Source: an uncultured Bacteroidales bacterium
GTDB taxonomy: Bacteria > Bacteroidota > Bacteroidia > Bacteroidales > UBA4417
Assembly: GCA_903879715.1 (NCBI GenBank)
Contig: CAIRMR010000040.1
Location: 7,119 to 71,118 of the forward strand
Length of the DNA stretch: 64,000 nt
Direction of reading: 5' to 3'
Shown here: positions 1-64,000 of the stretch, one piece after another
How positions within the stretch are numbered: position 1 is the stretch's first letter
How the letters are laid out: each line of letters starts with the position of its first letter
Program-made: the position numbers and the translations under genes
Notes under the pieces: generated by a model
What the model saw: only the letters and a program-made list of their open reading frames with translations
The model's database searches: none
Told to the model about the DNA's origin: nothing

Positions 1-1137
1 TGCGTTGAGCATATTATAGCGGACAACCAGTTTATGATCTTTAGAAATATTATAATTCAGTTTTAAGAGTAGTTTATCGTTCGATTTCTTGTGGTTATAT
101 CCCTGGTAGGCACCAGCTTCGTAACCCCATTCGTTCAATAAATGGTCATGAACAGCTATAATATCAGCTTCATTCACACTTGTAACATTAGGCTGACCGG
201 TATTGCTACCATTATCCGCGACAAAACCATGAGCTAATTGGGTGGCACGTTCCAACTCCGCGTTTACAAAGAAAAACAACTTATTCTTTATAATCGGGCC
301 GCCGATACTTAAACCAGTCTGGTTGGTGCTGAAATCAACATTCGGCGCTTCAACGCCCCTTATTTTATCACCGATCATTCCCTGATTCCTGAAAAATGTA
401 TAGGCAGTAGCTTTAATCTGGTTTGTTCCTGATTTGGTAACCGCATTTATACCAGCACCTGTAAATCCACCTTCGCGAACATCAAAGGGAGCTAAGGATA
501 CCTGTATCTGTTCAATAGCGTCAAGCGAAACCGGTTGTGCGTCCGACTGACCTCCTGGTGTGGCATAATCCAGGCCAAAGGAGTTGTTGAAAATTGAGCC
601 GTCCAACGAAAAGTTATTGTACAGGTTATTTCGCCCGCCAAAACTGTTTCCGTCGCTTTGCGGCGTTGTACGCGTAAGGTCTTGCTGGCTGCGGGTAATG
701 GTAGGCAAGGCTGCGATCTGTTTGCTTGCGATATTGGTCATCGCACCGGTTTGCTCACGGTTGAGGCTCTTTGCCTGTATAACCACTCCACCGATTTCAA
801 CAGCGGTACTTTTCATGACTAATTTTACCGAAGCTGTATTATTCAACTGCAGATAAATGCCATCCACTGAGCTTGTCTCAAAACCAACAAAGGTTACCAT
901 AACTTTATAAGGTCCCCCAACGCGCATATTTCGTATTTCGAATCGCCCGTCGTCCAAAGTAACTGCCCCATATTCAGCTCCGCTTGGAGTGTGCACAGCG
1001 AGTACACTGGCCATCATTACAGGTTCGCCTTTTTCGTCAACAACAGTCCCTGCAAGAGATGAAGTTGTTACACCTTGTGAAAACACTGCTCCGCTAATTG
1101 CCAGGAATAGCATCCATAAGAATAATCGTTTTTTCAT
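1..1137 (-). CDS. TonB-dependent receptor, N-terminal part; the gene runs off the left edge of the window
   Basis: Absent from the ORF track because no stop lies in the window. Reverse-complement translation from ATG (complement of 1135-1137) reads MKKRLFLWMLFLAISGAVFSQGVTTSSLAGTVVDEKGEPV...RNMRVGGPYKVMVTFVGFE (signal peptide plus CarboxypepD_reg-like domain). Plug-like ...DAIEQIQVSLAPFDVREGGFTGAGINAVTKSGTN follows. I checked that the frame is open at both ends of the segment (codons covering 1-300 and the N-terminal portion from 1137); the middle was read only by eye. Confidence 0.8.
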   Translation of the reverse strand, partial: MKKRLFLWMLFLAISGAVFSQGVTTSSLAGTVVDEKGEPVMMASVLAVHTPSGAEYGAVTLDDGRFEIRNMRVGGPYKVMVTFVGFETSSVDGIYLQLNNTASVKLVMKSTAVEIGGVVIQAKSLNREQTGAMTNIASKQIAALPTITRSQQDLTRTTPQSDGNSFGGRNNLYNNFSLDGSIFNNSFGLDYATPGGQSDAQPVSLDAIEQIQVSLAPFDVREGGFTGAGINAVTKSGTNQIKATAYTFFRNQGMIGDKIRGVEAPNVDFSTNQTGLSIGGPIIKNKLFFFVNAELERATQLAHGFVADNGSNTGQPNVTSVNEADIIAVHDHLLNEWGYEAGAYQGYNHKKSNDKLLLKLNYNISKDHKLVVRYNMLNA

Positions 1138-2191
1138 AGAGATTTGGGTTAATTTGGTTATAATCGCCTTAAAAACAGACGATAGCTGGTTGGGTTGATT
1201 GGTTGAATTACAGCAAATATATAACAGCTTTATATGATTTTTAAAATGTGATATTAATAGTTATCAACAAATTCACATATATACTTATCATTCAATCTTA
1301 GATGTAATATTTAATGTAAAATCAATTGCTATAATAGAACCATATTATTATACTATAAAATACCTAAAGTATTTTTACCTCCTATTTTTTTAGTGTTAAT
1401 ATTCGAGCGCAAAACATTCAAAAAATCGTACAGAGAAATCCGATCCTTCTATTCACGTCATTGAATAGTTTACTTAATAGCTTTTCTTATTCTAATAGCA
1501 ATGCTTATCGGAACATATGAAAAGGATAGAATGCAAAAGATACTTCGTGTTCCTAATGTAAAACAGAAAAACCTGCCGGTAAAGCTACCGACAAGTTTGC
1601 GAAGAAGCCTATGCAGAAAATTTCCTTGCGTGATATTTGTTCTTAAAACTAAGGACTATATCAGCAGCAGTATTCTAAAAACTAAAAAAACTTTATTCCT
1701 GAGTTAAGCAGCACATTGATCAAATTTCCGTATTCTTCGTCGTATAGAGTTCTCATACAGTGCAATCCGGATCAGGCGGGAAAGATTAATCGGTTTCTCA
1801 AAGTATGCAATTATATATTCAGGGTTTATCTGTGTGTACATTGTAGTGACCTCCATTACTTGTTAAAATATCAATGTTGATAACGTTGCCGCTATTAACT
1901 GATTTTCCAGTAAAATTTATTTTTTTTTCTTGTGAGCCAGGCAACCATTGGTTCCCATATTCCTCACGCTCTTTAAATATAAAGACTTAGTACAGTCTTT
2001 TATATTTTTGATTTATTCTGTAAAGATACGGATTCAATGTTAACTGAATATTAAGAAATAGGAAAAATATTTGATGAAGAACTTGAACATGCAGAATATT
2101 CAGATAATTTACCATAAATAAAATACCAGAGAAAGACCTTACTAATTCAGAAACAGACTGCCAGATTATTGAAAATTATTTGTTAAAGTCC

Positions 2192-4249
2192 TCAAATTGA
2201 TATTTTTACGGATACTAAAGCCGATCTCCCATACCCATTCACCCCCGAACCATGATACCGGTAATCTTGGTTCAGAAGGTTTTGCAGACGTAAATCAGCT
2301 TCCAGGAAACGCCAGGTGTAACCCATATTGAAGTTAAAAATATTCCATCCCGGTGTACCACCTTCAGGAATGCGGTTATCGTCCTTGTCACCCTGTGCCA
2401 GCCGGTCCTGTTTTGCGGCTGCCTGCCACTCGATGTTGCACCACCATTCCAAATGCCTGTATTCAACAGCAACACGACCGAAAAGTGGCGGAATACGGCG
2501 GACAGGTTCATTTTTGGTAATATTCTGCCCGTAAGTATACGTTAAGCTACCTGCCACCGACCAGGCAGTGTTGACAGCATAATCCAAAGAAGTTTCAAAA
2601 CCCTGAATATAAGCCCGTTCCACATTTTCTTTCTGATACACAGCATATCCTTCGATGCTGTCGCCCTCCACCCTGTTGCGGACAATAAGGTTGTATAATT
2701 CATTGCGGTACAGGAAAATTTCACCTCTGAGCTTTTCACCCTGGTACTTGTAACCTAGCTGGTATTGAAACGATTGCTCCGGTTTCAGTTCAAAATTGGG
2801 TGTTTCATACCTGAAATCAACAATTCCCAGGGTACCTAAATCATCGATATTGGGAGCGCGGAAACCTGTATTAGCTGATATAAAAATATTGGATGTTGTA
2901 TTCAGTTTGCACAAAATGGCTATGTTCCCAACCAAAGCCGAAGGCGTTAGTGTTGTTTCACCTATGGTTTCATCATCAACATTTATGATATAGGTGTTGA
3001 AACGGGCACCGGTTGTAAAAATCCATTCAGGTAAATCAAAAGTATGCAGTGTAAAAGCAGCTATACTGGTCATGGTAGAAGCATCCGGATATAATCCACG
3101 TTCCGGAACAGTGACATTATTTGATAAATCTGTATCAATACGTGTACTGTTAACCAGGTCGTTATATATTTCAAAACCACTGTTGGCTGACCAGACTTCC
3201 CCATTTGTGGTTAAAGCTTCCGCAGAAAAGGCCAGCGACCTGACTTTGTCATTTTCTGCCCGCAACGTGTTGGATCCGTTTTTGCGGCTAATTCTACCCT
3301 CTTCGGTATTTTGCATCGAGGCTGTGAGAGTGGCTGATTTCCAAATGCCGGAGTTCAAGTCCTGGTTCAGCTTGGCATAAGCCAGCTTCCGGTTCTGAGT
3401 ATCCATTTTATTAATTGCATAGTTTTCGAGTTCAACCTTATGGTAAACATCTACATCCGCCTGATGCACATCCTGATATGCAATAGTAAGGATTGTAGAT
3501 GGTGTAAGCCTGATTTTACCTTTCATATCGTAATTCAGTTCTGTATATCCGCTAGGCGATTGACGTCCTGTGGTATCTCCACCCAATATATCGCCAAAAT
3601 TTCGCCATGATACACCTCCTGTAAATGTTGCTTTTTTGCTGCCAAAATCCACTCCGGCATGCATGGTTTGTTCCATACCCTGCGTAGCAAAACGAGTGAA
3701 GAGATTACTTCCCCATTCAGGTTTATCTGTTAAAACGGCATCCCTGCTAAAGGCCTGAATGGTTCCACCCATGGCATCGGAACCATATTGCACCGAGCCG
3801 CCACCACGCAGAACTTCAATTTTATCAAGACTAAAAACATCAATCGTATTAAAATACTGGTTTGGCCCGTAACGCACCGTAGCATTGCTGAGCCTGATGC
3901 CGTCAATTAACAACAACGTTTGGTTTCCGGTTAATCCGCGTACGAAAGGCGAACCTCCGCCATGGTTGGTTTTTTGAACAAAAACGCCTGGTGTTACTGA
4001 AAGGGCTTCGGGTGTGGAGCGAAGCTGGTTTCGCTCAATCGCCTTGCTCTTTAACACTTCTATGGCTTGAGCTGTGTTAAAACGAAGTGTTGAATGACGG
4101 TTGGCTGTGATAACAACCTCCGAAAGCGATTGGGGTAAAATTGTATCGGTCTGTAAAATTGGATTTAAACTTTGGGCACTTAAAAAGCCAGTAAATTGGA
4201 ACAAAACCAGAGCAAATACCATTTCAGAGAATAGAAATACCTTTTTCAT
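2192..4249 (-). CDS. TonB-dependent receptor (plug plus 22-strand barrel type, 685 aa); substrate unknown
   Basis: Signal peptide MKKVFLFSEMVFALVLFQFTGFLSAQ. Plug motifs: EVVITANR, TPGVFVQKTNHGGGSPFVRGLTGNQTLLLIDGIRL, IEVLRGGGSVQYGSDAMGGTI. Barrel-like C-terminus: GYGRSALVSVKISI. Confidence 0.85.
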   Translation of the reverse strand: MKKVFLFSEMVFALVLFQFTGFLSAQSLNPILQTDTILPQSLSEVVITANRHSTLRFNTAQAIEVLKSKAIERNQLRSTPEALSVTPGVFVQKTNHGGGSPFVRGLTGNQTLLLIDGIRLSNATVRYGPNQYFNTIDVFSLDKIEVLRGGGSVQYGSDAMGGTIQAFSRDAVLTDKPEWGSNLFTRFATQGMEQTMHAGVDFGSKKATFTGGVSWRNFGDILGGDTTGRQSPSGYTELNYDMKGKIRLTPSTILTIAYQDVHQADVDVYHKVELENYAINKMDTQNRKLAYAKLNQDLNSGIWKSATLTASMQNTEEGRISRKNGSNTLRAENDKVRSLAFSAEALTTNGEVWSANSGFEIYNDLVNSTRIDTDLSNNVTVPERGLYPDASTMTSIAAFTLHTFDLPEWIFTTGARFNTYIINVDDETIGETTLTPSALVGNIAILCKLNTTSNIFISANTGFRAPNIDDLGTLGIVDFRYETPNFELKPEQSFQYQLGYKYQGEKLRGEIFLYRNELYNLIVRNRVEGDSIEGYAVYQKENVERAYIQGFETSLDYAVNTAWSVAGSLTYTYGQNITKNEPVRRIPPLFGRVAVEYRHLEWWCNIEWQAAAKQDRLAQGDKDDNRIPEGGTPGWNIFNFNMGYTWRFLEADLRLQNLLNQDYRYHGSGVNGYGRSALVSVKISI

Positions 4250-4513
4250 CCGGCAAAAATATATTTTTCACATTAAACAAGTATAAATAATCTTTCTCTT
4301 TTGAAATAATGAGGCAATTTTTTCAATCATTCCCCTTGTCAAATGAGGTATTTTCTCCTTACGCTATATGAAAGACAGGTAATTGGAGCATTGAATTATA
4401 CCGGCTCCATATTTACTATAAACTGGTTTTCAAAGAACTATAATCTCATATGCAAAACATTATATGTGTTTTGATGTTAATTCATATATAGTATTAACCA
4501 AAAACCATAAACC

Positions 4514-5305
4514 ATGAAAAAACTAATTACACTGGCGTTGGTTATTTTTATGACCATACGAATCAATGCACAGGAGAATCCGAAGCAATTGTATCTGTTA
4601 TTTGAATTTATGCAGGTTAATGATGAGCATGAGTCTGATTACTGGCAGGTTGAAGAATTCTGGTCGGGAATTCACAAGCAAAGGGTTGCGGACAAATCAA
4701 TACTGGGTTGGGATATGTGGTCGATTACACCTTCCGGGGTGAAGCAGGGCAGCCAATACATGACTGTAACTCTTTTTGCAAGTCTTAAGGATATGTTGCA
4801 GGCAGCAATCTCGTGGGATGTTAACACGTATGTAAAGAAAGCCTTTCCCGATATGAAGGAAAAAGAACTCAACGCTATGTTCGACAAAACCCCGAAGTCG
4901 CGTGACATTGCTCACCAGGTTTATACTGAGCAGGTTGATAAAACAAGGGACTCTTTCGAAATGAAAATAGGTACCATTGCAACCCTGGATATTATGAAAC
5001 AACTGGATGATGGCTATGAAAAAGCAGAATCCGAAATTTTTAAACCCTGGCACCAGGATCTGGTCACCAAAGGTAAAAAAGGTTCATGGGAGATGCTTCG
5101 TGTTATTTTACCCGCAGGTAATGAAGCTTACGGAACACATTTAACCGTAAGCATGTATAATGACGCGGCACAGTTAGCAGCATTTATGGAAAATGCGGAT
5201 GGCGGTGACATAGACTTAATGACAAAACGGGCTGTTGCCGAAGGGTTTAAAACCCGCGAATGGAAAGAAGTGAAGATTGCTACTTTGCAAAAAATGGTGA
5301 GGTAA
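4514..5305 (+). CDS. Secreted hypothetical protein with two similar halves
   Basis: 263-aa ORF with signal peptide MKKLITLALVIFMTIRINAQ. The halves LYLLFEFMQVNDEHESDYWQVEEFWSGIHKQ... and ...IMKQLDDGYEKAESEIFKPWHQDL... look like an internal duplication. No family recognised. Confidence 0.6.
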   Translation: MKKLITLALVIFMTIRINAQENPKQLYLLFEFMQVNDEHESDYWQVEEFWSGIHKQRVADKSILGWDMWSITPSGVKQGSQYMTVTLFASLKDMLQAAISWDVNTYVKKAFPDMKEKELNAMFDKTPKSRDIAHQVYTEQVDKTRDSFEMKIGTIATLDIMKQLDDGYEKAESEIFKPWHQDLVTKGKKGSWEMLRVILPAGNEAYGTHLTVSMYNDAAQLAAFMENADGGDIDLMTKRAVAEGFKTREWKEVKIATLQKMVR

Positions 5306-5343
5306 ATTGAATTAGAATACAACTTTCGCCAATTATTTATTTA

Positions 5344-5377
5344 AAATCCTGGGTCCTGACGCACAGGATTTTTTTTG
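5344..5377. terminator. Hairpin plus T-run between convergent genes (4514..5305 and GH1)
   Basis: AAATCCTG...CAGGATTT stem followed by TTTTTTT. Confidence 0.6.
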
Positions 5378-5440
5378 TGAAAAAGCTGAAATTTCTTACG
5401 TTAATAATGGATATGCATTTCAGGATGCGTAGTAAATAAC

Positions 5441-6781
5441 TCAGTGATCATCTAATAAACTGCTGTACCAATATCCCGAATCTTTAATTATCCGCTCCTG
5501 GGTTTTGAAGTCTACATAAACAAGTCCGAACCTGGGTTTGAACCCTTCGGCCCATTCAAAATTATCAGTCAGGCTCCAAACAAAATAACCATTTACATTC
5601 ACTCCTTCGCATTTGGCCCGCAGAACCTGTCCCAAATATTGCTTCAGAAAGCTAATCCTTTTTATATCATGTATTTTACCCTCAAGCAGAACATCCGGAA
5701 ATGCTGCTCCATTCTCGGTTACTATAATCTCTTTAAATTTTTTATACTTACTAAACTTCACCAGCATCTTATAGATAGATTCCGGGTAAACTTCCCAGTT
5801 CATAACGGTTGTTTCAACATTTCTCTTTTCTGCCCTGATTACCTTGGCCTTCATCATGGGTGTGAAATTGGAATGGGATATCATTTCACGGGTATAATTC
5901 TGAACACCGATAAAATCCATGTCGAAGGCAAGTTTACTTTCGTCACCATCCTTAATAAATGGCTCCAGCCGTCGGAGTAATTTCAGATCGTTAACCGGAT
6001 AGCCCAGTCCGGCAAGGGGTTCGACAAACAACCGGTTCAACAACGCATCAACTCGGTGAGCAGCCATACCATCGTTTATTGATTTTCCGAAAGGCTCGAC
6101 ATATGAACATGAAAATGTAGTCCCAATATGAGCATCTTTTACCATAGACCTGACTATCCTTCCACCTTCGGACTGGCACATAGCCGAATGATGTGCAGCC
6201 GCCAGGAAGTTGTTCAGTCCTTTACGGCCCGGCGCATGAACACCTAAAAAGTAACCGGCACCGGTATACACCATGGGTTCGTTAAGTATCATCCAGTTTT
6301 TCGCTCTATCACCAAAATACCTGATGCATAACTCCACATAATCACCAAACCAGCCAATAATATCCCTGTTTGTCCAGCCGCCTTTTTTTTCGAGTTCATG
6401 AGGCAGATCCCAATGATATAAAGTAATCCAGGGTTCGATGCCCATTTCGAGGCAAAAATCAATAACACGATTATAAAATTCAATACCTATTGGATTTACC
6501 TTGCCAATCCCATTCGGAATAATACGACTCCACGAGAGAGAAAACCGGAAATTAGGAATCCCGAGTTTAGCTATCAATATAATATCATGGGTATAGCGCC
6601 TGTAAAAATCGCAGGCTATATTCCCGTTTTCACCCTGGAATGTTTTCCCTTTCGTGTTCGAAAAAACGTCCCAGATAGATTTGCCTTTCCCGTCTGAATC
6701 CCATCCCCCTTCGGTTTGATAAGCAGCAGTCGATACTCCCCATTTAAAATCGGGACCAAAATCCTTTCCTGTATAATTCAT
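5441..6781 (-). CDS. Glycoside hydrolase family 1 beta-glucosidase
   Basis: 446 aa. GH1 signatures: FKWGVSTAAYQTEGG, TLYHWDLP, acid/base WMILNEP, nucleophile IVTENGAAF, C-terminal FEWAEGFKPRFGLVYVD. Confidence 0.92.
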   Translation of the reverse strand: MNYTGKDFGPDFKWGVSTAAYQTEGGWDSDGKGKSIWDVFSNTKGKTFQGENGNIACDFYRRYTHDIILIAKLGIPNFRFSLSWSRIIPNGIGKVNPIGIEFYNRVIDFCLEMGIEPWITLYHWDLPHELEKKGGWTNRDIIGWFGDYVELCIRYFGDRAKNWMILNEPMVYTGAGYFLGVHAPGRKGLNNFLAAAHHSAMCQSEGGRIVRSMVKDAHIGTTFSCSYVEPFGKSINDGMAAHRVDALLNRLFVEPLAGLGYPVNDLKLLRRLEPFIKDGDESKLAFDMDFIGVQNYTREMISHSNFTPMMKAKVIRAEKRNVETTVMNWEVYPESIYKMLVKFSKYKKFKEIIVTENGAAFPDVLLEGKIHDIKRISFLKQYLGQVLRAKCEGVNVNGYFVWSLTDNFEWAEGFKPRFGLVYVDFKTQERIIKDSGYWYSSLLDDH

Positions 6782-6790
6782 CTTCTCAGC

Positions 6791-7867
6791 TTAGATTTGC
6801 GCCACTATCTTTTTCAGGATCAGATTTCTGAATTTCTTAACTGTATATTGTTTATCTTTTGTCTTGGCAATCTTTTCGGCATCTTCCTGCACTGTAAGTA
6901 TTGAATTGATTAGTATTTCCGTATTATCCGGATAGTCAACCTCCACCGTTGATCCGTTTTGAATCCAGTTCATTATTTTGCCGACATTTTCAAGTTTGAG
7001 GCTTTTCAATACGGGAACTCCCATTTCTTTTAATGCAGCAGCATTACAATGCTGTTCATATTGTCCTTTCATGGGAATAACCATAAGTTTTTTCTTCATA
7101 AAAAGTGCTTCGGCAGGAGTTTCGAAGCCGGCGCCACATAATATTCCATGTGCTGAAGCCATACTTTCAATAAACGCTTCATTATTAATTGGCTGAATAG
7201 TAATATTACGGTATCCCACCAGCTGTTTATTGTGTTTTGAGAAAACCTGCCACTGCGTGTCTCCACATTGTTTCAAAACCTTTAAAATCCGTTTATCATC
7301 ATAGGCTGGAAGGTAAACCGTATAATGCCCATTATTTTCAATGTTCAGTTCTCTGACTTGTTTGCGTACAACCGGGGTGAAAATATTTTCGGCATATGCT
7401 TTAAAATGAAAACCGTATTTTGCATCCGAAGGCGCGTAATTCTTTAAAATAGCTTTTCCTATAATATCTGAATCTGCAGGCTGCGGAGCTTTTTTATTTA
7501 AAACTGCTGCCTGGTGGCTAACAGAGATGCACTTCACATTTTTAATGTAACAGGCCCATGCCGAAACAGGTTCAAAATCATTGATAACCAGATCATACTC
7601 TTCTACCGGAAGGCTGTTTAACTCAGCAAATAATCGTTTTATATAATTCTTCTTATACGTTTCTACCAGATCAATACCACCATTTGCTCCAAAAATAAAG
7701 CCCAATCCATTAAACCGGTACTTTACAGGGTACGGTAACTCAATATCAGCCTGGGTTCCGCTTATTAATAAATTGACTTCATGATTCTTCTGAAGTATTG
7801 GAATTATATCCCTTGCCCTGCTCAGATGCCCGTTGCCTGTTCCCTGAATTGCATATAAAATTTTCAT
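6791..7867 (-). CDS. Glycosyltransferase (MJ1255/TIGR00661-like, GT28-like fold)
   Basis: 358 aa. N-terminal MKILYAIQGTGNGHLSRARDIIPIL is typical of this uncharacterised GT family. C-terminal half has GAGFETPAEALFMKKKLMVIPMKGQYEQHCNA. Confidence 0.7.
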   Translation of the reverse strand: MKILYAIQGTGNGHLSRARDIIPILQKNHEVNLLISGTQADIELPYPVKYRFNGLGFIFGANGGIDLVETYKKNYIKRLFAELNSLPVEEYDLVINDFEPVSAWACYIKNVKCISVSHQAAVLNKKAPQPADSDIIGKAILKNYAPSDAKYGFHFKAYAENIFTPVVRKQVRELNIENNGHYTVYLPAYDDKRILKVLKQCGDTQWQVFSKHNKQLVGYRNITIQPINNEAFIESMASAHGILCGAGFETPAEALFMKKKLMVIPMKGQYEQHCNAAALKEMGVPVLKSLKLENVGKIMNWIQNGSTVEVDYPDNTEILINSILTVQEDAEKIAKTKDKQYTVKKFRNLILKKIVAQI

Positions 7868-7880
7868 CTGTTGTTTTTTG

Positions 7881-8060
7881 ATTTTTTACGGGTCAGATGG
7901 AATATGCCATGATGAACCCTAATATCTCCTTCGGTTGGTGTTTTCAAATCATGGCTATTTCATGCGTTCTTATTTATTTTTACGGGTTGCATGGAATACG
8001 CAATGATTAAGATTAATAAAGTCATTGGATTCTTTTTTACAATCATGGCTATTTCATTGC
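7881..8060. repeat. Two tandem copies of a module of about 93 bp downstream of the LpxH-like gene
   Basis: TTTTACGGGTCAGATGGAATATGCCATGATGAA...CAAATCATGGCTATTTCAT is matched by TTTTACGGGTTGCATGGAATACGCAATGATTAA...ACAATCATGGCTATTTCAT. Copy 2 ends in the stop codon region (8054). Copy 1 contains the 8-bp inverted pair GCCATGAT/ATCATGGC; in copy 2 the left arm is degenerate (CAATGATT). Confidence 0.7.
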
Positions 8061-8911
8061 CTCATCATATTAAATTCCTGTAACATATTATCAAAAAGCT
8101 GATCATTCGTCAGCTCCGATATTTCTTCTTCTATTTCCTGAATCATTTCAGCTTTATCTGCCTCATTAAACCTGTATATTGACCAATCACCATCCACATA
8201 TTCAAGAGCTGATAAATTTTCGACCCAATCGCCAGAATTCAGATAGGTAATGTGACCTTCAGAATTGCTGATTTCCCTGATTTCGGGGTGATGGATATGG
8301 CCGCAGATAACAAAATCGAATTTATTGCTGATGCCTATATCAGCGGTTGTCTGTTCAAAATCATTAATAAACGAAACGGCGGATTTTACACTTTCCTTGA
8401 TCTTTTTTGATAACGAAAGTTTCCCTTTGTGAAAAACCTTTTCGGAAATGAAGTTGAAAAATCTGTTTATAAGAATCAGAATATCGTAACCAACTGATCC
8501 TAATTTCGCCAGCCACTTTGAATGCTGCATGGTCACATCAAAAACATCACCATGAAAAATCCATGCTTTCTTACCATCAGCTAAAGTTATAACCACCTTA
8601 TTTACAATACTGAGAGAACCCATTTTCAGCCCTTCGAACCTCCGGAGCATTTCGTCGTGATTTCCGGTAACATAATAAGTTTTAATGCCTTTACCCATCC
8701 AGTTGATCAGGTGCTTGATCACTTTCATATGGCTGTTGGGCCAGTATGTTTTACTGAATTGCCATATATCAATGATGTCACCGTTTAAAACAACTACTTT
8801 AGGTTTAACGCTTTTTAAATAGTGAAGGAGTTCTTTAGCGTGGCATCCGAATGTGCCCAGGTGAATATCAGAGATTACAAGTATATCAATCTGCCTTTTT
8901 TGTTTCTTCAT
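8054..8911 (-). CDS. LpxH-family metallophosphoesterase (UDP-2,3-diacylglucosamine diphosphatase-like)
   Basis: 285 aa. Calcineurin-like phosphoesterase motifs appear in order: VISDIHLG, NGDIIDIWQ, TGNHDE, FHGD, CGHIHHP. Confidence 0.75.
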   Translation of the reverse strand: MKKQKRQIDILVISDIHLGTFGCHAKELLHYLKSVKPKVVVLNGDIIDIWQFSKTYWPNSHMKVIKHLINWMGKGIKTYYVTGNHDEMLRRFEGLKMGSLSIVNKVVITLADGKKAWIFHGDVFDVTMQHSKWLAKLGSVGYDILILINRFFNFISEKVFHKGKLSLSKKIKESVKSAVSFINDFEQTTADIGISNKFDFVICGHIHHPEIREISNSEGHITYLNSGDWVENLSALEYVDGDWSIYRFNEADKAEMIQEIEEEISELTNDQLFDNMLQEFNMMRQ

Positions 8912-9326
8912 ATTCAGTGTTTCAGTGTTGGATAGAAATCAGCAAAAAGCGACACAAGAATCGTTGACAACATATTGACAGCCTTTAGATTCAGATTATG
9001 CAATCTGTGAAATACAGGAAAAATCATGTGGAAACCCCTGGTACCAAAAGAAGAAACCTCTTTGGGGATATTGCTTTTTACATTAGGTATCATAATTTTC
9101 GGTTTCCCAAAAGTATTACGCTCATTTAAACAGAATATCAATGGAATATTATCAATATGTTAAACAGGCAAAAAAAGCAGAAAATCGAATTGGTTTATAT
9201 TTATTCTAATAGATTGATAATAAGCAGTATACGATCAACTGATATAGCCAGTCAGGAATTTATAAATAAATCAGATTTGATAAATTCCGAATAAGCATTG
9301 CTTCCGTTTACTGAATTAAGCTCCAA

Positions 9327-9383
9327 CTTAACATTAATTTAATATAGCCGTAACATTGGTGTAACATACTCACATTATTTTTG
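9327..9383 (+). promoter_or_regulatory. Candidate Pho box (four phased heptamers) plus TAnnTTTG box upstream of 9407
   Basis: CTTAACA ttaa TTTAATA tagc CGTAACA ttgg TGTAACA, then 9 nt, then TATTTTTG (9376-9383). Heptamer starts are at 9327, 9338, 9349 and 9360, an exact 11-bp phase. Confidence 0.6.
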
Positions 9384-9406
9384 CATCATAAATAAAACCA
9401 AAGATT

Positions 9407-9760
9407 ATGAAAAGAATATTAAGCATTGTAATAATCGGAATCGTACTGATGATAAGTAACAATGTATTTGCTACCGGCGAAGATGCTGTTGTTCCTGCCA
9501 GTGCAAAAGCAAGTATATCAGGAAAAGTATTAGACATAAAAACAGGCGAATCGCTTGCAGGTGTTGCTATTTCAGTTGAAGGAACAAACATTAAAGTGTA
9601 TACTGATCTTGATGGTTCATTTACTGTTGATGGAATTACTCCAGGCAATTACAACCTTGTTTTATCTTTGATATCATACAAAAGCAGTCTGGTTGAAAAC
9701 ATTAAACTCAATCCAAGCTCAAAGGAAAACATTGACATCAAATTGGACGCTGTAAGATAA
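9407..9760 (+). CDS. Small secreted stand-alone CarboxypepD_reg-like domain protein
   Basis: 117 aa with a signal peptide. SGKVLDIKTGESLAGVAISVEGTNIKVYTDLDGSFTVDGITPGNYNLVLSLISY matches the N-terminal domain of the TonB receptors in this window (compare 11459..14320). Confidence 0.7.
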   Translation: MKRILSIVIIGIVLMISNNVFATGEDAVVPASAKASISGKVLDIKTGESLAGVAISVEGTNIKVYTDLDGSFTVDGITPGNYNLVLSLISYKSSLVENIKLNPSSKENIDIKLDAVR

Positions 9761-9781
9761 TTATAATCCAAAAATATTTCA

Positions 9782-9815
9782 AAGGCTGTGCTTGTTAAAA
9801 GTACAGCCTTTTTTA
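9782..9815 (+). terminator. Rho-independent terminator or attenuator between the CarboxypepD_reg-domain gene and the porin gene
   Basis: AAGGCTGT gcttgttaaaagt ACAGCCTT followed by TTTTATTTTT. Confidence 0.65.
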
Positions 9816-9870
9816 TTTTTACTATGACTATTCTATTAATATTTCAATATTTTTGCGCAAAATAATACAC

Positions 9871-10869
9871 ATGCTACCAAAAGCGCTGATTATCATTCTT
9901 ATTATTACTTCCGCCAGCTTTATCAATGGATTTGCACAAACGACCGACCAAGCAGTTCAAAGCATACACTTACCCAAAATTGATGGTTCGCTGAAAACCA
10001 AATTTGAATATGATCTCGAAAGCCAAAAAATGCGTTTTGAAGTGCGCAATGCGCGTTTTGGTGCGAAAGGAAATCTAAACCAATATTTTGGGTACCGCGT
10101 TGAGGTTGATTTATCGGACGAGGGTAAAATTAAAATGCTCGATGCTTATGTAAAGGTTACACCAATTGAAAAACTGGATATATATCTCGGTCAGCGGAAA
10201 GTACCTTTTGGTTCTGATTATTTAAGAAGTCCGGTTGAAGGCCTTTTTGCCAACCGCTCATTCGTAGCAAAATATGTAAATGATGGCTTACGAGATATAG
10301 GATTAGTAGTTAACTATCAGTTTAAGTTCCATATCCCCTTTGATGTTTGGGTAGCTGCAATGAACGGGACCGGGAACAACAACCCGCAATGGATTGACAA
10401 ACCGAATTATGCAGCAAGATTAATCATTGAGCCTCTGAAAAATTTCAGATGTGTTGGAAACTATTACCAGGGATCAACCATACTCGAAAAGGATATGACC
10501 ATGTATGGAGGAGAAATGCGTTACCAAACAAATAAACTTCTAATTGAAACAGAATTTCTTAAAAGGCATTACACCGATACAAGCTCTTTAGCTCATGACC
10601 AGTTTGGATTTTATGTTCACTCGTATTACAATTTCTTCACCGGGGCTGAAATGATTCAGATGATAAGTCCGACTCTCAGGTGGGATTTTATGGGTAAAAC
10701 AGAACATACCAGCGAATTAACCGCAAACCGAATAACCACAGGTGTTAATTTCGGTTTCGAGCCAAAACAGTTTAAAGCTGAGATAAGGCTCAATTATGAA
10801 AAATATTTAAAAAAATCTCTTCCGGCGCATTTCGACAAGTTTACTATCGAATTTATTGCAAAATTCTGA
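9871..10869 (+). CDS. Phosphate-selective porin O/P-like outer membrane porin
   Basis: The ORF track starts at TTG 9853. ATG 9871 gives the signal peptide MLPKALIIILIITSASFINGFAQ. Porin_O_P-like pattern: RFEVRNARFGAKGNL...KMLDAYVKVTP...LDIYLGQRKVPFGSDYL. Ends in an aromatic residue (AKF). Confidence 0.7.
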   Translation: MLPKALIIILIITSASFINGFAQTTDQAVQSIHLPKIDGSLKTKFEYDLESQKMRFEVRNARFGAKGNLNQYFGYRVEVDLSDEGKIKMLDAYVKVTPIEKLDIYLGQRKVPFGSDYLRSPVEGLFANRSFVAKYVNDGLRDIGLVVNYQFKFHIPFDVWVAAMNGTGNNNPQWIDKPNYAARLIIEPLKNFRCVGNYYQGSTILEKDMTMYGGEMRYQTNKLLIETEFLKRHYTDTSSLAHDQFGFYVHSYYNFFTGAEMIQMISPTLRWDFMGKTEHTSELTANRITTGVNFGFEPKQFKAEIRLNYEKYLKKSLPAHFDKFTIEFIAKF

Positions 10870-10882
10870 ACCTGAGATTATG

Positions 10883-10905
10883 AGCTATATGTCTGGTATA
10901 TAGCT
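10883..10905. terminator. Hairpin between the convergent porin and MORN genes
   Basis: AGCTATAT gtctggt ATATAGCT. The T-run is weak. Confidence 0.4.
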
Positions 10906-10929
10906 GTTTAATAGCATGAACTCAAAACT

Positions 10930-11394
10930 TTAATTGGAACTATAGTTTCGTTCACTGCTTAACTTTCCATCCTCATCCCACACACGCCAGGTACCTGTTT
11001 TTTCACCATTGCTGTAATACATTTCATAGCGAAGCGTTCCTTTTTCGTCCCAGATACGCCAGATTCCGTCCTTTTTATCATGGCGGTAATTAGCTTCAGC
11101 AATTTTTGCGCCTGAATTAAAATAAGTGTACCAGATACCATGTTTCTGACCATCGAGGTACGATCGCTGCTCTTCTAATTTCCCGTTTTCAAAGTATATT
11201 TCAGTGATGCCGTTTTCGCGGCCATTCGTTATATTTTCAATAAGTTTTATAGTCTTGTCAGGCCAGTACTCTGTATATGTGCCGGTGTATAACATGCCAT
11301 TTTTGTAATAATAGCCGTTACTGTATTCAAGTGCCTGGCTGTAAACGCTTGTCATAATCAACAGGAGAACAGATAATAATACGATTTTTTTCAT
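10930..11394 (-). CDS. MORN-repeat-variant (YwqK-like) secreted protein
   Basis: 154 aa with a signal peptide. Repeated G.Y..YW/Y.NGK...E..Y..G..HG.W units. Confidence 0.65.
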   Translation of the reverse strand: MKKIVLLSVLLLIMTSVYSQALEYSNGYYYKNGMLYTGTYTEYWPDKTIKLIENITNGRENGITEIYFENGKLEEQRSYLDGQKHGIWYTYFNSGAKIAEANYRHDKKDGIWRIWDEKGTLRYEMYYSNGEKTGTWRVWDEDGKLSSERNYSSN

Positions 11395-11458
11395 GTTAGT
11401 GATATTAGTCAGTTAGGCATTAACAACATTCGCGCCGTAATGCAACAGAGTTACAAAT

Positions 11459-14320
11459 TTACTTCTTATTAAAATTGAGAACAACACCCAATGAAATTAA
11501 GCTTCCGGGATTATATTCCAGCGTTGATTGTTCCCGGTTAACTGTAGCTCCATCCAGATTCTTGTATTTAACAAATTGTTTTTCGACGACTTTCTGGTTC
11601 AGTATATCCTGGATACCAGCTTTAATCTGTAAATAATCTCCGATACTTTTGGTTATCGTCAGATCAAAAACATTTCGAGGCATTTCGTACACATCAGGTG
11701 TATCAAAACCAACAACAACAATTCTTTTACCAATCACATTGTAAAGCAGGCTTATCATCAATCCATTATCGTTATCCTGGTAATAAAGGCCGAGGTTTAC
11801 AATAAAGGGCGACTGTCCTTGCATAGGACGTTTGGATTCGGCTGCATAAAACTTGGTAGTGTCGAGACTGATTTCGCTCTTAATAACTGATGCATTTGCT
11901 ACAAGCATAAAGTTTTTGAAATATTTCAGGAAATTATCCTTCTTACCCAGGCTCTCGAGTGATTTTCGTATTTCGAGCTCAACTCCATAGTTTTTAGCTC
12001 CATAGGCATTCTGAAAAGTAAAATCCTTACCACTACCGGAACTAATTTCGATTGTTTCGATTGGTTTTTTAAAGTCCTTGTAAAACACTCCAAAAACAAA
12101 AGTTTCGCTCGGCGAAGGATAGAATTCGTACCTGAAATCGTAGTTATTGATGGTTGCATTTTCAAGATCAGGATTACCTCTGACCAGTTTCTTCAATTCA
12201 AAATCATAAAAAGCAAAAGGAGCTATCTCCCGAAACTCAGGGCGGTTTATAGTTAAGCCGTATGACAAACGCAACAATGATTTTTCATTAAAATTGTAGC
12301 TAAGGTTTGCCGATGGGAAAAAACGTGTTTCATCAATACCTTTTTTCACTTCCTCATTGGAGTTGTCACTCGAGTAACTGTTCATTTGCTGCTTGTTTTT
12401 CTCCATACGTACGCCGGCATATAAATTCAGTTTAGGTGTAAACGGCAATTTAGCAGCTAAATAAGCAGCCATCAAATCATTGGTAGCTGTATAGGAATCA
12501 CTCTTATTCGTAGTTTCGTCAAGTTTAATGCCGGTGGTGGTGTTGATATTGGTATCAGCAAAAATTACATCAACAGGCTCATAAGGAAGTCCCCAGTTGA
12601 ATTTAGATGTGTTTGAAATAGCATATCCTATCAGTCTTGCATCAAAAGCGCGGTCCTTTTTCTCAAGGTACATACCAGCCTTCAGTTCAGGTTTAAAGTT
12701 GCCGAAAGTGAACGTATTATCATAATTAAAGTTAGCGTTGTATACATGCTCCGTTAGGTGCTGGTAAACACGTCCCGACAACTCAGGAGAAGCAGAAAAT
12801 GAAAAATTAACTCCATACTGATCATAATATTGATTATCCGGATCTTCTACAAGGGAGCTTGTCAAACGTTTCAAATCAGGCTGATCCCTGTCGGCATACG
12901 AATATCCTAAAGTCCAGTTAAAATGTGATTGATTGTTCCTGAAATTGAAATCACCAGCCAGTTGCCCGGAATACATGTTCCTGCTGCTGAAACTAAGTTC
13001 TTCAGAGCGAATGGTAAGTCCGCCATAGTTATCGCGGCCATTCCGGTCAATAACCTGGGTGTATCCCTGGTGGTTATATAAGTTACGGAATTCAATTTTC
13101 TGGTTGTTGCCAAAAACAAATAACCAGTTGCTTAATGCCCCGATTTTAGCGGTAGCCTTGCTGCGTATATCATTGAAATAATAATTGGTATCCGATCTGT
13201 CCTTAACTGTGTCATACTGCTGATAATCGGCACGGAATACTTCATCCATATCCTGGGTATAACTGTATGTTAAACTGTTTATAGTTCCAACCGAAACTTT
13301 TCCAACCAAAAAACGTCGGGTAAGTCCAAACTGGAAACGCTGATCCGGAATTGCGGTGCTTACAGCCGGTGTCCATACTTTATCCAATTCTCTTCCCAGG
13401 CGTTGTCGTTCATTTTTATCTGTAACTTCGTTAAGGTGTTCAGGAAAGTCAGCTGGCAAAGCTCTTTTACCATCGTCAAATCCTAACCATTCATATTTAC
13501 TCATCCGGTAATTGTTGAAATCCTTAAAAGTAACTCCAGGCCTGTAAGAAGTTGAATATGCAACAGAGAAACTGTTTTTGTCCGCGTTATTTTTTGTAAA
13601 TATTTTAATGGCTGCTCCTGAGAAATCAGCTGGTAGTTCTGGTGCAGGACTTTTAAAAACCATAATATTCTCCAGCATCGAACTGGGAATTACATCAAAT
13701 GAAAATGCTCTCACATCAGCTTCCGAACTTGGAGTTGATGCATTATTGAGCCAAACTGTATTATAACGCTGGCTGAGTCCCCGCACCATTACAAACCTAT
13801 CATCCATTATAGTGATACCCGGCACGCGCCTGATAACCTCGGAAGCATCGCGGTCCTGTGATCGGTTTATCTGCTGACTCGAAATGCCACTAACTACAAG
13901 GCTACTCATCTTCATTGACGAAAGCATTGATATTTCACTGCCGCCAGTCTTGCTTTTTGCTGAAATCACCACCCCTTCAAGCGCAACACTGTTGCCTTCA
14001 AGATCAATATTCAGATCAAGCATTATATCCTTAACAACCTGAACCTTTTCAATGATTTGTGTTTTATAGGAAATATAAGAAATAACCAGGTTGTAACTCC
14101 CGGGAGCTAATCCTTTAATCAAATAATTTCCATCGAGATCAGTTGTTGATCCGGTGGTAGTACCTTGTATTAAAACCGTAGCGCCTACTAGTGTTTCCTT
14201 GGATATTTTATCGGCTACAACACCTTTTATACCTGTTTGTTGGGCAAAGCCAAGCGTGCTATAAAAAACCAGCAGTATTGTAATGTATCTGTTACTCATC
14301 AATTTCAAGATTATTTTCAT
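11459..14320 (-). CDS. TonB-dependent receptor with CarboxypepD_reg N-terminal domain (about 950 aa)
   Basis: The ORF track starts at TTG 14335; ATG 14320 (MKIILKLMSNRYITILLVFYSTLGFAQQ) is more plausible. GIKGVVADKISKETLVGATVLIQGTTTGSTTDLDGNYLIKGLAPGSYNLVISYISY, then plug VIRRVPGITIMDDRFVMVRGLSQRYNTVWLNN, then a long barrel. Confidence 0.85.
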   Translation of the reverse strand: MKIILKLMSNRYITILLVFYSTLGFAQQTGIKGVVADKISKETLVGATVLIQGTTTGSTTDLDGNYLIKGLAPGSYNLVISYISYKTQIIEKVQVVKDIMLDLNIDLEGNSVALEGVVISAKSKTGGSEISMLSSMKMSSLVVSGISSQQINRSQDRDASEVIRRVPGITIMDDRFVMVRGLSQRYNTVWLNNASTPSSEADVRAFSFDVIPSSMLENIMVFKSPAPELPADFSGAAIKIFTKNNADKNSFSVAYSTSYRPGVTFKDFNNYRMSKYEWLGFDDGKRALPADFPEHLNEVTDKNERQRLGRELDKVWTPAVSTAIPDQRFQFGLTRRFLVGKVSVGTINSLTYSYTQDMDEVFRADYQQYDTVKDRSDTNYYFNDIRSKATAKIGALSNWLFVFGNNQKIEFRNLYNHQGYTQVIDRNGRDNYGGLTIRSEELSFSSRNMYSGQLAGDFNFRNNQSHFNWTLGYSYADRDQPDLKRLTSSLVEDPDNQYYDQYGVNFSFSASPELSGRVYQHLTEHVYNANFNYDNTFTFGNFKPELKAGMYLEKKDRAFDARLIGYAISNTSKFNWGLPYEPVDVIFADTNINTTTGIKLDETTNKSDSYTATNDLMAAYLAAKLPFTPKLNLYAGVRMEKNKQQMNSYSSDNSNEEVKKGIDETRFFPSANLSYNFNEKSLLRLSYGLTINRPEFREIAPFAFYDFELKKLVRGNPDLENATINNYDFRYEFYPSPSETFVFGVFYKDFKKPIETIEISSGSGKDFTFQNAYGAKNYGVELEIRKSLESLGKKDNFLKYFKNFMLVANASVIKSEISLDTTKFYAAESKRPMQGQSPFIVNLGLYYQDNDNGLMISLLYNVIGKRIVVVGFDTPDVYEMPRNVFDLTITKSIGDYLQIKAGIQDILNQKVVEKQFVKYKNLDGATVNREQSTLEYNPGSLISLGVVLNFNKK

Positions 14321-14332
14321 ATTAACTGAGTG

Positions 14333-14378
14333 CAAAATTCCGATCTTAATATTAACTAAATGTTAATTTATTGTTATG
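14333..14378 (-). promoter_or_regulatory. Candidate Pho box (three phased heptamers) plus -7-like box upstream of the TonB receptor 11459..14320
   Basis: Minus strand reads CATAACA ataa ATTAACA ttta GTTAATA, then 9 nt, then GAATTTTG. ATG 14320 lies 12 nt after the box. Confidence 0.55.
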
Positions 14379-14473
14379 ATTAAGAAATTCGCTCTTAACA
14401 TTATAATAATCTGATAACCAAACTAAAAGCAAGTATTCATAAAATCAGGCTATTAATAATTTGTTCCAATATC

Positions 14474-14519
14474 CTTAATGTTTAGTTAACATGCCTGAAG
14501 GGAAGAGAGATTAATTTTG
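14474..14519 (+). promoter_or_regulatory. Candidate Pho box (two good heptamers) plus TAnnTTTG box upstream of the T9SS protein gene
   Basis: CTTAATG ttta GTTAACA tgcc (TGAAGGG, degenerate), then 9 nt, then TAATTTTG (14512-14519). Phasing is the same as at the other sites. Confidence 0.5.
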
Positions 14520-14542
14520 CGATAATTCTAAATTTAAAAAAA

Positions 14543-16135
14543 ATGAAAAAACTAATACTCATTAATTTTATGCTGATTTGCCTGGCAATGGCCGGCTTTA
14601 GCCAAAAAACAATCAGCGATTCCTTCTTTGACCATGTAAATTACAGAGGAGCTTTCGGAACAAATGATGATTGGACAGCCGGTTGGGCAAACTGGGATTG
14701 CAAGAATACCGCATATGGAACACCAGATGTTACCGTAGAAGGCGAACTTCTCTCAAGTACTACCTGGACCGCTAACCATGTATACCTTATTAAAGGGTTT
14801 TATTATGTTCGCACCGGAGTTACTTTAACTATAGAGCCTGGCACTGTTATCCGCGGAGATAAGGATACCAAAGGTACTTTATTGATCGAACGTGGAGCAA
14901 AACTGATGGCAGAAGGCACTCTGAGCCAACCCATAGTGTTTACTTCAAACTCCATTTCAGGTGAACGTTCTTATGGCGACTGGGGTGGTGTTGTTCTTTG
15001 TGGCAAAGCATCTATTAATGTTCCGGGCGGAACTTCAATCATCGAAGGAGGCCCTACTTCGGTTTACGGTGGCGGAGCAACGCCTGATGATGCTGACAAC
15101 AGCGGAAGTTTGAAATATGTACGTATTGAATTCCCGGGTATACCTTTTGTTCAGGACAAAGAAATTAACGGACTTACCTTAGGTGCGGTTGGTAGCAGTA
15201 CCCGGCTTGAATACATTCAGGTATCATATAGTGGTGACGATTCGTATGAATGGTTTGGCGGAACAGTAAATGCCAAGCACTTGATTGAATACCGGGGATG
15301 GGATGATGATTTTGATACCGATTTCGGATACAGGGGTATGATACAATTTGCAGTTTCTTTAAGAGATAAGGATATTGCTGATCCGGGTTCAGGATCAAAT
15401 GGTTTTGAATCTGATAATGATGGTTCAGGCTCCACTAATACTCCTGTAACACAACCTATATTTAGCAACGTTTCTGTTTTTGGTCCTAAGTATGATATGG
15501 CTACTGCAACAAACTCCAATTTCAAACGTGCCATGCACCTTCGCCGCAACACCAGGCTGAACGTTTATAACTCAATATTCTCGGGTTTCCCAACCGGTTT
15601 GTTTATTGATGGTACTGCTGCACAGGGTAACGCAACCGCCGGTGATATGAAACTGCAATATTGTGTTATGTCGGGTATGGGTTCATTTTTTGTAAGTTCT
15701 TTCGAACGTAACTTCTTCAAAACACCTGCTTTTGGTAATGATACATTAGCTACCAATGATTTGCTGATGGTTACTGATCCATTCAACCTAAGCCAGCCTA
15801 ACTTCCTGTTGAAAGCTGAATCAGAATTGAACTCGAGTTCGATATGGGATAATACAGCTTTGAAACACGATCAGAAGAAGGCATTTGCAGCCTCTGTTTA
15901 CCCGAATCCCGTTTCGCAAAATGCTACAATAAATCTTAACCTGGAAAAATCGCAAAACGTTGCAATAGCATTATACGATATACTCGGTAATAAAGTAGAT
16001 GCAATCGCCCAGAAAGAGTATTACGCAGGTAACAATGAAATAAAATATGATGCTTCGTCATTGCCTAAAGGAATGTATTTCATTCGGATCAGTGACGGAG
16101 TAAAAAACAGTTCGGTGAAAATGTTAGTTAAATAG
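14543..16135 (+). CDS. Secreted protein with T9SS C-terminal sorting domain; function unknown
   Basis: 530 aa. Signal peptide MKKLILINFMLICLAMAGFSQ. The C-terminal roughly 80 aa (SVYPNPVSQNATINLNL...GMYFIRISDGVKNSSVKMLVK) is a type-A T9SS CTD. Conserved-looking body motifs: TLTIEPGTVIRG, GDDSYEWFGG, GWDDDFDTDFGYRG, GFESDNDG. No phosphatase motif recognised. Confidence 0.75.
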   Translation: MKKLILINFMLICLAMAGFSQKTISDSFFDHVNYRGAFGTNDDWTAGWANWDCKNTAYGTPDVTVEGELLSSTTWTANHVYLIKGFYYVRTGVTLTIEPGTVIRGDKDTKGTLLIERGAKLMAEGTLSQPIVFTSNSISGERSYGDWGGVVLCGKASINVPGGTSIIEGGPTSVYGGGATPDDADNSGSLKYVRIEFPGIPFVQDKEINGLTLGAVGSSTRLEYIQVSYSGDDSYEWFGGTVNAKHLIEYRGWDDDFDTDFGYRGMIQFAVSLRDKDIADPGSGSNGFESDNDGSGSTNTPVTQPIFSNVSVFGPKYDMATATNSNFKRAMHLRRNTRLNVYNSIFSGFPTGLFIDGTAAQGNATAGDMKLQYCVMSGMGSFFVSSFERNFFKTPAFGNDTLATNDLLMVTDPFNLSQPNFLLKAESELNSSSIWDNTALKHDQKKAFAASVYPNPVSQNATINLNLEKSQNVAIALYDILGNKVDAIAQKEYYAGNNEIKYDASSLPKGMYFIRISDGVKNSSVKMLVK

Positions 16136-16160
16136 AGCTTTCGTTTTTCAACTTATATAT

Positions 16161-16196
16161 AAAAGCCGGCTCCTAATTGAGCCGGCTTTTACTTTT
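16161..16196 (+). terminator. Rho-independent terminator after the T9SS protein gene
   Basis: AAAAGCCGGCTC ctaatt GAGCCGGCTTTT followed by acTTTT. Confidence 0.8.
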
Positions 16197-16390
16197 AAAT
16201 ACACACGCAACTCAAATGACTAATATGATTATTGTCAGGTTGTCATAGCCCCGCAACGACATAAACTTCCCACACATCGTTGAACCCGCTATTTAAATAA
16301 TGTACGACGTAATACAAGTAAAATCAAGTTTCCCGGGTTCTTTTAAAACATTCTCATATTCATCGACTTAAACCATTTTGATAATGTTTT

Positions 16391-16436
16391 AGAAACATCT
16401 AGTTAACAATTTGTTAACATACAAGAATTAATTTTG
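16391..16436 (+). promoter_or_regulatory. Candidate Pho box plus TAnnTTTG box upstream of DUF47-pit
   Basis: AGAAACA tcta GTTAACA attt GTTAACA, then 9 nt, then TAATTTTG (16429-16436). This is a perfect 7-4-7 direct repeat. Confidence 0.6.
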
Positions 16437-16473
16437 TATAACTATTTTAAGCCAAATCAATTCTCCCCAAACA

Positions 16474-17121
16474 ATGAAACTTGACAGAATTTTTAGTTTC
16501 CTGGTCCCTAAAGACCGCAAATTTTTTCCTCTTTTTAACGAAGTAGCCGACAACCTTGTGGTAGCTTCTGAACTTTTCATCAATTTACTTGGTGAAGCAG
16601 ATTCGGGTAAAAGGATGGAATATATCAAAGCAATTTCAGATGCGGAACATGTTGGAGATGATTTGACCAGAAAACTTATGAACGATCTGAACGCAACTTT
16701 TATTACGCCGTTCGAGAGGGAAGATATTCATGTTTTGGTTGATAAAATGGACAGTATAGTTGATTTACTGCATGGAGCGTCGAAAAGAATACATATGTAC
16801 AACTTATCCGTATTTCCAAAAGAATTCATGCAGATCGCAGTTATTATCCACGCTGCAGTTTTGGAAATACAACTTGTTTTACGAAATGTGAAGAATGTGA
16901 ACGACTTCAAACTTTACCATAATTCTTGTATCAAAATAAGCAACATGGAGTCAGAAGTTGATGATATTTATCAATCCTTTCTGGCTAACCTGTTTGAAAA
17001 TGAGATGAATGCAATTGAATTGATTAAAAAACGTGACATCCTTGCGGCACTCGAAAAGGCCATTGACAGATGTGATGATGTAGCCAATGTATTTTCGACA
17101 CTAATTGTAAAAATGGGTTGA
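16474..17121 (+). CDS. DUF47 (PhoU-like) Pit accessory protein
   Basis: 215 aa. The N-terminus MKLDRIFSFLVPKDRKFFPLFNEVADNL is typical of the TIGR00153/DUF47 family. Lies immediately upstream of a PiT transporter. Confidence 0.8.
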   Translation: MKLDRIFSFLVPKDRKFFPLFNEVADNLVVASELFINLLGEADSGKRMEYIKAISDAEHVGDDLTRKLMNDLNATFITPFEREDIHVLVDKMDSIVDLLHGASKRIHMYNLSVFPKEFMQIAVIIHAAVLEIQLVLRNVKNVNDFKLYHNSCIKISNMESEVDDIYQSFLANLFENEMNAIELIKKRDILAALEKAIDRCDDVANVFSTLIVKMG

Positions 17122-17193
17122 TTAACCGATCGGTTTCCAACAACGAACATCTGAAATAAATTGAAAATACCTTAACCTGTTAAACTGCTACAA

Positions 17194-18243
17194 ATGAGTT
17201 TCACTCTATTAATTGTAATCATTGTACTTGCCCTAATCTTTGATTTCATCAATGGTTTTCATGATGCGGCAAATTCAATTGCTACTGTAGTTTCAACTAA
17301 AGTACTAACTCCTTTACAAGCTGTAATTTGGGCAGCTTTTTTTAATCTGGTCGCGTTTCTGATTTTCGAACTCCATATTGTGGACACGATTGCCAAAACT
17401 GTTGATACCTCAGCAATTAATTTATATGTCATTCTTGCAGGTCTTATTGCTTCAGTTATATGGAATTTATTTACGTGGTACCTTGGGATTCCGTCAAGTT
17501 CGTCACACACTTTAGTTGGCGGTTTTGCAGGTGCAGCTGTGGCTTATGCTGGCTGGGATGTGATACATACGGGAAAAATTTTAAAAATTGCTGCATTTAT
17601 TTTTCTGGCACCATTACTTGGTATGATATTTTCATACTTTCTTTCTATTGCGTTGCTATGGATTTTTAAGAATTTCAATCCCTTTAGATTAAAAAAATGG
17701 TTCAAGGCAGGGCAGCTATTATCATCGGCCCTGTTTAGTTTGGGACACGGAGGCAATGATGCGCAAAAAGTAATGGGAATTATTTCGGCAGCGCTCCTGG
17801 TTTATTATAATGGTGTTGACCCATCTCAGATACCCCACTGGGCCAATATAACATTTACTTCGGCAGGAAAAATACATACCATCCCGTTTTGGATTGTAAT
17901 TGGTTGCCATTCGGCAATTGCTGCCGGAACGCTTATGGGCGGCTGGAGAATTATTAAAACCATGGGGGGCAAAATAACCAAACTTACTCCATTCGAAGGA
18001 GTGGCTGCAGAAGGTGCGGGAGCTTTATTGCTTTTTGGTACCGAAGCATTTGGCATCCCGGTAAGCACAACGCACACAATAACCGGTGCTATTATGGGAA
18101 CAGGCCTCACAAAACGTATTACAGCCGTTCGTTGGGGCGTAACCATCAATTTGTTATATGCATGGCTGCTTACAATCCCGGTATCAATGGTTATTGCGGC
18201 TTTAGTTTATTATCTGTTTGTACTATTGGGTTGGACTACTTAA
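17194..18243 (+). CDS. pit: Inorganic phosphate transporter, PiT family
   Basis: 349 aa, polytopic. Paired PiT signatures GFHDAANSIATVVSTKVL and GHGGNDAQKVMGII. Confidence 0.9.
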   Translation: MSFTLLIVIIVLALIFDFINGFHDAANSIATVVSTKVLTPLQAVIWAAFFNLVAFLIFELHIVDTIAKTVDTSAINLYVILAGLIASVIWNLFTWYLGIPSSSSHTLVGGFAGAAVAYAGWDVIHTGKILKIAAFIFLAPLLGMIFSYFLSIALLWIFKNFNPFRLKKWFKAGQLLSSALFSLGHGGNDAQKVMGIISAALLVYYNGVDPSQIPHWANITFTSAGKIHTIPFWIVIGCHSAIAAGTLMGGWRIIKTMGGKITKLTPFEGVAAEGAGALLLFGTEAFGIPVSTTHTITGAIMGTGLTKRITAVRWGVTINLLYAWLLTIPVSMVIAALVYYLFVLLGWTT

Positions 18244-18711
18244 TGAGTGACTTATTCTGTTACCATATACATAACTATTTTTAGTTTTATTAATCAAAGT
18301 ACTATTATAGCCTGATATTCAGAATATATTTTTTTCTCATGGAAAGTAATTCAGCAGTAATAAGTATAAAATAATGTCGTTGCAAGAGTTAGATTACACT
18401 TACTCAGGCAGCAATTGGAACCAATAAGCAAACTTCCCTCTAAAATATGTCCGTGCATTTTTGTTGAGTAAGCGTCATTCGGAAATTGGGGCTAAAGACA
18501 CGAAAATACGTTTTCAATAACATGATGTTATAGGTTTTCCAGTAAAACAGCTAAAACAAAATGTGTTTGGATATAAGCTTTTATTCTCAAATTGTGTGAT
18601 TGAGAAGCAAAAACGATTACTTTTATTCAGAAAAAAACGGATTCGTCTGGGATTTTGCCTGAGTCCTAATTTTCTGTAAATCAGCATATCCGGATGTATA
18701 CACTTTCTAAA

Positions 18712-18781
18712 CTTAACAATTATTTAACATTGGAGTAATTGGTAAGTAATACTTGAGCAGTTACTTTACATAAATTTAACA
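18712..18781 (+). promoter_or_regulatory. Candidate Pho box region upstream of pstS
   Basis: CTTAACA atta TTTAACA ttgg AGTAATT ggta AGTAATA (starts 18712, 18723, 18734, 18745). A second, out-of-phase pair is CTTTACA taaa TTTAACA (18764, 18775). At the expected offset only a weak -7 box (TACTTTAC) is present. Confidence 0.45.
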
Positions 18782-18802
18782 TAGTTAATAGTGCTATAAA
18801 TC

Positions 18803-19621
18803 ATGAAGAAAACAATTTTACTACTCTTTGTATTACTAACTGCAAATCAAATATTTGCCCAAAAATTCAAAATCAAAGGCAGTGATACGGAGCTTCCTCT
18901 TACGCAAAATGAAGCGGAAGAATACATGAAGCGAAACAAGAATGCGAATTTGATGGTAACCGGTGGTGGCTCAGGAGTTGGTTTGTCCGCTCTTTTGAAT
19001 GGAACTACCGATATTGCCCAGGCCTCACGTAGCCTGAGGATGGATGAAAAGTTAAAACTTAAAAACGAAGGAAAAGGATACAAAGAAGTTATAATTGCAT
19101 ACGACGCAATAGCGGTAATTGTTCATCCTTCGAACAAAGTAAGCCAGCTTACCCGTGAACAACTCGAAGATATTTATACCGGCAAAATCACAAACTGGAA
19201 AGATGTGGGTGGCGAAAATCTGAAGATTATAGCTTATTCACGCGAAACCAGTTCCGGCACTTTCGAATTCTTTAAAGAGCATGTACTTAACAAGAAGAAT
19301 TTTGCACCTACTACTTTGCTTATGCCGGCAACAGGTGCTATTGTTCAGAGTGTAAGCCAGACCAGAGGTGCAGTTGGATACATTGGATTGGGATACCTCG
19401 AAAAAACAGTGAAAGCAGTACAAGTTTCGAATGACAAAGGTCTTACTTTCGTAGCTCCGTCGGTTGTTTCAGCTAAAAACAATTCCTATCCGATAAGCCG
19501 CCCGCTCTATTACTATTACCTGACTTCGGTTGAGAATACGGTAAGTTCGTACATCAAATTTGTGCTTTCTCCGGCAGGTCAACAGATTGTTCTAAAATCA
19601 GGCTATGTACCCATTAAATAG
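18803..19621 (+). CDS. pstS: Phosphate ABC transporter substrate-binding protein PstS
   Basis: 272 aa with a signal peptide. GSDTELPL...TGGGSGVGLSALLNGTTDIAQASRSL, ITNWKDVGG, SRETSSGTFEFF. First gene of the pst cluster. Confidence 0.9.
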   Translation: MKKTILLLFVLLTANQIFAQKFKIKGSDTELPLTQNEAEEYMKRNKNANLMVTGGGSGVGLSALLNGTTDIAQASRSLRMDEKLKLKNEGKGYKEVIIAYDAIAVIVHPSNKVSQLTREQLEDIYTGKITNWKDVGGENLKIIAYSRETSSGTFEFFKEHVLNKKNFAPTTLLMPATGAIVQSVSQTRGAVGYIGLGYLEKTVKAVQVSNDKGLTFVAPSVVSAKNNSYPISRPLYYYYLTSVENTVSSYIKFVLSPAGQQIVLKSGYVPIK

Positions 19622-19675
19622 TCCTGATACATTAGCGATATAGCCCCATAAAAATAACTAAGCGAGTATAAATAA

Positions 19676-19771
19676 AGGTTAAGGCTAAGGTTAAAGAAGA
19701 ACAGGAAAGACCTCAATCTGTCACCCTTAGCGAAGTCGAAGGGTCAACCTTAACCTCAACCTCAACCTAAG
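19676..19771 (+). repeat. Nested hairpin in the pstS-pstC spacer built from GGTTAA/CCTYAA words
   Basis: Left arm AGGTTAAGGCTAAGGTTAAAG pairs with right arm CCTTAACCTCAACCTCAACCT at 17 of 21 positions. They enclose an inner hairpin ACCCTT agcgaagtcg AAGGGT (19723-19744). Confidence 0.65.
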
Positions 19772-19850
19772 TTACATAAAAGTATAAGGTTTAACCTTGC
19801 CTGATAAAAGTCAACGCCAAAATAAACATTGAGGCAGTTGCCAAAACCAA

Positions 19851-21062
19851 ATGACCAAAGCCAGAAGAATATACGAGAAGATTGTTACCGGCATACTGTT
19901 TTCAAGCAGTACTATCACCAGTCTTACGGTTATACTTATTATTGTTTTCCTTTTCAGGGAAGGGATAGGGCTTTTCAACAGCACACCAACCGAGAAAAAT
20001 TATGTTATTGCCGTTAGCCGCCAGAACACTATACCAATCATCACATCCAATGAGTTAGCCGATATTTTTAACCAGGATATAACAAACTGGAAACAACTTG
20101 GAGGTAGAAATGATAGCATTGTGCGTTTAACATTGAACGATCTGTCAGGAATTTTTACAGAAGAAGAACTTGGCCCTGATCTCGAATTTTTCCCTCAAAA
20201 ATTAAATGAATTTGTAAAAACCACGCCCGGTGTAATTCTATATCTTTCAAAAGAATATCTTCCGAAAAATTTTGCAGGCAGGATTATTCCTGTTAAAAAA
20301 ATTACACTACTGGATTTTATTTTCGGAAAGCATTGGTACCCAACTTCGTCACCAATACCACAGTTTGGGATCTGGCCAATGATAGTAGGCACTTTAATGG
20401 TAACCTTAGGTGCCATACTGTTCGCGCTTCCTTTTGGGATGGCAACTGCCATTTTTATGTCGGAAATTGCTGGTAACCGTTTGCGTAATATAATGAAACC
20501 TGTTGTTGAACTGCTGGCAGGGATTCCATCAGTGGTATATGGATTCTTTGGACTTGTAGTACTGGTACCTCTTATACAAAGTCTCTTCGGACTTGATGTT
20601 GGTGAAACTGTGCTCGCCGGAAGCATTGTATTGGGCATAATGGCTTTACCCACCATAGTTACTGTAGCCGAAGATGCTCTTCATGCTACACCGCAGTCTC
20701 TCAGGGAAGCAAGCCTTGCCTTGGGCGCTTCTGAATTGCAGACTCTGGTCAGGGTAGTTATACCTTACTCAAAATCAGGAATTTCCACAGCAGTAATTCT
20801 CGGTACAGGCCGTGCAATAGGCGAAACAATGGCAGTTTTAATGGTAACCGGCAACTCTACACATGTTAATTACTCATTTCTACAACCTACCCGCACCATT
20901 CCAGCCACTATAGCGGCCGAACTTGGTGATACATCGTTTGGAGGAGTACATTATAATGCATTGTTTGCACTGGCAATCGTTCTTTTCCTCTTCACTATTA
21001 TAATTAACCTTTCTGTGGAGGTAATCAAAAACAGGAATCAAAGAGTTAACCAACGAGGTTAA
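19851..21062 (+). CDS. pstC: Phosphate ABC transporter permease PstC with an enlarged first periplasmic loop
   Basis: 403 aa. The permease core carries the EAA-type loop (ALPTIVTVAEDALHATPQSLREASLALGAS). About 110 extra residues between TM1 and TM2 contain a PstS-like ITNWKQLGG segment. Confidence 0.88.
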   Translation: MTKARRIYEKIVTGILFSSSTITSLTVILIIVFLFREGIGLFNSTPTEKNYVIAVSRQNTIPIITSNELADIFNQDITNWKQLGGRNDSIVRLTLNDLSGIFTEEELGPDLEFFPQKLNEFVKTTPGVILYLSKEYLPKNFAGRIIPVKKITLLDFIFGKHWYPTSSPIPQFGIWPMIVGTLMVTLGAILFALPFGMATAIFMSEIAGNRLRNIMKPVVELLAGIPSVVYGFFGLVVLVPLIQSLFGLDVGETVLAGSIVLGIMALPTIVTVAEDALHATPQSLREASLALGASELQTLVRVVIPYSKSGISTAVILGTGRAIGETMAVLMVTGNSTHVNYSFLQPTRTIPATIAAELGDTSFGGVHYNALFALAIVLFLFTIIINLSVEVIKNRNQRVNQRG

Positions 21063-21177
21063 TTTCAAGTGAAACAAATATTCTAAACTCTACGTCTCAC
21101 CTTAAAGCTTTTAAACAACAGATAAAATAATCACAAAGCTTTCAATTAATTATGAATTTCCAATAGCCTCATCTAAA

Positions 21178-22035
21178 TTGAATACAAAACAACTCAAACA
21201 AAAAATAGCCTTTACCATCTTCGGAATGATGAGTTTCGTAGTCGTGGCAATATTGGTTATTATACTGGGGTTCATTGCAATCAGAGGTATTGGAGTTATT
21301 AGTTGGGAGTTTTTAACTACTGCGCCGAAAGAAGGAATGACCAAAGGAGGGATTTTCCCGGCAATAGTTGGAACCGGTTGTCTGGTAATCGGTAGTATGG
21401 TATTTGCTTTCCCTGTGGGGATACTTTCGGGAATATATATACACGAGTACCTGTCGGAAAATTGGCTGAAGAAATTTTTACGCATGATGACCAATAACCT
21501 GGCGGGCGTCCCATCTATTGTTTTCGGGTTGTTTGGGATGGCACTTTTTGTGAATTATCTTAAATTCGGGGATTCCATTCTAGCAGGATCACTTACACTT
21601 GGCATACTCGCCCTGCCTGTTGTGATCCGGTTAACGGAAGAAGCATTAAAAGCAGTTCCGGATGGACTTCGGCTGGGAAGTTACGCATTGGGAGCCAGCA
21701 AGATACAAACTATCCAAAAAGTAGTTCTGCCTGTTGCTTTCCCAAATATACTTACTGGCCTGATCCTCTCGATAGGCCGAGTCTCCGGTGAGACTGCGCC
21801 AATTTTGTTTACTGTGGCTGCTTATTTTCTTCCACGGCTTCCGGAAAGCATCAGTGACCAGGTGATGGCGTTGCCTTATCATTTGTATGTATTGGCAACG
21901 AGCGGTACCAATATGGAGGAAACCCGGCCTATGGCTTATGGCACTGCATTGGTACTTGTTTCAATAGTTCTCATTATTAATTTATCTGCCAGCTTGTTAC
22001 GACGTCAGATACACAAAAAGACTAAAATGCATTAA
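21178..22035 (+). CDS. pstA: Phosphate ABC transporter permease PstA
   Basis: 285 aa with a TTG start. LALPVVIRLTEEALKAVPDGLRLGSYALGASK, SGETAPILFT. Position between pstC and pstB. Confidence 0.88.
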   Translation: MNTKQLKQKIAFTIFGMMSFVVVAILVIILGFIAIRGIGVISWEFLTTAPKEGMTKGGIFPAIVGTGCLVIGSMVFAFPVGILSGIYIHEYLSENWLKKFLRMMTNNLAGVPSIVFGLFGMALFVNYLKFGDSILAGSLTLGILALPVVIRLTEEALKAVPDGLRLGSYALGASKIQTIQKVVLPVAFPNILTGLILSIGRVSGETAPILFTVAAYFLPRLPESISDQVMALPYHLYVLATSGTNMEETRPMAYGTALVLVSIVLIINLSASLLRRQIHKKTKMH

Positions 22036-22038
22036 AAA

Positions 22039-22226
22039 GTTCAACTTTGTTCAAGGTTCAAAATTGTTCTAAATATAAATCGAACCTTAAGCTTTATCCA
22101 AATACATCTAAAACACCATGAACATTTGAACCCTTAAACCTTTGAACCTTTGAACCTTTGAACCTTTGAACCTTGAACCTTGAACCTTTGAAACTTTGAA
22201 CCTTTGAACCTTGAACCTTGAACTTC
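22039..22226 (+). repeat. Inverted tandem-repeat hairpin in the pstA-pstB spacer (unit TTGAACCT(T), about 13 copies)
   Basis: Left block GTTCAAGGTTCAA (22049-22061) is the exact complement of TTGAACCTTGAAC. That sequence occurs in at least four registers in the right block (22119-22226). Confidence 0.8.
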
Positions 22227-22256
22227 TAATCCCCAAAGACTAAAGCCTACGAATAG

Positions 22257-23009
22257 ATGACGCACGCGGAAGTAAAAAATATAAATGTCTGGTATGATAC
22301 TATTCATGCTTTAAAGGATGTTAGCCTGAAATTTGAGCCAAATACTGTTACAGCGCTGATAGGCCCGTCAGGTTGCGGAAAGTCTACTTTTCTCAGAATG
22401 TTTAACCGCATGAATGATCTGATTCCCTCATTCCGTATGGATGGTACTGTTATGGTAAACGATCAGGATGTTTATTCAAAAGAAATACGCATCGATGAAA
22501 TCCGGAAAAATGTAGGGATGGTTTTTCAAAAACCAAATCCGTTTCCAAAGTCAATTTTCGAAAATGTAGCATACGGACTCAGGGTAAATGGGAGTAATAA
22601 CAAAGCATTTATTGAAGAAAGGGTCGAACGATCGCTAAGGCAATCGGCTCTTTGGGATGAAGTTAAAGATGTATTAAAAAAATCAGCACTGGAACTCTCG
22701 GGTGGGCAGCAACAACGCCTTTGTATAGCCAGGGCACTTGCCGTTGAGCCAAAACTTATCCTGATGGATGAGCCTGCAGCATCTCTCGATCCCATTTCGA
22801 CTGCACGTATTGAGGATCTTATTTTTGAATTAAAAAAAACTTACACTATCATACTTGTTACACACAACTTGCAACAGGCAGGCCGAATAAGCGATTTAAC
22901 AGCATTTTTTTACATGGGAGAACTGATAGAATACAACATGACAAAGAAAATATTTCTTAATCCTGATAATATTCAGACTCAAAATTACATAACAGGAAGA
23001 TTTGGTTGA
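22257..23009 (+). CDS. pstB: Phosphate ABC transporter ATP-binding protein PstB
   Basis: 250 aa. Walker [10 protein letters not shown], signature [15 protein letters not shown], Walker [11 protein letters not shown]-loop VTHN. Confidence 0.95.
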
Positions 23010-23115
23010 AAGAAAAATGTAGGATGCCGGATGTTTGATTTCGGATGTTAAACTTATATTGCCCTCTCTCCAATACTCGATTTAAAAAACAAATACCAAC
23101 CCAAACCCACAAAAA

Positions 23116-23790
23116 ATGACTGTTATTGAAAACAACATTAAGCAATTAAAAAATGATCTGTTGCAGATGTGGTCTCTTGTCATCTACCAGATGGAAAAGG
23201 CCAGGTTTGCCCTTATCAATGGGGATCATAATGTTGCGCGCGAAGTTTTGGTAAACGAAAAAAGAGTAGATGCATTTGAGTTAAAGATAGATTTGGACAG
23301 TGAAAACGTTCTTCTTCTCAACAACCCGGTAGCTATTGATCTGAGATTTGTTTTATCGGTACTCAAAATTAACTACAACATTGAGCGTATCGGCGATTAT
23401 GCCAATGCCATTGCTAAAGTTGCAGAACACGCTTCTGGTCCCATGCCCGAGAGTATTCTTCAATCGACTCATTTGCCCGAAATGTTTTTTATAGCACAGA
23501 CTATGCTCCAGGAATCCTACAATGCATTCGAAAAATCAGATCGCAACCACTTAAACATACTTTTCAGTATGGACGAAAAACTTGATAAGCCTAACAATAA
23601 TGCCAATAATACCATCTGCAATCTGATCAGGGAAAATCCGGAGAATACACTGATACTTCTTGATGCACTATCGATTATGCGCAAACTTGAGCGGACTGGC
23701 GATCATATACTTAATGTGGCTGAAGAACTCATTTTCTACTTTGACGCCAACGTAGTTAAGCACAGCAAGTTGCAAAATGATAACTTGTAA
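23116..23790 (+). CDS. phoU: Phosphate signalling complex protein PhoU
   Basis: 224 aa. Two PhoU repeats carry the E/D..D-type motifs IERIGDYANAIA and LERTGDHILNVAE. Follows pstB. Confidence 0.88.
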   Translation: MTVIENNIKQLKNDLLQMWSLVIYQMEKARFALINGDHNVAREVLVNEKRVDAFELKIDLDSENVLLLNNPVAIDLRFVLSVLKINYNIERIGDYANAIAKVAEHASGPMPESILQSTHLPEMFFIAQTMLQESYNAFEKSDRNHLNILFSMDEKLDKPNNNANNTICNLIRENPENTLILLDALSIMRKLERTGDHILNVAEELIFYFDANVVKHSKLQNDNL

Positions 23791-23894
23791 ATTCTGATTA
23801 AATTTTTCTATTGAAGAAGTTATACCATACACCAACTGATTAAAACCATTTTTCTCCAAAACCCATTAATTAATAATCAACATATCTCACAGCA

Positions 23895-24581
23895 ATGGAT
23901 AAATCAAAATATACTATACTTCTTGTCGACGACGAGGAAGATATTCTCGACTTTGTTGGTTATAACCTCAGGAAGGAAGGATTCAATGTTCTTACTTCAT
24001 TGAATGGACGCGACGCGCTGAAACTGGCAAAAACCGATCCCCCACACCTGATCCTGCTCGACCTGATGATGCCTGAAATGGATGGCATAGAAACCTGCCA
24101 GGAATTGAAACGTTTTCCGGAATTGAAAGATACAATTATTGTCTTTTTCACAGCCCGAAGCGAGGATTTTACGCAGATACTCGGATTGGATGCAGGTGCT
24201 GACGATTATATAACCAAACCAATAAAACCTTCCGTATTAATCAGCAAAGTTAACTCACTGTTACGCAGAATACCTGTACAGGAAGAGGATTCAAAAGTTT
24301 TCCAGGCCGGGGATATTACAATTGACCGTGAAAGATATCTCATTACAATTGATGGAAATGAAATTCAACTTGCCCGTAAGGAATTTGAACTATTGAGTAT
24401 CCTTGCTTCAAAACCAGGAAAAGTATTTTCACGTGAAGATATTCTGATGCGTGTTTGGGATGATGATGTTGTAGTAGGTGAGCGGACCATTGATGTACAT
24501 ATCCGTAAAATCCGCGAAAAAACAGGAACCGACCATATTAAAACAATAAAGGGAGTTGGGTATAAGTTTGATCCTCGGTAA
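23895..24581 (+). CDS. phoB: OmpR/PhoB-family response regulator (PhoB-like)
   Basis: 228 aa. Receiver LLVDDEEDI...LILLDLMMPEMDG...TARSE...ITKP. Winged-helix output ELLSILASKPGKVFSREDIL...TIDVHIRKIREK...GVGYKF. Confidence 0.8.
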   Translation: MDKSKYTILLVDDEEDILDFVGYNLRKEGFNVLTSLNGRDALKLAKTDPPHLILLDLMMPEMDGIETCQELKRFPELKDTIIVFFTARSEDFTQILGLDAGADDYITKPIKPSVLISKVNSLLRRIPVQEEDSKVFQAGDITIDRERYLITIDGNEIQLARKEFELLSILASKPGKVFSREDILMRVWDDDVVVGERTIDVHIRKIREKTGTDHIKTIKGVGYKFDPR

Positions 24582-24587
24582 GTTTAA

Positions 24588-24700
24588 TTTACGATTGACG
24601 AATGACGATATAAGAATGAGGTTGCTTACTTATTTAATCGTAACTCGTAACTCGTAAATCGTAACTCGTAAATCGTAACTCGTAAATCGTAAATCGTAAC
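24588..24700 (+). repeat. Inverted tandem-repeat hairpin in the phoB-phoR spacer (7-nt unit TCGTAAM)
   Basis: Left block has 3 units, TTTACGA TTGACGA ATGACGA (24588-24608). Right block has 9 units of TCGTAAC/TCGTAAA (24638-24700), complementary to the left units. Confidence 0.8.
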
Positions 24701-24773
24701 ACTTTGGCTTTGCTCATAATAAAATCGTGAATCCCTAACTCCAAAATCCTAATCCCCAAAACCTTTCACAAAA

Positions 24774-25823
24774 ATGTCCGAAACCACGCCTAAACGATTA
24801 GCACTGATACTTGCGATACTGCTTTCGCTGATGGCGGCTGTGATATTTGTTGTATTTGAAGGAATTGTAATTAAAAAATATTACTGGTTGTTGATCAGTG
24901 GTACTTTTATAGTACTGATCATTCTTCAGTACATGATTTTGAGATATTCACTCGAAAGATTTATCTACGACCGTATTAAACTGGTTTACAAAGCCATACA
25001 CAAGCAAAAACTGAATAAGGATGATAAAAAAGAACAGATTGCCAGTATTCACGGCGATATTATTGGTAAAGTAAACGAAGAAGTTGAAAGCTGGGCAAAC
25101 GACCGGAAAGAAGAAATTGATGAACTAAAGAAGATGGAAGTTTACCGCAGGGAATTCCTCGGTAATGTTTCGCACGAACTGAAAACCCCGCTTTTCAATT
25201 TACAGGGATTTGTACTGACGCTTATGGATGGTGGCATCCATGATCCAAAAATAAACCTCGACTTCCTTGGGAAATCACAAAAGAATATTGAAAGGATGAT
25301 TACCATTGTAGAGGATCTGGAAGTAATTTCACGCCTCGAAACCGGGGAAGCGACTCCGCAACTTTCAAATTTCCCGATTACTGTTCTCGTAAGAGAAGTA
25401 ATGGAATTTCTGGAACCTAAAGCAACGGAACGTAATATTAAACTCCTTTTTGCCGCTGAATACAACGATACAATGATAGTTCGTGCCGATAAGGAAAAGA
25501 TACGTACTGTTCTGACCAATCTTATTTTAAATTCAATAAAATATGGAAATAGGGGAGGCCGTACAAAAATCAGTTTCTATGATATGGACGAAAACTATCT
25601 CATCGAAATTTCAGACAATGGCGTGGGCATTGAGGAACAACACATATCCCGTCTTTTCGAACGCTTTTACCGTGTTGACAAGCATCGCTCTCGGGCTGAG
25701 GGTGGCTCGGGGCTTGGTTTAGCTATCGTAAAACATATTATCGAAGCGCACGACCAAACAATAAATGTACGAAGCGCTCCTGGAATTGGATCCACTTTCT
25801 CTTTTACATTAAAGAAGGTTTAA
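24774..25823 (+). CDS. phoR: Sensor histidine kinase (PhoR-like; two TM segments, no obvious PAS domain)
   Basis: 349 aa. H-box FLGNVSHELKTPL, N-box LTNLILNSIKY, G1 ISDNGVGI, G2 GGSGLGLAIVKHI. Confidence 0.78.
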   Translation: MSETTPKRLALILAILLSLMAAVIFVVFEGIVIKKYYWLLISGTFIVLIILQYMILRYSLERFIYDRIKLVYKAIHKQKLNKDDKKEQIASIHGDIIGKVNEEVESWANDRKEEIDELKKMEVYRREFLGNVSHELKTPLFNLQGFVLTLMDGGIHDPKINLDFLGKSQKNIERMITIVEDLEVISRLETGEATPQLSNFPITVLVREVMEFLEPKATERNIKLLFAAEYNDTMIVRADKEKIRTVLTNLILNSIKYGNRGGRTKISFYDMDENYLIEISDNGVGIEEQHISRLFERFYRVDKHRSRAEGGSGLGLAIVKHIIEAHDQTINVRSAPGIGSTFSFTLKKV

Positions 25824-25995
25824 CCACAGGCACCGGATTTGCCGATAAAGTGTAACACTTTGTGCGCAAATAAAGCCATTATACCGATTTTAACATATTA
25901 TTAATTTTTTTCATAATACCCTTGCAAATATTTTACCGTTACTTTGATATTAATTTTCAACAAGTGTTAAGAAATATATATCAAGTAATAACTTT

Positions 25996-28815
25996 ATGAA
26001 ATTCAAGCTTTTTTTGCCCTCGTTACTTCTTGCCTTAATGAGTTATTTTGTCCAGGCTCAAAATCCAACCCGAGTATCCATTAAAGGAACTTTGCAGGAC
26101 ACCTTGCATGAAGCAATCCCATTTGCTACTGTTATGCTGCTCAACAATGCCGATTCGTCATTGGTCAATTTCCTGTCGAGCAACGACAAGGGTGAATTTG
26201 CATTTAACAATGTGAAAAACAGCACTTACCTGCTTAAAGTGCAGCATATGAGTTTTTTGCCGGTACAAAAACTATTACAACCTTCTGCAACCATACTCAA
26301 TAACCTGTCAGTTGTTACCATGAAACCTATTTCCACCATGCTGATGGAGGTAGTGATACGGGCAGCAAAAGCACCTTTACGTATCAAGGGCGATACTGTT
26401 GAATACGATGCTTCAACCTTTAAAGTTCCGCCCGGATCAACTGTAGAGGATCTGCTTCGTCGTTTACCTGGAATTGATGTGGATGCCGATGGAAATATAA
26501 GCACACAAGGAAAAGACGTAACCAGAATGTATGTAGATGGGAAGACTTTTTTTGGCGATGACCCGAAAAGTGTAACCAAGAACCTTGGAGCTGAAGCTAT
26601 TTCGAAAGTGCAGGTTTACAATGAAAAATCCGAACAATCAAAACTTACCGGCGTGGATGATGGCTCACAGGAAAAAACTATGAACCTCGAACTGAAAGAA
26701 GAATTTAAAAAAGGAGCTTTTGGAAAGGCTAGCCTGGCCGGTGGAACGGAAGACAGATGGGCCGCCAGGGCTAACTACAACCGTTTTAACGATAAATCGC
26801 AGCTTTCTTTTATCGGATATGGAAACAATATTAACCAAACCGGGGTCAACTGGGAAGATTATGGCGAATTTAAAGGCAATAATGCTTTCAATAATTTTGA
26901 TAACGGCGATTTCGGATTTAACCGCAACGGCGGACATATGTTCTATTTCAGCAGCGATGATTCACCGGTGAGCAATTACGACGGAAAAGGCCTTACCGAA
27001 AATTATGGCGCAGGAACCAACTTCAATTTCGACAATAAAAAAACCAAATTTAACGCCAGTTATTTCTACAACCAAACTCAACTGGATTTTGACCAGAAAA
27101 GTTACCAGAAAACATACCTGGACGGTGAAAATGCTTTTGAACAATATGATTCACTGGTAAACGATGATTTCCGTTCGAGCCACAGCATTGCTACACGCTT
27201 TGAGCAGGAATTTGATTCCAGCAATAAACTTATAGTGAAAGCCAATTTCCGTTACTCTTTAAACAATAACAATAAAATCAACAACCAGCAATTCAGCGAT
27301 TATACACTTGAGCCATACAATTCGCTTAAACTTGATAACACAACGGATTTAGCTGCTTCAAAAATTACCTCTGCAGCCATTTACAGGCATCTTTTCAAAA
27401 AGAAAGGACGCTCTTTTGCTATCAGTGGCGGATACAACAGTAATACTAACGATGGTACGGAGAATTATAACTCCATAAATAAGTTTTTCGAAGCAACAAC
27501 TCCAACTGAGCAGATTCAGCAAATGATAAATACTGGTAAAAATGTTAATGAGTTAAAATCAAGTGTTCTGTATACAGAGCCTTTATCGAAAAAAATATTT
27601 TTAGAATTCTTTTACAACTTTAGCCAGTTAACCAATAAGAGTAACCGACAGGCTTATCCTTTCGGAAATGAATTACGTATCGATAGCCTTAGCTCTTATT
27701 ACGATCAGGTAACAATGTATAACCGCTTAGGTTCTGTGCTCAGGTACTCATACAATGGGCTAAATGCTTCTGTCGGTTTTGCCATGCAGCAATTGAAACT
27801 TACCGGCTTATACTCGCTCGACGAAGGTCTGCCATGGTACAATGAGAATGTGACTAAAGACTATCCAAACTTCACACCTAATTTAAACGTAAATTATGAA
27901 TTCAAAAATAATATGCGCCTGGATTTAGCATATTCAAATGATATTTCTGCGCCTGATTTTAATGATCTTCAACCCGTTAAGAACCTGAGCAATCCATCCT
28001 ACCAGGTAATTGGCAATCCCGATCTGATTCCCGAAAATGCGCATAATGTTGAATTTGGTGTGCATTACTGGAACCCATCATCCTTTTCGAGTATTGGAGT
28101 GAATGTAAATTATGGAATAACGAAAAACCCTATCGTCTATAGTCAGAGTTCTCACTTCGATCCTAAAACAGGTATGATCACTACATCCACCCCTGAAAAT
28201 ATGGAACAGGGTACCAATATGGGTTCCTGGTTATGGTCGAGTATGCCAATCATCAAGACCAAGCTCACTATTGATATAAATGGCGGAGCAAATATGTCGA
28301 ACAGGCCGACACGTATCAATGATACACTAAACGACATTAAATCACAGAATTATAACTTAGGAAGCAACCTTAATTATACAGCAAGCAGCAAACTGATACT
28401 CTCTGTTGGTGGAAGCGGTGGTTTCAGTAAAATCAGGTACAATAAAAGTGAAATGAATAACCAGGATTACTTCAATTATGTAATCCGATCATCAATAAAA
28501 TGGCAATTTATTGACCGTATGTTCTTTGAGAGTAATTTCAACTACTCAGTGTTTAAAAATGAAAGCTTTAATTTTGATCAGTCAATTCCTTTATGGAATG
28601 CTTCGGTACGCAGGATTATGGGTAAGAAAAACAAGTTTGAAACACGTCTGGCAGTCTTCGATATTTTCAACCAAAATGTAAATATTAATCAATATGCCTT
28701 CAATAACATTGTAGGAACAAGTAAAACAAATACACTTGCACGTTATTTTATGCTGAGTATAACATACAATATGAAAGGTTTTGAGAATAAAATCCAGAAA
28801 AACAGGTTCATGTAA
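25996..28815 (+). CDS. Outer membrane beta-barrel family protein (TonB-receptor-like, OMP_b-brl_3 type)
   Basis: 939 aa with a signal peptide. CarboxypepD_reg-like VSIKGTLQDTLHEAIPFATVMLL. Plug-like GDTVEYDASTFKVPPGSTVEDLLRRLPGIDVDADGNISTQGKDVTRMYVDGKTFFG. Asn/Ser/Tyr-rich barrel ending in ...RFM. Confidence 0.8.
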   Translation: MKFKLFLPSLLLALMSYFVQAQNPTRVSIKGTLQDTLHEAIPFATVMLLNNADSSLVNFLSSNDKGEFAFNNVKNSTYLLKVQHMSFLPVQKLLQPSATILNNLSVVTMKPISTMLMEVVIRAAKAPLRIKGDTVEYDASTFKVPPGSTVEDLLRRLPGIDVDADGNISTQGKDVTRMYVDGKTFFGDDPKSVTKNLGAEAISKVQVYNEKSEQSKLTGVDDGSQEKTMNLELKEEFKKGAFGKASLAGGTEDRWAARANYNRFNDKSQLSFIGYGNNINQTGVNWEDYGEFKGNNAFNNFDNGDFGFNRNGGHMFYFSSDDSPVSNYDGKGLTENYGAGTNFNFDNKKTKFNASYFYNQTQLDFDQKSYQKTYLDGENAFEQYDSLVNDDFRSSHSIATRFEQEFDSSNKLIVKANFRYSLNNNNKINNQQFSDYTLEPYNSLKLDNTTDLAASKITSAAIYRHLFKKKGRSFAISGGYNSNTNDGTENYNSINKFFEATTPTEQIQQMINTGKNVNELKSSVLYTEPLSKKIFLEFFYNFSQLTNKSNRQAYPFGNELRIDSLSSYYDQVTMYNRLGSVLRYSYNGLNASVGFAMQQLKLTGLYSLDEGLPWYNENVTKDYPNFTPNLNVNYEFKNNMRLDLAYSNDISAPDFNDLQPVKNLSNPSYQVIGNPDLIPENAHNVEFGVHYWNPSSFSSIGVNVNYGITKNPIVYSQSSHFDPKTGMITTSTPENMEQGTNMGSWLWSSMPIIKTKLTIDINGGANMSNRPTRINDTLNDIKSQNYNLGSNLNYTASSKLILSVGGSGGFSKIRYNKSEMNNQDYFNYVIRSSIKWQFIDRMFFESNFNYSVFKNESFNFDQSIPLWNASVRRIMGKKNKFETRLAVFDIFNQNVNINQYAFNNIVGTSKTNTLARYFMLSITYNMKGFENKIQKNRFM

Positions 28816-28875
28816 ATAAGCACAAAGTTAATTCTTAAAATTATTACATAAAAATCTTTAAGTCAATCCGATAGA

Positions 28876-29643
28876 ATGAGAAAATACATCCCAGTTTACA
28901 CTATAGCCTTTATCGTATTACTAAGTTTTCAGGCCACCGGACTGAAAGCCCAGAAACCGGAAGGCACCATCCGTTATCTTCGTACGCAAAACTGGGCAAA
29001 AATGATGGCCTCAGTGGATTACATCAGCAAGCAGCAGCGCGAACGCAGTATGTATATGTGGGGTACACGCTCGGAATGGAAAACCTACACGCATCTTCAC
29101 CTGAATGCTGATGAGTCGAAATATGAAAACTCGGAAGAAGAAGCCGAACCAGGAAGTGAAGGATGGAGCAACAGGAAAGAGACCTTCTTTATGAAACGCA
29201 ATTTCAAGGACAATACGCTTTATGATGGAATCACACTTCTGGGTAAAACTTACCTTATTCATGATTCAATTGTGCCTCCAAAATGGAAAATCATGAATGA
29301 CATGAAAGAAGTTGCCGGACATATCTGTATGAATGCCTCCCTGAACGATACTTTACGTAAACAGAATACAATTGTGTGGTTTGCCCTTGACATGCCTGTA
29401 AGCGCCGGCCCTGATCGCTTTTTCGGCCTGCCGGGTGTTATACTCGAAGTAGATGTTAACAATGGTGCATTGATACTTACTGCCGACAAAATTGACCTCG
29501 CACCAGTAACAACAGAGTTGGATGTGCCGGCAAAAATCAAAGGCAAGAAAATTACCATGACCGAATATGATAAATTAATTGAGAATCAGATAAAAGAACG
29601 AAAAGCGGCTGAAGAACCCTGGTTTTGGGGAATTAGTTATTAG
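28876..29643 (+). CDS. GLPGLI family protein
   Basis: 255 aa with a signal peptide. Family motif FFGLPGVILEV. Sits in the canonical position directly downstream of an OMP_b-brl_3 type barrel gene. Confidence 0.8.
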   Translation: MRKYIPVYTIAFIVLLSFQATGLKAQKPEGTIRYLRTQNWAKMMASVDYISKQQRERSMYMWGTRSEWKTYTHLHLNADESKYENSEEEAEPGSEGWSNRKETFFMKRNFKDNTLYDGITLLGKTYLIHDSIVPPKWKIMNDMKEVAGHICMNASLNDTLRKQNTIVWFALDMPVSAGPDRFFGLPGVILEVDVNNGALILTADKIDLAPVTTELDVPAKIKGKKITMTEYDKLIENQIKERKAAEEPWFWGISY

Positions 29644-29779
29644 TTTTAGAAATTTGTTAAATTTACCTCGTACTTATTCTGAAATAGTTGAATCACATTT
29701 AAGAAATCTGAATTTTCAGAGTTTAAAACATGATCTGAGTTAACCCGTTTATTTTTAATATTGATTTAAATATCTGGCA

Positions 29780-30163
29780 ATGAAAATCTCAAAATATTTA
29801 TTATCAGGTCTTTTTTTTACAATACTGCTTAGCTGTAGTAACAATCAAAAGAAGGATAACAACAAAGCCATTGTCGGAATATGGCAAAATACAACTACCC
29901 CAAATGCTGCAGTTGAATTTACCAGGGAAGGCTACTATTATCTGAGGATAAACGGAGAACGTCTTTTAATTGATGATACAATTGAGGACATGTATAGCTA
30001 TGATCCATTAGCGGAAGGAAACAACCTGATAATTTACGGTAATCCGAAAGCAGGTAATACTCAGAGCAAACTGGTGGTTATTAGTCCGGAACGAATAAAA
30101 ATATCCCTAGTCAGCCAGGGAACCATTGTTTCAGAAGCGGAGTTTACCAAAGTTAAAGAATAA
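29780..30163 (+). CDS. Small lipoprotein, hypothetical
   Basis: 127 aa. Lipobox FTILLSCSNN. Confidence 0.6.
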   Translation: MKISKYLLSGLFFTILLSCSNNQKKDNNKAIVGIWQNTTTPNAAVEFTREGYYYLRINGERLLIDDTIEDMYSYDPLAEGNNLIIYGNPKAGNTQSKLVVISPERIKISLVSQGTIVSEAEFTKVKE

Positions 30164-30358
30164 TACTCTTGAAAGGTGCCATCATAAAAGATGGTATCGG
30201 ATATAAAATCGTTGTCTCCAAGTCTGACTAATATTTTTTCATCTGTAGCTTTCAATAAAATACAATAAATATCGTGTTTGTATGTTATACTAAAGCAAAA
30301 TGTGAATACTTTTGTAAATAGAAACATTTAAGCAAATAGAAATCACTACTTATATATT

Positions 30359-30484
30359 ATGAAGAAAATAGCAGCATTTCTGGCAACAATAGTAATTCTT
30401 ACAGTATTGCTTTCGTCCTGTGGCTCATCGGAAAAATGTGCTGCATACGGAGAATATAAAGATTATCGTGTTGAAACTAAATAA
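30359..30484 (+). CDS. Mini-lipoprotein (41 aa), hypothetical; below the ORF-track length cutoff
   Basis: Manual translation: MKKIAAFLATIVILTVLLSSCGSSEKCAAYGEYKDYRVETK*. Classic signal peptide plus lipobox LSSC. A TAnnTTTG box (TACTTTTG, 30307-30314) lies 45 nt upstream of the ATG. Confidence 0.5.
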   Translation: MKKIAAFLATIVILTVLLSSCGSSEKCAAYGEYKDYRVETK

Positions 30485-30570
30485 CATATCCGGTTTCTGG
30501 AACAATTAGTTGATCATTTTAAATGAAACCAAACCGTAGCTTAGTTGTTAATTTAATAAAGGCAAAGCAT

Positions 30571-31374
30571 ATGCGGTTACTACGGGTAATTACCTTTTTC
30601 TTACTTATAATAATCTTACCTTCATTAGTTAAAGCTCAGGATGTTGCTGAAGCCGATACTGTTGATATGGGTATTCTCTTACTCCGGGAGAAATCAGCGA
30701 ACATCATGTTGCACACCCTTGGTTACGGACTCGGTTACCGGTTTGGCACAAACAAAACGTATTATAAGAACCGCATGTTCGAATTTGATCTCCTCGAAAT
30801 ACGATCCCCGACCCAGGCGCGCAGTTGGAATACAAATTTGCCAAACACGCGAAGCTACTTTTTTGGAAAGCTTAATAACCTGTATGTTATCCGGGCAGGT
30901 GTCGGGCAACAACATTTAATGAACCGCAAACCCTATTGGGGAGGAGTAGAATTGAGAGCTTTTTATTATGGCGGAATTGATTTAGGACTCGCAAAACCGA
31001 ATTATTTGTATATCGCTTATTATGCTTATGATAGCATTAACCAATATTATATATTTGACAGGACAGAACTTGAACGCTATGATCCTGAAAAGCATTTTCC
31101 GGATATAGGTACAAATTCAACCACATTGAGCAATATTTATGGCCGTGGGCCGATGCTGAGTGGCTTCAATAAAATAAAACTCTATCCAGGTCTGTATTTC
31201 AAAGGAGGTTTTAATTTTGAATTCAGCGCTGCTAATGACCGGATTAAATCAGTGGAAATCGGTGCAACTGTTGATATATTTCCTAAGCCGGTACCTATAA
31301 TGGCTTTTAAAGAAGCAACTTATTTTTTTATAACCGCTTACCTGAGTTTCCATTTAGGGAAACGATATAATTAA
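30571..31374 (+). CDS. Hypothetical secreted / outer-membrane protein
   Basis: The ORF track starts at 30523. ATG 30571 gives the signal peptide MRLLRVITFFLLIIILPSLVKAQ. Gly/Tyr/Phe-rich with alternating pattern, and the C-terminus LSFHLGKRYN looks barrel-like. Confidence 0.6.
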   Translation: MRLLRVITFFLLIIILPSLVKAQDVAEADTVDMGILLLREKSANIMLHTLGYGLGYRFGTNKTYYKNRMFEFDLLEIRSPTQARSWNTNLPNTRSYFFGKLNNLYVIRAGVGQQHLMNRKPYWGGVELRAFYYGGIDLGLAKPNYLYIAYYAYDSINQYYIFDRTELERYDPEKHFPDIGTNSTTLSNIYGRGPMLSGFNKIKLYPGLYFKGGFNFEFSAANDRIKSVEIGATVDIFPKPVPIMAFKEATYFFITAYLSFHLGKRYN

Positions 31375-31458
31375 TAAATTCTTTATTTAATTAAAATCTC
31401 TATTAACTCCCTGAATATTAGGATGGAAGATAGCTTCAGATCAATTTCGTTTTTTCTG

Positions 31459-31597
31459 ATTTGAATTTGGATTGTCTACTATCTCCGATTCCACTTTGTC
31501 ACAGTCTTCTCTGATTGTGTATACTTGTTAATAATACTTTTCTTCTCAATCCCCAAATCCCCAAATCCCCAAATTCTCAAATTCTCAAATCCTCACA
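31459..31597. repeat. 8-nt tandem repeat (TCCCCAAA x3, TTCTCAAA x2, TCCTCACA) with a partially complementary upstream block
   Basis: The tandem block spans 31543-31597. GATTTGAATTTGGATTG at 31459-31475 is roughly its complement. Lies between convergent genes. Confidence 0.65.
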
Positions 31598-31605
31598 TTA
31601 TCATT

Positions 31606-32862
31606 CTACTTCATCCCCTTAATCTCCATCTTCCTCAGTTTAGGCGCAAAGCCGGCAGTTGCCAAAACAATCATTACTGTCATCCCACCACCGAAAACTA
31701 CCGATGGGACTAACCCCAATAATTTTGCGGCCAATCCGGATTCGAAGGAACCAAGTTCGTTCGAAGATCCAACAAAAATGCTGTTTACCGAAGCAACGCG
31801 TCCCCGCATTTCATCTGGAGTATACATTTGCAGAATAGTAGAGCGAATGATCACACTTACATTGTCGAACATCCCACTGAGTGCCAGTAAACCTATCGAC
31901 AACCAGAAATTTCCTGACAAAGCAAACAATATGATGCAGATTCCAAATCCACCTACAGCCAACAGCATCTTTTTGCCCGAGCGGTGTACCGGCGGATAAT
32001 GGGCAAGGAACAACGCCATGAGTATTGCCCCTAATGCGGGAGCAGCCCTTAGAAAGCCCAGTCCCTGCGGACCGGTGTGCAAAATCTCCGAAGCAAAAAC
32101 CGGTAGCAACGCAACCGCACCACCAAATAAAACGCCAAACATATCGAGTGCCAGGGCTCCGAGCAGGACCTGGTGATTAAAAACAAATTTTATGCCTGTA
32201 GCCAGGCTCGTAAATATTCCTTCTTTGGCAATCCGGGCAGGAATTGGAACCGAAATCGTAGTATAAAAGAAGATGAGGCTAAAGGCCGAAAAGAAAACCA
32301 CACACATAAACGCAGCATGAATCCCGAAAAACCCATAAATCAATCCCCCGGCAGCAGGGCCCGAAACTGCGGCGATATGCCAGATAGTACTGTTCCAGGT
32401 AGATGAATTGGCATATAGATTACGAGGCACTATCTGGGCCATATAAGCAGTTTGGGCGGGATAAAAGAAAGCCCGTGCCAGACCGGTAAATGCTATTACG
32501 AAATATAAGGGTAATACTCCAGCTGTTTTATACAAACCTGGCATAATATAGCTCATATAAAGCAATACCATCGCTGAAACCACATAAACTGTAGCTGTCA
32601 GAACAATGATGGATTTCCTGTTAACCAGGTCAGCAACATGACCCGCAAACAATGCGACAGCCAGGAAAGGTATTGCCTCGGATAATCCAATCAAACCAAG
32701 CGAAAACGCATCATGAGTCAGATCGTAAACCTGCCAGCCCACAATTACACTTTGCATCTGAATGGCAAATGTGAGAAAAAAACGCCCGGTAATAAATTTA
32801 CGAAAGTCCTTCAGATGCCATACCGCGTAAGCGTTATTTCGTGTATTTAAGGTTTCTGCCAT
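31606..32862 (-). CDS. MFS transporter (enterobactin-exporter EntS-like subfamily)
   Basis: 418 aa with about 12 predicted TM segments. The N-terminal FRKFITGRFFLTFAIQMQSVIVGWQVY pattern is typical of MFS_3. Confidence 0.8.
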   Translation of the reverse strand: MAETLNTRNNAYAVWHLKDFRKFITGRFFLTFAIQMQSVIVGWQVYDLTHDAFSLGLIGLSEAIPFLAVALFAGHVADLVNRKSIIVLTATVYVVSAMVLLYMSYIMPGLYKTAGVLPLYFVIAFTGLARAFFYPAQTAYMAQIVPRNLYANSSTWNSTIWHIAAVSGPAAGGLIYGFFGIHAAFMCVVFFSAFSLIFFYTTISVPIPARIAKEGIFTSLATGIKFVFNHQVLLGALALDMFGVLFGGAVALLPVFASEILHTGPQGLGFLRAAPALGAILMALFLAHYPPVHRSGKKMLLAVGGFGICIILFALSGNFWLSIGLLALSGMFDNVSVIIRSTILQMYTPDEMRGRVASVNSIFVGSSNELGSFESGLAAKLLGLVPSVVFGGGMTVMIVLATAGFAPKLRKMEIKGMK

Positions 32863-33210
32863 TTTGAGTAGAAGGTACTATTTTATCTTTAAAAGCTGTT
32901 TTGTAAAGGAGTGCAAAGAAAACAAACTTATGGATAGATAGTATTTAAATGATTTAAATTTCGCGTTTAACGGCATTCTGGTTCGTTACGAATTTGTTTC
33001 CCGTAATGAAATTCAGTCCATTTTCCGGTATCGTGATAAAAAATAATCCTGTCGAGCCGGCAGGATTGTTTTCTTGCTTTGAACTGAAATCAGAAATCCG
33101 GAAATGAATAATGAATCTTGAAATCAGTTGAATTTCAATTCAGAATTGTAACAAACCATAGATACAGGTTTAGCCAAAACCAGATCAGTACTGATTACTT
33201 CATTTATTTA

Positions 33211-35265
33211 TCAATATTTCCATGTAGGCAGAAAGGAATAATTGGTGGAATAATCCAACATCTGCTTTGTAAAATTATCAGGATATTGAACCTTTACGTC
33301 GGTGATTTTTCCATTTTCCTGGACCAAAGTGAAAACCGGATTCAGAAATCCGCCGTATGGCGCCACATTCAGCTTTTTAAACCTGGCAAGCACTTCTTCG
33401 TGTAAAACCTGGTCAACTTTTACACCGTACGTTTCGACCAGGGCTTTTCCGGCATTATAATCACCTTCTGATTTAATTCGTTGAATTTCAGCTAAAAGCT
33501 TGCCAAATAATTCACGCAGCTTCACATAATCGTTAATCTTAACATAGGTCTTGCCATCCTGTTTCACAAATTCAATTACTTTGGCAGATTCACCTTTCTC
33601 AAAACACCAACCCGCAATCAACTGGCGGTTGCGCATATGCGATTCTTCAATGTTTTTGCCCGGCGCAATACGGGTTAGCTGTGTTAACAAGCCATTGCGG
33701 ATATACGAATTGTATTCAGTTTTGGCTGCATCTGCCGAAGGCAGAACTTTAAGTTCTACCATTTTCGGATCCATCATATAAAACAAAGCGAAAAGGTCGG
33801 CGCGGGCTTCTTCGAGCGTGCTTTGATAATTTCGGAGCGCCTCGCTGCTTGTGCCTGGCAGCAATTGCCCTGAACCGTGGCCCAGGCATTCGTGCAAATC
33901 AGTATGTACATTTCCTGCCAGGGAACCATACTTTTTCGAAAGCTCACGTTCTTCTTCCGTAAGGACAAACTCCTCCAGCATTCCGTTCCCCAATGCAGCC
34001 TGGTCATACGCGTAGGTAATATTATCGATAGTAACCGATTTGGAACCATGTTCCTTGCGTATCCAATCCGCATTCGGCAGGTTTATGCCAATAGGTGTTG
34101 ACGGGTAGCAATCACCGGCAAGCTGCGCGGCTGTTATTACTTTGGCCGTTACACCTTTTACCTGTTTTTTCTTAAAACGGCTGTCAACCGGCGAGTTATC
34201 CTCAAACCATTGCGCGTTACCGCTGATAATCTCTGCCCGTTTTGTGCCTTCTTTATCTTTGAAATTAACTACCGATTCCCATGTAGCTTTGCGGCCAAGC
34301 GGATCCTCGTAACTTTCGATAAAGCCATTCACAACATCAATATCACTCTTCAGATCTTTGACCCAAAGCACATTGTATTCGTCCCAGGTTTTAAGATTAC
34401 CGGTTTTGTAATACTCAACAAGTTTTGCCAGGGTAGCTTTCTGTTCAGGATTCTCAGCAGCAGTAATTGCCTTTTCGAGCCAGAAAACTATTTTCTCAAT
34501 AGCTTCCGTGTAACCGCCGCCTATCTTCCAGGTTTTTTCAACTATTTTACCATTCTCTTTAACCAGGTTTGAGTTGAGACCAAACGAAAGCGGATGCTCA
34601 GGGTCAGCTTGTTTCAGGTTTTTATAAAAAGCTTCCACTTCTGATTCATTGACACCTTCATAAAAATTAACTGCCGACGTAAGTACAAGATCAGCATTGG
34701 CATCAAGATTTACTTTTTTAGGCATTATTTCAGGATCGAACATTACGGGAGTAAGCTCTGAAATCAGTTGCCCGACTGTCTGACCCGGCTTAACCGGAAA
34801 CTTTGCCTGGTCGCTGTTTTTTATCAATTCATTGAAATAAGCAATGCTGATGCCAGGCAAAAACTTCTCTGAGGCGTAATGATGATGAATGCCATTCGAG
34901 AACCAAACCCTTTTGAGGTACACTTCGAAAGCCAGCCAATCGGCGCCTTCTTTTTTGCCATTGTAAGTCAGGTATATATTTTCGAGCGTGCGGCGGATGG
35001 CCAGGTTGTATTTGCCATTCTGATCAAAAATGATATCGCGCCCGCAAAGCGCGGCCTGGCTCAGGTAATAAACAAGTTCTTTCTGCTCAAGAGTAAGTTC
35101 CTCAAAACCGGGAACCTGGTAACGCATAATTTTAAGGTCGGCAAACTGCTCAACCAGGAATTTAAAATCTGAAGAGCCTTCCGCTTTGGGCTTTTCGTTT
35201 TTGGAAGTACAGGAAAACAGAACAATAGTCATTGTAATAGTAGTAATTAATTTAGAAGATTCCAT
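33211..35265 (-). CDS. Dipeptidyl-peptidase III (peptidase family M49)
   Basis: 684 aa with a lipoprotein-like N-terminus. M49 zinc motifs: HECLGHGSG (HExxGH) and EEARADL (EExxAD/E). Confidence 0.9.
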   Translation of the reverse strand: MESSKLITTITMTIVLFSCTSKNEKPKAEGSSDFKFLVEQFADLKIMRYQVPGFEELTLEQKELVYYLSQAALCGRDIIFDQNGKYNLAIRRTLENIYLTYNGKKEGADWLAFEVYLKRVWFSNGIHHHYASEKFLPGISIAYFNELIKNSDQAKFPVKPGQTVGQLISELTPVMFDPEIMPKKVNLDANADLVLTSAVNFYEGVNESEVEAFYKNLKQADPEHPLSFGLNSNLVKENGKIVEKTWKIGGGYTEAIEKIVFWLEKAITAAENPEQKATLAKLVEYYKTGNLKTWDEYNVLWVKDLKSDIDVVNGFIESYEDPLGRKATWESVVNFKDKEGTKRAEIISGNAQWFEDNSPVDSRFKKKQVKGVTAKVITAAQLAGDCYPSTPIGINLPNADWIRKEHGSKSVTIDNITYAYDQAALGNGMLEEFVLTEEERELSKKYGSLAGNVHTDLHECLGHGSGQLLPGTSSEALRNYQSTLEEARADLFALFYMMDPKMVELKVLPSADAAKTEYNSYIRNGLLTQLTRIAPGKNIEESHMRNRQLIAGWCFEKGESAKVIEFVKQDGKTYVKINDYVKLRELFGKLLAEIQRIKSEGDYNAGKALVETYGVKVDQVLHEEVLARFKKLNVAPYGGFLNPVFTLVQENGKITDVKVQYPDNFTKQMLDYSTNYSFLPTWKY

Positions 35266-35485
35266 ATGATGTGAAATTAAATTGGCACGTCAAAGGTAGT
35301 TTAAGTAAAATGAAAAGTGTAGATTTGATTCTTATTTTATCGATTGCATTTGATTGATTAATACAACTTTAATCAGATTAAATAGTTCAATTGTAATTAT
35401 CGAATTCCGGATTTCAGAAAATACAATTTATTTTCTTTGGATGCTTGAAATGAAGTTACTGATAACACAATCATCAATGATTCTA

Positions 35486-36682
35486 TTACTTAGGACTAAC
35501 TTTAAATAGAGAATATCCTACAATAAGCGAACATCGATGGTAATCGGTTGATGCATCCACATAACGATTCAACAAATCACTGTTGGGATAGAACCTGAAT
35601 TCCATACTGAATTTTTTATAATCTACTCCGCCACCCATAGCGTAACTACTACCATGTAAAACATTTAAATGGTATTTAGTATTGGCAAATCTTATATCAA
35701 CAGTTGAATGAAAATCGAAGTTTGAAACTGGAATAAAAAATCCATTTACGAATAATTTAAGATAATCATTTAGAAAAAAGTTATATCTGAGTCCGATTGG
35801 AAATTCTATTGATTTGTAGTCAACAGACATTTCACTCATTTTCTTATTAAAATATTGGTATGAAGGGTCTATTATAAATTCCCATTTGTTTTTGTTAAAA
35901 GGCAGAATATAACCTGCCTCCAATCCTACCCGGTAGTTAAAATCCTGATCACTATTTTTAAATTCAGGTCCGTAAAATTTTTGCATTACCGCAACTGATG
36001 AATAATCTATTCCTGCTTTTACCTTAAGAAATAAAAAATCTGTGTTTTTACCGGAAGATCTGATCGTCTTCTGTTCGGTATCATTATATTGTTTGAAGTA
36101 ACGTTCAAGTTCGCTTTGTTCATAAATAATCTTCTCAACGGAACTCAGGGTGGTTTTTGTATTCCTGACATCATTCCAAAGTTGCTGGCGAAAATCATTA
36201 TTATAAGCAACGCTCTTTTCTTGTGCGTAATATTGTTTGTAGATTAATTGTTGAACTGGAGATCCGGAAACTGAATAAAAATACCTTTCAAAATTATGAA
36301 GCCGATATTGATAAAGACAAGCTTTGCCATCGATAAGCACTTTTAAAAACAATTGCTCCTTCGACCAATTTGGCTTTCGTTCCTTTGAAAGGGTCGTTAT
36401 TTCCTCGGAAGAGCGATCAATTTTTGTCTCAGCCATAATATATTTCGATATACCTGAAATACCAAACTCTTTCACATTCAATACGTTTCCTTTTTGAAAA
36501 CGTTCATTCTCCCCTAACTTATAATCAAATTCAACAGGAGTATTCTTCCAATCATAATTTTTTATTAAACAATCAACTCTATGATTTTCATTATCAATCA
36601 AATAGCCTTTTTCGAACTTAATTTGCCCATACGAATATGTTGCGGCTAAAACCAGGATCAGAAATAATAACTTGATTTTCAT
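35486..36682 (-). CDS. Hypothetical secreted protein with C-terminal beta-barrel-like region
   Basis: 398 aa. Signal peptide MKIKLLFLILVLAATYSYGQ. Lys/Asn/Tyr/Phe-rich. The gene is visibly more AT-rich than its neighbours. Confidence 0.6.
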   Translation of the reverse strand: MKIKLLFLILVLAATYSYGQIKFEKGYLIDNENHRVDCLIKNYDWKNTPVEFDYKLGENERFQKGNVLNVKEFGISGISKYIMAETKIDRSSEEITTLSKERKPNWSKEQLFLKVLIDGKACLYQYRLHNFERYFYSVSGSPVQQLIYKQYYAQEKSVAYNNDFRQQLWNDVRNTKTTLSSVEKIIYEQSELERYFKQYNDTEQKTIRSSGKNTDFLFLKVKAGIDYSSVAVMQKFYGPEFKNSDQDFNYRVGLEAGYILPFNKNKWEFIIDPSYQYFNKKMSEMSVDYKSIEFPIGLRYNFFLNDYLKLFVNGFFIPVSNFDFHSTVDIRFANTKYHLNVLHGSSYAMGGGVDYKKFSMEFRFYPNSDLLNRYVDASTDYHRCSLIVGYSLFKVSPK

Positions 36683-36733
36683 AATAATTATATTAAAGGC
36701 TATAGAATTTTAATATTAATAGTGCTTAACTTT

Positions 36734-37459
36734 CTAAATGGAAGGGTGCCTGTTCAGGAATGCTTTTCCATTCCATACTGGAACTGCTTCGGAAGTATTG
36801 ATTTGGAAACAGTGTTGCAAATCAACAAGTTGACCAAGTTTAACCAGGCGCTGGTAATGATTGGCGTTTTTTACTACTTCCGGTATGTCATTTTTTGAAG
36901 ATTGCCATAACACAAGTGCGGCTCCTGACGCATCACAAATCGGGTTGAACTGTCCTGACTGGTCCAGAATCTCAACAAGAGCGCCTGCGCAAAGTGTATC
37001 TTCGAGGCTGAACGTGTTTTTCCATCCCGAGCAAAGGATTACAACATTCTTTTGCTGTTCCATAAGCCATCCGCTCACAGCTTTGAGATTTACAAATGCT
37101 GCCACAGCAATATTACCGGAGCTTTTAGCCATTTCAACAGCCTGGGTTCCGTTAGTGGTTGAATATGCCAGTTCTTTCCCGTTTAAGTCTGTATTTAAAA
37201 ATACAGTTGGAGAATTCCCAAAGTTGGCAAAATCAACTTTTTTTCCGTCACGTTCGGCGGCTGTCAGGTAACCTTTGTTTTTATATACAAGTAATTCATC
37301 GAGTCCCGAGACCGGGATAACGGCCCTGGCGCCGCTGTCGAATGCCGCGCAAAAGGCAGTAGTTGCGCGTAATACATCAATAATCACAACGATGTAATTG
37401 TCAGTAGTTGTTTTATATTTGTATAATGCAGGTGATAAGCAAACTTCGATACTGTTCAT
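36734..37459 (-). CDS. comB: 2-phosphosulfolactate phosphatase family protein (ComB-like)
   Basis: 241 aa. VVIIDVLRATT near the N-terminus and overall ComB-family layout. Confidence 0.7.
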   Translation of the reverse strand: MNSIEVCLSPALYKYKTTTDNYIVVIIDVLRATTAFCAAFDSGARAVIPVSGLDELLVYKNKGYLTAAERDGKKVDFANFGNSPTVFLNTDLNGKELAYSTTNGTQAVEMAKSSGNIAVAAFVNLKAVSGWLMEQQKNVVILCSGWKNTFSLEDTLCAGALVEILDQSGQFNPICDASGAALVLWQSSKNDIPEVVKNANHYQRLVKLGQLVDLQHCFQINTSEAVPVWNGKAFLNRHPSI

Positions 37460-37471
37460 TTTATGAAATAA

Positions 37472-37610
37472 GAAGTTAATGGTTAATAGAAAATAGTTAA
37501 TGGGAATCAGAATTCTGCTATTAATTACAATTTCAATATTGCAAAATCGACTTCAACTATTTTCTATTTTCCACTCACTATTTTCAATTAACTATTTTCA
37601 ATTAACTACC
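37472..37610. repeat. Inverted word-repeat hairpin in the gcvT-comB spacer
   Basis: AATAGAAAATAGTT (37485-37498) is the exact complement of AACTATTTTCTATT (37555-37568). Both arms are made of repeated GTTAATGG / ACTATTTTC words. CAGAATTCTG palindrome sits in the loop. Confidence 0.75.
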
Positions 37611-38694
37611 CTTTATAAAATGGCATTTTAACAACCTGTGCTTTGATCGCCTTGTCGCGGATGCTGATAAATATTTCGCTTCCTGCTTTCATATATGCTA
37701 CTGGAACATAAGCCATTCCAATCCCTTTTTTAACCGATGGGCCCATGGTTCCGCTAGTAACAATACCAATCTTATTGCCGGCTGCGTCAATAACATCGTA
37801 TCCATGGCGGGGAACGCCTTTATCAATAAGTTCAAATCCAACCAGTCGACGCGAGGTTCCTTCGGTTTTTTGTTTTAGGAAAATGTCCTTATTAATAAAA
37901 TCCTTGTAATCTGTAAATTTGGTAATCCATCCTAAGCCTGCTTCAATCGGGGAAGTAGTATCATCAATATCATTACCATACAAACAGAAACCCATTTCGA
38001 GGCGCAAGGTATCGCGGGCTGCCAGTCCTATAGGTTTGATCCCATATTCAGCACCGGCTTCCATCACAGCTTCATAAATCTTAACGGCGTCTTCGTTTGC
38101 CATATAAATTTCACATCCGCCTGAACCGGTATAACCTGTAGTAGCAAAAATTACGTCTTTTACACCTGCAAAATCGAGCTTTTTGAAAGTATAGTATTCC
38201 ATATCAATAACGCTGGTAGTTGTCAGCTTTTGCATTGCCTTCAGCGCAAGTGGTCCCTGGACGGCAAGCTGAGCTATTTCGTCGGAGGCATTATATAGAA
38301 TCGCGCCAACTTTATTCTGGCTTAACATCCATTCCCAATCCTTCAGCATATTCGAAGCATTTACAACCAGCAGGTATGTTTCAGTATCGACACGATACAC
38401 GAGTAAATCATCCACAATTCCACCTTTGCCATTTGGCAGGCAGGAATATTGAACTTTTCCATCCTGCAACACGGAAGCGTCATTAGTAGTTACATATTGG
38501 ATAAAAGCCAGAGCATTCGGTCCCTTCACCCATATTTCGCCCATATGCGAAACATCAAAAACGCCAAGTTTGGTGCGCACAGTTTCATGCTCATCATTAA
38601 TGCCCGAAAACTGAATCGGCATATTGTAACCCGCAAAAGGAAGCATTTTTGCGCCTAAAGCCATATGGATTTGTGTAAACGCTGTATTTTTCAT
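37606..38694 (-). CDS. gcvT: Glycine cleavage system aminomethyltransferase GcvT
   Basis: The ORF track starts at 38742. Internal ATG 38694 ([29 protein letters not shown]) matches the canonical GcvT N-terminus. [14 protein letters not shown] and [10 protein letters not shown] are present. Confidence 0.92.
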
Positions 38695-39037
38695 TAAATA
38701 AGAATTAATTTGTATGGATAAATTTATCAGGAGAATAATCAAATTTCGCGCTTATCAGAAATTAAACAAAATATTCCCCAAAAGAGTTTTACATGAGGCA
38801 AAAGTAACAAATTGGAATCATTCAGAACCAAATTGATGCAATAAGTATGAGAAATATATGAACTTTATTTTCCCTCCGAAATACTAAAAAAAAAGCTAAA
38901 ATCTGACTTAAAATTGCACGAAATAGCCATTTCGTAAAACGTATTTTCAATAATTTTTCATTTTTTTTTGATACGGTTAAGATTTACTATTATTTCCGGG
39001 TGGCTTTTCTCTACTTTTGCACAAAACTTATGTAATT

Positions 39038-40039
39038 ATGCTTAAAATCGGAGTTATTGGCGCTGGCCACCTGGGTAAAATACACATTAAATGCATTAAC
39101 GAAATTCCTGAATATGAACTTGTTGGGTTCTTTGATAATGATGAGTCAAATGCCAAGGCAGTGTCAAAGGAATTCGGAATCAGAAATTTTGATTCCATCG
39201 ACGCCTTGATAAAAGAAGTTGATGTAATAGATATTGTAACTCCTACTATTGCACATTTTGAACATGCGGCTCATGCGTTAAAACAATTCAGGCATGTATT
39301 TATTGAAAAACCGATTGTAGCGTCACCCGAAGAAGCTTTAAAACTAATCGAAATAGCCAAAGAGGCAAATGTTAAAGTTCAGGTTGGCCATGTTGAACGA
39401 TATAATCCGGCATTTATAGCTGCCGCGCCGTTTATCGATAACCCGATGTTTATTGAAGTGCACAGGCTGGCAAATTTCAATCCACGTGGAACCGATGTGC
39501 CGGTTATCCTGGATCTGATGATTCACGATATCGACATTGTTTTGCATACTGTACATGCCAACCTGAAAAAAATAAGTGCCAGCGGTGTTGCAGTTATGAC
39601 GGATACCCCTGATATTGTTAATGCCCGGCTTGAATTTGATAATGGATGCGTTGCCAATCTTACTGCCAGCCGCATATCATTAAGCCCAATGCGAAAAGCG
39701 CGGTTTTTTAAGCGTGATGCCTATATATCAGTTGATTTTCTGAATAAAAAAGCTGAAGTCGCATTTTTAAAAAGTATTGATGCCGGAAACACCAATCCTT
39801 TTGTGCCTATCTGGGACCCGGGCAATGGGAAAGAAGCCAAACAGATCCATTTTGAAAGGCCAGAAATAAATCACACCAATGCCATTCAATCCGAGTTATC
39901 AAGCTTTGCGCACGCGATCATTGGAAATACAACCCCTGACGTTACCATTAACGATGGTTACCTGGCATTGAAAGTAGCTCACCAGATACTCGAAAAGGTA
40001 GAATACGGGTTAGATAAATTCAATCCGGAGCCGGATTGA
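39038..40039 (+). CDS. Gfo/Idh/MocA family oxidoreductase
   Basis: The ORF track starts at TTG 39017. ATG 39038 gives MLKIGVIGAGHLGKIH (Rossmann GxGxxG). EKP motif: FIEKPI. Confidence 0.85.
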   Translation: MLKIGVIGAGHLGKIHIKCINEIPEYELVGFFDNDESNAKAVSKEFGIRNFDSIDALIKEVDVIDIVTPTIAHFEHAAHALKQFRHVFIEKPIVASPEEALKLIEIAKEANVKVQVGHVERYNPAFIAAAPFIDNPMFIEVHRLANFNPRGTDVPVILDLMIHDIDIVLHTVHANLKKISASGVAVMTDTPDIVNARLEFDNGCVANLTASRISLSPMRKARFFKRDAYISVDFLNKKAEVAFLKSIDAGNTNPFVPIWDPGNGKEAKQIHFERPEINHTNAIQSELSSFAHAIIGNTTPDVTINDGYLALKVAHQILEKVEYGLDKFNPEPD

Positions 40040-40240
40040 AATTGAAAGTGAAATTAATTTGGAAAACTATTCACCTCACTATATGCCTGTGACTGAAATC
40101 TATTCCTTACAACTTTTTACACTTCGAACAACTACTATTTAGGTTCTCAGTGAAACATTGAAATTCCACGAAACGCCATACTAAATCCGCTTCACTTTCA
40201 ATTTGAAGAACATTGATATCCGACAGTTAACTAATTCGCA

Positions 40241-41656
40241 ATGAACAAAAAAGTACAAACTGCCAAATTTGTGATTGCCGATCTGTTTTCAGCTTGTTTA
40301 GCGTGGAGTATTTTTTTCTTCCTGCGCAAATCAGCTGAATTGCAGGATATAAACGATACGCTACAGTTTGTACTCATTGACAGGAAATTTTATATCGGAA
40401 TAATTGCAATACCGGTTTTTTGGCTTTTTTTATATTCGTTATCCGGTGCTTATCATAAAGTGTATCGTAAAGCGCGTATGCGCGAATTAGGACAAACCCT
40501 GCTTATTTCAATTATTGGAGTTATCATCATTTTTTTCGCGCTCATCCTTGACGATGTTATACAAAGCTATAAAAGCTATTATAATTTGTTTATAACCTTG
40601 TTTCTGTTGCATTTCCTGTTAACAGTGACTTTCAGACTCATACTCACTTCACGAAACCTTTATAAACTTCAAAACCGTTCCATCGGGTTTAACACTATTA
40701 TTGTAGGAAGTAACGGCAATGCTGTTTCCATATTTAACGAAATTGAAAGCCAGCCTAAAGCTGCTTTCAACAGGTTCGTAGGATTTGTTCATGCTGCCCA
40801 ATATCCCAGTTATAAACTGGAAAAGTTCATTCCAAACCTCGGACATTTCTCCAACCTTCGGCATCTCATCCGTGAGATGGATATTGAAGAGGTGATAATT
40901 GCAACTGAACGATCGGAACATAATACCATCGAACAGATAATTTCCGCGATTGAAGATTCTGACGTACTGATAAAAGTGATTCCTGATATGCAGGATTTTG
41001 TGCTGGGTACTGTGAAAACCACTTCGCTTTTTCAGACACCGCTCATCCAGGTATCATTCGCCTTTATGCCTCCCTGGCAGTTCAACCTGAAAAGATTCCT
41101 TGACATAGTGCTGTCAGCCATTGCAATAATCATATTATCACCAGTTTACCTGGCTTGTATAATTGGGATTAAAATGTCATCGAAAGGTCCGGCATTTTAC
41201 TCACAGGAACGCATTGGCATTAATGGCAAAGCTTTTATGATCCCCAAATTCCGCTCTATGGAAGTTGGCGCTGAAGATGGCACACCTGTTCTGTCCTCAA
41301 AAGATGATCCCAGGGTGACTTCTTTCGGTAAATTTATGCGCCGGACACGGCTCGATGAGATACCGCAGTTTTTCTCGGTTCTGAAAGGCGATATGTCCTT
41401 GGTTGGCCCAAGACCCGAAAGACAATATTTTATTGATCAGATTGCACAACGTGCTCCTCACTATCGCTTATTATTGAAAGTAAAGCCTGGAATCACTTCC
41501 TGGGGACAGGTAAAATATGGGTATGCCGAAAATGTGGATCAAATGATCGAGCGCCTGAAATATGATATTCTTTACATCGAAAATATGTCAATTGCCATGG
41601 ATATCAAAATTATGGCTTACACATTGTTAACCGTGATCAAGGGAAGCGGACAGTAG
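40241..41656 (+). CDS. Polyprenyl-phosphate sugar phosphotransferase (WbaP/EpsB-like initiating transferase)
   Basis: 471 aa with N-terminal TM segments. C-terminal bacterial sugar transferase domain: DEIPQFFSVLKGDMSLVGPRPE, KPGITSWGQV. Confidence 0.88.
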   Translation: MNKKVQTAKFVIADLFSACLAWSIFFFLRKSAELQDINDTLQFVLIDRKFYIGIIAIPVFWLFLYSLSGAYHKVYRKARMRELGQTLLISIIGVIIIFFALILDDVIQSYKSYYNLFITLFLLHFLLTVTFRLILTSRNLYKLQNRSIGFNTIIVGSNGNAVSIFNEIESQPKAAFNRFVGFVHAAQYPSYKLEKFIPNLGHFSNLRHLIREMDIEEVIIATERSEHNTIEQIISAIEDSDVLIKVIPDMQDFVLGTVKTTSLFQTPLIQVSFAFMPPWQFNLKRFLDIVLSAIAIIILSPVYLACIIGIKMSSKGPAFYSQERIGINGKAFMIPKFRSMEVGAEDGTPVLSSKDDPRVTSFGKFMRRTRLDEIPQFFSVLKGDMSLVGPRPERQYFIDQIAQRAPHYRLLLKVKPGITSWGQVKYGYAENVDQMIERLKYDILYIENMSIAMDIKIMAYTLLTVIKGSGQ

Positions 41657-41797
41657 GCTTGGGAGTTGTGAGCGGGGAAATAAGTATTGGGAAGAAAAGG
41701 CGAGAGGCGACAGGGCGAGAGGCGAATCTCAAAGAAAGAGTAATCTCTGCCGTTTAAGTTTCATCATTCAATTAAATCTTTAAAAATTGATATCCCC

Positions 41798-42328
41798 ATG
41801 GATCAGTTTAAGATTCATCAGATAAAAAATCCGGAAGATCCGTATTATGCTGAATTCTGGCGAACATATACTGAAAGTTTCCCGCTTAATGAAAGAAGGA
41901 TCAGCGGACAGCAATTCAATATTTTTAATAAATCAGACTACGTTCTCAATACGTATATTTCAGATCATCAGTTTGTTGGTTTTATTTCCTATTGGACGGC
42001 CAAGCAATTTATTTTTATAGAACACCTGGCTATTGCTCCTGAATTCAGAAATCAGGGGCTTGGAAGTATTATATTAAAGAATTTTATTGAAAGTAACCCA
42101 ATTCTAATCATTCTGGAGATTGAAACACCGTTTGACGATATCTCGAGTAGCCGCTTACGTTTTTACGAATCACTGAACTTTAAGTTGAATGATCATAATC
42201 ATCATCAGCCTGTATATCATCAAGGGAATGAACTGGTTGCAATGAAAATACTTTCATATCCGGATGAGATAAGTGACTTAAACTACCATCAATTTGCCAG
42301 GTTCCAAAGAGAAATTGTAATGGGTTAG
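41798..42328 (+). CDS. GNAT family N-acetyltransferase
   Basis: 176 aa. Motif A: LAIAPEFRNQGLGSIIL. Confidence 0.75.
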   Translation: MDQFKIHQIKNPEDPYYAEFWRTYTESFPLNERRISGQQFNIFNKSDYVLNTYISDHQFVGFISYWTAKQFIFIEHLAIAPEFRNQGLGSIILKNFIESNPILIILEIETPFDDISSSRLRFYESLNFKLNDHNHHQPVYHQGNELVAMKILSYPDEISDLNYHQFARFQREIVMG

Positions 42329-42401
42329 TTCAGAAAATTTCAAGTCTGAAATACCTGATCATCGATTTTTTAGCTGTTAAATAAAAGATACTACGGATTT
42401 C

Positions 42402-42998
42402 TTAAATACTACCGTTCTCAATCATAAGAACGATACGCTCAATATCGGCATCAGTGCCAAGAGGATCGTATTTCACCTTCAGGTTGTACCCAAACAGTCG
42501 GGCGAATGATTGGTAGAAGAATGCCCTGAAACGTCCCCTGAAATCTTTTACTATATCATACGAGCAGTTATTTGTCTGCCTGTCAATCAGTTTCAATAAA
42601 ATTTTACCTTGTGTAATGGTTAAATCCTTTAATTCATTACCAAACTGAGCTTCAATTTCATCTTCAGCCTGCTTCATCATGGCCTTTTGAACCTTTTCGT
42701 TTTTAACGCTTGCTATTTTCTGGTTATACTCATTAAATTTGATACCAGCCAGTTTGGCATAAGGATATGCTTTTTTAACATTCCGTACCAGGCGTTCCCA
42801 CTGCCGTGCTTCGGCAGGATTACGCATTGCTTTATTCCCCCAGATATTAATTTCGTCCAGGTTCATAATAGCCATAGTATCACCCTTAACAACAACTCCG
42901 GCAACGTGATATCCTTCGGCATCATGCGGATCAAGAATGCTTTGAGCAGAAATAAGGAATGGTACCAATGCCAGTAAACCAAGCAAAACGAACTTCAT
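42402..42998 (-). CDS. Secreted hypothetical protein (DUF4294-like)
   Basis: The ORF track starts at 43025. ATG 42998 gives the signal peptide MKFVLLGLLALVPFLISAQ. The family assignment is from memory of Bacteroidota proteins of about 200 aa and is not verified. Confidence 0.5.
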   Translation of the reverse strand: MKFVLLGLLALVPFLISAQSILDPHDAEGYHVAGVVVKGDTMAIMNLDEINIWGNKAMRNPAEARQWERLVRNVKKAYPYAKLAGIKFNEYNQKIASVKNEKVQKAMMKQAEDEIEAQFGNELKDLTITQGKILLKLIDRQTNNCSYDIVKDFRGRFRAFFYQSFARLFGYNLKVKYDPLGTDADIERIVLMIENGSI

Positions 42999-43113
42999 GG
43001 TACAGTTTTTTTTGAAATGATTCAATAATTATGCCATTGTATTAGCAACTGAAAAGGCATTTTTATTGGATAACAAAAAAAGAAAATTTGATTCAACGAG
43101 TAAGGAAGAGCAG

Positions 43114-44349
43114 TTAAGCTACTTTGAGTCTTGCAATATTGGTTTTCCCAAGCTTTTCAGCTGCGTATGCGCGATCGATAACCAGGTCGGAATGTTTCGG
43201 CTGCGAAGGGATATCGAACATGGCATCAGTAAGTATCGCTTCCAATATGGAACGTAAGCCTCGCGCGCCTGTACGGAACTCAATGGCTTTATCAACAATG
43301 TACTCATACACATCATCAGTGAAAGTCAAGGTCACATTATCCATTTCGAACAAACGAACAAACTGTTTTATAAGTGCATTCTGCGGTTCAGTAAGTATAC
43401 GGATAAGAACTTCGCGACTTAGCGGGTTGAGATAAGTTACAACCGGGAAACGACCAACAAGTTCCGGTATTAATCCAAAACTCTTCAAATCCTGGGGAGC
43501 TACATATTGCAGCAGGTTGTGCCGGTCAATAACATCTTTCTCGCGGTCATTGGTATACCCGATTATATTAGTCTGCATGCGGGCAGCGATTTTTTTGTCA
43601 ATGCCATCGAATGCGCCACCGGAAATAAACAAAATATTCCGGGTGTTAACCAAAATCATTTTCTGTTCAGGATGTTTACGACCACCCTGTGGCGGAACAT
43701 TTACATCTGCACCTTCGAGCAATTTCAGTAAAGCTTGCTGAACACCTTCGCCCGATACATCACGGGTAATGGAAGGATTATCGCTTTTGCGAGAAATTTT
43801 ATCTATTTCATCTATAAAAACTATTCCTTTTTCGGCAGCTGCAACATTATAATCAGCGGCCTGGAGCAAGCGGCTCAATATGCTTTCAACGTCTTCACCT
43901 ACATAACCGGCTTCTGTTAAAACAGTAGCATCAGCAATACAGAAAGGAACCTGCAGCAAGCGGGCAATTGTCCGGGCAAGCAAGGTTTTTCCTGTACCAG
44001 TTTCACCGACAAGAATAATATTCGATTTATCAATTTCAACTTCATCCTTACTTTTCGAAGCAGGCTGGTTAATACGTTTGAAATGATTATAAACTGCCAC
44101 GGCCAACACACGTTTCGAATCATCCTGGCCAATAACATACTTATCAAGGTAAGCTTTGATTTCCTGAGGCTTAGGAGTATCAAGCAACTTGGCGTCACTC
44201 GTTTTAGTGTGTTTTACCTCTTCACGCATTATATCCTTAGCCTGGTCAATACAGTAATCACAGATATGTGCTTCGAGGCCGGCTATGAGTATATTTGTTT
44301 CGCGCTTAGGCCTACCGCAAAAGGAGCAACGTTCTTCTTTTTTTGTCAT
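43114..44349 (-). CDS. clpX: ATP-dependent Clp protease ATP-binding subunit ClpX
   Basis: The ORF track starts at 44388. ATG 44349 gives [15 protein letters not shown]...CDYC (zinc finger). Walker [12 protein letters not shown], Walker B VFIDEIDK. Confidence 0.95.
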
Positions 44350-44453
44350 TTTCTTCAATGAATTATTAAGTCCCTGGAAATGTATCAATTAGACACTGCC
44401 AGATATAACTATAAGACCAAGTATTTATTAATAGCCATTCAGGTGTAAAGTTA

Positions 44454-44500
44454 CAAAAACTTCCGGCAAAAGTGGAAATTTCTTCTACTCTTGCCGGAAG
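44454..44500 (-). terminator. Hairpin plus T-run between clpP and clpX (attenuator or terminator)
   Basis: Minus strand reads CTTCCGGCAA (21-nt loop) TTGCCGGAAG TTTTTG. Confidence 0.55.
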
Positions 44501-44518
44501 TAAACTGTTATTCTATGT

Positions 44519-45205
44519 CTATTTTATTTCTTTTACTTCTCTTACCAGCAACTCATCAATCATACCGTAAGCTTTTGCCTCTTCGGCTGTCATCCAGTAA
44601 TCACGGTCTGAATCCTTTTCAATTTTCTTGAAAGTCTGCCCGCTGTGGGAAGCAATAATATCGTACAATTCCTTTTTCAATTTCAGGATTTCACGTGTAG
44701 TGATTTCGATATCAGATGCTTGTCCTTCGGCACCGCCCATAGGTTGGTGTATAAGAATACGCGAATGCCTGAGAGCTGTGCGTTTTCCTTTTTCACCGGC
44801 ACAAAGTAAAACAGCTCCCATCGAAGCAGCCATACCGGTACAGATAGTGGCGACATCTGGTGCAATATACTGCATGGTGTCATAAATACCCAAACCGGCA
44901 TACACCGATCCCCCGGGAGTATTCAGGTAAATCTGGATATCACGCTTTGAATCAACTGATTCGAGAAATAGCAGTTGTGCCTGGATAATATTGGCAACAT
45001 AATCATCGATTGGAACACCCAGGAATATGATACGGTCCATCATCAAACGGGAGAAAACATCCATGGTAGCGATGTTCAGCTGGCGTTCCTCGATAATGGT
45101 TGGTGAAATGTAGCCTTGCGAAACTGATGCGTACCTGTTAAGTGAGGTACTGCTGATACCGCGGTGATGAACGGCATATTTGCGAAACTCGTTGTGCATG
45201 TTCAT
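44519..45205 (-). CDS. clpP: ATP-dependent Clp protease proteolytic subunit ClpP
   Basis: 228 aa. Catalytic Ser in TGMAASMGAVLL, His in IHQPMGG. Confidence 0.95.
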   Translation of the reverse strand: MNMHNEFRKYAVHHRGISSTSLNRYASVSQGYISPTIIEERQLNIATMDVFSRLMMDRIIFLGVPIDDYVANIIQAQLLFLESVDSKRDIQIYLNTPGGSVYAGLGIYDTMQYIAPDVATICTGMAASMGAVLLCAGEKGKRTALRHSRILIHQPMGGAEGQASDIEITTREILKLKKELYDIIASHSGQTFKKIEKDSDRDYWMTAEEAKAYGMIDELLVREVKEIK

Positions 45206-45208
45206 ATT

Positions 45209-46570
45209 TTAATGTTTTTCGGCGTCTAATTTAATAAATTCGTCGTAACTGATTTCTTTATTAACCAGTTTAACTTTTGATTTAACATAAGAAGCAACAC
45301 GTTGTCCGTATAACGAATCAACTATGCGGCGTATTTCGTTTGGTTTATCTTTAATAAATGAATCAGCAATGGTTTCAAGTCTTTCGAGTAGATCTTCAGT
45401 TAGTTGTAAAGTACGCCAACCCTGTAGGTAGTAATCCTTTACATAGTCTTTAATTTCCTGATCCTCAACTTGTATACCGGCTTCTTTGATGATCTTGTTT
45501 TCAATCAGCTGCCATTTCATGCCTTCGGCATATTTGCTGTAATCGCGTTCAACATCTTCGGCGGTCAGTTTGCCTTCATTGCTTTCGATAAGCCAGCGTT
45601 TCATAAATTCATCTGGCAGATTTAGTGTAACCGATTCAACCAGTTTATCCTGCATATGATGTGCAAACAGATGATCGCTGTCGGCTACAAAAGCTTTCTC
45701 CGATTCATTGCGCACCTGGTTGCGGAATTCTTCTTCCGTTTTGATTTCGGCAGTCGGGAACACTTTGTCGAAGAACTCTTCGTTCATTTCGGCAGGGCTC
45801 ATGGTGCTGATTTCGTTGATGGTAAATTTGAAATCAGATTCCAAACCTTCAATTTCTTCTTTACTAATACCAAGCATTGCAGAAGCTTCAGCAGCATTGC
45901 CGGTAGCTTTCAACGGATTGAAAACAACAGCATCGCCAACTTTAGCACCTACAAGTTTTGCTTTTATTTCAGAATCAGTTATCAGGTCGATGGTAACTTT
46001 AGATGAGTGTGAAATTCCGCCTTCAAGTTCATTTCCATCAGCATCAAGCTGAACAAAATCACCTGTAACAACATCTTTTTCACCTGTAACTTCCGGATTT
46101 GTTAATGTTCCGAAACGCTGACGCATATCGTCGAGGTATTTGTCAACCATAGTATCATCAACTTTGATAACGTGGAAATCGACGGCAATATTTTCGTCAA
46201 GCACAAAATCAAACGAAGGTGTCATTCCCAGGTCGAAAAAGAATTCTATATCATCTCCTTCTTTCCAGTCGAATTCCTGGGTTAGTGATGTGTTTGGAAG
46301 AGGCTGTCCCAGGATATCGAGTTTTTCGTCCTGGATATACTGGTGTAGTTTGTCGGAAACCAGTTTATTTACCTCGTCAGCAAATACGGCACCTCCGTAA
46401 AGTTTTTTAATCATTCCGAAAGGCACATGACCCGGACGAAAACCCGGCACATTTGCTTTGCGCTGATAATCTTTTAAAATTTTAGTTACACTCTCGTTGT
46501 GGTCAGCCGGGCTGATCACCATTTTGATGGTAGCGGTTAATTCGCCGGTATTTTCCCTGGTAATTTCCAT
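45209..46570 (-). CDS. tig: Trigger factor
   Basis: 453 aa. The N-terminal ribosome-binding region contains GFRPGHVP. Sits in the tig-clpP-clpX gene order. Confidence 0.9.
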   Translation of the reverse strand: MEITRENTGELTATIKMVISPADHNESVTKILKDYQRKANVPGFRPGHVPFGMIKKLYGGAVFADEVNKLVSDKLHQYIQDEKLDILGQPLPNTSLTQEFDWKEGDDIEFFFDLGMTPSFDFVLDENIAVDFHVIKVDDTMVDKYLDDMRQRFGTLTNPEVTGEKDVVTGDFVQLDADGNELEGGISHSSKVTIDLITDSEIKAKLVGAKVGDAVVFNPLKATGNAAEASAMLGISKEEIEGLESDFKFTINEISTMSPAEMNEEFFDKVFPTAEIKTEEEFRNQVRNESEKAFVADSDHLFAHHMQDKLVESVTLNLPDEFMKRWLIESNEGKLTAEDVERDYSKYAEGMKWQLIENKIIKEAGIQVEDQEIKDYVKDYYLQGWRTLQLTEDLLERLETIADSFIKDKPNEIRRIVDSLYGQRVASYVKSKVKLVNKEISYDEFIKLDAEKH

Positions 46571-46832
46571 TGTACTAAAAAAGATGAGTTTGAATATTCT
46601 GTATTAAATTGATTATCTGACACTTATTATCAATGCTAAGACGTGACAAATAAGTGGGCAAAGGTAGTATTTTTAATGATTTATACTATGTAATTGGAGA
46701 AATAAAGGAGAAAATAAGCTAATTAATATTTTGATGCTCTAAAAAAAGAACTCAATTCAATATAATTCTCACTTAATCCTCCATAAAAAAAAGAAAAACA
46801 CATTACAAGAATTGTCTTTGGTAATCGGTGGT

Positions 46833-49800
46833 TTAATAAATTGATATTTTGCGTGCAACAATTATATTACCTGTTCTGATTTTCAATACAAAAATTCCCC
46901 GTTTCAATCCCACTGTAAGAATTACTAGTTTATTCCCATCAGCATAATAACTATAAACTTCCTGTCCTAGTTGATTTAGAATACTGACATGACTGAAATT
47001 AACCGGAGTTTCAATAGTGATCTGATAAGAGGCTGGATTTGGATAAATTTTTACTGATGCTTCATTTTCGGGAATCTCAGTTATGATCCATGCATCAGTA
47101 CAAACGAGTTCTGAAAATCCGGTGGTAAAAATAGCAAGTACGCAGTAGGTTTGCTTGCCATCTGGAACCTGATTGTCACTGTAGGATGAACTCTGAAGAG
47201 GGAATTCATTCAATTTAGTATCGTTTCGAAAAACATTAAAACCTAAAAAATTTTCCGGTGCGGGTGCACTCCATTCCAGGATTACATTTCTGCCAGCTAC
47301 ACTGGCAGTGAGGTTAGTAACCGGGCCTGGCATAAATACATCAGTGCACTCGGGTTCAGAATTTCCTGACGGATAAACAGCAACTAAACAGTAGGTTTGC
47401 TTGCCTGTTAAAGGAGAATTATAGGGTGGTTCATCAAGGTAATACGTTCTGTTAAGTGGATTTGAATTTAACAGGATGCTGTTACGGAAAACATTATAGC
47501 TTATTTCAACTCCGGTTACAGGAGTGTTCCATTCCAGTTTTACATCCCTGTAATCGATAACGGTAGCTACCAGGTTGTTTACAGGGCCTAAAACCGATGC
47601 ATCAATACACGCAGCTTCCGATTTCCCGTCAGTGTAGACAGCAACAACACAATAGGTATGCTTGCCGTAGGAAACGTTTATATCATTGTAATCAAGGCTA
47701 CTAACAGGATTTACTGTTAAAATCGTATCGTTGCGGTATACATTATATCCTGAAACAGTTTCCGAAGCCGGGGCATTCCATTCCAGGCGGATACTTTTGC
47801 CGGTAACAACTGCATGTAAGCTACTCACCGGGGCCAGGAACTTTTTACTCTGAATAAGGCCGACAAATTTAAACATACCTCCGGCAGTAGCACTGGCATT
47901 GAAACCACCAGCCCACCCGGTCCGGGGACTGACAAAGTCAACTTTATTCATCTGATCGATTTCATTGCCAACAAAAGGAACCCATGAATGACCGCCATCA
48001 GTGCTGTAGAAAACACCATAACGCGCGCTAAATCCCTTTACTAATTCAGTTCCTGTGCTCACCCAGGTATTTTCAGTTCCCGGAACAAAGCAGAAATCGT
48101 TTGTGCCAATAGCACCACTGATGCTAACAGGAGTCCAGGTAACGCCCCCATCGAAAGTTTCGGAAAGAGCACCTGTTGAATTCGTGCTTTTATCCTGTGC
48201 CAGTCCATGAAATTGATCGGCAAACTCAACATCTATATATTTTCCCGAAAGCGTTGTAGTGTTTACATCCCAGTGGCGTCCTCTGTCGCTTGTCCAGTAA
48301 ACACGGCCTTTTGAAGTGCCGAACCAGGCCTTATTTCCTTTGGCAGAGTAATAGTCAGTAACTCCGATTTCATCTGCAACAGGATCCGGAATGTTTTCAG
48401 CAGCTACCCGGGTCCAGGTAGTTCCGCCATTATCAGTTGTATATATCTCAAAATCACCACCTGTTGGATCGCCCATACAGAAGCCATTGCGTTTGTCGAA
48501 GAAATGAACCACGTTGGGAAATGAAGCAGCATCACTAAAGGTTGCTGTTGACTGCCTGGACCAATTGATGCCACCATCTTTTGTAACATAAATACCTTGT
48601 GGATTAGTGCCTGACTGCCGGAACATTGGGCAATAAGCCGTATCGGCATTCAGCGCAAAAATCATCGAAGGTGTAAGTCCGCTGCAATTGGGAATAATAC
48701 CTGGTGTCCACGTTTCACCTCCGTTAATTGTTCGTGTAAATACCTGAAGGGGACCGTTTGCGTCAAGTCCGTCATAGGCAGTTGCCCAGGCAACCAGGGA
48801 GTCAACAGCTTTTATGTGGCTTAAGCCATGCATAGGTTTTATTAATGCCGATGCCTGGGATATCCATTCGCTGTTCCTTATATTAACTTTATAATAAGAT
48901 GTATCTGTTAAATTAATAGCTTCTACTTTTATTATATGATTACCGATGGCGTATCCGGCAGTACTCAGATTGTAAGTAAAATTGGATTGGGAGGTGCTAT
49001 GAATCAAAGCATTATCAAAATAGATGTTTACTTTAGCTGCAGTACCTTTAAGAACCGAGCAGTCGATTGAAGTAGTTGATTTACAGGCTATTAATTGATT
49101 GTGAATTAAATTAGTAATCCGTACAACCAGGTTTGGATGGCCGGGTTTGATCCCCGTTACAATTGCATTTGTATTATTGTATCTGCCCTGCGAAGTATTA
49201 AGTTGTCCGATGCGAAACCAGCCATTTAAAGAGCCTGACCATCCCCAATTCATATGGAACATATCATCGCTCCAACGCCATCCGTCGCAAACCCAGGCAT
49301 GACCACCCAGCGTGGCGTCAAATCCTGCATAGTATACCGGTTGTAAAGCATGTATATCAGTTTTAAGAAGCTCTTTCCATTCATTGTCGGTATAGTCTTC
49401 TTTTTTGGAAATGCTTATTGTCGACGCGTCGTAATTAAAATAGGCAGGCAAAGCCCAGAGAACAGACTCCTGAGATGCACCTGAACCACTAATATTATAA
49501 TTCATATCTACCGATATCCCAACCTGGTAAAGCAATGAAGCAATATCATGAAAGTTTGACCCATTGGCTGAACTCCCCATTTTTTGCCATTGGTAAGTCG
49601 AGTCCCCGAAATTAGCTTTCTGAATACCGTAAGCCCGATGCTCATAAGAATGTGATTGAAAACCTTGCTTTGGAAAATTGTAATACTTCATGATCTGCGC
49701 CATTGCAGTGGCAACACAACCTGCTGGTACATGTCCGCCGGGCCCACCGGCATCAACAGGACAATAATAATTATACCATTCCGCCTGGTCCCAGGTGGTT

Positions 49801-50243
49801 GTAAGCAGTGGACCGGCATCATAAAAAGTTTGTTTAAAGGCTTTGTTACGGATTTGGTTCCATTCTTTCAGAGTTTCGGTGTTATCGGGGTTGGAAGCTA
49901 AAATAAAAACTATCTCTTTGCTGTAGGAATCGAACCAGTATTTTGCAGCTGGATTGGTTATATTCCGATCAATATAACCTTCGTTTGACTGAGCCAAAAC
50001 AGGTGTTACAGCGTCATCGGCAGCTACAACCACAAATCCACCACCTTCATAATTAAATACATGGTAAACAGTGATATCATTGTATTCGACACTGAAGGAG
50101 TTTGCTACTGCCCTGGTTACTTTTCTGTTATGATTGCTGAAATAATTGTCAGCCAGAATTCGGGCTTTGTCGATGGTAACCGTTTTTGCAAGGCCGGATG
50201 TGATGATGAAAAGACATAACAGAAAGATAACAAAAACTTTCAT
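46833..50243 (-). CDS. C10 (streptopain-like) cysteine peptidase fused to an Asp-box beta-propeller, three Fn3-like repeats and a T9SS sorting domain
   Basis: 1136 aa. Propeptide-like N-terminus with YHVFNYEGGGFVVVAADD. Catalytic Cys in PAGCVATAMAQIMKYYNFP, His in GGHAWVCDGW. Six SxDxGxTW-like Asp boxes (INGGETWT, KDGGINWS, TDNGGTTWT, SDRGRHWD, FDGGVTWT, TDGGHSWV). Three repeats of about 85 aa. CTD VKIYPNPASYQITIE... Confidence 0.85.
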   Translation of the reverse strand: MKVFVIFLLCLFIITSGLAKTVTIDKARILADNYFSNHNRKVTRAVANSFSVEYNDITVYHVFNYEGGGFVVVAADDAVTPVLAQSNEGYIDRNITNPAAKYWFDSYSKEIVFILASNPDNTETLKEWNQIRNKAFKQTFYDAGPLLTTTWDQAEWYNYYCPVDAGGPGGHVPAGCVATAMAQIMKYYNFPKQGFQSHSYEHRAYGIQKANFGDSTYQWQKMGSSANGSNFHDIASLLYQVGISVDMNYNISGSGASQESVLWALPAYFNYDASTISISKKEDYTDNEWKELLKTDIHALQPVYYAGFDATLGGHAWVCDGWRWSDDMFHMNWGWSGSLNGWFRIGQLNTSQGRYNNTNAIVTGIKPGHPNLVVRITNLIHNQLIACKSTTSIDCSVLKGTAAKVNIYFDNALIHSTSQSNFTYNLSTAGYAIGNHIIKVEAINLTDTSYYKVNIRNSEWISQASALIKPMHGLSHIKAVDSLVAWATAYDGLDANGPLQVFTRTINGGETWTPGIIPNCSGLTPSMIFALNADTAYCPMFRQSGTNPQGIYVTKDGGINWSRQSTATFSDAASFPNVVHFFDKRNGFCMGDPTGGDFEIYTTDNGGTTWTRVAAENIPDPVADEIGVTDYYSAKGNKAWFGTSKGRVYWTSDRGRHWDVNTTTLSGKYIDVEFADQFHGLAQDKSTNSTGALSETFDGGVTWTPVSISGAIGTNDFCFVPGTENTWVSTGTELVKGFSARYGVFYSTDGGHSWVPFVGNEIDQMNKVDFVSPRTGWAGGFNASATAGGMFKFVGLIQSKKFLAPVSSLHAVVTGKSIRLEWNAPASETVSGYNVYRNDTILTVNPVSSLDYNDINVSYGKHTYCVVAVYTDGKSEAACIDASVLGPVNNLVATVIDYRDVKLEWNTPVTGVEISYNVFRNSILLNSNPLNRTYYLDEPPYNSPLTGKQTYCLVAVYPSGNSEPECTDVFMPGPVTNLTASVAGRNVILEWSAPAPENFLGFNVFRNDTKLNEFPLQSSSYSDNQVPDGKQTYCVLAIFTTGFSELVCTDAWIITEIPENEASVKIYPNPASYQITIETPVNFSHVSILNQLGQEVYSYYADGNKLVILTVGLKRGIFVLKIRTGNIIVARKISIY

Positions 50244-50293
50244 GACAAACAGGTTTAGTATGTTTTGTTTAGTTCATACTTAATTCTAATAAT

Positions 50294-53185
50294 CTACATG
50301 ACGGTTATTTTTCGTGAGATCCGGCTATTCTCAAAAATGATCTGCAAAACATAAACACCATGTTTAAAACCTTCGGTAAGAATTTTCAGGTTTTTCCCTT
50401 GAGTCCTGCAGCTGTATACCTCTTGTCCAAGTATGTTAAAAATATTCACCTGGCTGAATTCTATGGCAGTTTCGATATTTATCAACTCAGTTGCAGGATT
50501 GGGATAAACGTTCACCAATATTCTGTTTTCGGGAATACCCAGCATAACAAGGGCATCTGTGCAAACAGCGTCCGACTCACCTGCAGGATATACTACTTTA
50601 ACACAATATGTTTGTTTGCCAGTCGCAACCGGATTGTCGGTATATGTTGAATTAACCAAAGGAACGAGGTTGAGAAGTGTATCGTTTCGGAAAACATTAT
50701 ATCCTTTACCATCATTGTTAACAGGAGCAGTCCAGGAAAGACTGATCTGCCTGCCGGTAACCGTAGCAAACAGATTACTGACCGGGGATAATGGGCTTTT
50801 TCGAGGGAACTCGCCCAGGAACTTAAATACACCGCCCCTGGTACTACTCTCATTGAAGCCGCCTGCCCATCCATTGCTTTTGCTGATAAAGTCAACGGCA
50901 AGAAACTGGAAAGCTTCTGTTCCAGCGAAACGAGCCCATGAATGTCCCCCGTCATAACTGTAAAAGGCACCTTTTGCTGCTCCGGCTCCTGTGCTCACCC
51001 AGGTATTGTCGGTACCGGGAACATAACAGAGGTCATGTGTGCCAACCTGTCCAGTTATGGAAACCGCTGACCATGTTATACCTCCGTCGAATGTTTCGGA
51101 CAAGGCGCCTTTTGTATCAGCGCTTCTATCCTGTGCCAGGCCGTGAAACTGGTTGGCAAACTCTACATCAACTTCTTTTCCGGCAAGAGTAGTGGTGCTG
51201 ACATCCCAATGCAGACCTTTATCACTTGTACGGTAAACCCTTCCCTTCGTAGTTCCGAACCAAGCTTTATTACCTGCTGCCGAGCAGTAGGAAATTATGC
51301 CGTTCTCACCTGTTTCAGGATCGGGAATGTTCTCGGCAGCAACCCTGATCCACCAGTTATATCCCCCATCACTCACAATATATATCTCAAACTCACCATC
51401 AACCGGATCCCCCATACAGAAGCCTTCGTTCTTGTTGAAAAAATGAATAACATTTGGAAATGAAGCCGCATTACTGAACCAGGCATTAAACTTCCTTGTC
51501 CAGGAGATTCCGCCATTCCTGGTCACATAAATACATTGCTGTCCGGAGCCTGATGGCATAAACATAGGGCAAAAAGCGGTATCGGCATTGAGCGCGAAAA
51601 TCATGGCAGGGATAGTATGATCGCAGTCGTTAATAATGCCTGTAGTCCATGTTTCACCCCCGTTTTTAGTCCGGGTAAACTCTTGCACTGGTCTTGTCGG
51701 ATTATCTCCGTTTGCAGCTGTTGCCCATACAATCAGTGAATCGACTACATGAATACTTTGAATGGCGCGATGTTTACGGGTAAAAGCGGACGCCTGCGGT
51801 ACCCATCCGAAATTGGCTACAGTTACTTCGTGATAACCTGTATCGGCAGCGTTTAAAGCTTCTAATTTAAGGATATGTACCCCCTTGGTATAATCTGTCG
51901 TTACGAGGTTGTAGGTGAAGTTGGGCAGGGTGGATGAATAAATGAGTTTGGTGTCAAGATAAAGGTTTATTAAATCTGGCGTTCCTTTTATCACGGAACA
52001 GTCAATACCCACAACAGGGCCATACCCTATCACCTGGCTGGGTTTAATATTGGTAATCCGCACAATTATATCAGGATTGCCCGGCTTTATACCTTTCACA
52101 ACAATATTGTCCTCATTAAAGTCATTGAAAGCAGGATTGAGTTCTCCGATGGTAAACCAGCCATCAGCAGCACCCGACCATCCCCAGTTCATATGGAACA
52201 TATCGTCACCTGAACGCCATCCGTCGCAAACCCAGGCATGTCCAGGTGACCCAACGCTATCATTGCCTCTATAAAAAACCGGCCGTGAAGCATTTAGTTC
52301 CGCTTTCAGCATTTCTTTCCATTCAATGTCAGTATAATTATATTTTGGAGCAGTACCAATGGTTAAAGGATCATAATTAAAATAGTTTGTGAGTGCCCAG
52401 GGTACAAATTCGCAACGAGCACCCGATGAACCAAGGTCATACTCCATATCTACCGATACTCCTGCATGGTAAAGCAACTTAGAAATATATTTGTAGTTTG
52501 AACTGTTCGCAATGCTGCCTATTGAATCCCAGTTGTAAGTGGTGTTTCCAAAGTCGGCAGTCTGTATGCCAAAGTTTTCGTTAACATAGGAATGGGACAA
52601 AACGCCTTGCGCAGGGAAGTTGTGGTATTTCATAATCTGTCCCATGGCAGTGGCAACGCACCCTGTCGGCACATGCGCACCAGGGATGTAAGGGTTTTCC
52701 GGGCAATAATAATTATACCACTGAGTCTGATCCCAGGTAGTAGTAAGAAGCGGGCCTGTTTCGGTAAAAGATTGCCGGCTTTCATTCTTAAAGATGTTAT
52801 TCCATAGCTTCAGTGTTTCTGTATTGTCAGCATTGGAAGAAATAATTTGAGCTATCTCTTTACTATAGGAATCGAACCAGTATTTCGCGGCAGGATTGGC
52901 TATTTCACGATCAATATATCCTTCGTTCGACTGAGCCAGTATAGGTGTTACAGCATCATCGGCAGCAACAACCACAAATCCGCCTCCTTCATAATTAAAA
53001 ACATGATAAACTGTAATGCCCTCATAATCGACACTGAATGAGTTTACTACTGTCCTGGTTACTGTTCTGTTATGGTTGCTGAAATAATTGTCAGCCACGA
53101 TGCTTGCTACGTCCATTGTTACCGTTTTTGCCAAGCCGGAAACGGTAAAGAAAAAGCTCAGGAATAAAACTGTAAGTTTTCGCAT
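50294..53185 (-). CDS. C10 cysteine peptidase paralog with Asp-box beta-propeller, one Fn3-like repeat and a T9SS sorting domain
   Basis: 963 aa. Same architecture as 46833..50243: catalytic TGCVATAMGQIMKYHNFP and PGHAWVCDGW, Asp boxes KNGGETWT, RNGGISWT, SDKGLHWD, FDGGITWS, YDGGHSWA, and CTD VNVYPNPATELINIE. The N-terminal roughly 110 aa are highly similar to the paralog. Confidence 0.85.
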   Translation of the reverse strand: MRKLTVLFLSFFFTVSGLAKTVTMDVASIVADNYFSNHNRTVTRTVVNSFSVDYEGITVYHVFNYEGGGFVVVAADDAVTPILAQSNEGYIDREIANPAAKYWFDSYSKEIAQIISSNADNTETLKLWNNIFKNESRQSFTETGPLLTTTWDQTQWYNYYCPENPYIPGAHVPTGCVATAMGQIMKYHNFPAQGVLSHSYVNENFGIQTADFGNTTYNWDSIGSIANSSNYKYISKLLYHAGVSVDMEYDLGSSGARCEFVPWALTNYFNYDPLTIGTAPKYNYTDIEWKEMLKAELNASRPVFYRGNDSVGSPGHAWVCDGWRSGDDMFHMNWGWSGAADGWFTIGELNPAFNDFNEDNIVVKGIKPGNPDIIVRITNIKPSQVIGYGPVVGIDCSVIKGTPDLINLYLDTKLIYSSTLPNFTYNLVTTDYTKGVHILKLEALNAADTGYHEVTVANFGWVPQASAFTRKHRAIQSIHVVDSLIVWATAANGDNPTRPVQEFTRTKNGGETWTTGIINDCDHTIPAMIFALNADTAFCPMFMPSGSGQQCIYVTRNGGISWTRKFNAWFSNAASFPNVIHFFNKNEGFCMGDPVDGEFEIYIVSDGGYNWWIRVAAENIPDPETGENGIISYCSAAGNKAWFGTTKGRVYRTSDKGLHWDVSTTTLAGKEVDVEFANQFHGLAQDRSADTKGALSETFDGGITWSAVSITGQVGTHDLCYVPGTDNTWVSTGAGAAKGAFYSYDGGHSWARFAGTEAFQFLAVDFISKSNGWAGGFNESSTRGGVFKFLGEFPRKSPLSPVSNLFATVTGRQISLSWTAPVNNDGKGYNVFRNDTLLNLVPLVNSTYTDNPVATGKQTYCVKVVYPAGESDAVCTDALVMLGIPENRILVNVYPNPATELINIETAIEFSQVNIFNILGQEVYSCRTQGKNLKILTEGFKHGVYVLQIIFENSRISRKITVM

Positions 53186-53423
53186 GTTACACTGGTTTTA
53201 GAGTTTTGTGCAACTTACTTATCTGAGTTTGTTAAGTTAAAGAGTGAAGCTGAATTATTTGAAACAAATTTTATTATTCGGTTAAATACCTTTGGTGGTA
53301 TAGAGTACAGTGTAAAATTTAATACGATTATTCTATATACAAATATACGAAATGTATAGCAAATGTGCTTGCAAAGGAATGAACTTCTCTGGAATGCAAT
53401 AGGCTGCCTTACAGAAGCTTTAG

Positions 53424-53616
53424 CTCATTTATGCGTATGAAGGGATAAACTTCTCGTCCCTTCATCCAATATAAAATGAAAAAAGCTGCAAAAAAGCAGC
53501 TTTAAACTCATTTGTGCGGATGAAGGGTCTTCCCTCCTGCGTCGGGATAAACTTCTCGTCCCTTCATCCAATATAAAATGAAAAAAGCTGCAAAAAAGCA
53601 GCTTTAAACTCATTTG
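53424..53616 (-). repeat. Two degenerate tandem copies of the module (tRNA-Leu 3' end plus trailer plus terminator)
   Basis: CTCATTTGTGCGGATGAAGGG begins at 53610 (true tRNA) and 53507 (copy). CTCATTTATGCGTATGAAGGG begins at 53424 (copy). The identical segment ATAAACTTCTCGTCCCTTCATCCAATATAAAATGAAAAAAGCTGCAAAAAAGCAGCTTTAAA follows in both copies. Confidence 0.85.
53578..53605 (-). terminator. Terminator hairpin immediately 3' of tRNA-Leu; a duplicate lies at 53476..53503
   Basis: Minus strand reads AAAGCTGC tttttt GCAGCTTT TTT. Confidence 0.7.
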
Positions 53617-53698
53617 TGCGGATGAAGGGACTCGAACCCATACGTCTCACGACACCAGATCCTAAGTCTGGCGCGGCTACCAATTACGCCACATCCGC
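53617..53698 (-). tRNA. tRNA-Leu (anticodon UAG), type II with long variable arm
   Basis: The reverse complement folds as GCGGATG-TG-(D arm GCG/CGC)-CCAGA CTTAGGA TCTGG-(variable arm GTC GTGA GAC)-T arm ATGGG TTCGAGT CCCTT-CATCCGC-A. It is 82 nt with no encoded CCA. There is one T-T mismatch in the T stem. Confidence 0.85.
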
Positions 53699-53758
53699 AG
53701 TGCATAATGTGGCGCAAAGGTACAATTAATTTCGGGTTGGCAAAATATCCGCTCCAGA

Positions 53759-54259
53759 TTATTTCAATGAATCCAATGCCGGCTGATAGTCAGGTTCTTC
53801 TGTAATTTCAGGAACCAACTGATTATATAAAACGGTACCGTCTTTATCGAGAACAACGACGGCACGTGCCATTAATCCCTGTAAAGGTCCATCGGTAATC
53901 ATAACACCATAACTTTTACCAAAGTTATTGCTCCTGAATTCCGAAGCCGAAACTACATTTTCAATGCCTTCAGCTGCACAGAAACGGCCATGCGCAAAGG
54001 GCAGATCTTTTGAAATACATACGACAGCAGCGTCTTTTAATTTAGATGCTTCCACATTGAAACGCCTTACCGAAGCTGCGCAGGTGGCTGTGTCAAGACT
54101 AGGAAAAATGCTTAATACTACCCGTTTACCGGCAAAATCAGTGTTCTTTACATCGGCTAAATTGCTTCCAACCAGTGCAAATTCGGGTGCTTTTGATCCT
54201 ACTGCAGGTAATTCCCCGATCGTGTTAACAGGGTTGCCTTTTAAAGTTACTTTTGACAT
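53759..54259 (-). CDS. tpx: Thiol peroxidase (Tpx-type atypical 2-Cys peroxiredoxin)
   Basis: 166 aa. FPSLDTATCAASV (peroxidatic Cys) and a resolving Cys in FCAAEGI. Confidence 0.9.
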   Translation of the reverse strand: MSKVTLKGNPVNTIGELPAVGSKAPEFALVGSNLADVKNTDFAGKRVVLSIFPSLDTATCAASVRRFNVEASKLKDAAVVCISKDLPFAHGRFCAAEGIENVVSASEFRSNNFGKSYGVMITDGPLQGLMARAVVVLDKDGTVLYNQLVPEITEEPDYQPALDSLK

Positions 54260-54300
54260 GTTTTTGAAAGTTTAGTTATATTTATAAAAATAAGTGTCAA

Positions 54301-54581
54301 TCAATTGTTGAGGATTGAGTTAATGGGGAGTTTTGAGTTGGCTGAGTTGTCATTCAATGGTCATTCAGTTGTTGGGGATTGAGTTATTGGAGAGTTTTGA
54401 GTTGGCAGGGTTGTCATTCAATGGTCAATCAATGGTCATTCAATTGTTGATGAACGAGTTGTATGGTAGATCAAGATGACAAGTGGTCATTCGTGGTCAT
54501 TCAATTGTTGATGAAAGAGTTGTCCGGTAGATTAAGATGACAAGTGGTCATTCGTGGTCATTCAATTGTTGAAGGTTGAGC
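54301..54581. repeat. Minisatellite: two copies of a unit of about 62 bp, then 2.4 copies of a 61-bp unit, rich in GTCATTC words
   Basis: The unit ...GATTGAGTTAATGGGGAGTTTTGAGTTGGCTGAGTTGTCATTCAATGG has a near-copy. TCATTCAATTGTTGATGAACGAGTTGTATGGTAGATCAAGATGACAAGTGGTCATTCGTGG (54437) is repeated at 54498, with a partial copy at 54559. Confidence 0.8.
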
Positions 54582-54699
54582 AATTTGAGTGTCAGAGTAA
54601 GTAGAGTTTTCATTTGATTACATTAATCAGTCATTTAGTCTTCATTCTATTGTTACAGAATTTTGTATAAAGATTTTGAACAGATATCATCATTTCTGA

Positions 54700-54760
54700 T
54701 TCCAATAACTATTTTTCCAATAACTTTTTCCACTAACTATTTTCTATTTTCCAATAACCT
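54700..54760. repeat. TCCAATAAC / ACTATTTTC word block immediately 3' of the GH3 fusion gene stop
   Basis: TTCCAATAACTATTTTTCCAATAACTTTTTCCACTAACTATTTTCTATTTTCCAATAACC. Contains the 19-mer AACTATTTTCTATTTTCCA (54735-54753), identical to 37555-37573. Confidence 0.8.
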
Positions 54761-54770
54761 ATAACTACTA

Positions 54771-57767
54771 TCACTCTGTAGTATTAACAGGCTTCCTCTT
54801 CAATTGTTGCCCGGTATTCAGATTTTTATTGAGGGCGCGATAAAGTGTCTGTTGTATTTGTGTCCGGATTCCAAGCTGCACCAGTTTATTAGGCTCTGTG
54901 TCAGGATTTATCCGGTTTGAAAGGAAAACGATAATAAGATCATTATCCGGGTCAGCCCAGATATAGGTTCCGGTAAAACCGGTATGCCCGAAACTGTTTG
55001 CCGAGGCTTCTTCGCAAGCCGGACCTGGTTCGGAAGGCAGAAGTTGTGGCTTATCAAATCCCAGCCCGCGTCGGTTGCATTTAAACTGTCGTTTGGTAAA
55101 TAAAGCTACTGTTTCGGGTTTGATGTACTGCTGACCACCATAAGAACCGTTTTGAACCAACATCTGTAAAATCACAGCCAAATCATTCGACGTTCCGAAT
55201 AATCCGGCATGCCCGGCAACACCGCCCAACAATGCAGCAGCCTGGTCGTGCACATCACCCTGCACAAGCTGATGTCTGAAGAGCGTATCATTTTCTGTTG
55301 GGATAATCCTGCTTAAGGGAAATTTATCCCGTGGATGGAAAGTAAGGGTTTTCAGTCCCAGCGGTTTATAGAACTTTTCATCCATATATTGGTCGAGGCT
55401 TTTTCCGGTAACCTGTTCAACAAACTGTTGCATAAGGATAAAACCAAGATCGCTGTATTTGTACTCTTTCTTATCCGACAAAGAAGAACGGATAATCGAA
55501 TCAAGGATAATCTGCCGGTAGTCTTTCCGAAGGTACATGCCTTCTGCAACCCTGTATGGAAAATTATCCGAAGCAATTGTTCTGTATAATGAACTATCCG
55601 GATAGCCATTCTTCAGCGTTTTCTGATAAAAAGGGATCCATGCAACCAATCCTGCCTGGTGTGTCATTACTTCACGGATTGTGATTTTCTTCTTGTTGCT
55701 TTTTTCGAGGTATTTAAGAGTTTTTGAAAGAGGTTCGTCCAGGTTCACCTTGCCTTCATCATAGAGTTTCATAACGGCCAGGGTTGTAGCTGCAACTTTG
55801 GTAACACTTGCAATATCATAAAGATCATCATTCTTAACAGCCTGGTTATGCAAATAATCGTTATAGCCAAAAGCCTTACGATAAATTACATTCCCGTTTT
55901 TAGCAATGAGAACCTGGCAACCGGGATACGCTTTTTTATTCAAACCGGTTTTAATAAGCGAGTCAATTACAGCAAGATACTCCGGATGAATTTCTTTATC
56001 CTGGTAAGGATTATAGCTCAAACGGCCTGATGTAGAGGTTATTAATCCTGCATGCGTTGGGAAAACACTATTTACTCCTACCGGAAGTGTACCACTGGCA
56101 ATTGTTGCTCCAAATATCATCTGTACAACCGCGTCGTAGGCATCCGCGTTATCCTGATATGCAACCACAACTGCTTTTGCTTTATCAATTTTATTAAAAA
56201 GATTGATGCTGTATGGAAGCGTAAACAAATTCAAAATACACTGTTTCGAAACCAGCAATGAATCAACCAGATCGATAGACTCATCAGAAATGCCAAAGTT
56301 GCGAGCCGGATTAGGTATAGTATTATTTATGCCAATAATCACCAGGTCATAATCCTTAAGGTATTTACATGTAGCATCTGCGGTGCTTTTATCAAAATTT
56401 CGCGGCAAGGTATAGTGGTCTGCTTTCGCGTAATCATTCATGCGCTGTTGAAACATTCTCATATCTGAATATCCAATCATCAGAGATGCGATCCGTATTG
56501 TATCAGAAGTTAATATCGGCATGATTTTATCTTCATTTTTCAAAACTGTAATTGCATTCCTGTACAATTCCAGATTCAGATTCACTTCTTCAGGCAAATG
56601 AAGATCGTTATAAAGATTTGCTAGTTGAACAGGTTGATACCTGTTAAGCCCGGAACGGTATTTACTGGCAAGAATTTTTTTACAATGAACAGCTAATTCA
56701 TCCTCTGAATAAAACCCACTGTCGATAGCTTGCTGAATTTCAGCCATAGTTTTTTCAACCGAAACAGAAAGTAACAATACATCATTTCCAGCCTTCAACG
56801 CTTTCAATTCAACTGAACCTGGTCCATTATAACTGGAAACGCCTTTCATATCAAGCGCGTCAGAAAAAACCAATCCATCGAATTTTAAGTTTTTACACAA
56901 AAGCGAATCAATTACTATTGGTGAAAGGCTTGAAGGAATATCTTTTGTAGCGTCCAATGCAGGGATATTAAGATGGGCAACCATAATCCCATCAATGCCT
57001 GCATTAATCAGTTCACGGAATGGATAAATATCAAGAGTATCTATAGTTTCAGCAGAATGACCAATAAAAGGCAATGCGTGATGCGAATCGGTATCAGTAT
57101 CCCCATGGCCGGGGAAATGCTTGGCAACCGAAAGTATACCTCCCTTTTGAAGTGCTTTCATATACATGACAGCTTTACGTGCAACATCATCCTTACGTTC
57201 TCCAAAAGACCTGATATTAATAACCGGATTTGCAGGATTGCTGTTAATATCAGCCACAGGTGAAAAACTGACATGAACGCCCATTCTGCGAAGTTGCGCC
57301 GCTATAGCGAGTCCATACTCAGTTATGAGTTGCTCGTTTCTGATTGCTCCCATCGTCATTTGTCGGGCAAAGGAAATGGTACTATCGAGACGCATTCCCA
57401 GGCCCCATTCAGCATCCATCGAAATCAGAATCGGAGTTTGTGCCAGTTGCTGGTAGTAATTGGTTAGAATCGCCTGCCTGACCGGACCTCCTTTGAAAAA
57501 GCACAATCCACCGATATTATATTCTTTTATAAGCCGGGTGAGTTGGTGAATTTCAAGGGAATCTATATCCGAATTAGCTCGAAGCATAAACAGCTGGCCA
57601 ATCCGCTGTTGAGGAGTAAGCGCATTATAAACTGAGTCGACCCAATGTTGCTCAGCCATATTCGTTTTAATTGAACCCTGCGCAATACCTGACATACAGC
57701 TTATCAGGCTAAGAATCAGAATCAGGAATTTTAATTTATTTTTCAATATTTTGGAAAAGAGCATCAA
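54771..57767 (-). CDS. Fusion protein: GH3 beta-N-acetylhexosaminidase (NagZ-like) N-terminal half plus class-C beta-lactamase-fold serine hydrolase C-terminal half
   Basis: 998 aa with a signal peptide. GH3 motifs: KHFPGHGDTDTDSH and nucleophile region LVFSDALDM. Serine hydrolase motifs: SxxK in YDIASVTKV, YSD, HTGFTG. Confidence 0.85.
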   Translation of the reverse strand: MMLFSKILKNKLKFLILILSLISCMSGIAQGSIKTNMAEQHWVDSVYNALTPQQRIGQLFMLRANSDIDSLEIHQLTRLIKEYNIGGLCFFKGGPVRQAILTNYYQQLAQTPILISMDAEWGLGMRLDSTISFARQMTMGAIRNEQLITEYGLAIAAQLRRMGVHVSFSPVADINSNPANPVINIRSFGERKDDVARKAVMYMKALQKGGILSVAKHFPGHGDTDTDSHHALPFIGHSAETIDTLDIYPFRELINAGIDGIMVAHLNIPALDATKDIPSSLSPIVIDSLLCKNLKFDGLVFSDALDMKGVSSYNGPGSVELKALKAGNDVLLLSVSVEKTMAEIQQAIDSGFYSEDELAVHCKKILASKYRSGLNRYQPVQLANLYNDLHLPEEVNLNLELYRNAITVLKNEDKIMPILTSDTIRIASLMIGYSDMRMFQQRMNDYAKADHYTLPRNFDKSTADATCKYLKDYDLVIIGINNTIPNPARNFGISDESIDLVDSLLVSKQCILNLFTLPYSINLFNKIDKAKAVVVAYQDNADAYDAVVQMIFGATIASGTLPVGVNSVFPTHAGLITSTSGRLSYNPYQDKEIHPEYLAVIDSLIKTGLNKKAYPGCQVLIAKNGNVIYRKAFGYNDYLHNQAVKNDDLYDIASVTKVAATTLAVMKLYDEGKVNLDEPLSKTLKYLEKSNKKKITIREVMTHQAGLVAWIPFYQKTLKNGYPDSSLYRTIASDNFPYRVAEGMYLRKDYRQIILDSIIRSSLSDKKEYKYSDLGFILMQQFVEQVTGKSLDQYMDEKFYKPLGLKTLTFHPRDKFPLSRIIPTENDTLFRHQLVQGDVHDQAAALLGGVAGHAGLFGTSNDLAVILQMLVQNGSYGGQQYIKPETVALFTKRQFKCNRRGLGFDKPQLLPSEPGPACEEASANSFGHTGFTGTYIWADPDNDLIIVFLSNRINPDTEPNKLVQLGIRTQIQQTLYRALNKNLNTGQQLKRKPVNTTE

Positions 57768-58069
57768 AAGGTATTTGGAGAAATAATCTACGCTTTCAGG
57801 TTATACAGCAGTGTACTTTACACTAACGATACGAAAGCTGAATTGTTTTCCAAAATTATTAACATTCCGGGTAGCTATCACAGTAAAGGGTTAAATTAGT
57901 CAAATATTTATAAACAATGTTGGCAAACAAGCCCGATCAGGATTAATGTGTTTGAAAAAAACTTGTCTTAATTATTGCGAATTGAATCATAAATCATGGA
58001 AATGTGCGTTAAGTATAGGAGTTTGTGAAGTTTTGAGGATAATTGTGGTTTTTCAGGTTGCCCTTCATT

Positions 58070-58345
58070 GTTCATTCAGTAGTCTTTCAGTAGTCATTCA
58101 GTAGTTTTTCGATGGTCATTCAGTAGTCATTCGATGGTCATTCAGTAGTTATTCAGTAGTCATTCGATGGTCATTCAGTAGTCATTCAGTTGTCATTCAG
58201 TAGTTTTTCGATGGTCATTCAGTAGTCATTCGATGGTCATTCAGTAGTCATTCAGTAGTCATTCGATGGTCATTCAGTAGTCATTCAGTAGTCATTCAGT
58301 AGTTTTTCGATGGTCATTCAGTAGTCATTCGATGGTCATTCAGTA
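58070..58345. repeat. Tandem array of 25 units of 11 nt (GTCATTCAGTA / GTCATTCGATG / GTTTTTCGATG) with a 99-bp (9-unit) higher-order period
   Basis: Manual unit-by-unit parse. After a first 12-nt unit, 24 units of exactly 11 nt run from 58082 to 58345. The GTTTTTCGATG variant recurs at 58104, 58203 and 58302. Confidence 0.9.
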
Positions 58346-58524
58346 GTTGCTTGGGAAATGGGATTTGGGTATTTTTTATTCCATATTTCAATTCAAAGTC
58401 ACAAATCAAAAATCACAAGTCGCAAATTAAAAATCACAAATTCAAGATTAATAGTATCAAACCAAAATCATCCATTGTCCAAGTTTCACCATTTTACGCT
58501 CTTTCATCAACAAAAACCACCAAC

Positions 58525-59928
58525 TTGAAAAAAGTCGTCAGAAATAAAATAAGGTACATTTCTATTTTAATTATGCTGTTTTGGGCATTTGGTGCTGGAG
58601 CTCAGAACCAGCCTCCTGTTGTTCAGAAAACACCGCCAACAACCCGGATTCTTTTTATTTTTGATGCTTCGCAGAGCATGCTGGGCAGATGGCAAAGCGA
58701 TACGAAATTTAATATAGCCAAGCGAATTATGTCGGAAATGCTTGATAGCATTGCCAACCTGAAGAATGCGGAATTTGCATTACGGGTTTATGGACACCAG
58801 TTCCAATATCCGCCCCAGGTTTGCAGCGACACAAAGCTGGAAGTACCTTTTGCTCCGGGAAATGTTGGAAAAATCAAAAGTAGGTTGCGTACAATAAATG
58901 CAAGAGGAACCACACCACTTGCTTTTTCGCTGGAACAATCAGCCAAAGACTTTCCCCCTTGTGCCAACTGCCGTAATATTGTGGTTCTAATTACCGATGG
59001 CATGGAAGAATGCAGCGGCGATCCATGTGCGGTATCAAAAATGCTTCAGAAAAACGGGATTATCCTGAAACCTTTTATAATAGGTATAGGGCAGGATTTT
59101 AACCTGGCTTTCAATTGCATTGGCACCTATTTTGATGCGTCAAGCGAAAAAGATTTAAAAAAAGCATTAAACGTTGTTATATCACAGGCGCTTAATTCAA
59201 CCACCATGCAGGTCAACCTGCTTGATGAATCGGGCAGACCTACTGAAACCGATGCAGGTATGACTTTTACCGATTTGTATTCAGGTAAAATAAAGTACAA
59301 CTATATCCATACCATGAATAACCGCGGTTTACCCGACACATTGGTCGTTGATCCACTGGTAACCTATCGTGTTGACATTCATACATTACCCCCGGTAGTT
59401 ATTGATACACTTCGGATTACACCCGGGAAACACACAGTTGTCGCAACAGATGCGCCGCAAGGATACCTGCAATTGAAAATGGCCGGTGTGAGCAACGCGT
59501 CAAAAGGATTGCAATCGATTGTCAGAAAAAGCAAGACAATGCAAACGCTCAATGTTCAGAATTTCGGAGAAACGGAAAAGTACATTACCGGCAAATACGA
59601 TCTGGAAGTCCTTTCATTACCACGTATTTCATTAAATGACATTGATATCAGACAAAGTCATACAACAACTATCGAAATACCTGAACCTGGAATAGCTGTG
59701 TTCAGAAAATCATTTAACGGGTATGGCACTTTATTGCTTAACGATAAAAACAAGCTTACCCGGATTTATGAACTTAATGAAACCCTCACGCTGGAAACAC
59801 TTTATCTCCAACCTGGCAGTTACCGTATTGTTTTCCGGCCGAAAAACTCCCGATCTACTTTATATACAGTTGAACAAAGCTTCATAATCGAATCCGGAAA
59901 AACAACTGACATTCAATTATATAAGTAG
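58525..59928 (+). CDS. Secreted von Willebrand factor type A (vWA) domain protein
   Basis: The ORF track starts at 58351, but those first 58 codons read through simple-repeat DNA. In-frame TTG 58525 gives MKKVVRNKIRYISILIMLFWAFGAGAQ (ATG 58573 is an alternative start). MIDAS motif ILFIFDASQSM, later ARGTTPL and VLITDGMEE. Confidence 0.7.
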   Translation: MKKVVRNKIRYISILIMLFWAFGAGAQNQPPVVQKTPPTTRILFIFDASQSMLGRWQSDTKFNIAKRIMSEMLDSIANLKNAEFALRVYGHQFQYPPQVCSDTKLEVPFAPGNVGKIKSRLRTINARGTTPLAFSLEQSAKDFPPCANCRNIVVLITDGMEECSGDPCAVSKMLQKNGIILKPFIIGIGQDFNLAFNCIGTYFDASSEKDLKKALNVVISQALNSTTMQVNLLDESGRPTETDAGMTFTDLYSGKIKYNYIHTMNNRGLPDTLVVDPLVTYRVDIHTLPPVVIDTLRITPGKHTVVATDAPQGYLQLKMAGVSNASKGLQSIVRKSKTMQTLNVQNFGETEKYITGKYDLEVLSLPRISLNDIDIRQSHTTTIEIPEPGIAVFRKSFNGYGTLLLNDKNKLTRIYELNETLTLETLYLQPGSYRIVFRPKNSRSTLYTVEQSFIIESGKTTDIQLYK

Positions 59929-60086
59929 TATTACAAAAAAAACAGTTTTCCCGTTCAGGCAAATTATAATGAAATTCTTTTTCAGATAGCACCTTTTAAT
60001 TTCCGAACCATTAAACCTTTGGACGCTAAAGCTGTCCTACAATGAGTTAAAATAGTTGGATTCTTACTTAGCTTTGTTTGCTGCTC

Positions 60087-60635
60087 ATGCCTGAATACAC
60101 TGACATTGAACTGGTTGAATTATTTCGTAATGCCGATAAGAAGCATTACGCGTTTAATTTATTGGTGCGCAAATACCAGGAAAAAGTGTATTATTTTGTC
60201 AGGCGTATGGTAGTTGACCACGACGATTCGGATGATGTGGTACAAAATATTTTCATAAAAGTTTGGAACAACCTTGATTCCTTCCGCGAGGATTCCAAGC
60301 TATTTACATGGCTTTATCGCATCGCTGTTAATGAATCACTTAGCTTCTTGAAAAGCAAGCAGTTGCGTTCTTACTTGTCTTTATCCTCACCAGAGGCGAT
60401 GCTGGTAAAATCATTGCACGACGATCCATATTTCGATGGGGAGGAAATACAAAAACGTCTTAAAGAGGCTATAATCAGGCTTCCTAAAAAGCAGCAACTG
60501 GTTTTTAATATGCGGTATTATGATGAGCTGAGTTACGACGAAATGTCAGAAATATTAGGCACCTCCGTCGGAGCGTTGAAAGCATCATACCATTTCGCGG
60601 TAAAAAAAGTTGAAGATTTTGTTACCTCAAATTAA
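60087..60635 (+). CDS. ECF-subfamily RNA polymerase sigma-70 factor
   Basis: The ORF track starts at TTG 60078; ATG is at 60087. Region 2: DDVVQNIFIKVWNNLDSFREDSKLFTWLYRIAVNESL. Region 4: LPKKQQLVFNMRYYDELSYDEMSEILGTSVGALKASYHFAVKKV. Confidence 0.88.
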   Translation: MPEYTDIELVELFRNADKKHYAFNLLVRKYQEKVYYFVRRMVVDHDDSDDVVQNIFIKVWNNLDSFREDSKLFTWLYRIAVNESLSFLKSKQLRSYLSLSSPEAMLVKSLHDDPYFDGEEIQKRLKEAIIRLPKKQQLVFNMRYYDELSYDEMSEILGTSVGALKASYHFAVKKVEDFVTSN

Positions 60636-60641
60636 ACTTTA

Positions 60642-61178
60642 ATGAATTGGCAAAGTCATATACATATCATGAAACGCAAACAAAACATATTAAAACAAAC
60701 TCACGAGTCAGAACAGCTTTCCCCGGTTCTGACAAAACTGAGGAATGATAATCAAGGGTTTAAAGTTCCTGAGGGTTATTTCAATTCACTGGGTCCACGT
60801 ATTACTGACAAAATAAAAAAACAGGAAAACAGGTCAATTATAAAGATTTTAGTTCCCTCTTTCAGGAAACCCCTGGTATGGATTCCTGTTTTGTCAACAG
60901 CAGTTGTTGCAGTCTTACTGATTTTTGTAGTTCCGGCTAAAAAAACATTAACAACACCGGCTGTTGACGAATGGGCCGAAATAAATATGGCATACGATGC
61001 ATCCTATGCTGAAGAAGTATTGCTTGCCGAAAGTTATATTTATGATAAAGAGATTGAAAGCTCAGTAGTTAGTAATCCAGGATATGTAACTCTTAGTAAA
61101 AATGAGCCAACCATAGATGAAATAACGGAATACCTTAAAGAACAGGAAATAGACACTGACATTATAAATGAATACTAA
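60642..61178 (+). CDS. Putative anti-sigma factor / single-pass membrane protein
   Basis: 178 aa. One TM segment (LVWIPVLSTAVVAVLLIFVV). Starts 7 nt after the sigma factor stop. ATG 60669 is an alternative start. Confidence 0.55.
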   Translation: MNWQSHIHIMKRKQNILKQTHESEQLSPVLTKLRNDNQGFKVPEGYFNSLGPRITDKIKKQENRSIIKILVPSFRKPLVWIPVLSTAVVAVLLIFVVPAKKTLTTPAVDEWAEINMAYDASYAEEVLLAESYIYDKEIESSVVSNPGYVTLSKNEPTIDEITEYLKEQEIDTDIINEY

Positions 61179-61188
61179 AAACAGAAAT

Positions 61189-61791
61189 ATGAAGACAAAT
61201 TTTGTAAAAATTACAGCTGCTACTGTTCTTCTGGCACTTACTATATTGGTAAATCCAACTTTTGTAAATGCTCAACAGGATAATCTCAAACCGGCTCAAC
61301 AAGACAACCAACTTATTGCTCAGCAAAATGATCTGAGTTCACAAAACAACCAGATGAGAACTCAAAATAACAAACAAAATACGCAAGGCAAACAGCATGG
61401 CGACCAACACAAAAATGTTGAAGCACAACGAATCGCTTTTATAACAAAGGAACTTAATTTAACTCCTGACGAAGCCAAAGTTTTCTGGCCTGTTTATAAC
61501 GAATACGATGCTAAACGCCATGATTTGAAGAAATCATTCAAAGAATCAGGTGATTTTCATGAAAAAAATATTGATAAACTTACGGAGAAAGAAGCAAATC
61601 AAATTCTTGACAACCAGATTATTGAAGCGCAGAAATTCCTTGACCTGAGGAAAGAATACCACGCTAAATTCAAAGCTGTACTTCCTGCGGTTAAAGTATT
61701 GAAATTATATGATGCCGAACGCGAATTTCAAAAAATTCTAATTGACAAGATCAGGCAACATAAACAAAATCCTTCTGCAGATAAAAAATAA
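61189..61791 (+). CDS. Periplasmic Spy/CpxP-like helical protein, third gene of the ECF cluster
   Basis: The ORF track starts at 61168. ATG 61189 gives the signal peptide MKTNFVKITAATVLLALTILVNPTFVNAQ. A Gln/Asn-rich linker is followed by LTPDEAKVFWPVYNEYDAKRHDL, typical of this Bacteroidota sigma-cluster partner. Confidence 0.6.
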   Translation: MKTNFVKITAATVLLALTILVNPTFVNAQQDNLKPAQQDNQLIAQQNDLSSQNNQMRTQNNKQNTQGKQHGDQHKNVEAQRIAFITKELNLTPDEAKVFWPVYNEYDAKRHDLKKSFKESGDFHEKNIDKLTEKEANQILDNQIIEAQKFLDLRKEYHAKFKAVLPAVKVLKLYDAEREFQKILIDKIRQHKQNPSADKK

Positions 61792-61810
61792 ACAGGGGTA
61801 TTCCGAATGT

Positions 61811-61852
61811 AAAAAAGAAGGCTGACAAAAAAATGTCAGCCTTCTTTTTTTT
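61811..61852. terminator. Bidirectional rho-independent terminator between the ECF cluster and rho
   Basis: AAAAAAGAAGGCTGACA aaaaaaa TGTCAGCCTTCTTTTTTTT. An A-run and a T-run flank a 12-bp stem. Confidence 0.85.
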
Positions 61853-61886
61853 GATTTGCCTGTTATAAATCAGATAACGATCAAGA

Positions 61887-63965
61887 CTAGCTATTCATGG
61901 AGATCAGGAATTCTTCGTTGGTATTAGTGAATTTCATTCTGTCCCTCAGGAAATCCATGGCTTCGATCGGATTCATATCGGCGAGGTGATTGCGAAGAAC
62001 CCATAAACGCTGCAGAACATCTTTTTCGAGTAACAGATCATCGCGGCGGGTACTTGAAGCAACAATGTCGATTGCAGGGAAGATGCGCTTGTTCGAAAGT
62101 TTACGATCGAGCTGAAGTTCCATGTTACCGGTACCTTTGAATTCCTCGAAAATAACCTCATCCATACGTGAACCGGTTTCAGTAAGCGCAGTTGCAATGA
62201 TTGTAAGCGATCCGCCGTTTTCAATCTGTCGGGCAGCACCAAAAAACCGTTTAGGTTTTTGCAGCGCGTTTGCTTCAACACCACCTGAAAGTACTTTCCC
62301 GGAAGCAGGAGCAACCGTATTGTAAGCTCTGGCTAAACGGGTAATTGAGTCAAGAAGTATAACCACATCATGGCCACATTCCGTTAAGCGCTTGGCTTTT
62401 TCCAGAACCAGGTTTGCAATTCGTACATGGCGGTCAGCCGGTTCATCAAAAGTGGACGAAATAACCTCTGCCTTTACATTGCGCGCCATATCGGTAACTT
62501 CCTCAGGACGTTCGTCAATAAGTAATACAATCAGATAGGCTTCCGGATGGTTGTAAGCAATTGCGTTGGCAATTTCTTTCAGTAATACAGTTTTACCGGT
62601 TTTCGGCTGGGCTACGATAAGACCGCGTTGTCCTTTACCAATCGGGCTGAAAAGATCAATGATACGGGTGCTTATGCTTGAGCCGGGGTGGCCTGTAAGT
62701 TTGAATTTCTTTTCAGGGAATAAAGGTGTGAGGTAATCAAAAGGAATACGGTCGCGGATTTCTTCGGGAAGTTTTCCATTGATATTTTCAACTTTTACAA
62801 GCGGGAAATATTTTTCTCCTTCTTTAGGTGGACGGATAGTTCCTTTTACAGTGTCACCGGTTTTAAGCCCAAATAACTTTATCTGTGATTGTGAAACATA
62901 AACATCATCAGGTGAACTCAGATAATTGTAATCGGATGAACGCAGGAATCCATACCCATCGGGCATCATTTCGAGTACACCTTCGCAGCTTACAATTCCT
63001 TCGAATTCCCAGGAATAATCTTCACGCGGAGGTTGCTGTGGCTGTTGTGGACGGCGGTCGTTACGATCATTGCGCTCACCACGGCCATACCGTTGCATGT
63101 CTCTGGAAATATCATTGGTTCGGGCTTGTTCTCCCTGCAAATTGCCATTCTGTGGCACTTCTTCTACTTCTTCATCCTGCACTACAATTTCGCGTCGGCT
63201 CAGGATTTCAGAATTCGGTTCTTTGAAATCAAAGGAAGGAATAAATTCATCATGCATCGAAGATTTTTCCTCACTTAATAAAGCTGCATCATCTTCCTGA
63301 ATCGCGGCCCTTGGTTTTGGTTTCCAATCGTTGTTCCTGACAGGAATCTCCTGAGGCGCAGCAGGTGTATCAGTGCCGTTAACAATGGGAGTAGTTGTAT
63401 TATCATCCCTGTCCTGCGGGCGGCGGCCCCGACGACGACGCTCATGGAATTCCTGTAGTTCCCATGCAGGAACATTGGTTGATTCAGGACGTTCGAATGA
63501 TTTAACCGAAGGTATATCATCATCGGATTTGTTTTCATCCCTGTTAAAACTCCTGCGAGGTTCGTAAGGAGTTATTACACGTTTTGGCGGTTGATTTGTC
63601 TCAACAGGTTTTGCTTCTACAGGTGATTCAGCAATAAAAAGTTTTTCTTCCTTTATTTCAGGAATAACCACCTTTTCTGCAATTACGTTTTCAGCAATTA
63701 AGTCTTGTTTTGGCTTGCTTTCTACCTTCCTGACTTCTTTCAGTTTTTCAACCGGAATACGTTGGCGTGCGCCTTTTTGAGGGAAAACACGTGCTTTTTT
63801 TTCGGCTTCCAGGATGTCGGGAGTGGGATTTGCAGCTTGTTGGTCAAGTATCTGGTAAACCAGGTCTTGCTTTTTCATTGTTTCGCTCTTGCGGATATTA
63901 AACTGCTTTGCAATGTCGCGTAATTCATTGAGCAGCTTACCTTCGAGTTCGCTTTTATCGTACAT
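61887..63965 (-). CDS. rho: Transcription termination factor Rho with a large low-complexity insertion after the N-terminal helix bundle
   Basis: 692 aa. Rho_N: [32 protein letters not shown]-like: [16 protein letters not shown]...[18 protein letters not shown]. Walker A: [16 protein letters not shown]-terminus: [14 protein letters not shown]. Confidence 0.93.
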
Positions 63966-64000
63966 GCGAATGGGATTGATTGGAAGAATAATTGGGCGTT

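Follow-up and report, generated by a model that had tools for sequence, protein, structure and literature searches.

The window (the whole stretch of DNA analysed here, 64 kb from an uncultured Bacteroidales bacterium) carries the cluster pstSCAB-phoU-phoBR. Promoters upstream of this cluster and of five further units bear direct repeats of nTTAACA-like heptamers, set at an 11-bp phase ahead of a -7 box. The further units are DUF47(PhoU_div)-PiT; a CarboxypepD_reg protein with a phosphate-selective porin O/P; a TonB-dependent receptor; a T9SS Beta_helix_4 exoprotein; and a small ORF with plcP and a glycosyltransferase gene. Five of these arrays had been proposed in a sequence-only reading, and every heptamer, spacer and box that it quoted is in place; the sixth promoter had been missed.

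Arrays 1, 2 and 4 keep exactly 16 bp between the start of the proximal heptamer and a TAnnTTTG-type box, with a 9-nt gap between the last heptamer and the box. Array 1 (9327..9366, plus strand: 9327 CTTAACA, 9338 TTTAATA, 9349 CGTAACA, 9360 TGTAACA) is followed by box TATTTTTG (9376..9383), which lies 23 nt from ATG 9407 of the CarboxypepD_reg gene; the Porin_O_P gene (9853) is further downstream. Array 4 (16391..16419, plus strand: 16391 AGAAACA, a weak unit, then 16402 GTTAACA and 16413 GTTAACA) precedes DUF47 (PhoU_div) and PiT, and its box TAATTTTG (16429..16436) lies 37 nt from ATG 16474. Array 2 (14350..14378, minus strand: 14378 CATAACA, 14367 ATTAACA, 14356 GTTAATA) precedes the TonB-dependent receptor, with box GAATTTTG at 14340-14333. 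Because the listed TTG start of the receptor (14335) overlaps this box, the actual start is ATG 14320 or 14299. Position 1 of GAATTTTG is an unusual G.

At the T9SS-protein promoter the distance is longer. Array 3 (14452..14491, plus strand) comprises 14452 ATTAATA, 14474 CTTAATG and 14485 GTTAACA, slots 14463 and 14496 being degenerate, and the nearest heptamer (14485) stands 27 bp (16+11) from a second copy of TAATTTTG (14512..14519; 23 nt to ATG 14543). The pstS promoter had been called looser, and it is not: array 5 (18712..18751, plus strand: 18712 CTTAACA, 18723 TTTAACA, 18734 AGTAATT, 18745 AGTAATA) ends at heptamer 18745, exactly 16 bp from a degenerate box, TTACTTTA (18761..18768), itself 34 nt from the pstS ATG 18803. 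The 4-nt spacers, described as AT-rich, are not uniformly so (TAGC, TTGG and TGCC occur), although TT is favoured at their first two positions. The newly found sixth promoter (9164-9108, minus strand) has array 6 (9125..9164: TTTAACA/GATAATA/ATTGATA/GTTTAAA) and box TACTTTTG (9108..9115), 16 bp from heptamer 9131 and 14 nt from ATG 9093; downstream on the same strand are a 59-aa small ORF (9093-8914), plcP (8911-8054), a glycosyltransferase and a GH1 gene.

Several counts confirm that the phased arrays are real and well beyond chance. Exact TTAACA-N5-TTAACA pairs occur only twice in 64 kb, in sites 4 and 5; when each hexamer may carry up to one mismatch, there are 23 pairs at 11-bp spacing versus about 10 at other spacings. 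With tandem arrays masked, no other non-low-complexity hexamer in intergenic DNA pairs with itself at 11 bp as often as TTAACA (15 versus a mean of 3.3), and a dimer with a box at exactly 16 bp has five intergenic occurrences, versus 0.59 in shuffles (maximum 3). A scoring matrix built from 24 training sites, all from other genomes and none from the window, places nine of the 11 best of 128,000 window positions in the five promoters, in the right orientation; 10 window positions reach at least 12 bits versus 1.2 in shuffles. Upstream of the five genes, sense-strand scores peak at 18.6, 15.7, 12.4, 14.6 and 19.5 bits (arrays 1 to 5), with further scores of 17.5 and 13.1 in array 1 and 13.4 in array 2, whereas the remaining 35 scorable upstream regions give 9.2, 8.9 and otherwise at most 3.9 bits. 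These scores set the phosphate promoters apart from all others and thereby support a reading of the arrays as Pho boxes. Array 6 scores low (8.9 bits), and two of the best-scoring sites count against that reading: 2055(-), in a 1.3-kb stretch without a clear gene, and 24265(-), antisense within phoB.

Conservation follows the same elements. In eight syntenic relatives (L161 to L168) heptamers, phase and boxes are kept while the flanking DNA has diverged, and the footprints cover all six promoters. The four phased units of array 1 persist in L163, L164, L166, L167 and L168, and relatives carry TAnnTTTG at an equal distance. Array 2 is kept in L161 to L168, and its box, G included, in eight of eight (GATTTTTG in L163). 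A seven-genome alignment of array 3 leaves TAAYAATTTG, CTTAA and TTAACA invariant around 20 bp that are not conserved, and the 27-bp distance recurs in L161, L163, L164 and L166. Orthologous DUF47-PiT promoters keep the 16-bp rule (L161 and L163 to L166), and array 6 keeps its units and phase in L164 and L167. For pstS, all four units, the two degenerate ones among them, are present in L081, L161, L163, L165 and L166, where TTACTTTA is invariant, and similarity is lost upstream of the first heptamer. Elsewhere the pstS box reads TTACTTTG in L167 and, at 16 bp, GAAATTTG in L082 and TTTATTTG in L086.

The architecture extends across orders of Bacteroidota, including DUF47-PiT upstream regions in Sphingobacteriales, Pedobacter and Flavobacterium loci. 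Against this, the closest PiT relatives (L001, L002, L003, L007, L013 and L016) have no array directly upstream of DUF47. Among 160 Bacteroidota loci, there are 23 exact TTAACA pairs spaced by 11 bp versus 0 to 7 at any other spacing. The dominant distance from site to exact TAnnTTTG is 16 bp (17 of 52 cases), 32 of the 52 distances fit a ladder of 11-bp steps at phase 0 or +1, and an upstream-side control of the box distance gives no peak in these loci. The open reading frames downstream of the sites are mostly DUF47/PiT, pstS, TonB receptors, phoB and a porin-like family. A matrix scan gives an enrichment of sites of about 15-fold in the 250-bp regions that precede homologues of the phosphate genes found in the window; its p-value is inflated, because the loci were chosen around phosphate genes and the 24 sites of the matrix come from the same loci.

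Phased A/T-rich words might also be structural promoter elements, acting by bent DNA or an UP-element-like contact with RNA polymerase and needing no transcription factor. An 11-bp phase approximates the helical repeat and is typical of curved DNA too, and the sites do lie directly upstream of the core promoter. What is conserved, however, is a defined series of bases, T-T-A-A-C-A, in which the C column carries most information, rather than A-tracts; the element is missing from the other ~35 promoters in the window and confined to phosphate genes in other genomes. A purely structural role is very improbable.

The proposed binding protein is encoded between phoU and phoR: a PhoB-type response regulator (23895..24581, plus strand; Response_reg and Trans_reg_C domains), with no second OmpR/PhoB-type regulator in the window. 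Its best NCBIfam matches are TIGR02154 PhoB (212 bits) and NF053854 Bacteroides PhoB (205 bits), both under the curated cutoffs (296 and 270), which counts against the assignment. The adjacent PhoR-type histidine kinase (24774..25823, plus strand; HisKA and HATPase_c domains) best matches PnpS and PhoR. The genes downstream of each array fit a phosphate-starvation regulon. Phosphate-responsive clusters of F. johnsoniae include OprP, a TonB transporter, PlcP, a glycosyltransferase and pectin-lyase-fold exoproteins, all but OprP strongly induced by phosphate depletion (PMC8115612), and the presence there of counterparts of the window's targets supports the Pho box reading. Target genes, a local PhoB, conservation and literature precedent thus bear out what had been put forward as a candidate Bacteroidota Pho box: judged from sequence, the arrays are very probably operator sites of this PhoB.

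The same word is known from Riemerella anatipestifer. The DAP-seq motif of an OmpR-family protein named 'PhoP' in that species has TTTAACA as its most conserved part, and the authors described it as similar to the ArcA box of E. coli. A TonB receptor and an outer-membrane beta-barrel protein were among the targets tested by EMSA, and the direct target genes also comprise one for a GLPGLI protein (PMC9603813). The TTAACA half-site is therefore not PhoB-specific, which counts against the Pho box reading. The window's arrays could be bound by a different OmpR-family regulator (for instance ArcA/ResD-like or of the Riemerella type) encoded elsewhere, with PhoB using other sequences or sharing the sites; the genome is seen here over 64 kb only, and the primer-derived ends of Riemerella PhoP (MSNRILLVEDD..., ...GEGLGF) are unlike the window PhoB. 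Yet all six target units, which adjoin phoBR, consist of genes for phosphate acquisition or lipid remodelling, phylum-wide the sites follow pstS, PiT and phoB, and the window encodes no second OmpR-type regulator. The Riemerella motif comes from 583 peaks and was presented neither as an 11-bp phased array nor as a Pho box (PMC9603813), and most of its probes hold a single half-site. We consider binding by a different regulator unlikely.

With PhoB as the binding protein, the geometry suggests a mechanism. When phosphate is scarce, PhoR would phosphorylate PhoB, and PhoB~P would bind as head-to-tail dimers or longer arrays to the two to four heptamers of each promoter, their 11-bp spacing placing it on a single helix face. 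The sequence-only reading took TAnnTTTG for the Bacteroidetes primary-sigma -7 element, in agreement with its description as the sigma-A -7 box at -12 to -5 (PMC9723704). If the boxes hold that position, which would also predict the transcription start sites, the promoter-proximal unit, 16 bp upstream, would begin near -28. The array would then occupy the position of the -33 element, from which PhoB could recruit RNA polymerase, presumably through contact with sigma, in a class II activator geometry like that of E. coli Pho promoters. A degenerate proximal slot, as at the T9SS-protein promoter, would move the array 11 bp further upstream with the helical face unchanged. We infer that these promoters respond to phosphate and that PhoB activates them.

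Whether a bound regulator activates or represses does not follow from orientation and phase alone, and B. subtilis PhoP~P reportedly represses some promoters, to go by the title of a 1998 study by Liu and colleagues. Repressor operators, at which bound PhoB or another protein would block transcription at abundant phosphate, are nevertheless hardly to be expected here: the arrays stop 9 bp short of the -7 box, overlapping neither it nor the predicted start; the weak pstS box (TTACTTTA) is what an activator-dependent promoter should have; and homologous genes of F. johnsoniae and B. fragilis are induced, their induction depending on PhoB where this was tested.

The Pho box reading has several precedents. 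As the sequence-only reading had held, the B. subtilis PhoP core site repeats TT(A/T/C)ACA-like words at an 11-bp periodicity; four such direct repeats stand ahead of Pho regulon genes (PMC11870197). The window arrays share this word, repeat number (three to four) and phase; the phylum and the promoter type differ (Bacillus sigma-A -35/-10 versus the TAnnTTTG box), and the rigid 16-bp register is described for the Bacteroidota promoters here. E. coli Pho boxes, direct repeats of an 11-bp unit (7-bp core and 4-bp spacer), replace the -35 element (PMC1906773; PMC11870197) and sit about 10 bp ahead of the -10 element (PMC1906773), against 9 nt from last heptamer to -7 box in the window. The core word differs (CTGTCAT versus nTTAACA), as do the sigma factor and -7 element. 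The DNA-binding domain of E. coli PhoB aligns over its full length with that of the window PhoB (33% identity), and the recognition helix is largely conserved (RTIDVHIRKIRE in the window, RTVDVHIRRLRK in E. coli). R201 and R219 of the E. coli protein, which we take to contact DNA in the 1GXP complex, are lysines at the equivalent positions.

The core of the cyanobacterial SphR Pho box contains TTAA. This box, which phylogenetic footprinting predicts ahead of pst and phosphatase genes, is a tandem repeat of an 11-bp unit (8 bp and a 3-bp linker) (PMC1906773); it shares that unit with the window arrays but usually has three 8-bp units and no link to a TAnnTTTG box. Within Bacteroidota, B. fragilis PhoB (BF1576) is needed for pst induction at low phosphate and shifts a 512-bp pstC promoter fragment in EMSA, in a study that defined no binding motif (PMC3547664). 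A candidate motif and its geometry are now supplied for a Bacteroidota PhoB, in an organism other than B. fragilis. The Pho-type switch that they would serve is well known in kind; it had not previously been spelled out for Bacteroidota.

The promoters considered here lie in a Bacteroidota segment (39% G+C across the window). The listed region, 6.8-29.6 kb, comprises a glycosyltransferase (6791-7867, minus strand), a PlcP-like metallophosphoesterase (plcP; 8054-8911, minus), a small CarboxypepD_reg protein (9407-9760), a phosphate-selective porin O/P (9853-10869), a MORN protein, a TonB-dependent receptor (11459-14320, minus), a T9SS-secreted Beta_helix_4 protein (14543-16135), DUF47/PhoU_div (16474-17121) and PiT (17194-18243), followed by pstS, pstC, pstA, pstB and phoU, a PhoB-type regulator (23895-24581), a PhoR-type kinase (24774-25823) and finally an OMP_b-brl_3 barrel and a GLPGLI protein. 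With the order pstSCAB-phoU-phoB-phoR, a cognate PhoB-PhoR pair is encoded beside the proposed operators; the best NCBIfam matches of the regulator are PhoB models, at scores under the curated cutoffs. In F. johnsoniae, counterparts of most of these genes sit in clusters described as phosphate-responsive and, except for OprP and PhoR, are strongly induced by phosphate depletion (PMC8115612). The glycosyltransferase and plcP are known phosphate-starvation lipid-remodelling genes (PMC4796936; PMC8115612). The PiT of the window is closest to those of Bacteroidales and Prolixibacteraceae-type MAGs, at no more than 84% amino-acid identity.

The T9SS-secreted protein deserves separate mention. Its Beta_helix_4 domain is PF28492 in precomputed annotation. 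With more than 8000 homologues, the protein is still without an assigned function, and its usual partner is a TonB-dependent receptor in phosphate gene clusters; a PDB sequence search with this protein returned nothing useful. It may be the counterpart of the pectin-lyase-fold exoproteins of F. johnsoniae that are strongly induced by phosphate depletion.

The sequence-only reading had proposed a candidate Pho box, meaning a PhoB operator, in five promoters, and every heptamer and box that it quoted is present in exact 11-bp register, at 9327 (site 1, CarboxypepD_reg/porin), 14378 (site 2, TonB receptor, minus strand), 14474 (site 3, T9SS protein), 16391 (site 4, DUF47-PiT) and 18712 (site 5, pstS). 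With a sixth promoter described below, each array holds two to four phased heptamers as direct repeats, and the distance from the start of the proximal heptamer to a predicted -7 box of TAnnTTTG type is 16 bp at five promoters and 27 bp at one. The boxes at 16 bp include TATTTTTG (site 1), GAATTTTG (site 2) and TAATTTTG (site 4); at site 3 the proximal slot is degenerate, so that the last good heptamer (14485) stands 27 bp from TAATTTTG. TAnnTTTG is exact at sites 1, 3, 4 and 6, while the site 2 box departs from it by one mismatch and the pstS box by two, and the boxes at every site are kept in relatives. Exact TTAACA occurs in 6 of the 20 heptamers of the six arrays, most others being one position off. 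The arrays thus carry the B. subtilis core hexamer TT(A/T/C)ACA, as defined after PMC11870197, and no array unit matches the E. coli-type core CTGTCAT.

The pstS promoter had been thought looser in architecture, a view that must be given up: TTACTTTA (18761-18768) follows the fourth heptamer, AGTAATA (18745), at exactly 16 bp. This box is invariant in L081, L161, L163, L165 and L166 (loci of other Bacteroidota genomes are numbered L001 to L168, the last eight being syntenic relatives), reads TTACTTTG in L167, and is matched at the same 16 bp by GAAATTTG in L082 and TTTATTTG in L086; similarity to L081, a 78%-identical relative, collapses upstream of the first heptamer. A CTTTACA/TTTAACA pair (18764/18775) could be envisioned as a second PhoB site at pstS. 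This pair runs into both the conserved box and the predicted region of the start, so that promoter and leader sequence seems the simpler reading.

The sixth promoter is on the minus strand. It carries TTTAACA (9164), GATAATA, ATTGATA and GTTTAAA, with TACTTTTG (9115-9108) at the 16-bp distance, and its units, phase and box are all kept in L164 and L167. Downstream of the box come a 59-aa ORF (9093-8914) and then plcP. No box was found directly upstream of plcP (8911); the promoter instead precedes the conserved small ORF. That ORF, missing from the initial ORF list, ends in ...SLFADFYPTLKH, its stop codon separated by 2 nt from the ATG of plcP, and is kept in L164, L165 and L167.

The arrays were weighed against several backgrounds. 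Exact TTAACA-N5-TTAACA pairs occur only twice in the 64 kb, in sites 4 and 5; when up to one mismatch is allowed in each hexamer, the 11-bp spacing yields 23 pairs and other spacings yield about 10. In an unbiased search of all hexamers for 11-bp self-pairing, for which unrelated tandem arrays were masked after they had swamped the first run, TTAACA ranked first among non-low-complexity hexamers in intergenic DNA (15 against 3.3). Dimers with a box at 16 bp occur five times in intergenic DNA and 0.59 times in composition-matched shuffles. The strongest test uses a 22-bp matrix built solely from 24 sites in other genomes (consensus CTTAACATTAACTTAACATTGC): of 128,000 positions in the window, 9 of the top 11 fall inside the five claimed promoters, always on the strand of the downstream gene, after which the next score falls to 10.3 bits. 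Ten positions reach at least 12 bits, against 1.2 in block shuffles (maximum 6). Chance as an explanation is excluded by these shuffle comparisons, for dimer plus box and for the count at 12 bits or more, and by the matrix ranking.

The same matrix speaks to the possibility that the motif is equally common upstream of unrelated genes. The five phosphate promoters score 12.4 to 19.5 bits and the sixth 8.9 bits; among the 35 scorable upstream regions beyond the five, the best other region reaches 9.2 bits and the rest, the sixth promoter aside, at most 3.9. Within the window, then, matrix scores set the five phosphate promoters apart, the restriction to phosphate genes being judged on the window and the other loci. 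No sites were found inside the intergenic regions of the pst operon, upstream of phoB or upstream of phoR. The OMP_b-brl_3 gene (25996) was considered as a further target and set aside at 1.4 bits, with no convincing phased array upstream. A TTACTTTG box (25939-25946) with TTAACA 50 bp upstream does precede it, and is kept in L161 and L165; the region 25889-25946 may hold a PhoB site that is weak or distal, or transcription from phoR may read through into the gene.

Two sites are exceptions to the restriction to phosphate promoters. The top-scoring site of the window (21.1 bits) is an orphan at 2055 on the minus strand, with dimer CTTAATATTCAGTTAACATTGA and TATCTTTA at 16 bp (span 2021-2055). 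It sits between two TonB-receptor genes, in 1.3 kb of AT-rich sequence that has no ORF above 70 aa and no convincing gene. About 420 bp downstream, the same strand carries a terminator-like hairpin (1569-1598), and the site could promote transcription of a small RNA or of a gene for a small protein. The second, a 21.0-bit dimer CGTAACAGTGAGTTAACTTTGC at 24244-24265 (minus), is antisense inside phoB, lacks a -7 box at the 16-bp distance, and is probably either fortuitous or an inert intragenic site such as has been reported for E. coli PhoB (PMC10294691).

The window has other repeats as well. Short-period tandem arrays occupy intergenic DNA of the pst-pho operon and its vicinity: 13.6 copies of TGAACCTT between pstA and pstB (22119-22223), nine of TCGTAAC/TCGTAAA between phoB and phoR (24638-24700), with a GTAAC core and a 7-bp period, and 5.6 of AATCCCCA at 31548-31603. 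Farther away, 25 tandem copies of an 11-bp unit (GTCATTCAGTA / GTCATTCGATG; 58072-58348) stand immediately upstream of a VWA-domain ORF (58351), and related GTCATTCAATG units lie inside 61-64-bp repeats upstream of a redoxin gene (54296-54572); their 11-bp period and GTCAT core recall OmpR/PhoB-type sites. The stretches 53442-53629 and 53617-53698 hold a 102-bp unit present 1.8 times at 100% identity and, abutting it, the only tRNA gene found in the window, which was also the sole match of an Rfam search.

Conservation of the promoters can be followed in the eight syntenic loci, L161 to L168, which were reached via homologues of the T9SS protein and share 67-88% protein identity with the window. 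Orthologous promoters keep their arrays while flanking DNA diverges. At site 1 the four phased units and TAnnTTTG at 16 bp are kept in five relatives; at site 2 three units are kept, with two clear units in L163 and L168, and the box (GATTTTTG in L163) is retained in all relatives, unusual G included; at site 4 the 16-bp rule holds with a TAnnTT(T/C)G box. Seven genomes were aligned over the entire intergenic region from which the genes of the TonB receptor and the T9SS protein diverge. Only the minus-strand array and its box, a TAAYAATTTG...CTTAA...TTAACA block and the plus-strand box are conserved there; a centre of about 60 bp and the 20 bp between TTAACA and the plus-strand box are variable. 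The additional heptamer kept there, ATTAATA (14452), precedes 14474 by 22 bp, which puts it in phase.

The architecture extends well beyond these relatives. Across the 1.37 Mb of 80 loci surrounding PiT, there are 23 exact pairs of TTAACA at 11 bp and 0 to 7 at other spacings. The full set of 160 loci yields 134 distinct proximal dimers, 52 of them with an exact TAnnTTTG 8 to 74 bp downstream; the distance is exactly 16 bp in 17 of the 52 and falls on the ladder 16+11n, at phase 0 or +1, in 32, and a mirror control on the upstream side of the dimers gave nine boxes and no peak. The same arrangement precedes DUF47-PiT in Sphingobacterium, Pedobacter, Mucilaginibacter and Flavobacterium loci, and also pstS; in the nearest PiT relatives the array is upstream of an inserted gene for a 260-aa membrane protein instead of DUF47. 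The matrix scan gave 116 site clusters, 47 of them in the 250 bp that precede homologues of phosphate genes of the window; such upstream DNA makes up 2.7% of strand-specific sequence. The enrichment upstream of phosphate genes in other Bacteroidota loci is 15-fold, with a nominal p-value that is overstated, since the choice of loci centred on phosphate genes and 24 of these sites had served to train the matrix. The ORFs downstream of sites of at least 13 bits include 19 DUF47, 9 pstS, 10 TonB receptors, 2 SusC-like, 5 phoB, 4 PiT-type, 2 pstC and about a dozen others, together with 24 members of a porin-like family of about 440 aa that precedes pstS.

This family has a signal peptide and a C-terminal ...F(R/K)F, is without a Pfam match, and is encoded just upstream of pstS in many Bacteroidota, with a Pho-box array in its own promoter (L029, L037, L058, L062, L082, L083 and 18 others); its members are probably phosphate porins of an unclassified type. 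GTAACA-type units appear in the same architecture upstream of TonB-receptor homologues of Chitinophagaceae. There, DUF47-PiT is preceded by TTAAGAaattaTTACCA, about 40 bp from the -7 box and with the 11-bp phase unchanged (variant-word loci L029, L037, L048, L051, L054, L058, L060-L067, L072 and L080). Variant words at the same phase suggest drift in PhoB specificity within the phylum. Two further pstS promoters may be mentioned. At about 1760-1810 of L083, a metagenome contig, TTAACAnn is repeated five times at an 8-bp period, not 11 bp. At about 9850-9990 of L103/L104, inspection by eye places GTAACC/GTCATA/GTAATT at 11-bp phase, then 9 nt and TTCTTTTG, before pstS; this contig, of unconfirmed taxon, has head-to-head pstS / pstCAB-phoU as described for B. 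fragilis.

Comparison with known systems places the arrays close to B. subtilis in their word and close to E. coli in their geometry. Word, repeat number and phase all equal those of the B. subtilis PhoP core site (PMC11870197). Pho boxes of E. coli are 11-bp direct repeats placed 10 bp upstream of the -10 element (PMC1906773; PMC11870197), so that with 9 nt here the geometries agree to within one base pair, although the core CTGTCAT is not shared. B. fragilis PhoB binds a pst promoter fragment in a study that did not define a motif (PMC3547664), and a Riemerella regulator named PhoP has the DAP-seq motif TTTAACA (PMC9603813), which was not recognised as a phased Pho box and whose regulator is of uncertain orthology to PhoB. 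No published definition of a Bacteroidota Pho box was found in the literature searched, which left out most subscription journals and regulon databases.

If the boxes occupy -12 to -5, as does the flavobacterial sigma-A -7 box (PMC9723704), the array units fall at about -28 to -22, at -39 to -33 and onward in equal steps, with 9 nt between array and box, and we infer that the array functionally replaces the -33 element. The local regulator, PhoB-like in domains and context, aligns with the full E. coli PhoB DNA-binding domain and keeps W184 of the activation loop. Its recognition helix reads RTIDVHIRKIRE against RTVDVHIRRLRK in E. coli PhoB, with lysine at wing position R219; R201 and R219 are the E. 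coli residues that we take to contact DNA in the 1GXP complex. That these helix and wing changes are tied to the different core word is no more than a lead. In the model that we infer, which extends to binding, sign of regulation and transcription starts alike, PhoB~P would bind the arrays and, when phosphate is limiting, activate the six transcription units. The interpretation of the arrays as Pho boxes is supported, to the extent that sequence analysis allows, by site, phase, distance, conservation and target genes. Evenly balanced, in our estimation, is the larger proposition of a rigid grammar across the phylum, in which an nTTAACA array with an 11-bp repeat would leave a gap of exactly 9 nt to the -7 box, or lie further upstream by multiples of 11 bp, PhoB would contact the divergent sigma-A/RNA polymerase of the Bacteroidota in much the way known for E. 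coli PhoB and region 4 of sigma-70, and the signal would be specific enough for regulons to be read from genomes and metagenomes.

Bacteroidota have a major part in recycling organic phosphorus, in soil and water as well as in the gut, and to our knowledge their phosphate-starvation regulons have so far been defined by omics only, in few strains. This type of switch has long been known, which makes the gain a practical and comparative one, not a conceptual one. A validated Pho box would give phosphate-responsive promoter parts for Bacteroidota genetics and would flag abundant proteins of unassigned function as candidates for phosphorus scavenging; if the grammar is true, that role would be assigned to T9SS Beta_helix_4 exoproteins, the porin-like family of about 440 aa and the 59-aa ORF. 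Combined with a strict distance rule, it would make Pho regulons predictable from sequence alone across the phylum, metagenomes included.

Follow-up and report, generated by a model that had tools for sequence, protein, structure and literature searches.

Low-phosphate-induced pairs of a TonB-dependent receptor and a surface β-helix protein have been described in Caulobacter and Flavobacterium johnsoniae. In Caulobacter, the β-helix protein ElpS is surface-exposed and produced solely under phosphate starvation, and its gene adjoins and lies downstream of that of the receptor CC0171, which was reported as constitutively expressed (PMC2996285). Deletion of elpS gave no phosphatase phenotype; overproduction of ElpS raised the phosphatase activity of supernatants, and refolded and immunoprecipitated ElpS showed no phosphatase activity on pNPP (PMC2996285). 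In F. johnsoniae, the FII/Fjoh_0545 pair (a receptor with a β-helix surface protein encoded downstream) responds to low phosphate, and strong induction of Fjoh_0545/0546 and other F-type proteins was confined to phosphate depletion and did not occur when iron or nitrogen was limiting (PMC8115612). F-type proteins, which were modelled on polygalacturonase, are major exoproteins of this species (PMC8115612), and they, like ElpS (PMC2996285), mostly end up in the medium. BT4055 and BT4056 have been proposed to act as a transporter and its "lid," with their proximity kept in 621 genera, and AlphaFold-Multimer docked BT4056 onto BT4055 at its outer face in a model with few high-confidence predicted contacts (bioRxiv 10.1101/2023.03.17.533168).

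The window analyzed here (64,000 nucleotides from an uncultured Bacteroidales bacterium) contains a pair that matches the ElpS/CC0171, FII/Fjoh_0545, and BT4055/BT4056 pairings, the link to ElpS, Fjoh_0546, and BT4056 being made through the Pfam family in Bacteroides relatives, fold, synteny, and matching Pfam signatures. The receptor/partner module is already described and not a new discovery, and the locus is a variant of a widespread pairing. It differs from the known pairs in carrying a type IX secretion (T9SS) sorting domain instead of a lipid anchor, and in being divergently transcribed with two separate Pho boxes. The initial annotation had already pointed to phosphate starvation-induced TonB-dependent transporters in Bacteroidota as a precedent.

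A divergent receptor and β-helix gene pair

The features of the locus are as follows.

10930..11394, minus strand: gene for a MORN_2-repeat protein, 154 aa, with signal peptide (Pfam PF07661)
11459..14320, minus strand: TonB-dependent receptor gene, not SusC-type (Pfam PF13715, PF07715, PF00593)
14333..14340, minus strand: receptor -7 box-like element GAATTTTG (Bacteroidota consensus TAnnTTTG, one mismatch)
14350..14377, minus strand: receptor-side three-unit Pho-box-like array, ATAACA-N5-TTAACA-N5-TTAATA, 11-bp phasing
14475..14491, plus strand: partner-side two-unit Pho-box-like site, TTAATG-N5-TTAACA
14512..14519, plus strand: -7 box of the β-helix gene, TAATTTTG (perfect TAnnTTTG)
14543..16135, plus strand: partner protein gene, 530 aa (AlphaFold2, Pfam, NCBIfam)
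15233..15424, plus strand: block of acidic motifs on successive turns of the helix (residue conservation across the family)
16160..16191, plus strand: intrinsic terminator, 13-pair stem with 7 G-C pairs and T-rich tail

Open reading frames, Pfam, and NCBIfam bore out the proposed divergent pair of a TonB-dependent receptor and a T9SS cargo protein. The receptor, initially given as 950 aa, is an open reading frame of 958 aa counted from a TTG (11459-14335, minus strand). Because its orthologues are called at 944 to 946 aa, the ATG at 14320 (MKIILKL...) or the one at 14299 is more likely the true start than the TTG at 14335. The divergent spacer therefore measures 207 to 243 bp depending on the receptor start, and of the earlier claim of a 207-bp spacer (14336-14542), the exact length did not hold. 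Pfam assigned the receptor a CarboxypepD_reg N-terminal domain, a Plug, and a TonB_dep_Rec_b-barrel (22-strand-type) behind a signal peptide. The top NCBIfam match was TIGR01782 (TonB-Xanth-Caul), at 187 bits under the cutoff of 310; a SusC identity was rejected, with TIGR04056 (SusC) scoring just 51 bits where the cutoff is 368. The MORN_2 gene lies on the same strand, 64 bp downstream of the receptor gene, and is possibly cotranscribed with it; a MORN homologue adjoins the receptor/partner pair again in 7 loci.

The partner begins with a signal peptide (about residues 1 to 20, followed by Gln). Its core is a right-handed β-helix (about residues 60 to 430; AlphaFold2 model, pLDDT 88.6), and it ends in a type-A T9SS sorting domain (residues 449 to 529; 452 to 528 in the domain matches to PF18962, 56.7 bits, and TIGR04183, 46.3 bits) that aligns to the C-terminal domains of F. 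johnsoniae T9SS substrates in the PDB. All partner homologues, including the 96%-identical P0002, have a precomputed Pfam assignment to PF28492 (Beta_helix_4), in a family of about 8,000 cluster representatives. As the initial annotation had stated, phosphatase, phytase, and nuclease families gave no match in Pfam or NCBIfam. Sequence and profile searches matched no known enzyme family, and the Foldseek comparison that had been suggested returned only generic β-helix matches with TM scores below 0.3. The description of the partner family as biochemically uncharacterized is still correct.

The acidic motifs singled out earlier as conserved-looking, GDDSYEWFGG (residues 231 to 240), GWDDDFDTDFGYRG (252 to 265), and GFESDNDG (287 to 294), are the best-conserved stretches of the family. 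D232, D233, E236, F238, G239, G240, D254, D255, D258, E289, and D291 remain unchanged from Bacteroidota to Alpha- and Gammaproteobacteria, as does R334 farther along, and the block is a candidate metal- or ligand-binding or catalytic groove. Many family members are multimodular, with PKD, Ig, or Big_2 domains. Surface anchors are interchangeable in the family, with some members carrying a lipobox plus an acidic export signal and others a T9SS C-terminal domain; this argues that extracellular display is the conserved requirement. Cultured bacteria with the T9SS-type pair include Hymenobacter koreensis and H. sediminis. The predicted terminator at 16160..16191 closes the β-helix transcript, which is, on this prediction, monocistronic.

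Pho-box-like repeats in the spacer and beyond

The spacer contains TTAACA-type repeats with 11-bp phasing on both strands, and a Bacteroidota -7 box follows each set. The receptor-side units (minus strand: ATAACA, 14377-14372; TTAACA, 14366-14361; TTAATA, 14355-14350) end 9 nt from GAATTTTG, a gap that two further pho promoters in the window (9350-9383 and 16403-16436) share. The partner-side units (plus strand: TTAATG, 14475-14480; TTAACA, 14486-14491), which carry 2 mismatches, lie 20 nt (9 + 11) from TAATTTTG, and this -7 box sits 23 nt upstream of the β-helix gene ATG. Both arrays had been called correctly placed relative to a -7 box; this holds for the receptor side, whereas the partner-side site is in phase without a promoter-proximal unit.

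Conservation in four orthologous spacers was restricted to the boxes and -7 elements. The receptor -7 element (plus-strand form TGCAAAATTC) and that of the β-helix gene (TAATTTTGC) were unchanged, and TCCTTAAT[GA]-N5-TTAACA was kept at its 20-nt distance, with the intervening 20 nt variable. Relatives at 74 to 96% protein identity kept the two proximal units of the receptor-side array, and not the middle of the spacer.

Across the window, TTAACA-N5-TTAACA with up to 2 mismatches was found 32 times, compared to 16.3 ± 3.9 in shuffles, none of which reached the observed count. All sites but one with at most 1 mismatch fell in pho-cluster intergenic regions, where they precede a small CarboxypepD_reg gene (itself preceding a porin gene), the receptor, PhoU_div, and pstS. 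Composites of a box, 9 or 20 nt, and TAnnTTTG numbered 11, with about 1 expected; pstS has boxes, but a clear -7 box is missing where the canonical distance would place it. In the recommended search for the motif in other genomes, 31 of 54 distant loci had the repeat on the sense strand ahead of the orthologous receptor gene (about 4 expected), 16 of these with at most 1 mismatch (0.8 expected). Many were phased arrays of 3 to 4 units, also in Ignavibacteria, Pedobacter, Adhaeribacter, and Chitinophaga.

Linkage to pho genes

A full pho cluster surrounds the pair, with an OprP-like porin gene on one side and PhoU_div-PiT, pstSCAB-phoU, and phoBR on the other, the PhoR-PhoB genes lying 9 kb downstream. 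Relatives with 74% and 96% identity have the identical gene order. In about 60 of 80 genomes, the β-helix gene has a related full-length receptor (31 to 47% identity) as its direct neighbor, and this adjacency also occurs in Bacteroides finegoldii, Indioceanicola, and Pseudoalteromonas. By a strict definition, a pho gene lies within 10 kb of the pair in 28 of 80 distant loci (21 of 46 when loci of at least 15 kb are considered), and 14 of these 28 include a PhoB with 50% identity or more. The pair directly precedes pstS(CAB-phoU) in at least 5 loci, and the arrangements included PhoR-PhoB-receptor-partner and receptor-partner-pstS(CAB).

Two outcomes had been named beforehand as speaking against a phosphorus-scavenging pair. 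Because no phosphorus-unrelated function has been established for the partner family, and because linkage to pho genes and to the motif recurs in relatives, we regard this reading as supported, with phosphate regulation as a prediction from sequence.

Proposed role and alternatives

We favor, with a probability of roughly 0.6, a reading in which both genes form one outer-membrane phosphorus-scavenging unit under PhoR-PhoB and the partner is a substrate-capturing, "lid"-like accessory. When phosphate is scarce, phosphorylated PhoB would bind the phased repeats, which overlap the -33 region of both promoters, and turn on the receptor, probably along with the MORN protein; the β-helix protein would be switched on separately. 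The latter, judging from its domains, would be exported by Sec, cross the outer membrane by type IX secretion via its C-terminal sorting domain, and be displayed on the surface or released; other lineages would use a lipid anchor. Its acidic groove (DD..E / DD..D / E.D / R), probably via divalent cations, would hold a phosphate-bearing ligand, with condensed, polymeric, or mineral-associated phosphate as candidate substrates. The protein may dock on the receptor and pass on the ligand for import on TonB energy, and periplasmic phosphate would then reach PstS-PstCAB and PiT, encoded alongside.

With Pho control and pairing unchanged, the β-helix protein could possibly, though we doubt it, be a secreted enzyme, whether hydrolase, lyase, or phosphoesterase. 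Its target would be an anionic polymer, such as a phosphate-containing, teichoic-acid-like glycopolymer, a phosphorylated exopolysaccharide, polyphosphate, or nucleic acid, from which it would free small phosphorus compounds for the receptor to import. The catalytic grooves of pectate lyases and GH28 polygalacturonases have a layout similar to that of the partner's invariant residues. An enzyme would suit the family-wide Asp, Glu, and Arg on consecutive helix turns and the multimodular members, which resemble secreted polymer-degrading enzymes, as well as the polygalacturonase model of F-type proteins (PMC8115612) and the supernatant phosphatase activity gained with ElpS overproduction (PMC2996285). 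Since ElpS (PMC2996285) and F-type proteins (PMC8115612) are largely released and build up in the medium, a soluble enzyme or binding protein fits better than a fixed lid. However, ElpS did not cleave pNPP (PMC2996285), and the partner matched no known enzyme family and only generic β-helices in Foldseek. Moreover, strict one-to-one adjacency to a receptor is seen more typically with binding partners, SusD, BtuG, and HmuY being examples.

It is unlikely that the pair serves a non-phosphorus nutrient (a metal or glycan) and is a mere pho neighbor in this lineage, with repeats outside PhoB control. More than half of the 80 distant loci lack a pho gene within 10 kb, the Pseudoalteromonas copy adjoins a TonB-ExbBD cluster and siderophore genes, metal cations could themselves be the cargo bound by the acidic clusters, and CC0171 was reported to be constitutive (PMC2996285). 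Against this, the pho-linked loci far exceed the expectation from the few pho loci per genome, Pho-box arrays precede the receptor in several Bacteroidota classes and in Ignavibacteria, and the F. johnsoniae response is specific to phosphate depletion (PMC8115612). Given the loci without a nearby pho gene and the roughly 40% of the 54 distant loci without a receptor-upstream box, Pho control may not be universal in the family. That the repeats reflect chance in AT-rich intergenic DNA, or generic promoter architecture, is very improbable: although the spacer is AT-rich, 16 two-mismatch sites are expected in the window, and the partner-side site is itself of this kind, the shuffles and composite counts speak against chance, the sites are conserved islands in otherwise diverged spacers, and phased arrays recur before distant orthologous receptors and, in relatives, before PhoU_div and pstS.

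A receptor and beta-helix pair within a phosphate cluster

The initial annotation had described a divergent pair of genes, a TonB-dependent receptor and a 530-aa protein secreted by the type IX system (T9SS; hereafter the partner), together with repeats at both promoters. This observation was confirmed, and the pair was found to sit mid-way in a complete phosphate cluster. Upstream of it are genes for a glycosyltransferase, a calcineurin-like phosphoesterase, a small CarboxypepD_reg protein and an OprP-type porin. Downstream follow PhoU_div, a PiT transporter, pstS, pstC, pstA, pstB and phoU, and further downstream a PhoB-like response regulator, a PhoR-like kinase and a second receptor-like barrel. 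The pair and its upstream side comprise the following features:

5441-6781, minus strand: GH1 glycosidase, in the upstream extension of the pho cluster (5441-10869)
6791-7867, minus strand: Glyco_trans_1_3 glycosyltransferase
8054-8911, minus strand: calcineurin-like phosphoesterase
9407-9760: 117-aa secreted stand-alone CarboxypepD_reg protein, behind a four-unit box
9853-10869: OprP-like porin, behind the four-unit box
10930-11394, same strand as the receptor and downstream of it: small secreted MORN_2-repeat protein
11459-14335, minus strand: receptor, 958 aa when read from TTG, with a CarboxypepD_reg N-terminal domain, Plug and beta-barrel
14543-16135, plus strand: partner, 530 aa; Gln follows the Sec signal peptide, and the C-terminus bears a type-A T9SS sorting domain
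16160-16191: strong terminator, ending the partner gene

The cluster order, including the divergent pair, was repeated in relatives whose partner proteins are 96% and 74% identical, and the upstream order (5441-10869) was conserved in two loci from other genomes (L081 and L083). The glycosyltransferase and the phosphoesterase resemble a phosphate-sparing lipid-remodelling set (PlcP plus glycosyltransferase). The PstC-like permease (19851-21062) was long, at 403 aa, and showed a weak N-terminal match to PBP_like_2 (E 7e-4, below cutoff). The sequence represents a lake-water Bacteroidales population; its matches among sequencing runs were confined to DNA metagenomes from lake water, with none in RNA runs.

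The receptor was identified as a TonB-dependent transporter by Pfam matches to PF07715 (41 bits) and PF00593 (98 bits) plus a signal peptide, and its top curated family in NCBIfam was TIGR01782 (TonB-Xanth-Caul), with a score below the cutoff. Because orthologues are called at 944-946 aa, its true start is probably the ATG at 14320 or 14299, which would give an AT-rich spacer of 207-243 bp.

The partner has the hallmarks of a type-A T9SS cargo, with a Sec signal peptide and a sorting domain matched by PF18962 (56.7 bits, cutoff 27) and TIGR04183 (46.3 bits, cutoff 23); the profile of this domain aligned with solved C-terminal domains of F. johnsoniae T9SS substrates in the PDB. The N-terminus, MKKLILINFMLICLAMAGFSQKT, is without a canonical lipobox Cys, and lipobox forms occur among the partner's relatives. 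Since the lipobox is absent and the T9SS domain present, we classified the partner as a variant of the receptor-associated beta-helix family. Its 400-residue core had no match in NCBIfam or in the Pfam release used, which does not contain the family PF28492. In an AlphaFold2 model (pLDDT 88.6), short strands repeat over residues 60-430 and form a right-handed beta-helix-like core, accompanied by a C-terminal beta-sandwich. The core is thus predicted to adopt a right-handed beta-helix (pectin-lyase-like) fold. The best Foldseek matches in the PDB were tailspikes, pectate lyase and pectin methylesterase (TM < 0.3, 8-11% identity), generic beta-helix proteins from which no function could be transferred.

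Phased repeats at the pho promoters

A composite scan revealed one shared architecture, TTAACA-type hexamers with 11-bp phasing placed 9 nt from a -7 element, at three promoters of the window, i.e., those of the receptor, of the small CarboxypepD_reg gene and porin, and of PhoU_div-PiT. The strongest array of the window lies upstream of the small CarboxypepD_reg gene and porin. The sites at the promoters of the cluster were as follows:

Receptor promoter, minus strand: ATAACA-N5-TTAACA-N5-TTAATA, gap of 9 nt, -7 element GAATTTTG
9328-9383, promoter of the small CarboxypepD_reg gene and porin operon: four units (9328-9366), gap of 9 nt, -7 element TATTTTTG
14475-14491, partner promoter: TTAATG-N5-TTAACA, 20 nt (9 + 11) from a perfect TAATTTTG
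16403-16436, PhoU_div-PiT promoter: perfect TTAACA-N5-TTAACA, gap of 9 nt, -7 element TAATTTTG
18713-18729, pstS: perfect box, with no clear -7 element at the 9-nt distance

The arrays on both sides of the spacer had been described as correctly placed relative to a -7 box. On the partner side this was true of the phase, the array being in register with the -7 element (9 + 11 nt), but the proximal unit is missing.

Box matches with at most two mismatches numbered 32 in the window against 16.3 ± 3.9 in shuffled sequences, none of which reached 32, and all sites with at most one mismatch except one fell within pho intergenic regions. Complete composites, with a box and a -7 box 9 or 20 nt apart, were found 11 times, with about one expected. 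When four orthologous spacers were aligned, the boxes and -7 elements were among the conserved islands and the middle of the spacer had diverged; the boxes before PhoU_div and pstS are likewise kept in relatives. Both the shuffle and composite statistics and this conservation contradict a chance origin of the repeats, which we therefore rejected. A scan for sigma-70-type promoters (16 found, 16.8 expected) was uninformative, as is to be expected of Bacteroidota promoters, and an Rfam scan of the window returned only one tRNA, far from the pair.

The E. coli Pho box reads CTGTCAT-N4-CTGTCAT, and Bacillus subtilis PhoP sites are TT(A/T/C)ACA repeats. Like these PhoB and PhoP sites, the window repeats are direct hexamer or heptamer repeats with an 11-bp period that overlap or replace the upstream promoter element; at least two units are present, and they are common to the core pho genes, as in Pho-regulon promoters. 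The hexamer TTAACA is identical to the Bacillus-type PhoP half-site consensus, and the 11-bp phasing to that of PhoB boxes. Unlike the E. coli and Bacillus sites, however, the window repeats are joined to the Bacteroidota -7 consensus TAnnTTTG at a fixed 9 nt (or 20 nt). We propose them as a candidate Bacteroidota Pho box with fixed geometry to the -7 element, backed by the comparison across genomes; no published Pho box for this phylum was found in the searchable literature.

Two further sites were noted. At 2021-2073, there is a palindromic Pho-box-like site in which TTAATATTCAGTTAACA (minus strand) and TTAACTGAATATTAAGA (plus strand) overlap, with -7-like elements at 9 nt on both strands; no gene of 60 aa or more begins close by, the one reading frame there being a 15-codon ORF from 2075. 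Upstream of a Pseudoalteromonas beta-helix/receptor operon (L085, 5470-5512), TTGTCAT occurs twice, in a TGTAAC-N4-TTGTCAT arrangement that appears to resemble an enterobacterial Pho box.

The PF28492 family and its pairing with the receptor

PF28492, a recent Pfam family named Beta_helix_4, is precomputed for every partner homologue listed, among them P0002, which is 96% identical to the partner over 100% of its length, and the lipoprotein forms of Bacteroides and Parabacteroides. As a term, "PF28492" appears in no paper found in the searchable literature; one family member also matched PF13229 (Beta_helix) with an E value of 1.3e-5. An exhaustive search for partner homologues returned 8,274 representatives at 50% identity (E up to 1e-3), with 2,575 at E up to 1e-30, and multi-module proteins were common among the 8,274. 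Four architectures were distinguished: lipoproteins, roughly 400-480 aa long, in which the Cys is followed by an acidic stretch (Parabacteroides, Pedobacter, Adhaeribacter, Bacteroides finegoldii), forms such as the window partner that combine Sec with T9SS, forms bearing Ig, PKD or Big_2 domains, and tandem-duplicated forms in Proteobacteria.

From Bacteroidota to Alpha- and Gammaproteobacteria, the residues W147-G149, D185, E207/N209, D232/D233/E236, D254/D255/D258, E289/D291 and R334 were invariant. Three acidic motifs had earlier been singled out in the partner as conserved-looking, and this conservation across the family shows them to be its core.

Some variation in module number and order was also seen. 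Proteobacterial tandem beta-helix duplications are 933-956 aa long (L084, 6761-9631; L085, 5639-8440), and lengths of up to 2,400 aa, with as many as eight matched stretches, occur among metagenomic representatives. The segment FFxxVxYRGAFG...DWTxGWxNxD lies at the N-terminus in the window partner (14621-14710, residues 27-56) and in Pedobacter, at the C-terminus in many lipoprotein forms (L051, L057, L063, L064), and after each module in the proteobacterial tandem forms, a placement that looks like circular permutation of a capping element. A Bacteroides finegoldii copy (L086, 5821-7074) has an in-frame stop at 6424-6426 and no gene listed there in PLSDB, and represents a pseudogene or else a sequencing error; the protein also exists in intact form, at 417 aa (P0370).

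We then compared 80 genome loci carrying partner homologues. In about 60 of the 80, the immediate neighbor of the beta-helix gene was a full-length related receptor (31-47% identity), nearly always upstream of it and on the same strand, and the divergent arrangement was confined to the window's clade. No other gene family came near the receptor in frequency, and the next commonest neighbors were all phosphate-related (PhoB/PhoR, PstS, PstB, PiT, PhoU, PlcP-like phosphoesterase and MORN protein). A strict pho gene was present within 10 kb in 28 of the 80 loci and, among the 46 loci that span 15 kb or more, in 21; the orders seen included PhoR-PhoB-receptor-partner and receptor-partner-pstS(CAB-phoU). 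Sense-strand boxes preceded the receptor in 31 of 54 loci (about 4 expected), with at most one mismatch in 16 (0.8 expected); they often had three or four phased units and were present both in Ignavibacteria and in several Bacteroidota classes. The initial annotation had read the pair as a possible phosphate-scavenging module, and this reading held up, since the linkage to pho genes is conserved and the repeat motif recurs in relatives.

In at least five loci (L014, L028, L031, L032, L036) the pair is the immediate upstream neighbor, on the same strand, of pstS (and pstCAB-phoU); in a Melioribacter MAG, 87 bp separate the beta-helix gene from the start of pstS. This adjacency in several distant genomes suggests that the imported compound ends as orthophosphate for PstS.

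The gene order is reversed in Proteobacteria, with the beta-helix gene ahead of the receptor. The small secreted MORN_2-repeat protein adjoins the pair repeatedly, in seven loci (including L016, L044, L051, L057 and L070), and could be a third component of the system. One T9SS-type homologue (L003, 9974-11527; 53% identity, from a MAG with the label Bacteroides sp.) lacks a related receptor within 10 kb and is an exception to the pairing rule.

Described systems and a possible mechanism

Three described systems resemble the window pair. In C. crescentus, ElpS (CC0170) is a surface lipoprotein produced only under phosphate starvation and subsequently released; it lacks phosphatase activity itself, and its gene adjoins that of the receptor CC0171 as well as a type II secretion cluster (Le Blastier et al. 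2010, PMC2996285). Homologues of ElpS include the F-type proteins of F. johnsoniae. There, a phoBR cluster with OprP and a glycosyltransferase contains the receptor Fjoh_0545 and, downstream of it, Fjoh_0546, a "hypothetical lipoprotein FII" with a predicted pectin-lyase fold; both are induced by phosphate depletion only, and the related FI (Fjoh_3856/3857; FIII is Fjoh_4889) ranks first in abundance among the exoproteins (Lidbury et al. 2020, PMC8115612). In Bacteroides thetaiotaomicron, BT4056 has been proposed as a non-SusD "lid" of the receptor BT4055; it shares 40% identity with Fjoh_0546 and is a distant relative of ElpS, and the proximity of the two genes is kept in 621 genera (Price et al. 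2023, bioRxiv 10.1101/2023.03.17.533168).

ElpS and the partner are both receptor-adjacent proteins with no recognizable enzyme domain, and starvation-only surface or extracellular production is documented for ElpS. An alphaproteobacterial relative from Indioceanicola (34% identity to the partner, E 3e-47) lies in the order beta-helix gene, receptor, type II secretion genes, the neighborhood described for elpS. The window holds a gene set like that of the Fjoh phoBR cluster (receptor, partner, OprP porin, glycosyltransferase), and Flavobacteriia loci showed the order PhoR-PhoB-receptor-partner with a receptor signature, PF14905 + PF13715 + PF07715, exactly as listed for Fjoh_0545 (PMC8115612). 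As with BT4055/BT4056, a non-SusC receptor is accompanied by a predicted surface protein of the pectin-lyase superfamily, with proximity conserved across Bacteroidota and Proteobacteria; a B. finegoldii PF28492 lipoprotein directly downstream of a non-SusC receptor (34% identity to the partner, E 1e-36) is, we infer, the BT4056 orthologue. Together with the shared fold class, the B. finegoldii lipoprotein, the Indioceanicola locus, and the Flavobacteriia gene order and receptor signature suggest that the partner belongs to one family with ElpS, Fjoh_0546 and BT4056. Entries from B. thetaiotaomicron, F. johnsoniae and C. crescentus were absent from the homologues of the partner, of the Parabacteroides lipoprotein and of the B. 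finegoldii read-through, and from the cluster look-up.

The differences concern mainly anchoring and gene order. ElpS is a lipoprotein of about 50 kDa freed by a type II secretion-dependent protease, whereas in the partner a lipobox is absent and a T9SS sorting domain present, and the gene order and orientation of ElpS/CC0171, compared by description, differ from those of the window. F-type proteins are described as lipoproteins encoded in a same-strand operon, while the partner is T9SS-sorted and divergent, with its own predicted promoter and Pho box. BT4056-type proteins are lipoproteins of about 400 aa with an acidic surface-export signal; the partner is longer, with the N-terminal FFxxVxYRGAFG...DWTxGW segment and T9SS sorting. 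The window pair is therefore a variant of a described, biochemically unsolved system rather than a new class, distinguished by its T9SS-sorted partner, divergent promoters and two separate predicted Pho boxes. No later functional papers on BT4056 or Fjoh_0546 were found.

SusC/SusD and PusC/PusD pairs combine a TonB-dependent transporter with a surface-exposed substrate-binding partner, the arrangement proposed for the window pair, and PusC/PusD pairs are also induced by phosphate depletion (PMC8115612). However, the receptor is not of the SusC/RagA type (TIGR04056 in NCBIfam matched only its N-terminal domain, at 51.6 bits where the cutoff is 368), the partner is a predicted beta-helix whereas SusD is all-helical, and gene annotation showed no SusD-like gene among the neighbors of the pair in the window, so a SusCD-type pair was rejected. 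The partner was also rejected as a known phosphatase. No match to phosphatase, phytase or nuclease families (PhoA, PhoD, PhoX, PafA, beta-propeller phytase, EndA and others) was obtained in Pfam (E up to 5), NCBIfam or the PDB, in agreement with the initial annotation, which had seen no such motif. The main rival explanation, which fits the same data, is that the partner does not serve as a binding lid but is an enzyme that attacks an anionic phosphorus polymer. Its predicted right-handed beta-helix and best Foldseek matches recall pectate lyases, GH28 polygalacturonases and tailspikes, and its acidic residues line up along one face, as in Ca2+-dependent pectate lyases. However, these families were not detected in the partner by sequence, there is no carbohydrate-active enzyme context, and sequence and profile searches of the core against known enzymes gave nothing in the same databases, the T9SS domain being the only part matched.

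In the most likely mechanism, PhoB~P would, at low phosphate, bind the phased repeats at both promoters, and the receptor and beta-helix protein would then be produced. The latter would reach the surface via the T9SS rather than by lipidation, where its acidic groove, probably cation-loaded, would capture the phosphate-bearing ligand. Docked on the receptor, it would hand over the ligand for TonB-driven import, and PstS-PstCAB and PiT would finish uptake. A more novel reading, to which we give a probability of roughly 0.3, is that the PF28492 beta-helix is a new type of metal-dependent module for the capture or processing of phosphorus compounds. Its invariant DD..E/DD..D/E.D/R groove would bind, via Ca2+ or Mg2+, a condensed, polymeric or mineral-associated phosphate, with polyphosphate, pyrophosphate, phytate, phosphodiester glycopolymers and colloidal Fe/Ca-phosphate as candidates. 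If true, the pair would provide an energized outer-membrane entry step that feeds PstS/PstCAB, in a widespread phosphorus route (Bacteroidota, Ignavibacteria and Proteobacteria together have about 8,000 cluster representatives), with a surface anchor, lipid or T9SS, that is freely exchangeable.

Phosphate limits growth in oceans, in soils and in lakes, the source of the sequence, which gives the pair environmental relevance. Receptor/beta-helix pairs are found in thousands of lineages and, in the few organisms studied, rank among the low-phosphate proteins with the strongest induction and the highest abundance. To these the window adds a clean, fully syntenic example in a complete pho cluster, a candidate Bacteroidota Pho box geometry, a family-wide list of invariant residues and evidence for a swap of the surface anchor between lipoprotein and T9SS forms. 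With the promoter architecture, invariant residues and anchor interchangeability in hand, the question of substrate and mechanism becomes directly testable.

Finally, the cluster contains a second set of putative outer-membrane genes:

25888-25970: weak Pho-box-like sites, ahead of the second receptor-like gene
25996-28815: second receptor-like gene, OMP_b-brl_3 type, directly after phoR
28876-29643: Porph_ging-family protein, after the OMP_b-brl_3 gene

This region (25888-29643) may be another Pho-controlled outer-membrane pair.

What the first reader, a model, noticed from the sequence alone, without database searches (positions are those of the whole stretch)
22036..22256. The pstA-pstB spacer holds a multi-register zipper: about 13 tandem TTGAACCT(T) units facing a short complementary block
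A 221-bp spacer inside an otherwise tight ABC-transporter operon is unusual. The 13-nt GTTCAAGGTTCAA (22049-22061) can pair perfectly with at least four different registers of the downstream tandem array (22166, 22173, 22204, 22211). This gives alternative hairpins with different loop sizes. The same design recurs with different k-mers at 24588-24700, 37472-37610 and 31459-31597: a short block of k-mer repeats, a spacer, then a longer block of the complementary k-mer. I do not know a described element family with this architecture, in which each locus has its own sequence. The tandem block is also expected to be length-variable.
Basis: seen in the sequence. Interest (0 to 1): 0.65.

Follow-up and report, generated by a model that had tools for sequence, protein, structure and literature searches.

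The report
Repeat-built hairpin between phosphate transporter genes
The gap between two phosphate-transporter genes of an uncultured lake Bacteroidales bacterium holds a fast-changing run of 8-letter repeats that can zip onto a short complementary block right after the upstream gene; such hairpins are known from cyanobacteria and Haemophilus, and here they follow one consistent layout in many Bacteroidota operons.

Summary
Window 22119-22223 holds 13.6 tandem TGAACCTT units with a 38-nt higher-order period. The 13-mer at 22049-22061 has exact complements at the four stated registers. Such arrays are absent from shuffled spacers and from 54 kb of coding DNA. The complementary block is a 31-nt interrupted arm that starts 4 nt after the pstA stop codon. 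In the predicted ensemble it is about 100% paired with the array, in two registers 38 nt apart (0.70 and 0.30). The array alone is essentially unstructured. An independent assembly is identical over 6.7 kb except for a clean 38-nt deletion in the array. A 99% relative has expanded either arm. Relatives at 96-97% have no repeats here. Across Bacteroidota pst/pho loci, arrays obey a polarity: G-rich next to the upstream stop codon, G-poor next to the downstream start codon (p about 1e-4). About a third of array-bearing spacers have specifically complementary arms. My best reading is a slippage-built, hypervariable intercistronic mRNA stem-loop with an unstructured leader. The closest known relatives are the cyanobacterial STRR hairpins and the Haemophilus hmw 5'-UTR repeat hairpin. 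Function is inferred, not shown; a non-adaptive by-product remains a serious rival. I rate it a new variant of a known kind.

The parts
21178..22035 (+). pstA (phosphate ABC transporter permease). Its stop codon TAA lies at 22033-22035.
   Evidence: Pfam BPD_transp_1, E = 1.9e-22. Homologues are named PstA by NCBI and JGI.
22039..22069 (+). G-arm: an interrupted 31-nt block of GTTCAA-type units. The paired segments are 22039-22044, 22049-22062 and 22066-22069. It starts 4 nt after the pstA stop codon.
   Evidence: In the partition function each segment is 0.83-1.00 paired, and always with the downstream array. The 13-mer 22049-22061 has exact complements at four array positions.
22070..22118 (+). 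Loop region between the arms. It holds one degenerate array-type unit, TCGAACCTTAAG.
   Evidence: Sequence reading and the MFE structure.
22119..22223 (+). C-arm: a tandem array of 13.6 x TGAACCTT with a 38-nt higher-order period. The two docking registers for the G-arm are 22160-22185 and 22198-22223.
   Evidence: TRF. Register probabilities are 0.70 and 0.30. The array alone folds at only -2.5 kcal/mol over 105 nt, against a mean of -18.7 for same-length pieces of the window. One 38-nt unit is deleted in L185.
22224..22256 (+). G-poor single-stranded leader in front of pstB.
   Evidence: Sequence reading. G is generally depleted upstream of start codons in this genome: 8% at -20..-1.
22257..23009 (+). 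pstB (ABC ATPase).
   Evidence: Pfam ABC_tran, E = 2.8e-32.
19675..19770 (+). Sister element in the pstS/pstC spacer. G-arm AAGGTTAAGGCTAAGGTTAAAG (19675-19696), a loop, then a C-arm (TCAACC/TTAACC)n at 19744-19770.
   Evidence: TRF. A 9-nt exact complement, empirical fraction 0.01. The C-arm is 42 nt longer in L082.
24586..24700 (+). Sister element in the phoB/phoR spacer. G-arm AATTTACGATTGACGAATGACGAT (24586-24609) starts 5 nt after the stop codon. C-arm (TCGTAAM)9 lies at 24636-24700.
   Evidence: TRF. A 10-nt exact complement, 0 of 417 null tiles. The same spacer carries paired arms built from other units in L083, L172 and L090.
37474..37605 (-). Sister element between gcvT and a 2-phosphosulpholactate phosphatase gene, both on the minus strand. 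On the RNA strand a G-rich array (TTAGTTGAAAATAG)n abuts the stop codon (37554-37605). The G-poor arm CCCATTAACTATTTTCTATTAACCATTAACT (37474-37504) precedes the start codon.
   Evidence: A 14-nt exact complement, 0 of 417 null tiles. MFE -35.1, z = -5.25. Pfam.
31458..31603 (.). Weak candidate between convergent genes: GATTTGAATTTGGATTG (31458-31474) and (AATCCCCA/AATTCTCA)n (31548-31603).
   Evidence: Only an 8-nt exact complement, fraction 0.14. Folds are not significant on either strand.

Best explanation
The element is a hypervariable intercistronic stem-loop whose arms are short tandem repeats, in effect an STRR-like hairpin. It is created and resized by replication slippage and acts, if at all, in the pst mRNA.

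Shown:
- The DNA gains and loses whole repeat units faster than it accumulates point substitutions.
- Either arm can expand.
- Close lineages lack the element.

Predicted from sequence:
- In a transcript reading pstA to pstB, the 31-nt G-arm that begins 4 nt after the pstA stop codon zips onto one of two registers of the array. The array is otherwise unstructured.
- This loops out about 90-150 nt. It leaves the rest of the G-poor array plus a 33-nt G-poor leader single-stranded in front of pstB.

Inferred:
- The stem serves as an intercistronic processing or stability element, either an RNase III target or a 3'-exonuclease barrier. It would set pstB-phoU expression relative to pstSCA.
- The open G-poor tract provides the unstructured leader that Shine-Dalgarno-independent initiation in Bacteroidota needs.
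- Because the short arm finds a partner in any register, the hairpin survives copy-number change. Loop and leader length vary with copy number, giving heritable fine-tuning.
For: - Real and non-random arrays and arms.
- The G-arm is about 100% paired with the array, in two registers 38 nt apart. Fold z = -4.1.
- The array alone is unstructured: -2.5 kcal/mol over 105 nt, lower 1% of window pieces. Units are less self-pairing than most permutations of themselves.
- Strand-specific polarity in 57 arrays of Bacteroidota same-strand spacers. G-rich arrays lie near the stop codon 16 times and near the start codon 3 times. C-rich arrays lie near the stop 4 times and near the start 17 times (Fisher p = 9e-5).
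- Cognate arms are specifically complementary in 12 of 34 array spacers, against 1.7 expected.
- Stems begin 0-12 nt after the stop codon and end 3-38 nt before the start codon.
- At the phoB/phoR spacer, complementarity is retained while the unit sequence differs between lineages: window, L090, L083 and L172.
- Length polymorphism: one 38-nt indel against 0 substitutions in 6.7 kb. Arm expansions in L082. Copy-number differences among L083-L088 and between L176 and L177.
- No intrinsic terminator and no Bacteroidetes -7 box in the spacer, which fits read-through transcription.
- One RNA-seq contig spans an analogous array spacer in a Bacteroides MAG (weak).
- Experimental precedent for the design: the hmw 5'-UTR (PMC12721329). 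Precedent for intercistronic repeat hairpins: PMC2670836.
Against: - There are no transcript data for this organism. Transcription through the spacer, pairing and processing are all inferred.
- The element is dispensable for the operon. Lineages with 96-97% PstA identity have 103-110-nt repeat-free pstA/pstB spacers.
- About two thirds of array-bearing spacers have non-complementary arms. The hairpin therefore cannot be the sole reason the arrays exist.
- Sense-strand duplexes are not stronger than antisense ones, so there is no sign that pairing is optimised for the sense RNA. That test is confounded by G-U-rich antisense arrays.
- G-depletion upstream of start codons is general in this genome. 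Half of the polarity could therefore be a mere filter on what is tolerated.
Confidence: 0.45

Rival explanations
1. Non-adaptive by-product. Slippage-prone repeats expand in dispensable operon spacers. Complementarity arises and is renewed by intramolecular template switching between the arms of a quasi-palindrome. Selection only filters out what harms neighbours, such as G-rich or structured sequence near start codons or any array inside genes. The hairpin itself does nothing useful.
For: - Rapid gain and loss, and absence in 96-97% relatives with an intact operon.
- Most array spacers are not complementary.
- General G-depletion upstream of start codons explains the start-proximal half of the polarity.
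- There is no sense-strand optimisation of pairing.
Against: - Stop-proximal arrays are G-rich and C-poor 16:4, although sequence after stop codons in general is not. A one-sided filter does not predict this.
- Arrays are unusually free of self-structure, even those next to stop codons.
- Paired arms recur at the same spacer in four lineages with different units.
- The stems consistently clamp the stop codon to the start region.
- The experimentally studied analogue is functional (PMC12721329).
Confidence: 0.3
2. Rho-loading array with an anti-rut arm. The long, unstructured, C>G array would be a Rho utilisation site in the untranslated spacer and would cause polarity on pstB-phoU-phoBR. The G-arm masks part of it. 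Array length then sets the strength of intra-operon termination.
For: - The array is 105 nt, with C 25% against G 12%, and is essentially unstructured.
- No intrinsic terminator occurs anywhere in the pst/pho spacers.
- Start-proximal arrays are generally C-rich and G-poor.
Against: - The G-arm covers only about 26-31 of 105 nt, so masking would be slight.
- C-richness is modest.
- There are no data on Rho dependence.
- Many start-proximal arrays are A/T-rich rather than C-rich.
Confidence: 0.1
3. DNA-level element. The array would be an internal promoter, a binding-site array for a regulator or nucleoid protein, or a spacer-length phase-variation switch.
For: - The unit contains TTTG, which is part of the Bacteroidetes promoter consensus (my own knowledge).
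- Copy number varies.
- The 11-nt-period arrays elsewhere in the window are close to the DNA helical repeat.
Against: - There is no TAnnTTTG -7 box in the spacer.
- The Pho-box-like repeats lie upstream of pstS and the pit operon, not here.
- Other loci use unrelated units without TTTG.
- The strand polarity relative to genes points to the RNA rather than to duplex DNA.
Confidence: 0.05
4. Assembly artefact of a low-complexity region.
For: Contigs of relatives often end inside such arrays (L082, L085-L087). One array is masked by N in L084.
Against: - Three independent assemblies carry the same element: the window, the Logan contig L001 and the JGI contig L185. Their flanks are base-for-base identical.
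- The 105-nt array is shorter than typical reads.
- The design recurs in many unrelated assemblies.
Confidence: 0.02

Closest known systems
Cyanobacterial STRR (short tandemly repeated repetitive) hairpins between cistrons, for example hupS-hupL in Anabaena, Nostoc and Lyngbya (PMC2670836). From memory, not retrieved here: Mazel et al. 1990, and Jackman & Mulligan 1995 on 'highly variable but structured' nif intergenic regions.
   Same: Tandem units of about 7 nt lie in intergenic spacers of operons. They can form a hairpin. They are variable between close strains. The proposed roles are transcript stability or translational coupling, and the function is unproven.
   Different: STRR units are a few heptamers shared genome-wide; here the units are largely locus-specific (6-14 nt). 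The phylum differs. The polarity seen here, with a G-rich arm after the stop codon and a G-poor arm before the start codon, is not part of the STRR description as far as I could find.
Haemophilus influenzae hmw1A/hmw2A 5'-UTR repeat hairpin processed by RNase III (PMC12721329).
   Same: A G-free heptamer array, (ATCTTTC)n, pairs with a shorter G-rich block to give a long hairpin. Extra repeats leave the hairpin unchanged. Copy number is polymorphic. Copy number tunes expression there; that is inferred here.
   Different: The hmw element is the 5'-UTR of a monocistronic adhesin gene in a host-adapted pathogen, not an intercistronic spacer. The arm order is reversed: array 5', G-rich block 3'. 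RNase III cleavage and phenotypes are demonstrated there and untested here.
TAACTGA heptamer arrays upstream of start codons in Beggiatoaceae, Cyanobacteria and five Bacteroidetes (MacGregor 2015, PMC4679880), and the 5-11-nt long simple sequence repeats of Mrazek et al. 2007 as cited therein.
   Same: Intergenic short-period arrays lie in forward orientation just upstream of start codons. They are predicted to be unstructured, are absent from close relatives, and occur in Bacteroidetes.
   Different: That work concerns one conserved heptamer. No complementary arm and no stop-proximal partner array is described.
REP/BIME intercistronic palindromes of enterobacteria.
   Same: They are stem-loops in operon spacers that can modulate the stability of the upstream mRNA segment.
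   Different: REPs are a conserved dispersed sequence family. They are not tandem k-mers and are not length-hypervariable. No dispersed copies of this element's arm exist in the window.

Membership tests
STRR-type intercistronic repeat hairpin | Tandem array of short (about 7 nt) units | tested here: met
   Period 8 (7 in part), 13.6 copies. Sister loci have periods of 6-14.
STRR-type intercistronic repeat hairpin | Intergenic, between co-oriented cistrons | tested here: met
   The spacer lies between pstA and pstB on the same strand. Across the Bacteroidota loci, 78 arrays are intergenic and 5 are coding.
STRR-type intercistronic repeat hairpin | Oppositely oriented repeat blocks able to form a stem-loop | tested here: met
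   The G-arm is about 100% paired with the array in the ensemble. z = -4.1.
STRR-type intercistronic repeat hairpin | A small set of heptamer sequences shared by many loci of the genome; heterocystous cyanobacterial host | tested here: not met
   Units differ by locus: TGAACCTT, TCGTAAC, TCAACC, CTATTTT and others. The host is a Bacteroidales MAG.
hmw-type SSR hairpin riboregulator | A G-poor SSR pairs with a G-containing complementary block, and the pairing is insensitive to extra repeats | tested here: met
   The 38-nt deletion variant keeps one docking register.
hmw-type SSR hairpin riboregulator | SSR copy number polymorphic between strains | tested here: met
hmw-type SSR hairpin riboregulator | Repeat region transcribed as part of the mRNA | tested here: inconclusive
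   No RNA runs exist for this organism. One RNA-seq contig spans an analogous spacer in L006, but DNA carry-over cannot be excluded.
hmw-type SSR hairpin riboregulator | RNase III cleavage of the hairpin; expression depends on copy number | not testable with these tools
   This needs end mapping in wild type against an rnc mutant, and reporter assays.
Intrinsic (Rho-independent) terminator | Short G+C-rich stem followed by a U-tract | tested here: not met
   No terminator-like site occurs in 22036-22256 or in any pst/pho spacer. A clear one lies at 16160-16191.
Dispersed palindromic elements or MITEs (REP-like) | The same sequence at many loci; terminal inverted repeats or target duplications; a curated RNA family | tested here: not met
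   The arm 13-mer occurs once in 64 kb. Rfam matches nothing in the window except a tRNA.
Start-proximal unstructured heptamer arrays (TAACTGA type) | Forward orientation just upstream of a start codon; predicted unstructured | tested here: met
   The array ends 33 nt before the ATG. It folds at -2.5 kcal/mol over 105 nt.
Start-proximal unstructured heptamer arrays (TAACTGA type) | The unit is TAACTGA | tested here: not met
   The unit is TGAACCTT.
Rho utilisation site | At least 70 nt of unstructured RNA with C>G | tested here: inconclusive
   Composition and lack of structure fit. Rho dependence is not testable here.
Classical contingency-locus SSR (phase variation) | SSR inside an ORF or between promoter elements, switching a gene on and off | tested here: not met
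   The array is not in an ORF. No promoter motif flanks it.

The most novel reading that the evidence does not exclude
Bacteroidota operon spacers may follow a general repeat 'grammar'. A G-rich, C-poor tandem array starts at or within a few nucleotides of the upstream stop codon. A G-poor tandem array ends a few nucleotides before the next start codon. The two are often complementary, so the folded spacer clamps the stop codon next to the start region. In a phylum that does not use Shine-Dalgarno pairing, this could be a hitherto unrecognised, rapidly evolvable device for coupling or rationing translation and mRNA stability between cistrons. Slippage would act as the tuning knob.
Probability: 0.18. 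Interest if true: 0.8.

Novelty: new variant of a known kind. Interest (0 to 1): 0.55.

Why it matters
Three points would follow if the RNA-level role is real.

- It would give a simple, mutationally cheap mechanism by which uncultured freshwater Bacteroidales retune the stoichiometry of a phosphate-uptake operon. Phosphate is the limiting nutrient in lakes.
- It would extend the single experimentally studied case of a repeat-versus-G-block hairpin (Haemophilus hmw) to a widespread intercistronic design.
- The polarity rule is directly testable in genetically tractable Bacteroides or Flavobacterium. It bears on how cistrons are expressed in a phylum without Shine-Dalgarno-led initiation.

There is also a practical consequence. 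These arrays break assemblies and are strain markers: they are the only difference in 6.7 kb between two assemblies.

Tried and rejected
They returned only relatives of 80% identity or less. They were useful as a Bacteroidota outgroup but not for close comparison. Close relatives came from the protein search plus contig look-ups instead.
- The RNA run search for the window found nothing. The only RNA run for an analogous locus is contig-level and weak.
- Rfam found no family.
- Intrinsic terminator: rejected.
- Internal Bacteroidetes-type promoter: no -7 box.
- The sense-versus-antisense duplex comparison, meant as a test for RNA-level selection, was inconclusive. It is confounded by G-U-rich antisense arrays.
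- Whole-spacer fold z-scores for pstS/pstC and phoB/phoR are only about -1.3 to -1.45. Their local arm complementarity is nevertheless significant.
- One contig look-up returned no DNA. It concerned a 97% relative with a 272-nt pstA/pstB spacer.

Full report
**1. The observation**

The spacer 22036-22256 (221 nt) lies between two co-oriented genes. The upstream gene is a BPD_transp_1 permease (21178-22035). The downstream gene is an ABC ATPase (22257-23009).

The wider neighbourhood is a phosphate cluster: DUF47/PhoU_div, PHO4 (Pit), pstS, pstC, pstA, pstB, phoU, a response regulator, a histidine kinase, and a TonB-dependent receptor. The pstA/pstB labelling is therefore right.

- Tandem Repeats Finder reports 22119-22223 as 13.6 copies of TGAACCTT at 89% matches. 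It also reports a 38-nt higher-order period.
- The reverse complement of GTTCAAGGTTCAA (22049-22061) occurs exactly at 22166, 22173, 22204 and 22211, and nowhere else in the window.
- The longest complement between the array and its flank is 14 nt. The maximum over 417 other 300-nt tiles is 10.
- The spacer folds better than dinucleotide shuffles, with z = -3.1 to -4.1.
- The window's intergenic regions hold 8 short-period arrays. There are none in 30 dinucleotide shuffles of those regions, and none in 54 kb of coding DNA.

The statement that the operon is otherwise tight is not. Its other spacers are 229, 115, 106, 104 and 192 nt.

**2. Anatomy**

It is a 31-nt interrupted arm with three paired segments: 22039-22044, 22049-22062 and 22066-22069. 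It starts 4 nt after the pstA stop codon.

- Each segment is 0.83-1.00 paired, and always with the array.
- Only two registers carry weight: 22160-22185 (0.70) and 22198-22223 (0.30). They are exactly one 38-nt higher-order unit apart.
- The array alone is almost structure-free. It folds at -2.5 kcal/mol over 105 nt. Same-length pieces of the window average -18.7.
- The units of this and other arrays pair with themselves less than most permutations of the same letters. For the 11-nt unit GTCATTCAGTA, 0 of 200 permutations were as unstructured.
- After the array comes a 33-nt G-poor leader and then the ATG.
- No intrinsic terminator-like site lies in any pst/pho spacer, although a clear one lies at 16160-16191.
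- No Bacteroidetes-type -7 box (TAnnTTTG) lies in the pstA/pstB spacer.
- Rfam finds nothing in the window except a tRNA.

**3. Recurrence in the window**

The same layout occurs at four further places.

| Location | Evidence |
|---|---|
| 19675-19770 (pstS/pstC) | 9-nt complement, empirical fraction 0.01 |
| 24586-24700 (phoB/phoR) | 10-nt complement, 0 of 417 null tiles |
| 37474-37605, minus strand (gcvT / phosphosulpholactate phosphatase) | 14-nt complement, 0 of 417 null tiles; fold z = -5.25 |
| 54260-54770 | less clear |

Other arrays have no complementary partner. These are 41698, 58072-58348 and 58394-58441.

**4. Origin, and strains of the same population**

The sequence comes from lake-water metagenomes.

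- A Logan contig (L001) is identical across the spacer.
- A JGI contig of 57 kb (L185) is identical to the window over 3,858 nt upstream and 2,817 nt downstream. The single exception is a clean 38-nt deletion, exactly one higher-order unit, inside the array. This removes one of the two docking registers and leaves the other.
- In L082 (PstA 99% identical), the pstS/pstC C-arm is 42 nt longer. In its pstA/pstB spacer the G-arm has itself become a long array, (GTTGTTCAAAG/GTTGTTCAAGG)n. The contig ends inside that array.

Both arms can therefore expand. Repeat-unit indels outpace substitutions.

**5. Sister lineages**

- Lineages at 96-97% PstA identity (L083-L089, L172-L175) have 103-110-nt pstA/pstB spacers and 66-70-nt pstS/pstC spacers without repeats. 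The element is therefore dispensable for the operon.
- Their phoB/phoR spacers nevertheless carry the same design with other units. L083-L088 have (GYGATAAT)n after the stop codon, facing (…ATTATCACATTA…)n before the start codon. L172 pairs TAATGTGCTAATGCGATAAT with (CACATTAGCAC)n. L090 (89% identity) has TTGACGATTTAC…TACGAAT facing (TTCGTAAA)n, as in the window.
- Copy numbers differ between contigs that encode the identical PstA. Examples are L083, L084, L085 and L088, and L176 against L177.

**6. Beyond this lineage**

I ran TRF on all fetched loci. The same layout appears in pst/pho operon spacers of distant Bacteroidota (65-80% protein identity). These include a Paludibacter MAG (L002), a Bacteroides MAG (L006), a Flavobacteriales MAG (L013) and several metagenome contigs that I take to be of termite-gut origin from their names (L103-L109, L121, L140). 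I did not verify that origin.

- **Location.** With simple gene calls, 78 arrays are intergenic and 5 are coding, although intergenic DNA is 11.5% of the bases.
- **Polarity.** On the coding strand the arrays are polar. G-rich arrays lie next to the upstream stop codon 16 times and next to the start codon 3 times. C-rich, G-poor arrays lie next to the stop 4 times and next to the start 17 times. Fisher p = 9e-5; Spearman rho = -0.52. Many stop-proximal arrays begin at or inside the stop codon.
- **Complementarity.** I ran a permutation test of the 5' half against the 3' half of each spacer. The null used non-cognate halves from other loci. Complementarity is cognate-specific in 12 of 34 array-bearing spacers at the 5% level, against 1.7 expected. 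Roughly half show none, for example L104, L109, L121 and L140.
- **Geometry.** Where the arms pair, the duplex begins 0-12 nt after the stop codon and ends 3-38 nt before the start codon. The whole spacer is looped out and a short G-poor leader stays free.
- **Background composition.** G-depletion upstream of start codons is general in this genome: 8% G at -20..-1, also in spacers without arrays. There is no general G-enrichment after stop codons.

**7. How it most likely works**

Three things are shown.
- The arrays are real, intergenic and strand-polar.
- They are unstructured on their own.
- They are extremely length-variable, and in this spacer one arm is predicted to dock on the other in two registers.

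Everything at the RNA level is inferred. My preferred reading (0.45) has four steps.
- Slippage builds and resizes the arrays.
- In the polycistronic pst transcript the G-arm, directly after the pstA stop codon, zips onto the array. This forms an intercistronic stem that acts as a processing or stability element.
- The remaining G-poor tract is the open leader that Shine-Dalgarno-independent initiation in Bacteroidota requires. That requirement is established knowledge of the phylum, cited from memory, and it fits.
- Because any register serves, the stem is robust to copy-number change, while loop and leader lengths vary.

The strand polarity, the lack of self-structure, the stop-to-start clamp and the retention of pairing with changed units at phoB/phoR all favour an RNA-level constraint.

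Four points count against it.
- The element is dispensable (section 5).
- Most arrays lack a partner.
- Sense duplexes are not better than antisense ones (a confounded test).
- There is no transcript evidence for this organism. The only related evidence is one RNA-seq contig spanning an analogous spacer in L006. It carries a 14-nt insertion in the G-arm.

The rivals are:
- a non-adaptive slippage and template-switch by-product, filtered only by leader composition (0.30);
- a Rho-loading array partly masked by the G-arm (0.10);
- a DNA-level promoter or binding array (0.05);
- an assembly artefact (0.02).

**8. Comparison with what is known**

- **STRR hairpins.** Hairpins made of about 7-nt tandem repeats between cistrons are described in filamentous cyanobacteria (STRR; hupS-hupL). 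The suggested roles are transcript stability or translational coupling (PMC2670836).
- **hmw 5'-UTR.** In Haemophilus influenzae a G-free (ATCTTTC)n array pairs with a G-rich block to form a long hairpin. RNase III cleaves it, and the hairpin is needed both for expression and for repeat-number change (PMC12721329).
- **TAACTGA arrays.** Intergenic heptamer arrays lie directly upstream of start codons. They are predicted unstructured and are absent from close relatives. They were reported for Beggiatoaceae, cyanobacteria and five Bacteroidetes (PMC4679880).

The architecture is therefore not undescribed. It works like these systems but is not a member of the STRR family in the strict sense, because its units are locus-specific and the phylum differs. 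Membership of the hmw type cannot be tested without RNase III and expression data.

Three things appear to be new.
- The design occurs as an intercistronic feature in Bacteroidota.
- The arrays follow a stop/start polarity rule.
- The stems have a clamp geometry.

Three further literature searches found no description of these points.

**9. Verdict**

This is a real, hypervariable, repeat-built intercistronic hairpin. It is a new variant of a known kind. Interest is moderate (0.55), mainly because of the phylum-wide polarity and the direct testability. Function remains unproven.

Noticed in passing
window 16403-16419, 18713-18729, 18765-18781; also 14366-14393 on the minus strand: Direct repeats TTAACA-N5-TTAACA with 11-bp phasing lie upstream of the DUF47-PHO4 operon and upstream of pstS. 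The first is followed by a TAATTTTG -7-type box at 16429. The pstS copy is conserved in L090, L172 and L176. These look like Pho boxes (PhoB binding sites) of this lineage.
   Followed up: partly
window 53442-53629, next to tRNA-Leu at 53616-53698 (-): A perfect 102-bp tandem duplication (1.8 copies). It includes the 3' end of tRNA-Leu and a downstream terminator-like hairpin (AAAAAAGCTGC…GCAGCTTT). It may be a remnant of integration or excision at the tRNA gene, or a simple duplication.
   Followed up: no
window 54296-54572 and 58072-58348: Long arrays with an 11-nt period (GTCATTCAATG / TCATTCAGTAG; about 25 copies at 58072) and 61-99-nt higher-order periods. They lie in front of a redoxin gene and a VWA-domain gene. 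The unit is exceptionally free of self-pairing: 0 of 200 permutations were as unstructured. The period is close to the DNA helical repeat.
   Followed up: partly
window 58351-59928 (+): The mechanical ORF start (TTG at 58351) is almost certainly too far upstream. The first roughly 60 codons translate the CAAATCA array. A signal-peptide-like sequence begins near codon 60. The arrays at 58072-58441 are therefore all 5' of the true start codon.
   Followed up: partly
window 22119-22185, as laid on run X3: TTGAACCTT-type arrays reach an assembler depth of about 20,000 in one lake metagenome, on hundreds of short contigs with unrelated flanks. The same unit is therefore amplified elsewhere. The source could be other bacterial loci or possibly a eukaryotic satellite. 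Loose ends also show neighbouring (GAAAATA)n arrays.
   Followed up: no
L083-L089 2315-3346 (-), against window 18244-18802: The 96% lineage carries a Porin_O_P (phosphate-selective porin) gene between PHO4 and pstS. The window has only a 559-nt non-coding stretch there. This is gene gain or loss inside the pho cluster between close relatives.
   Followed up: no
L064 7425-7653 (Vicinamibacterales MAG): An acidobacterial pst locus also has facing complementary arrays, (GTTCCG)n … (CCGGAAC)n. Repeat-built hairpins are therefore not confined to Bacteroidota.
   Followed up: no
window 7868-8053: Two imperfect direct copies of about 90 nt (TTTTTACGGGT…ATGGAATA…CAATCATGGCTATT) lie between two minus-strand genes. 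Their nature is unknown.
   Followed up: no
Bacteroidota loci, stop-proximal arrays: Many stop-proximal arrays begin at or inside the stop codon. Examples are (GAATTAA)n, (TAAGAAT)n, (TGATTAA)n and (TGATAAAA)n. Their units contain stop codons that fall in all three frames because the period is 7 or 8. Slippage there would never extend the upstream protein far. This is unexplained, and it may be one reason these arrays are C-poor.
   Followed up: no
window 19851-21062 (+): pstC is unusually long at 403 aa. Its N-terminal extension gives a weak PBP_like_2 match (E = 7e-4).
   Followed up: no
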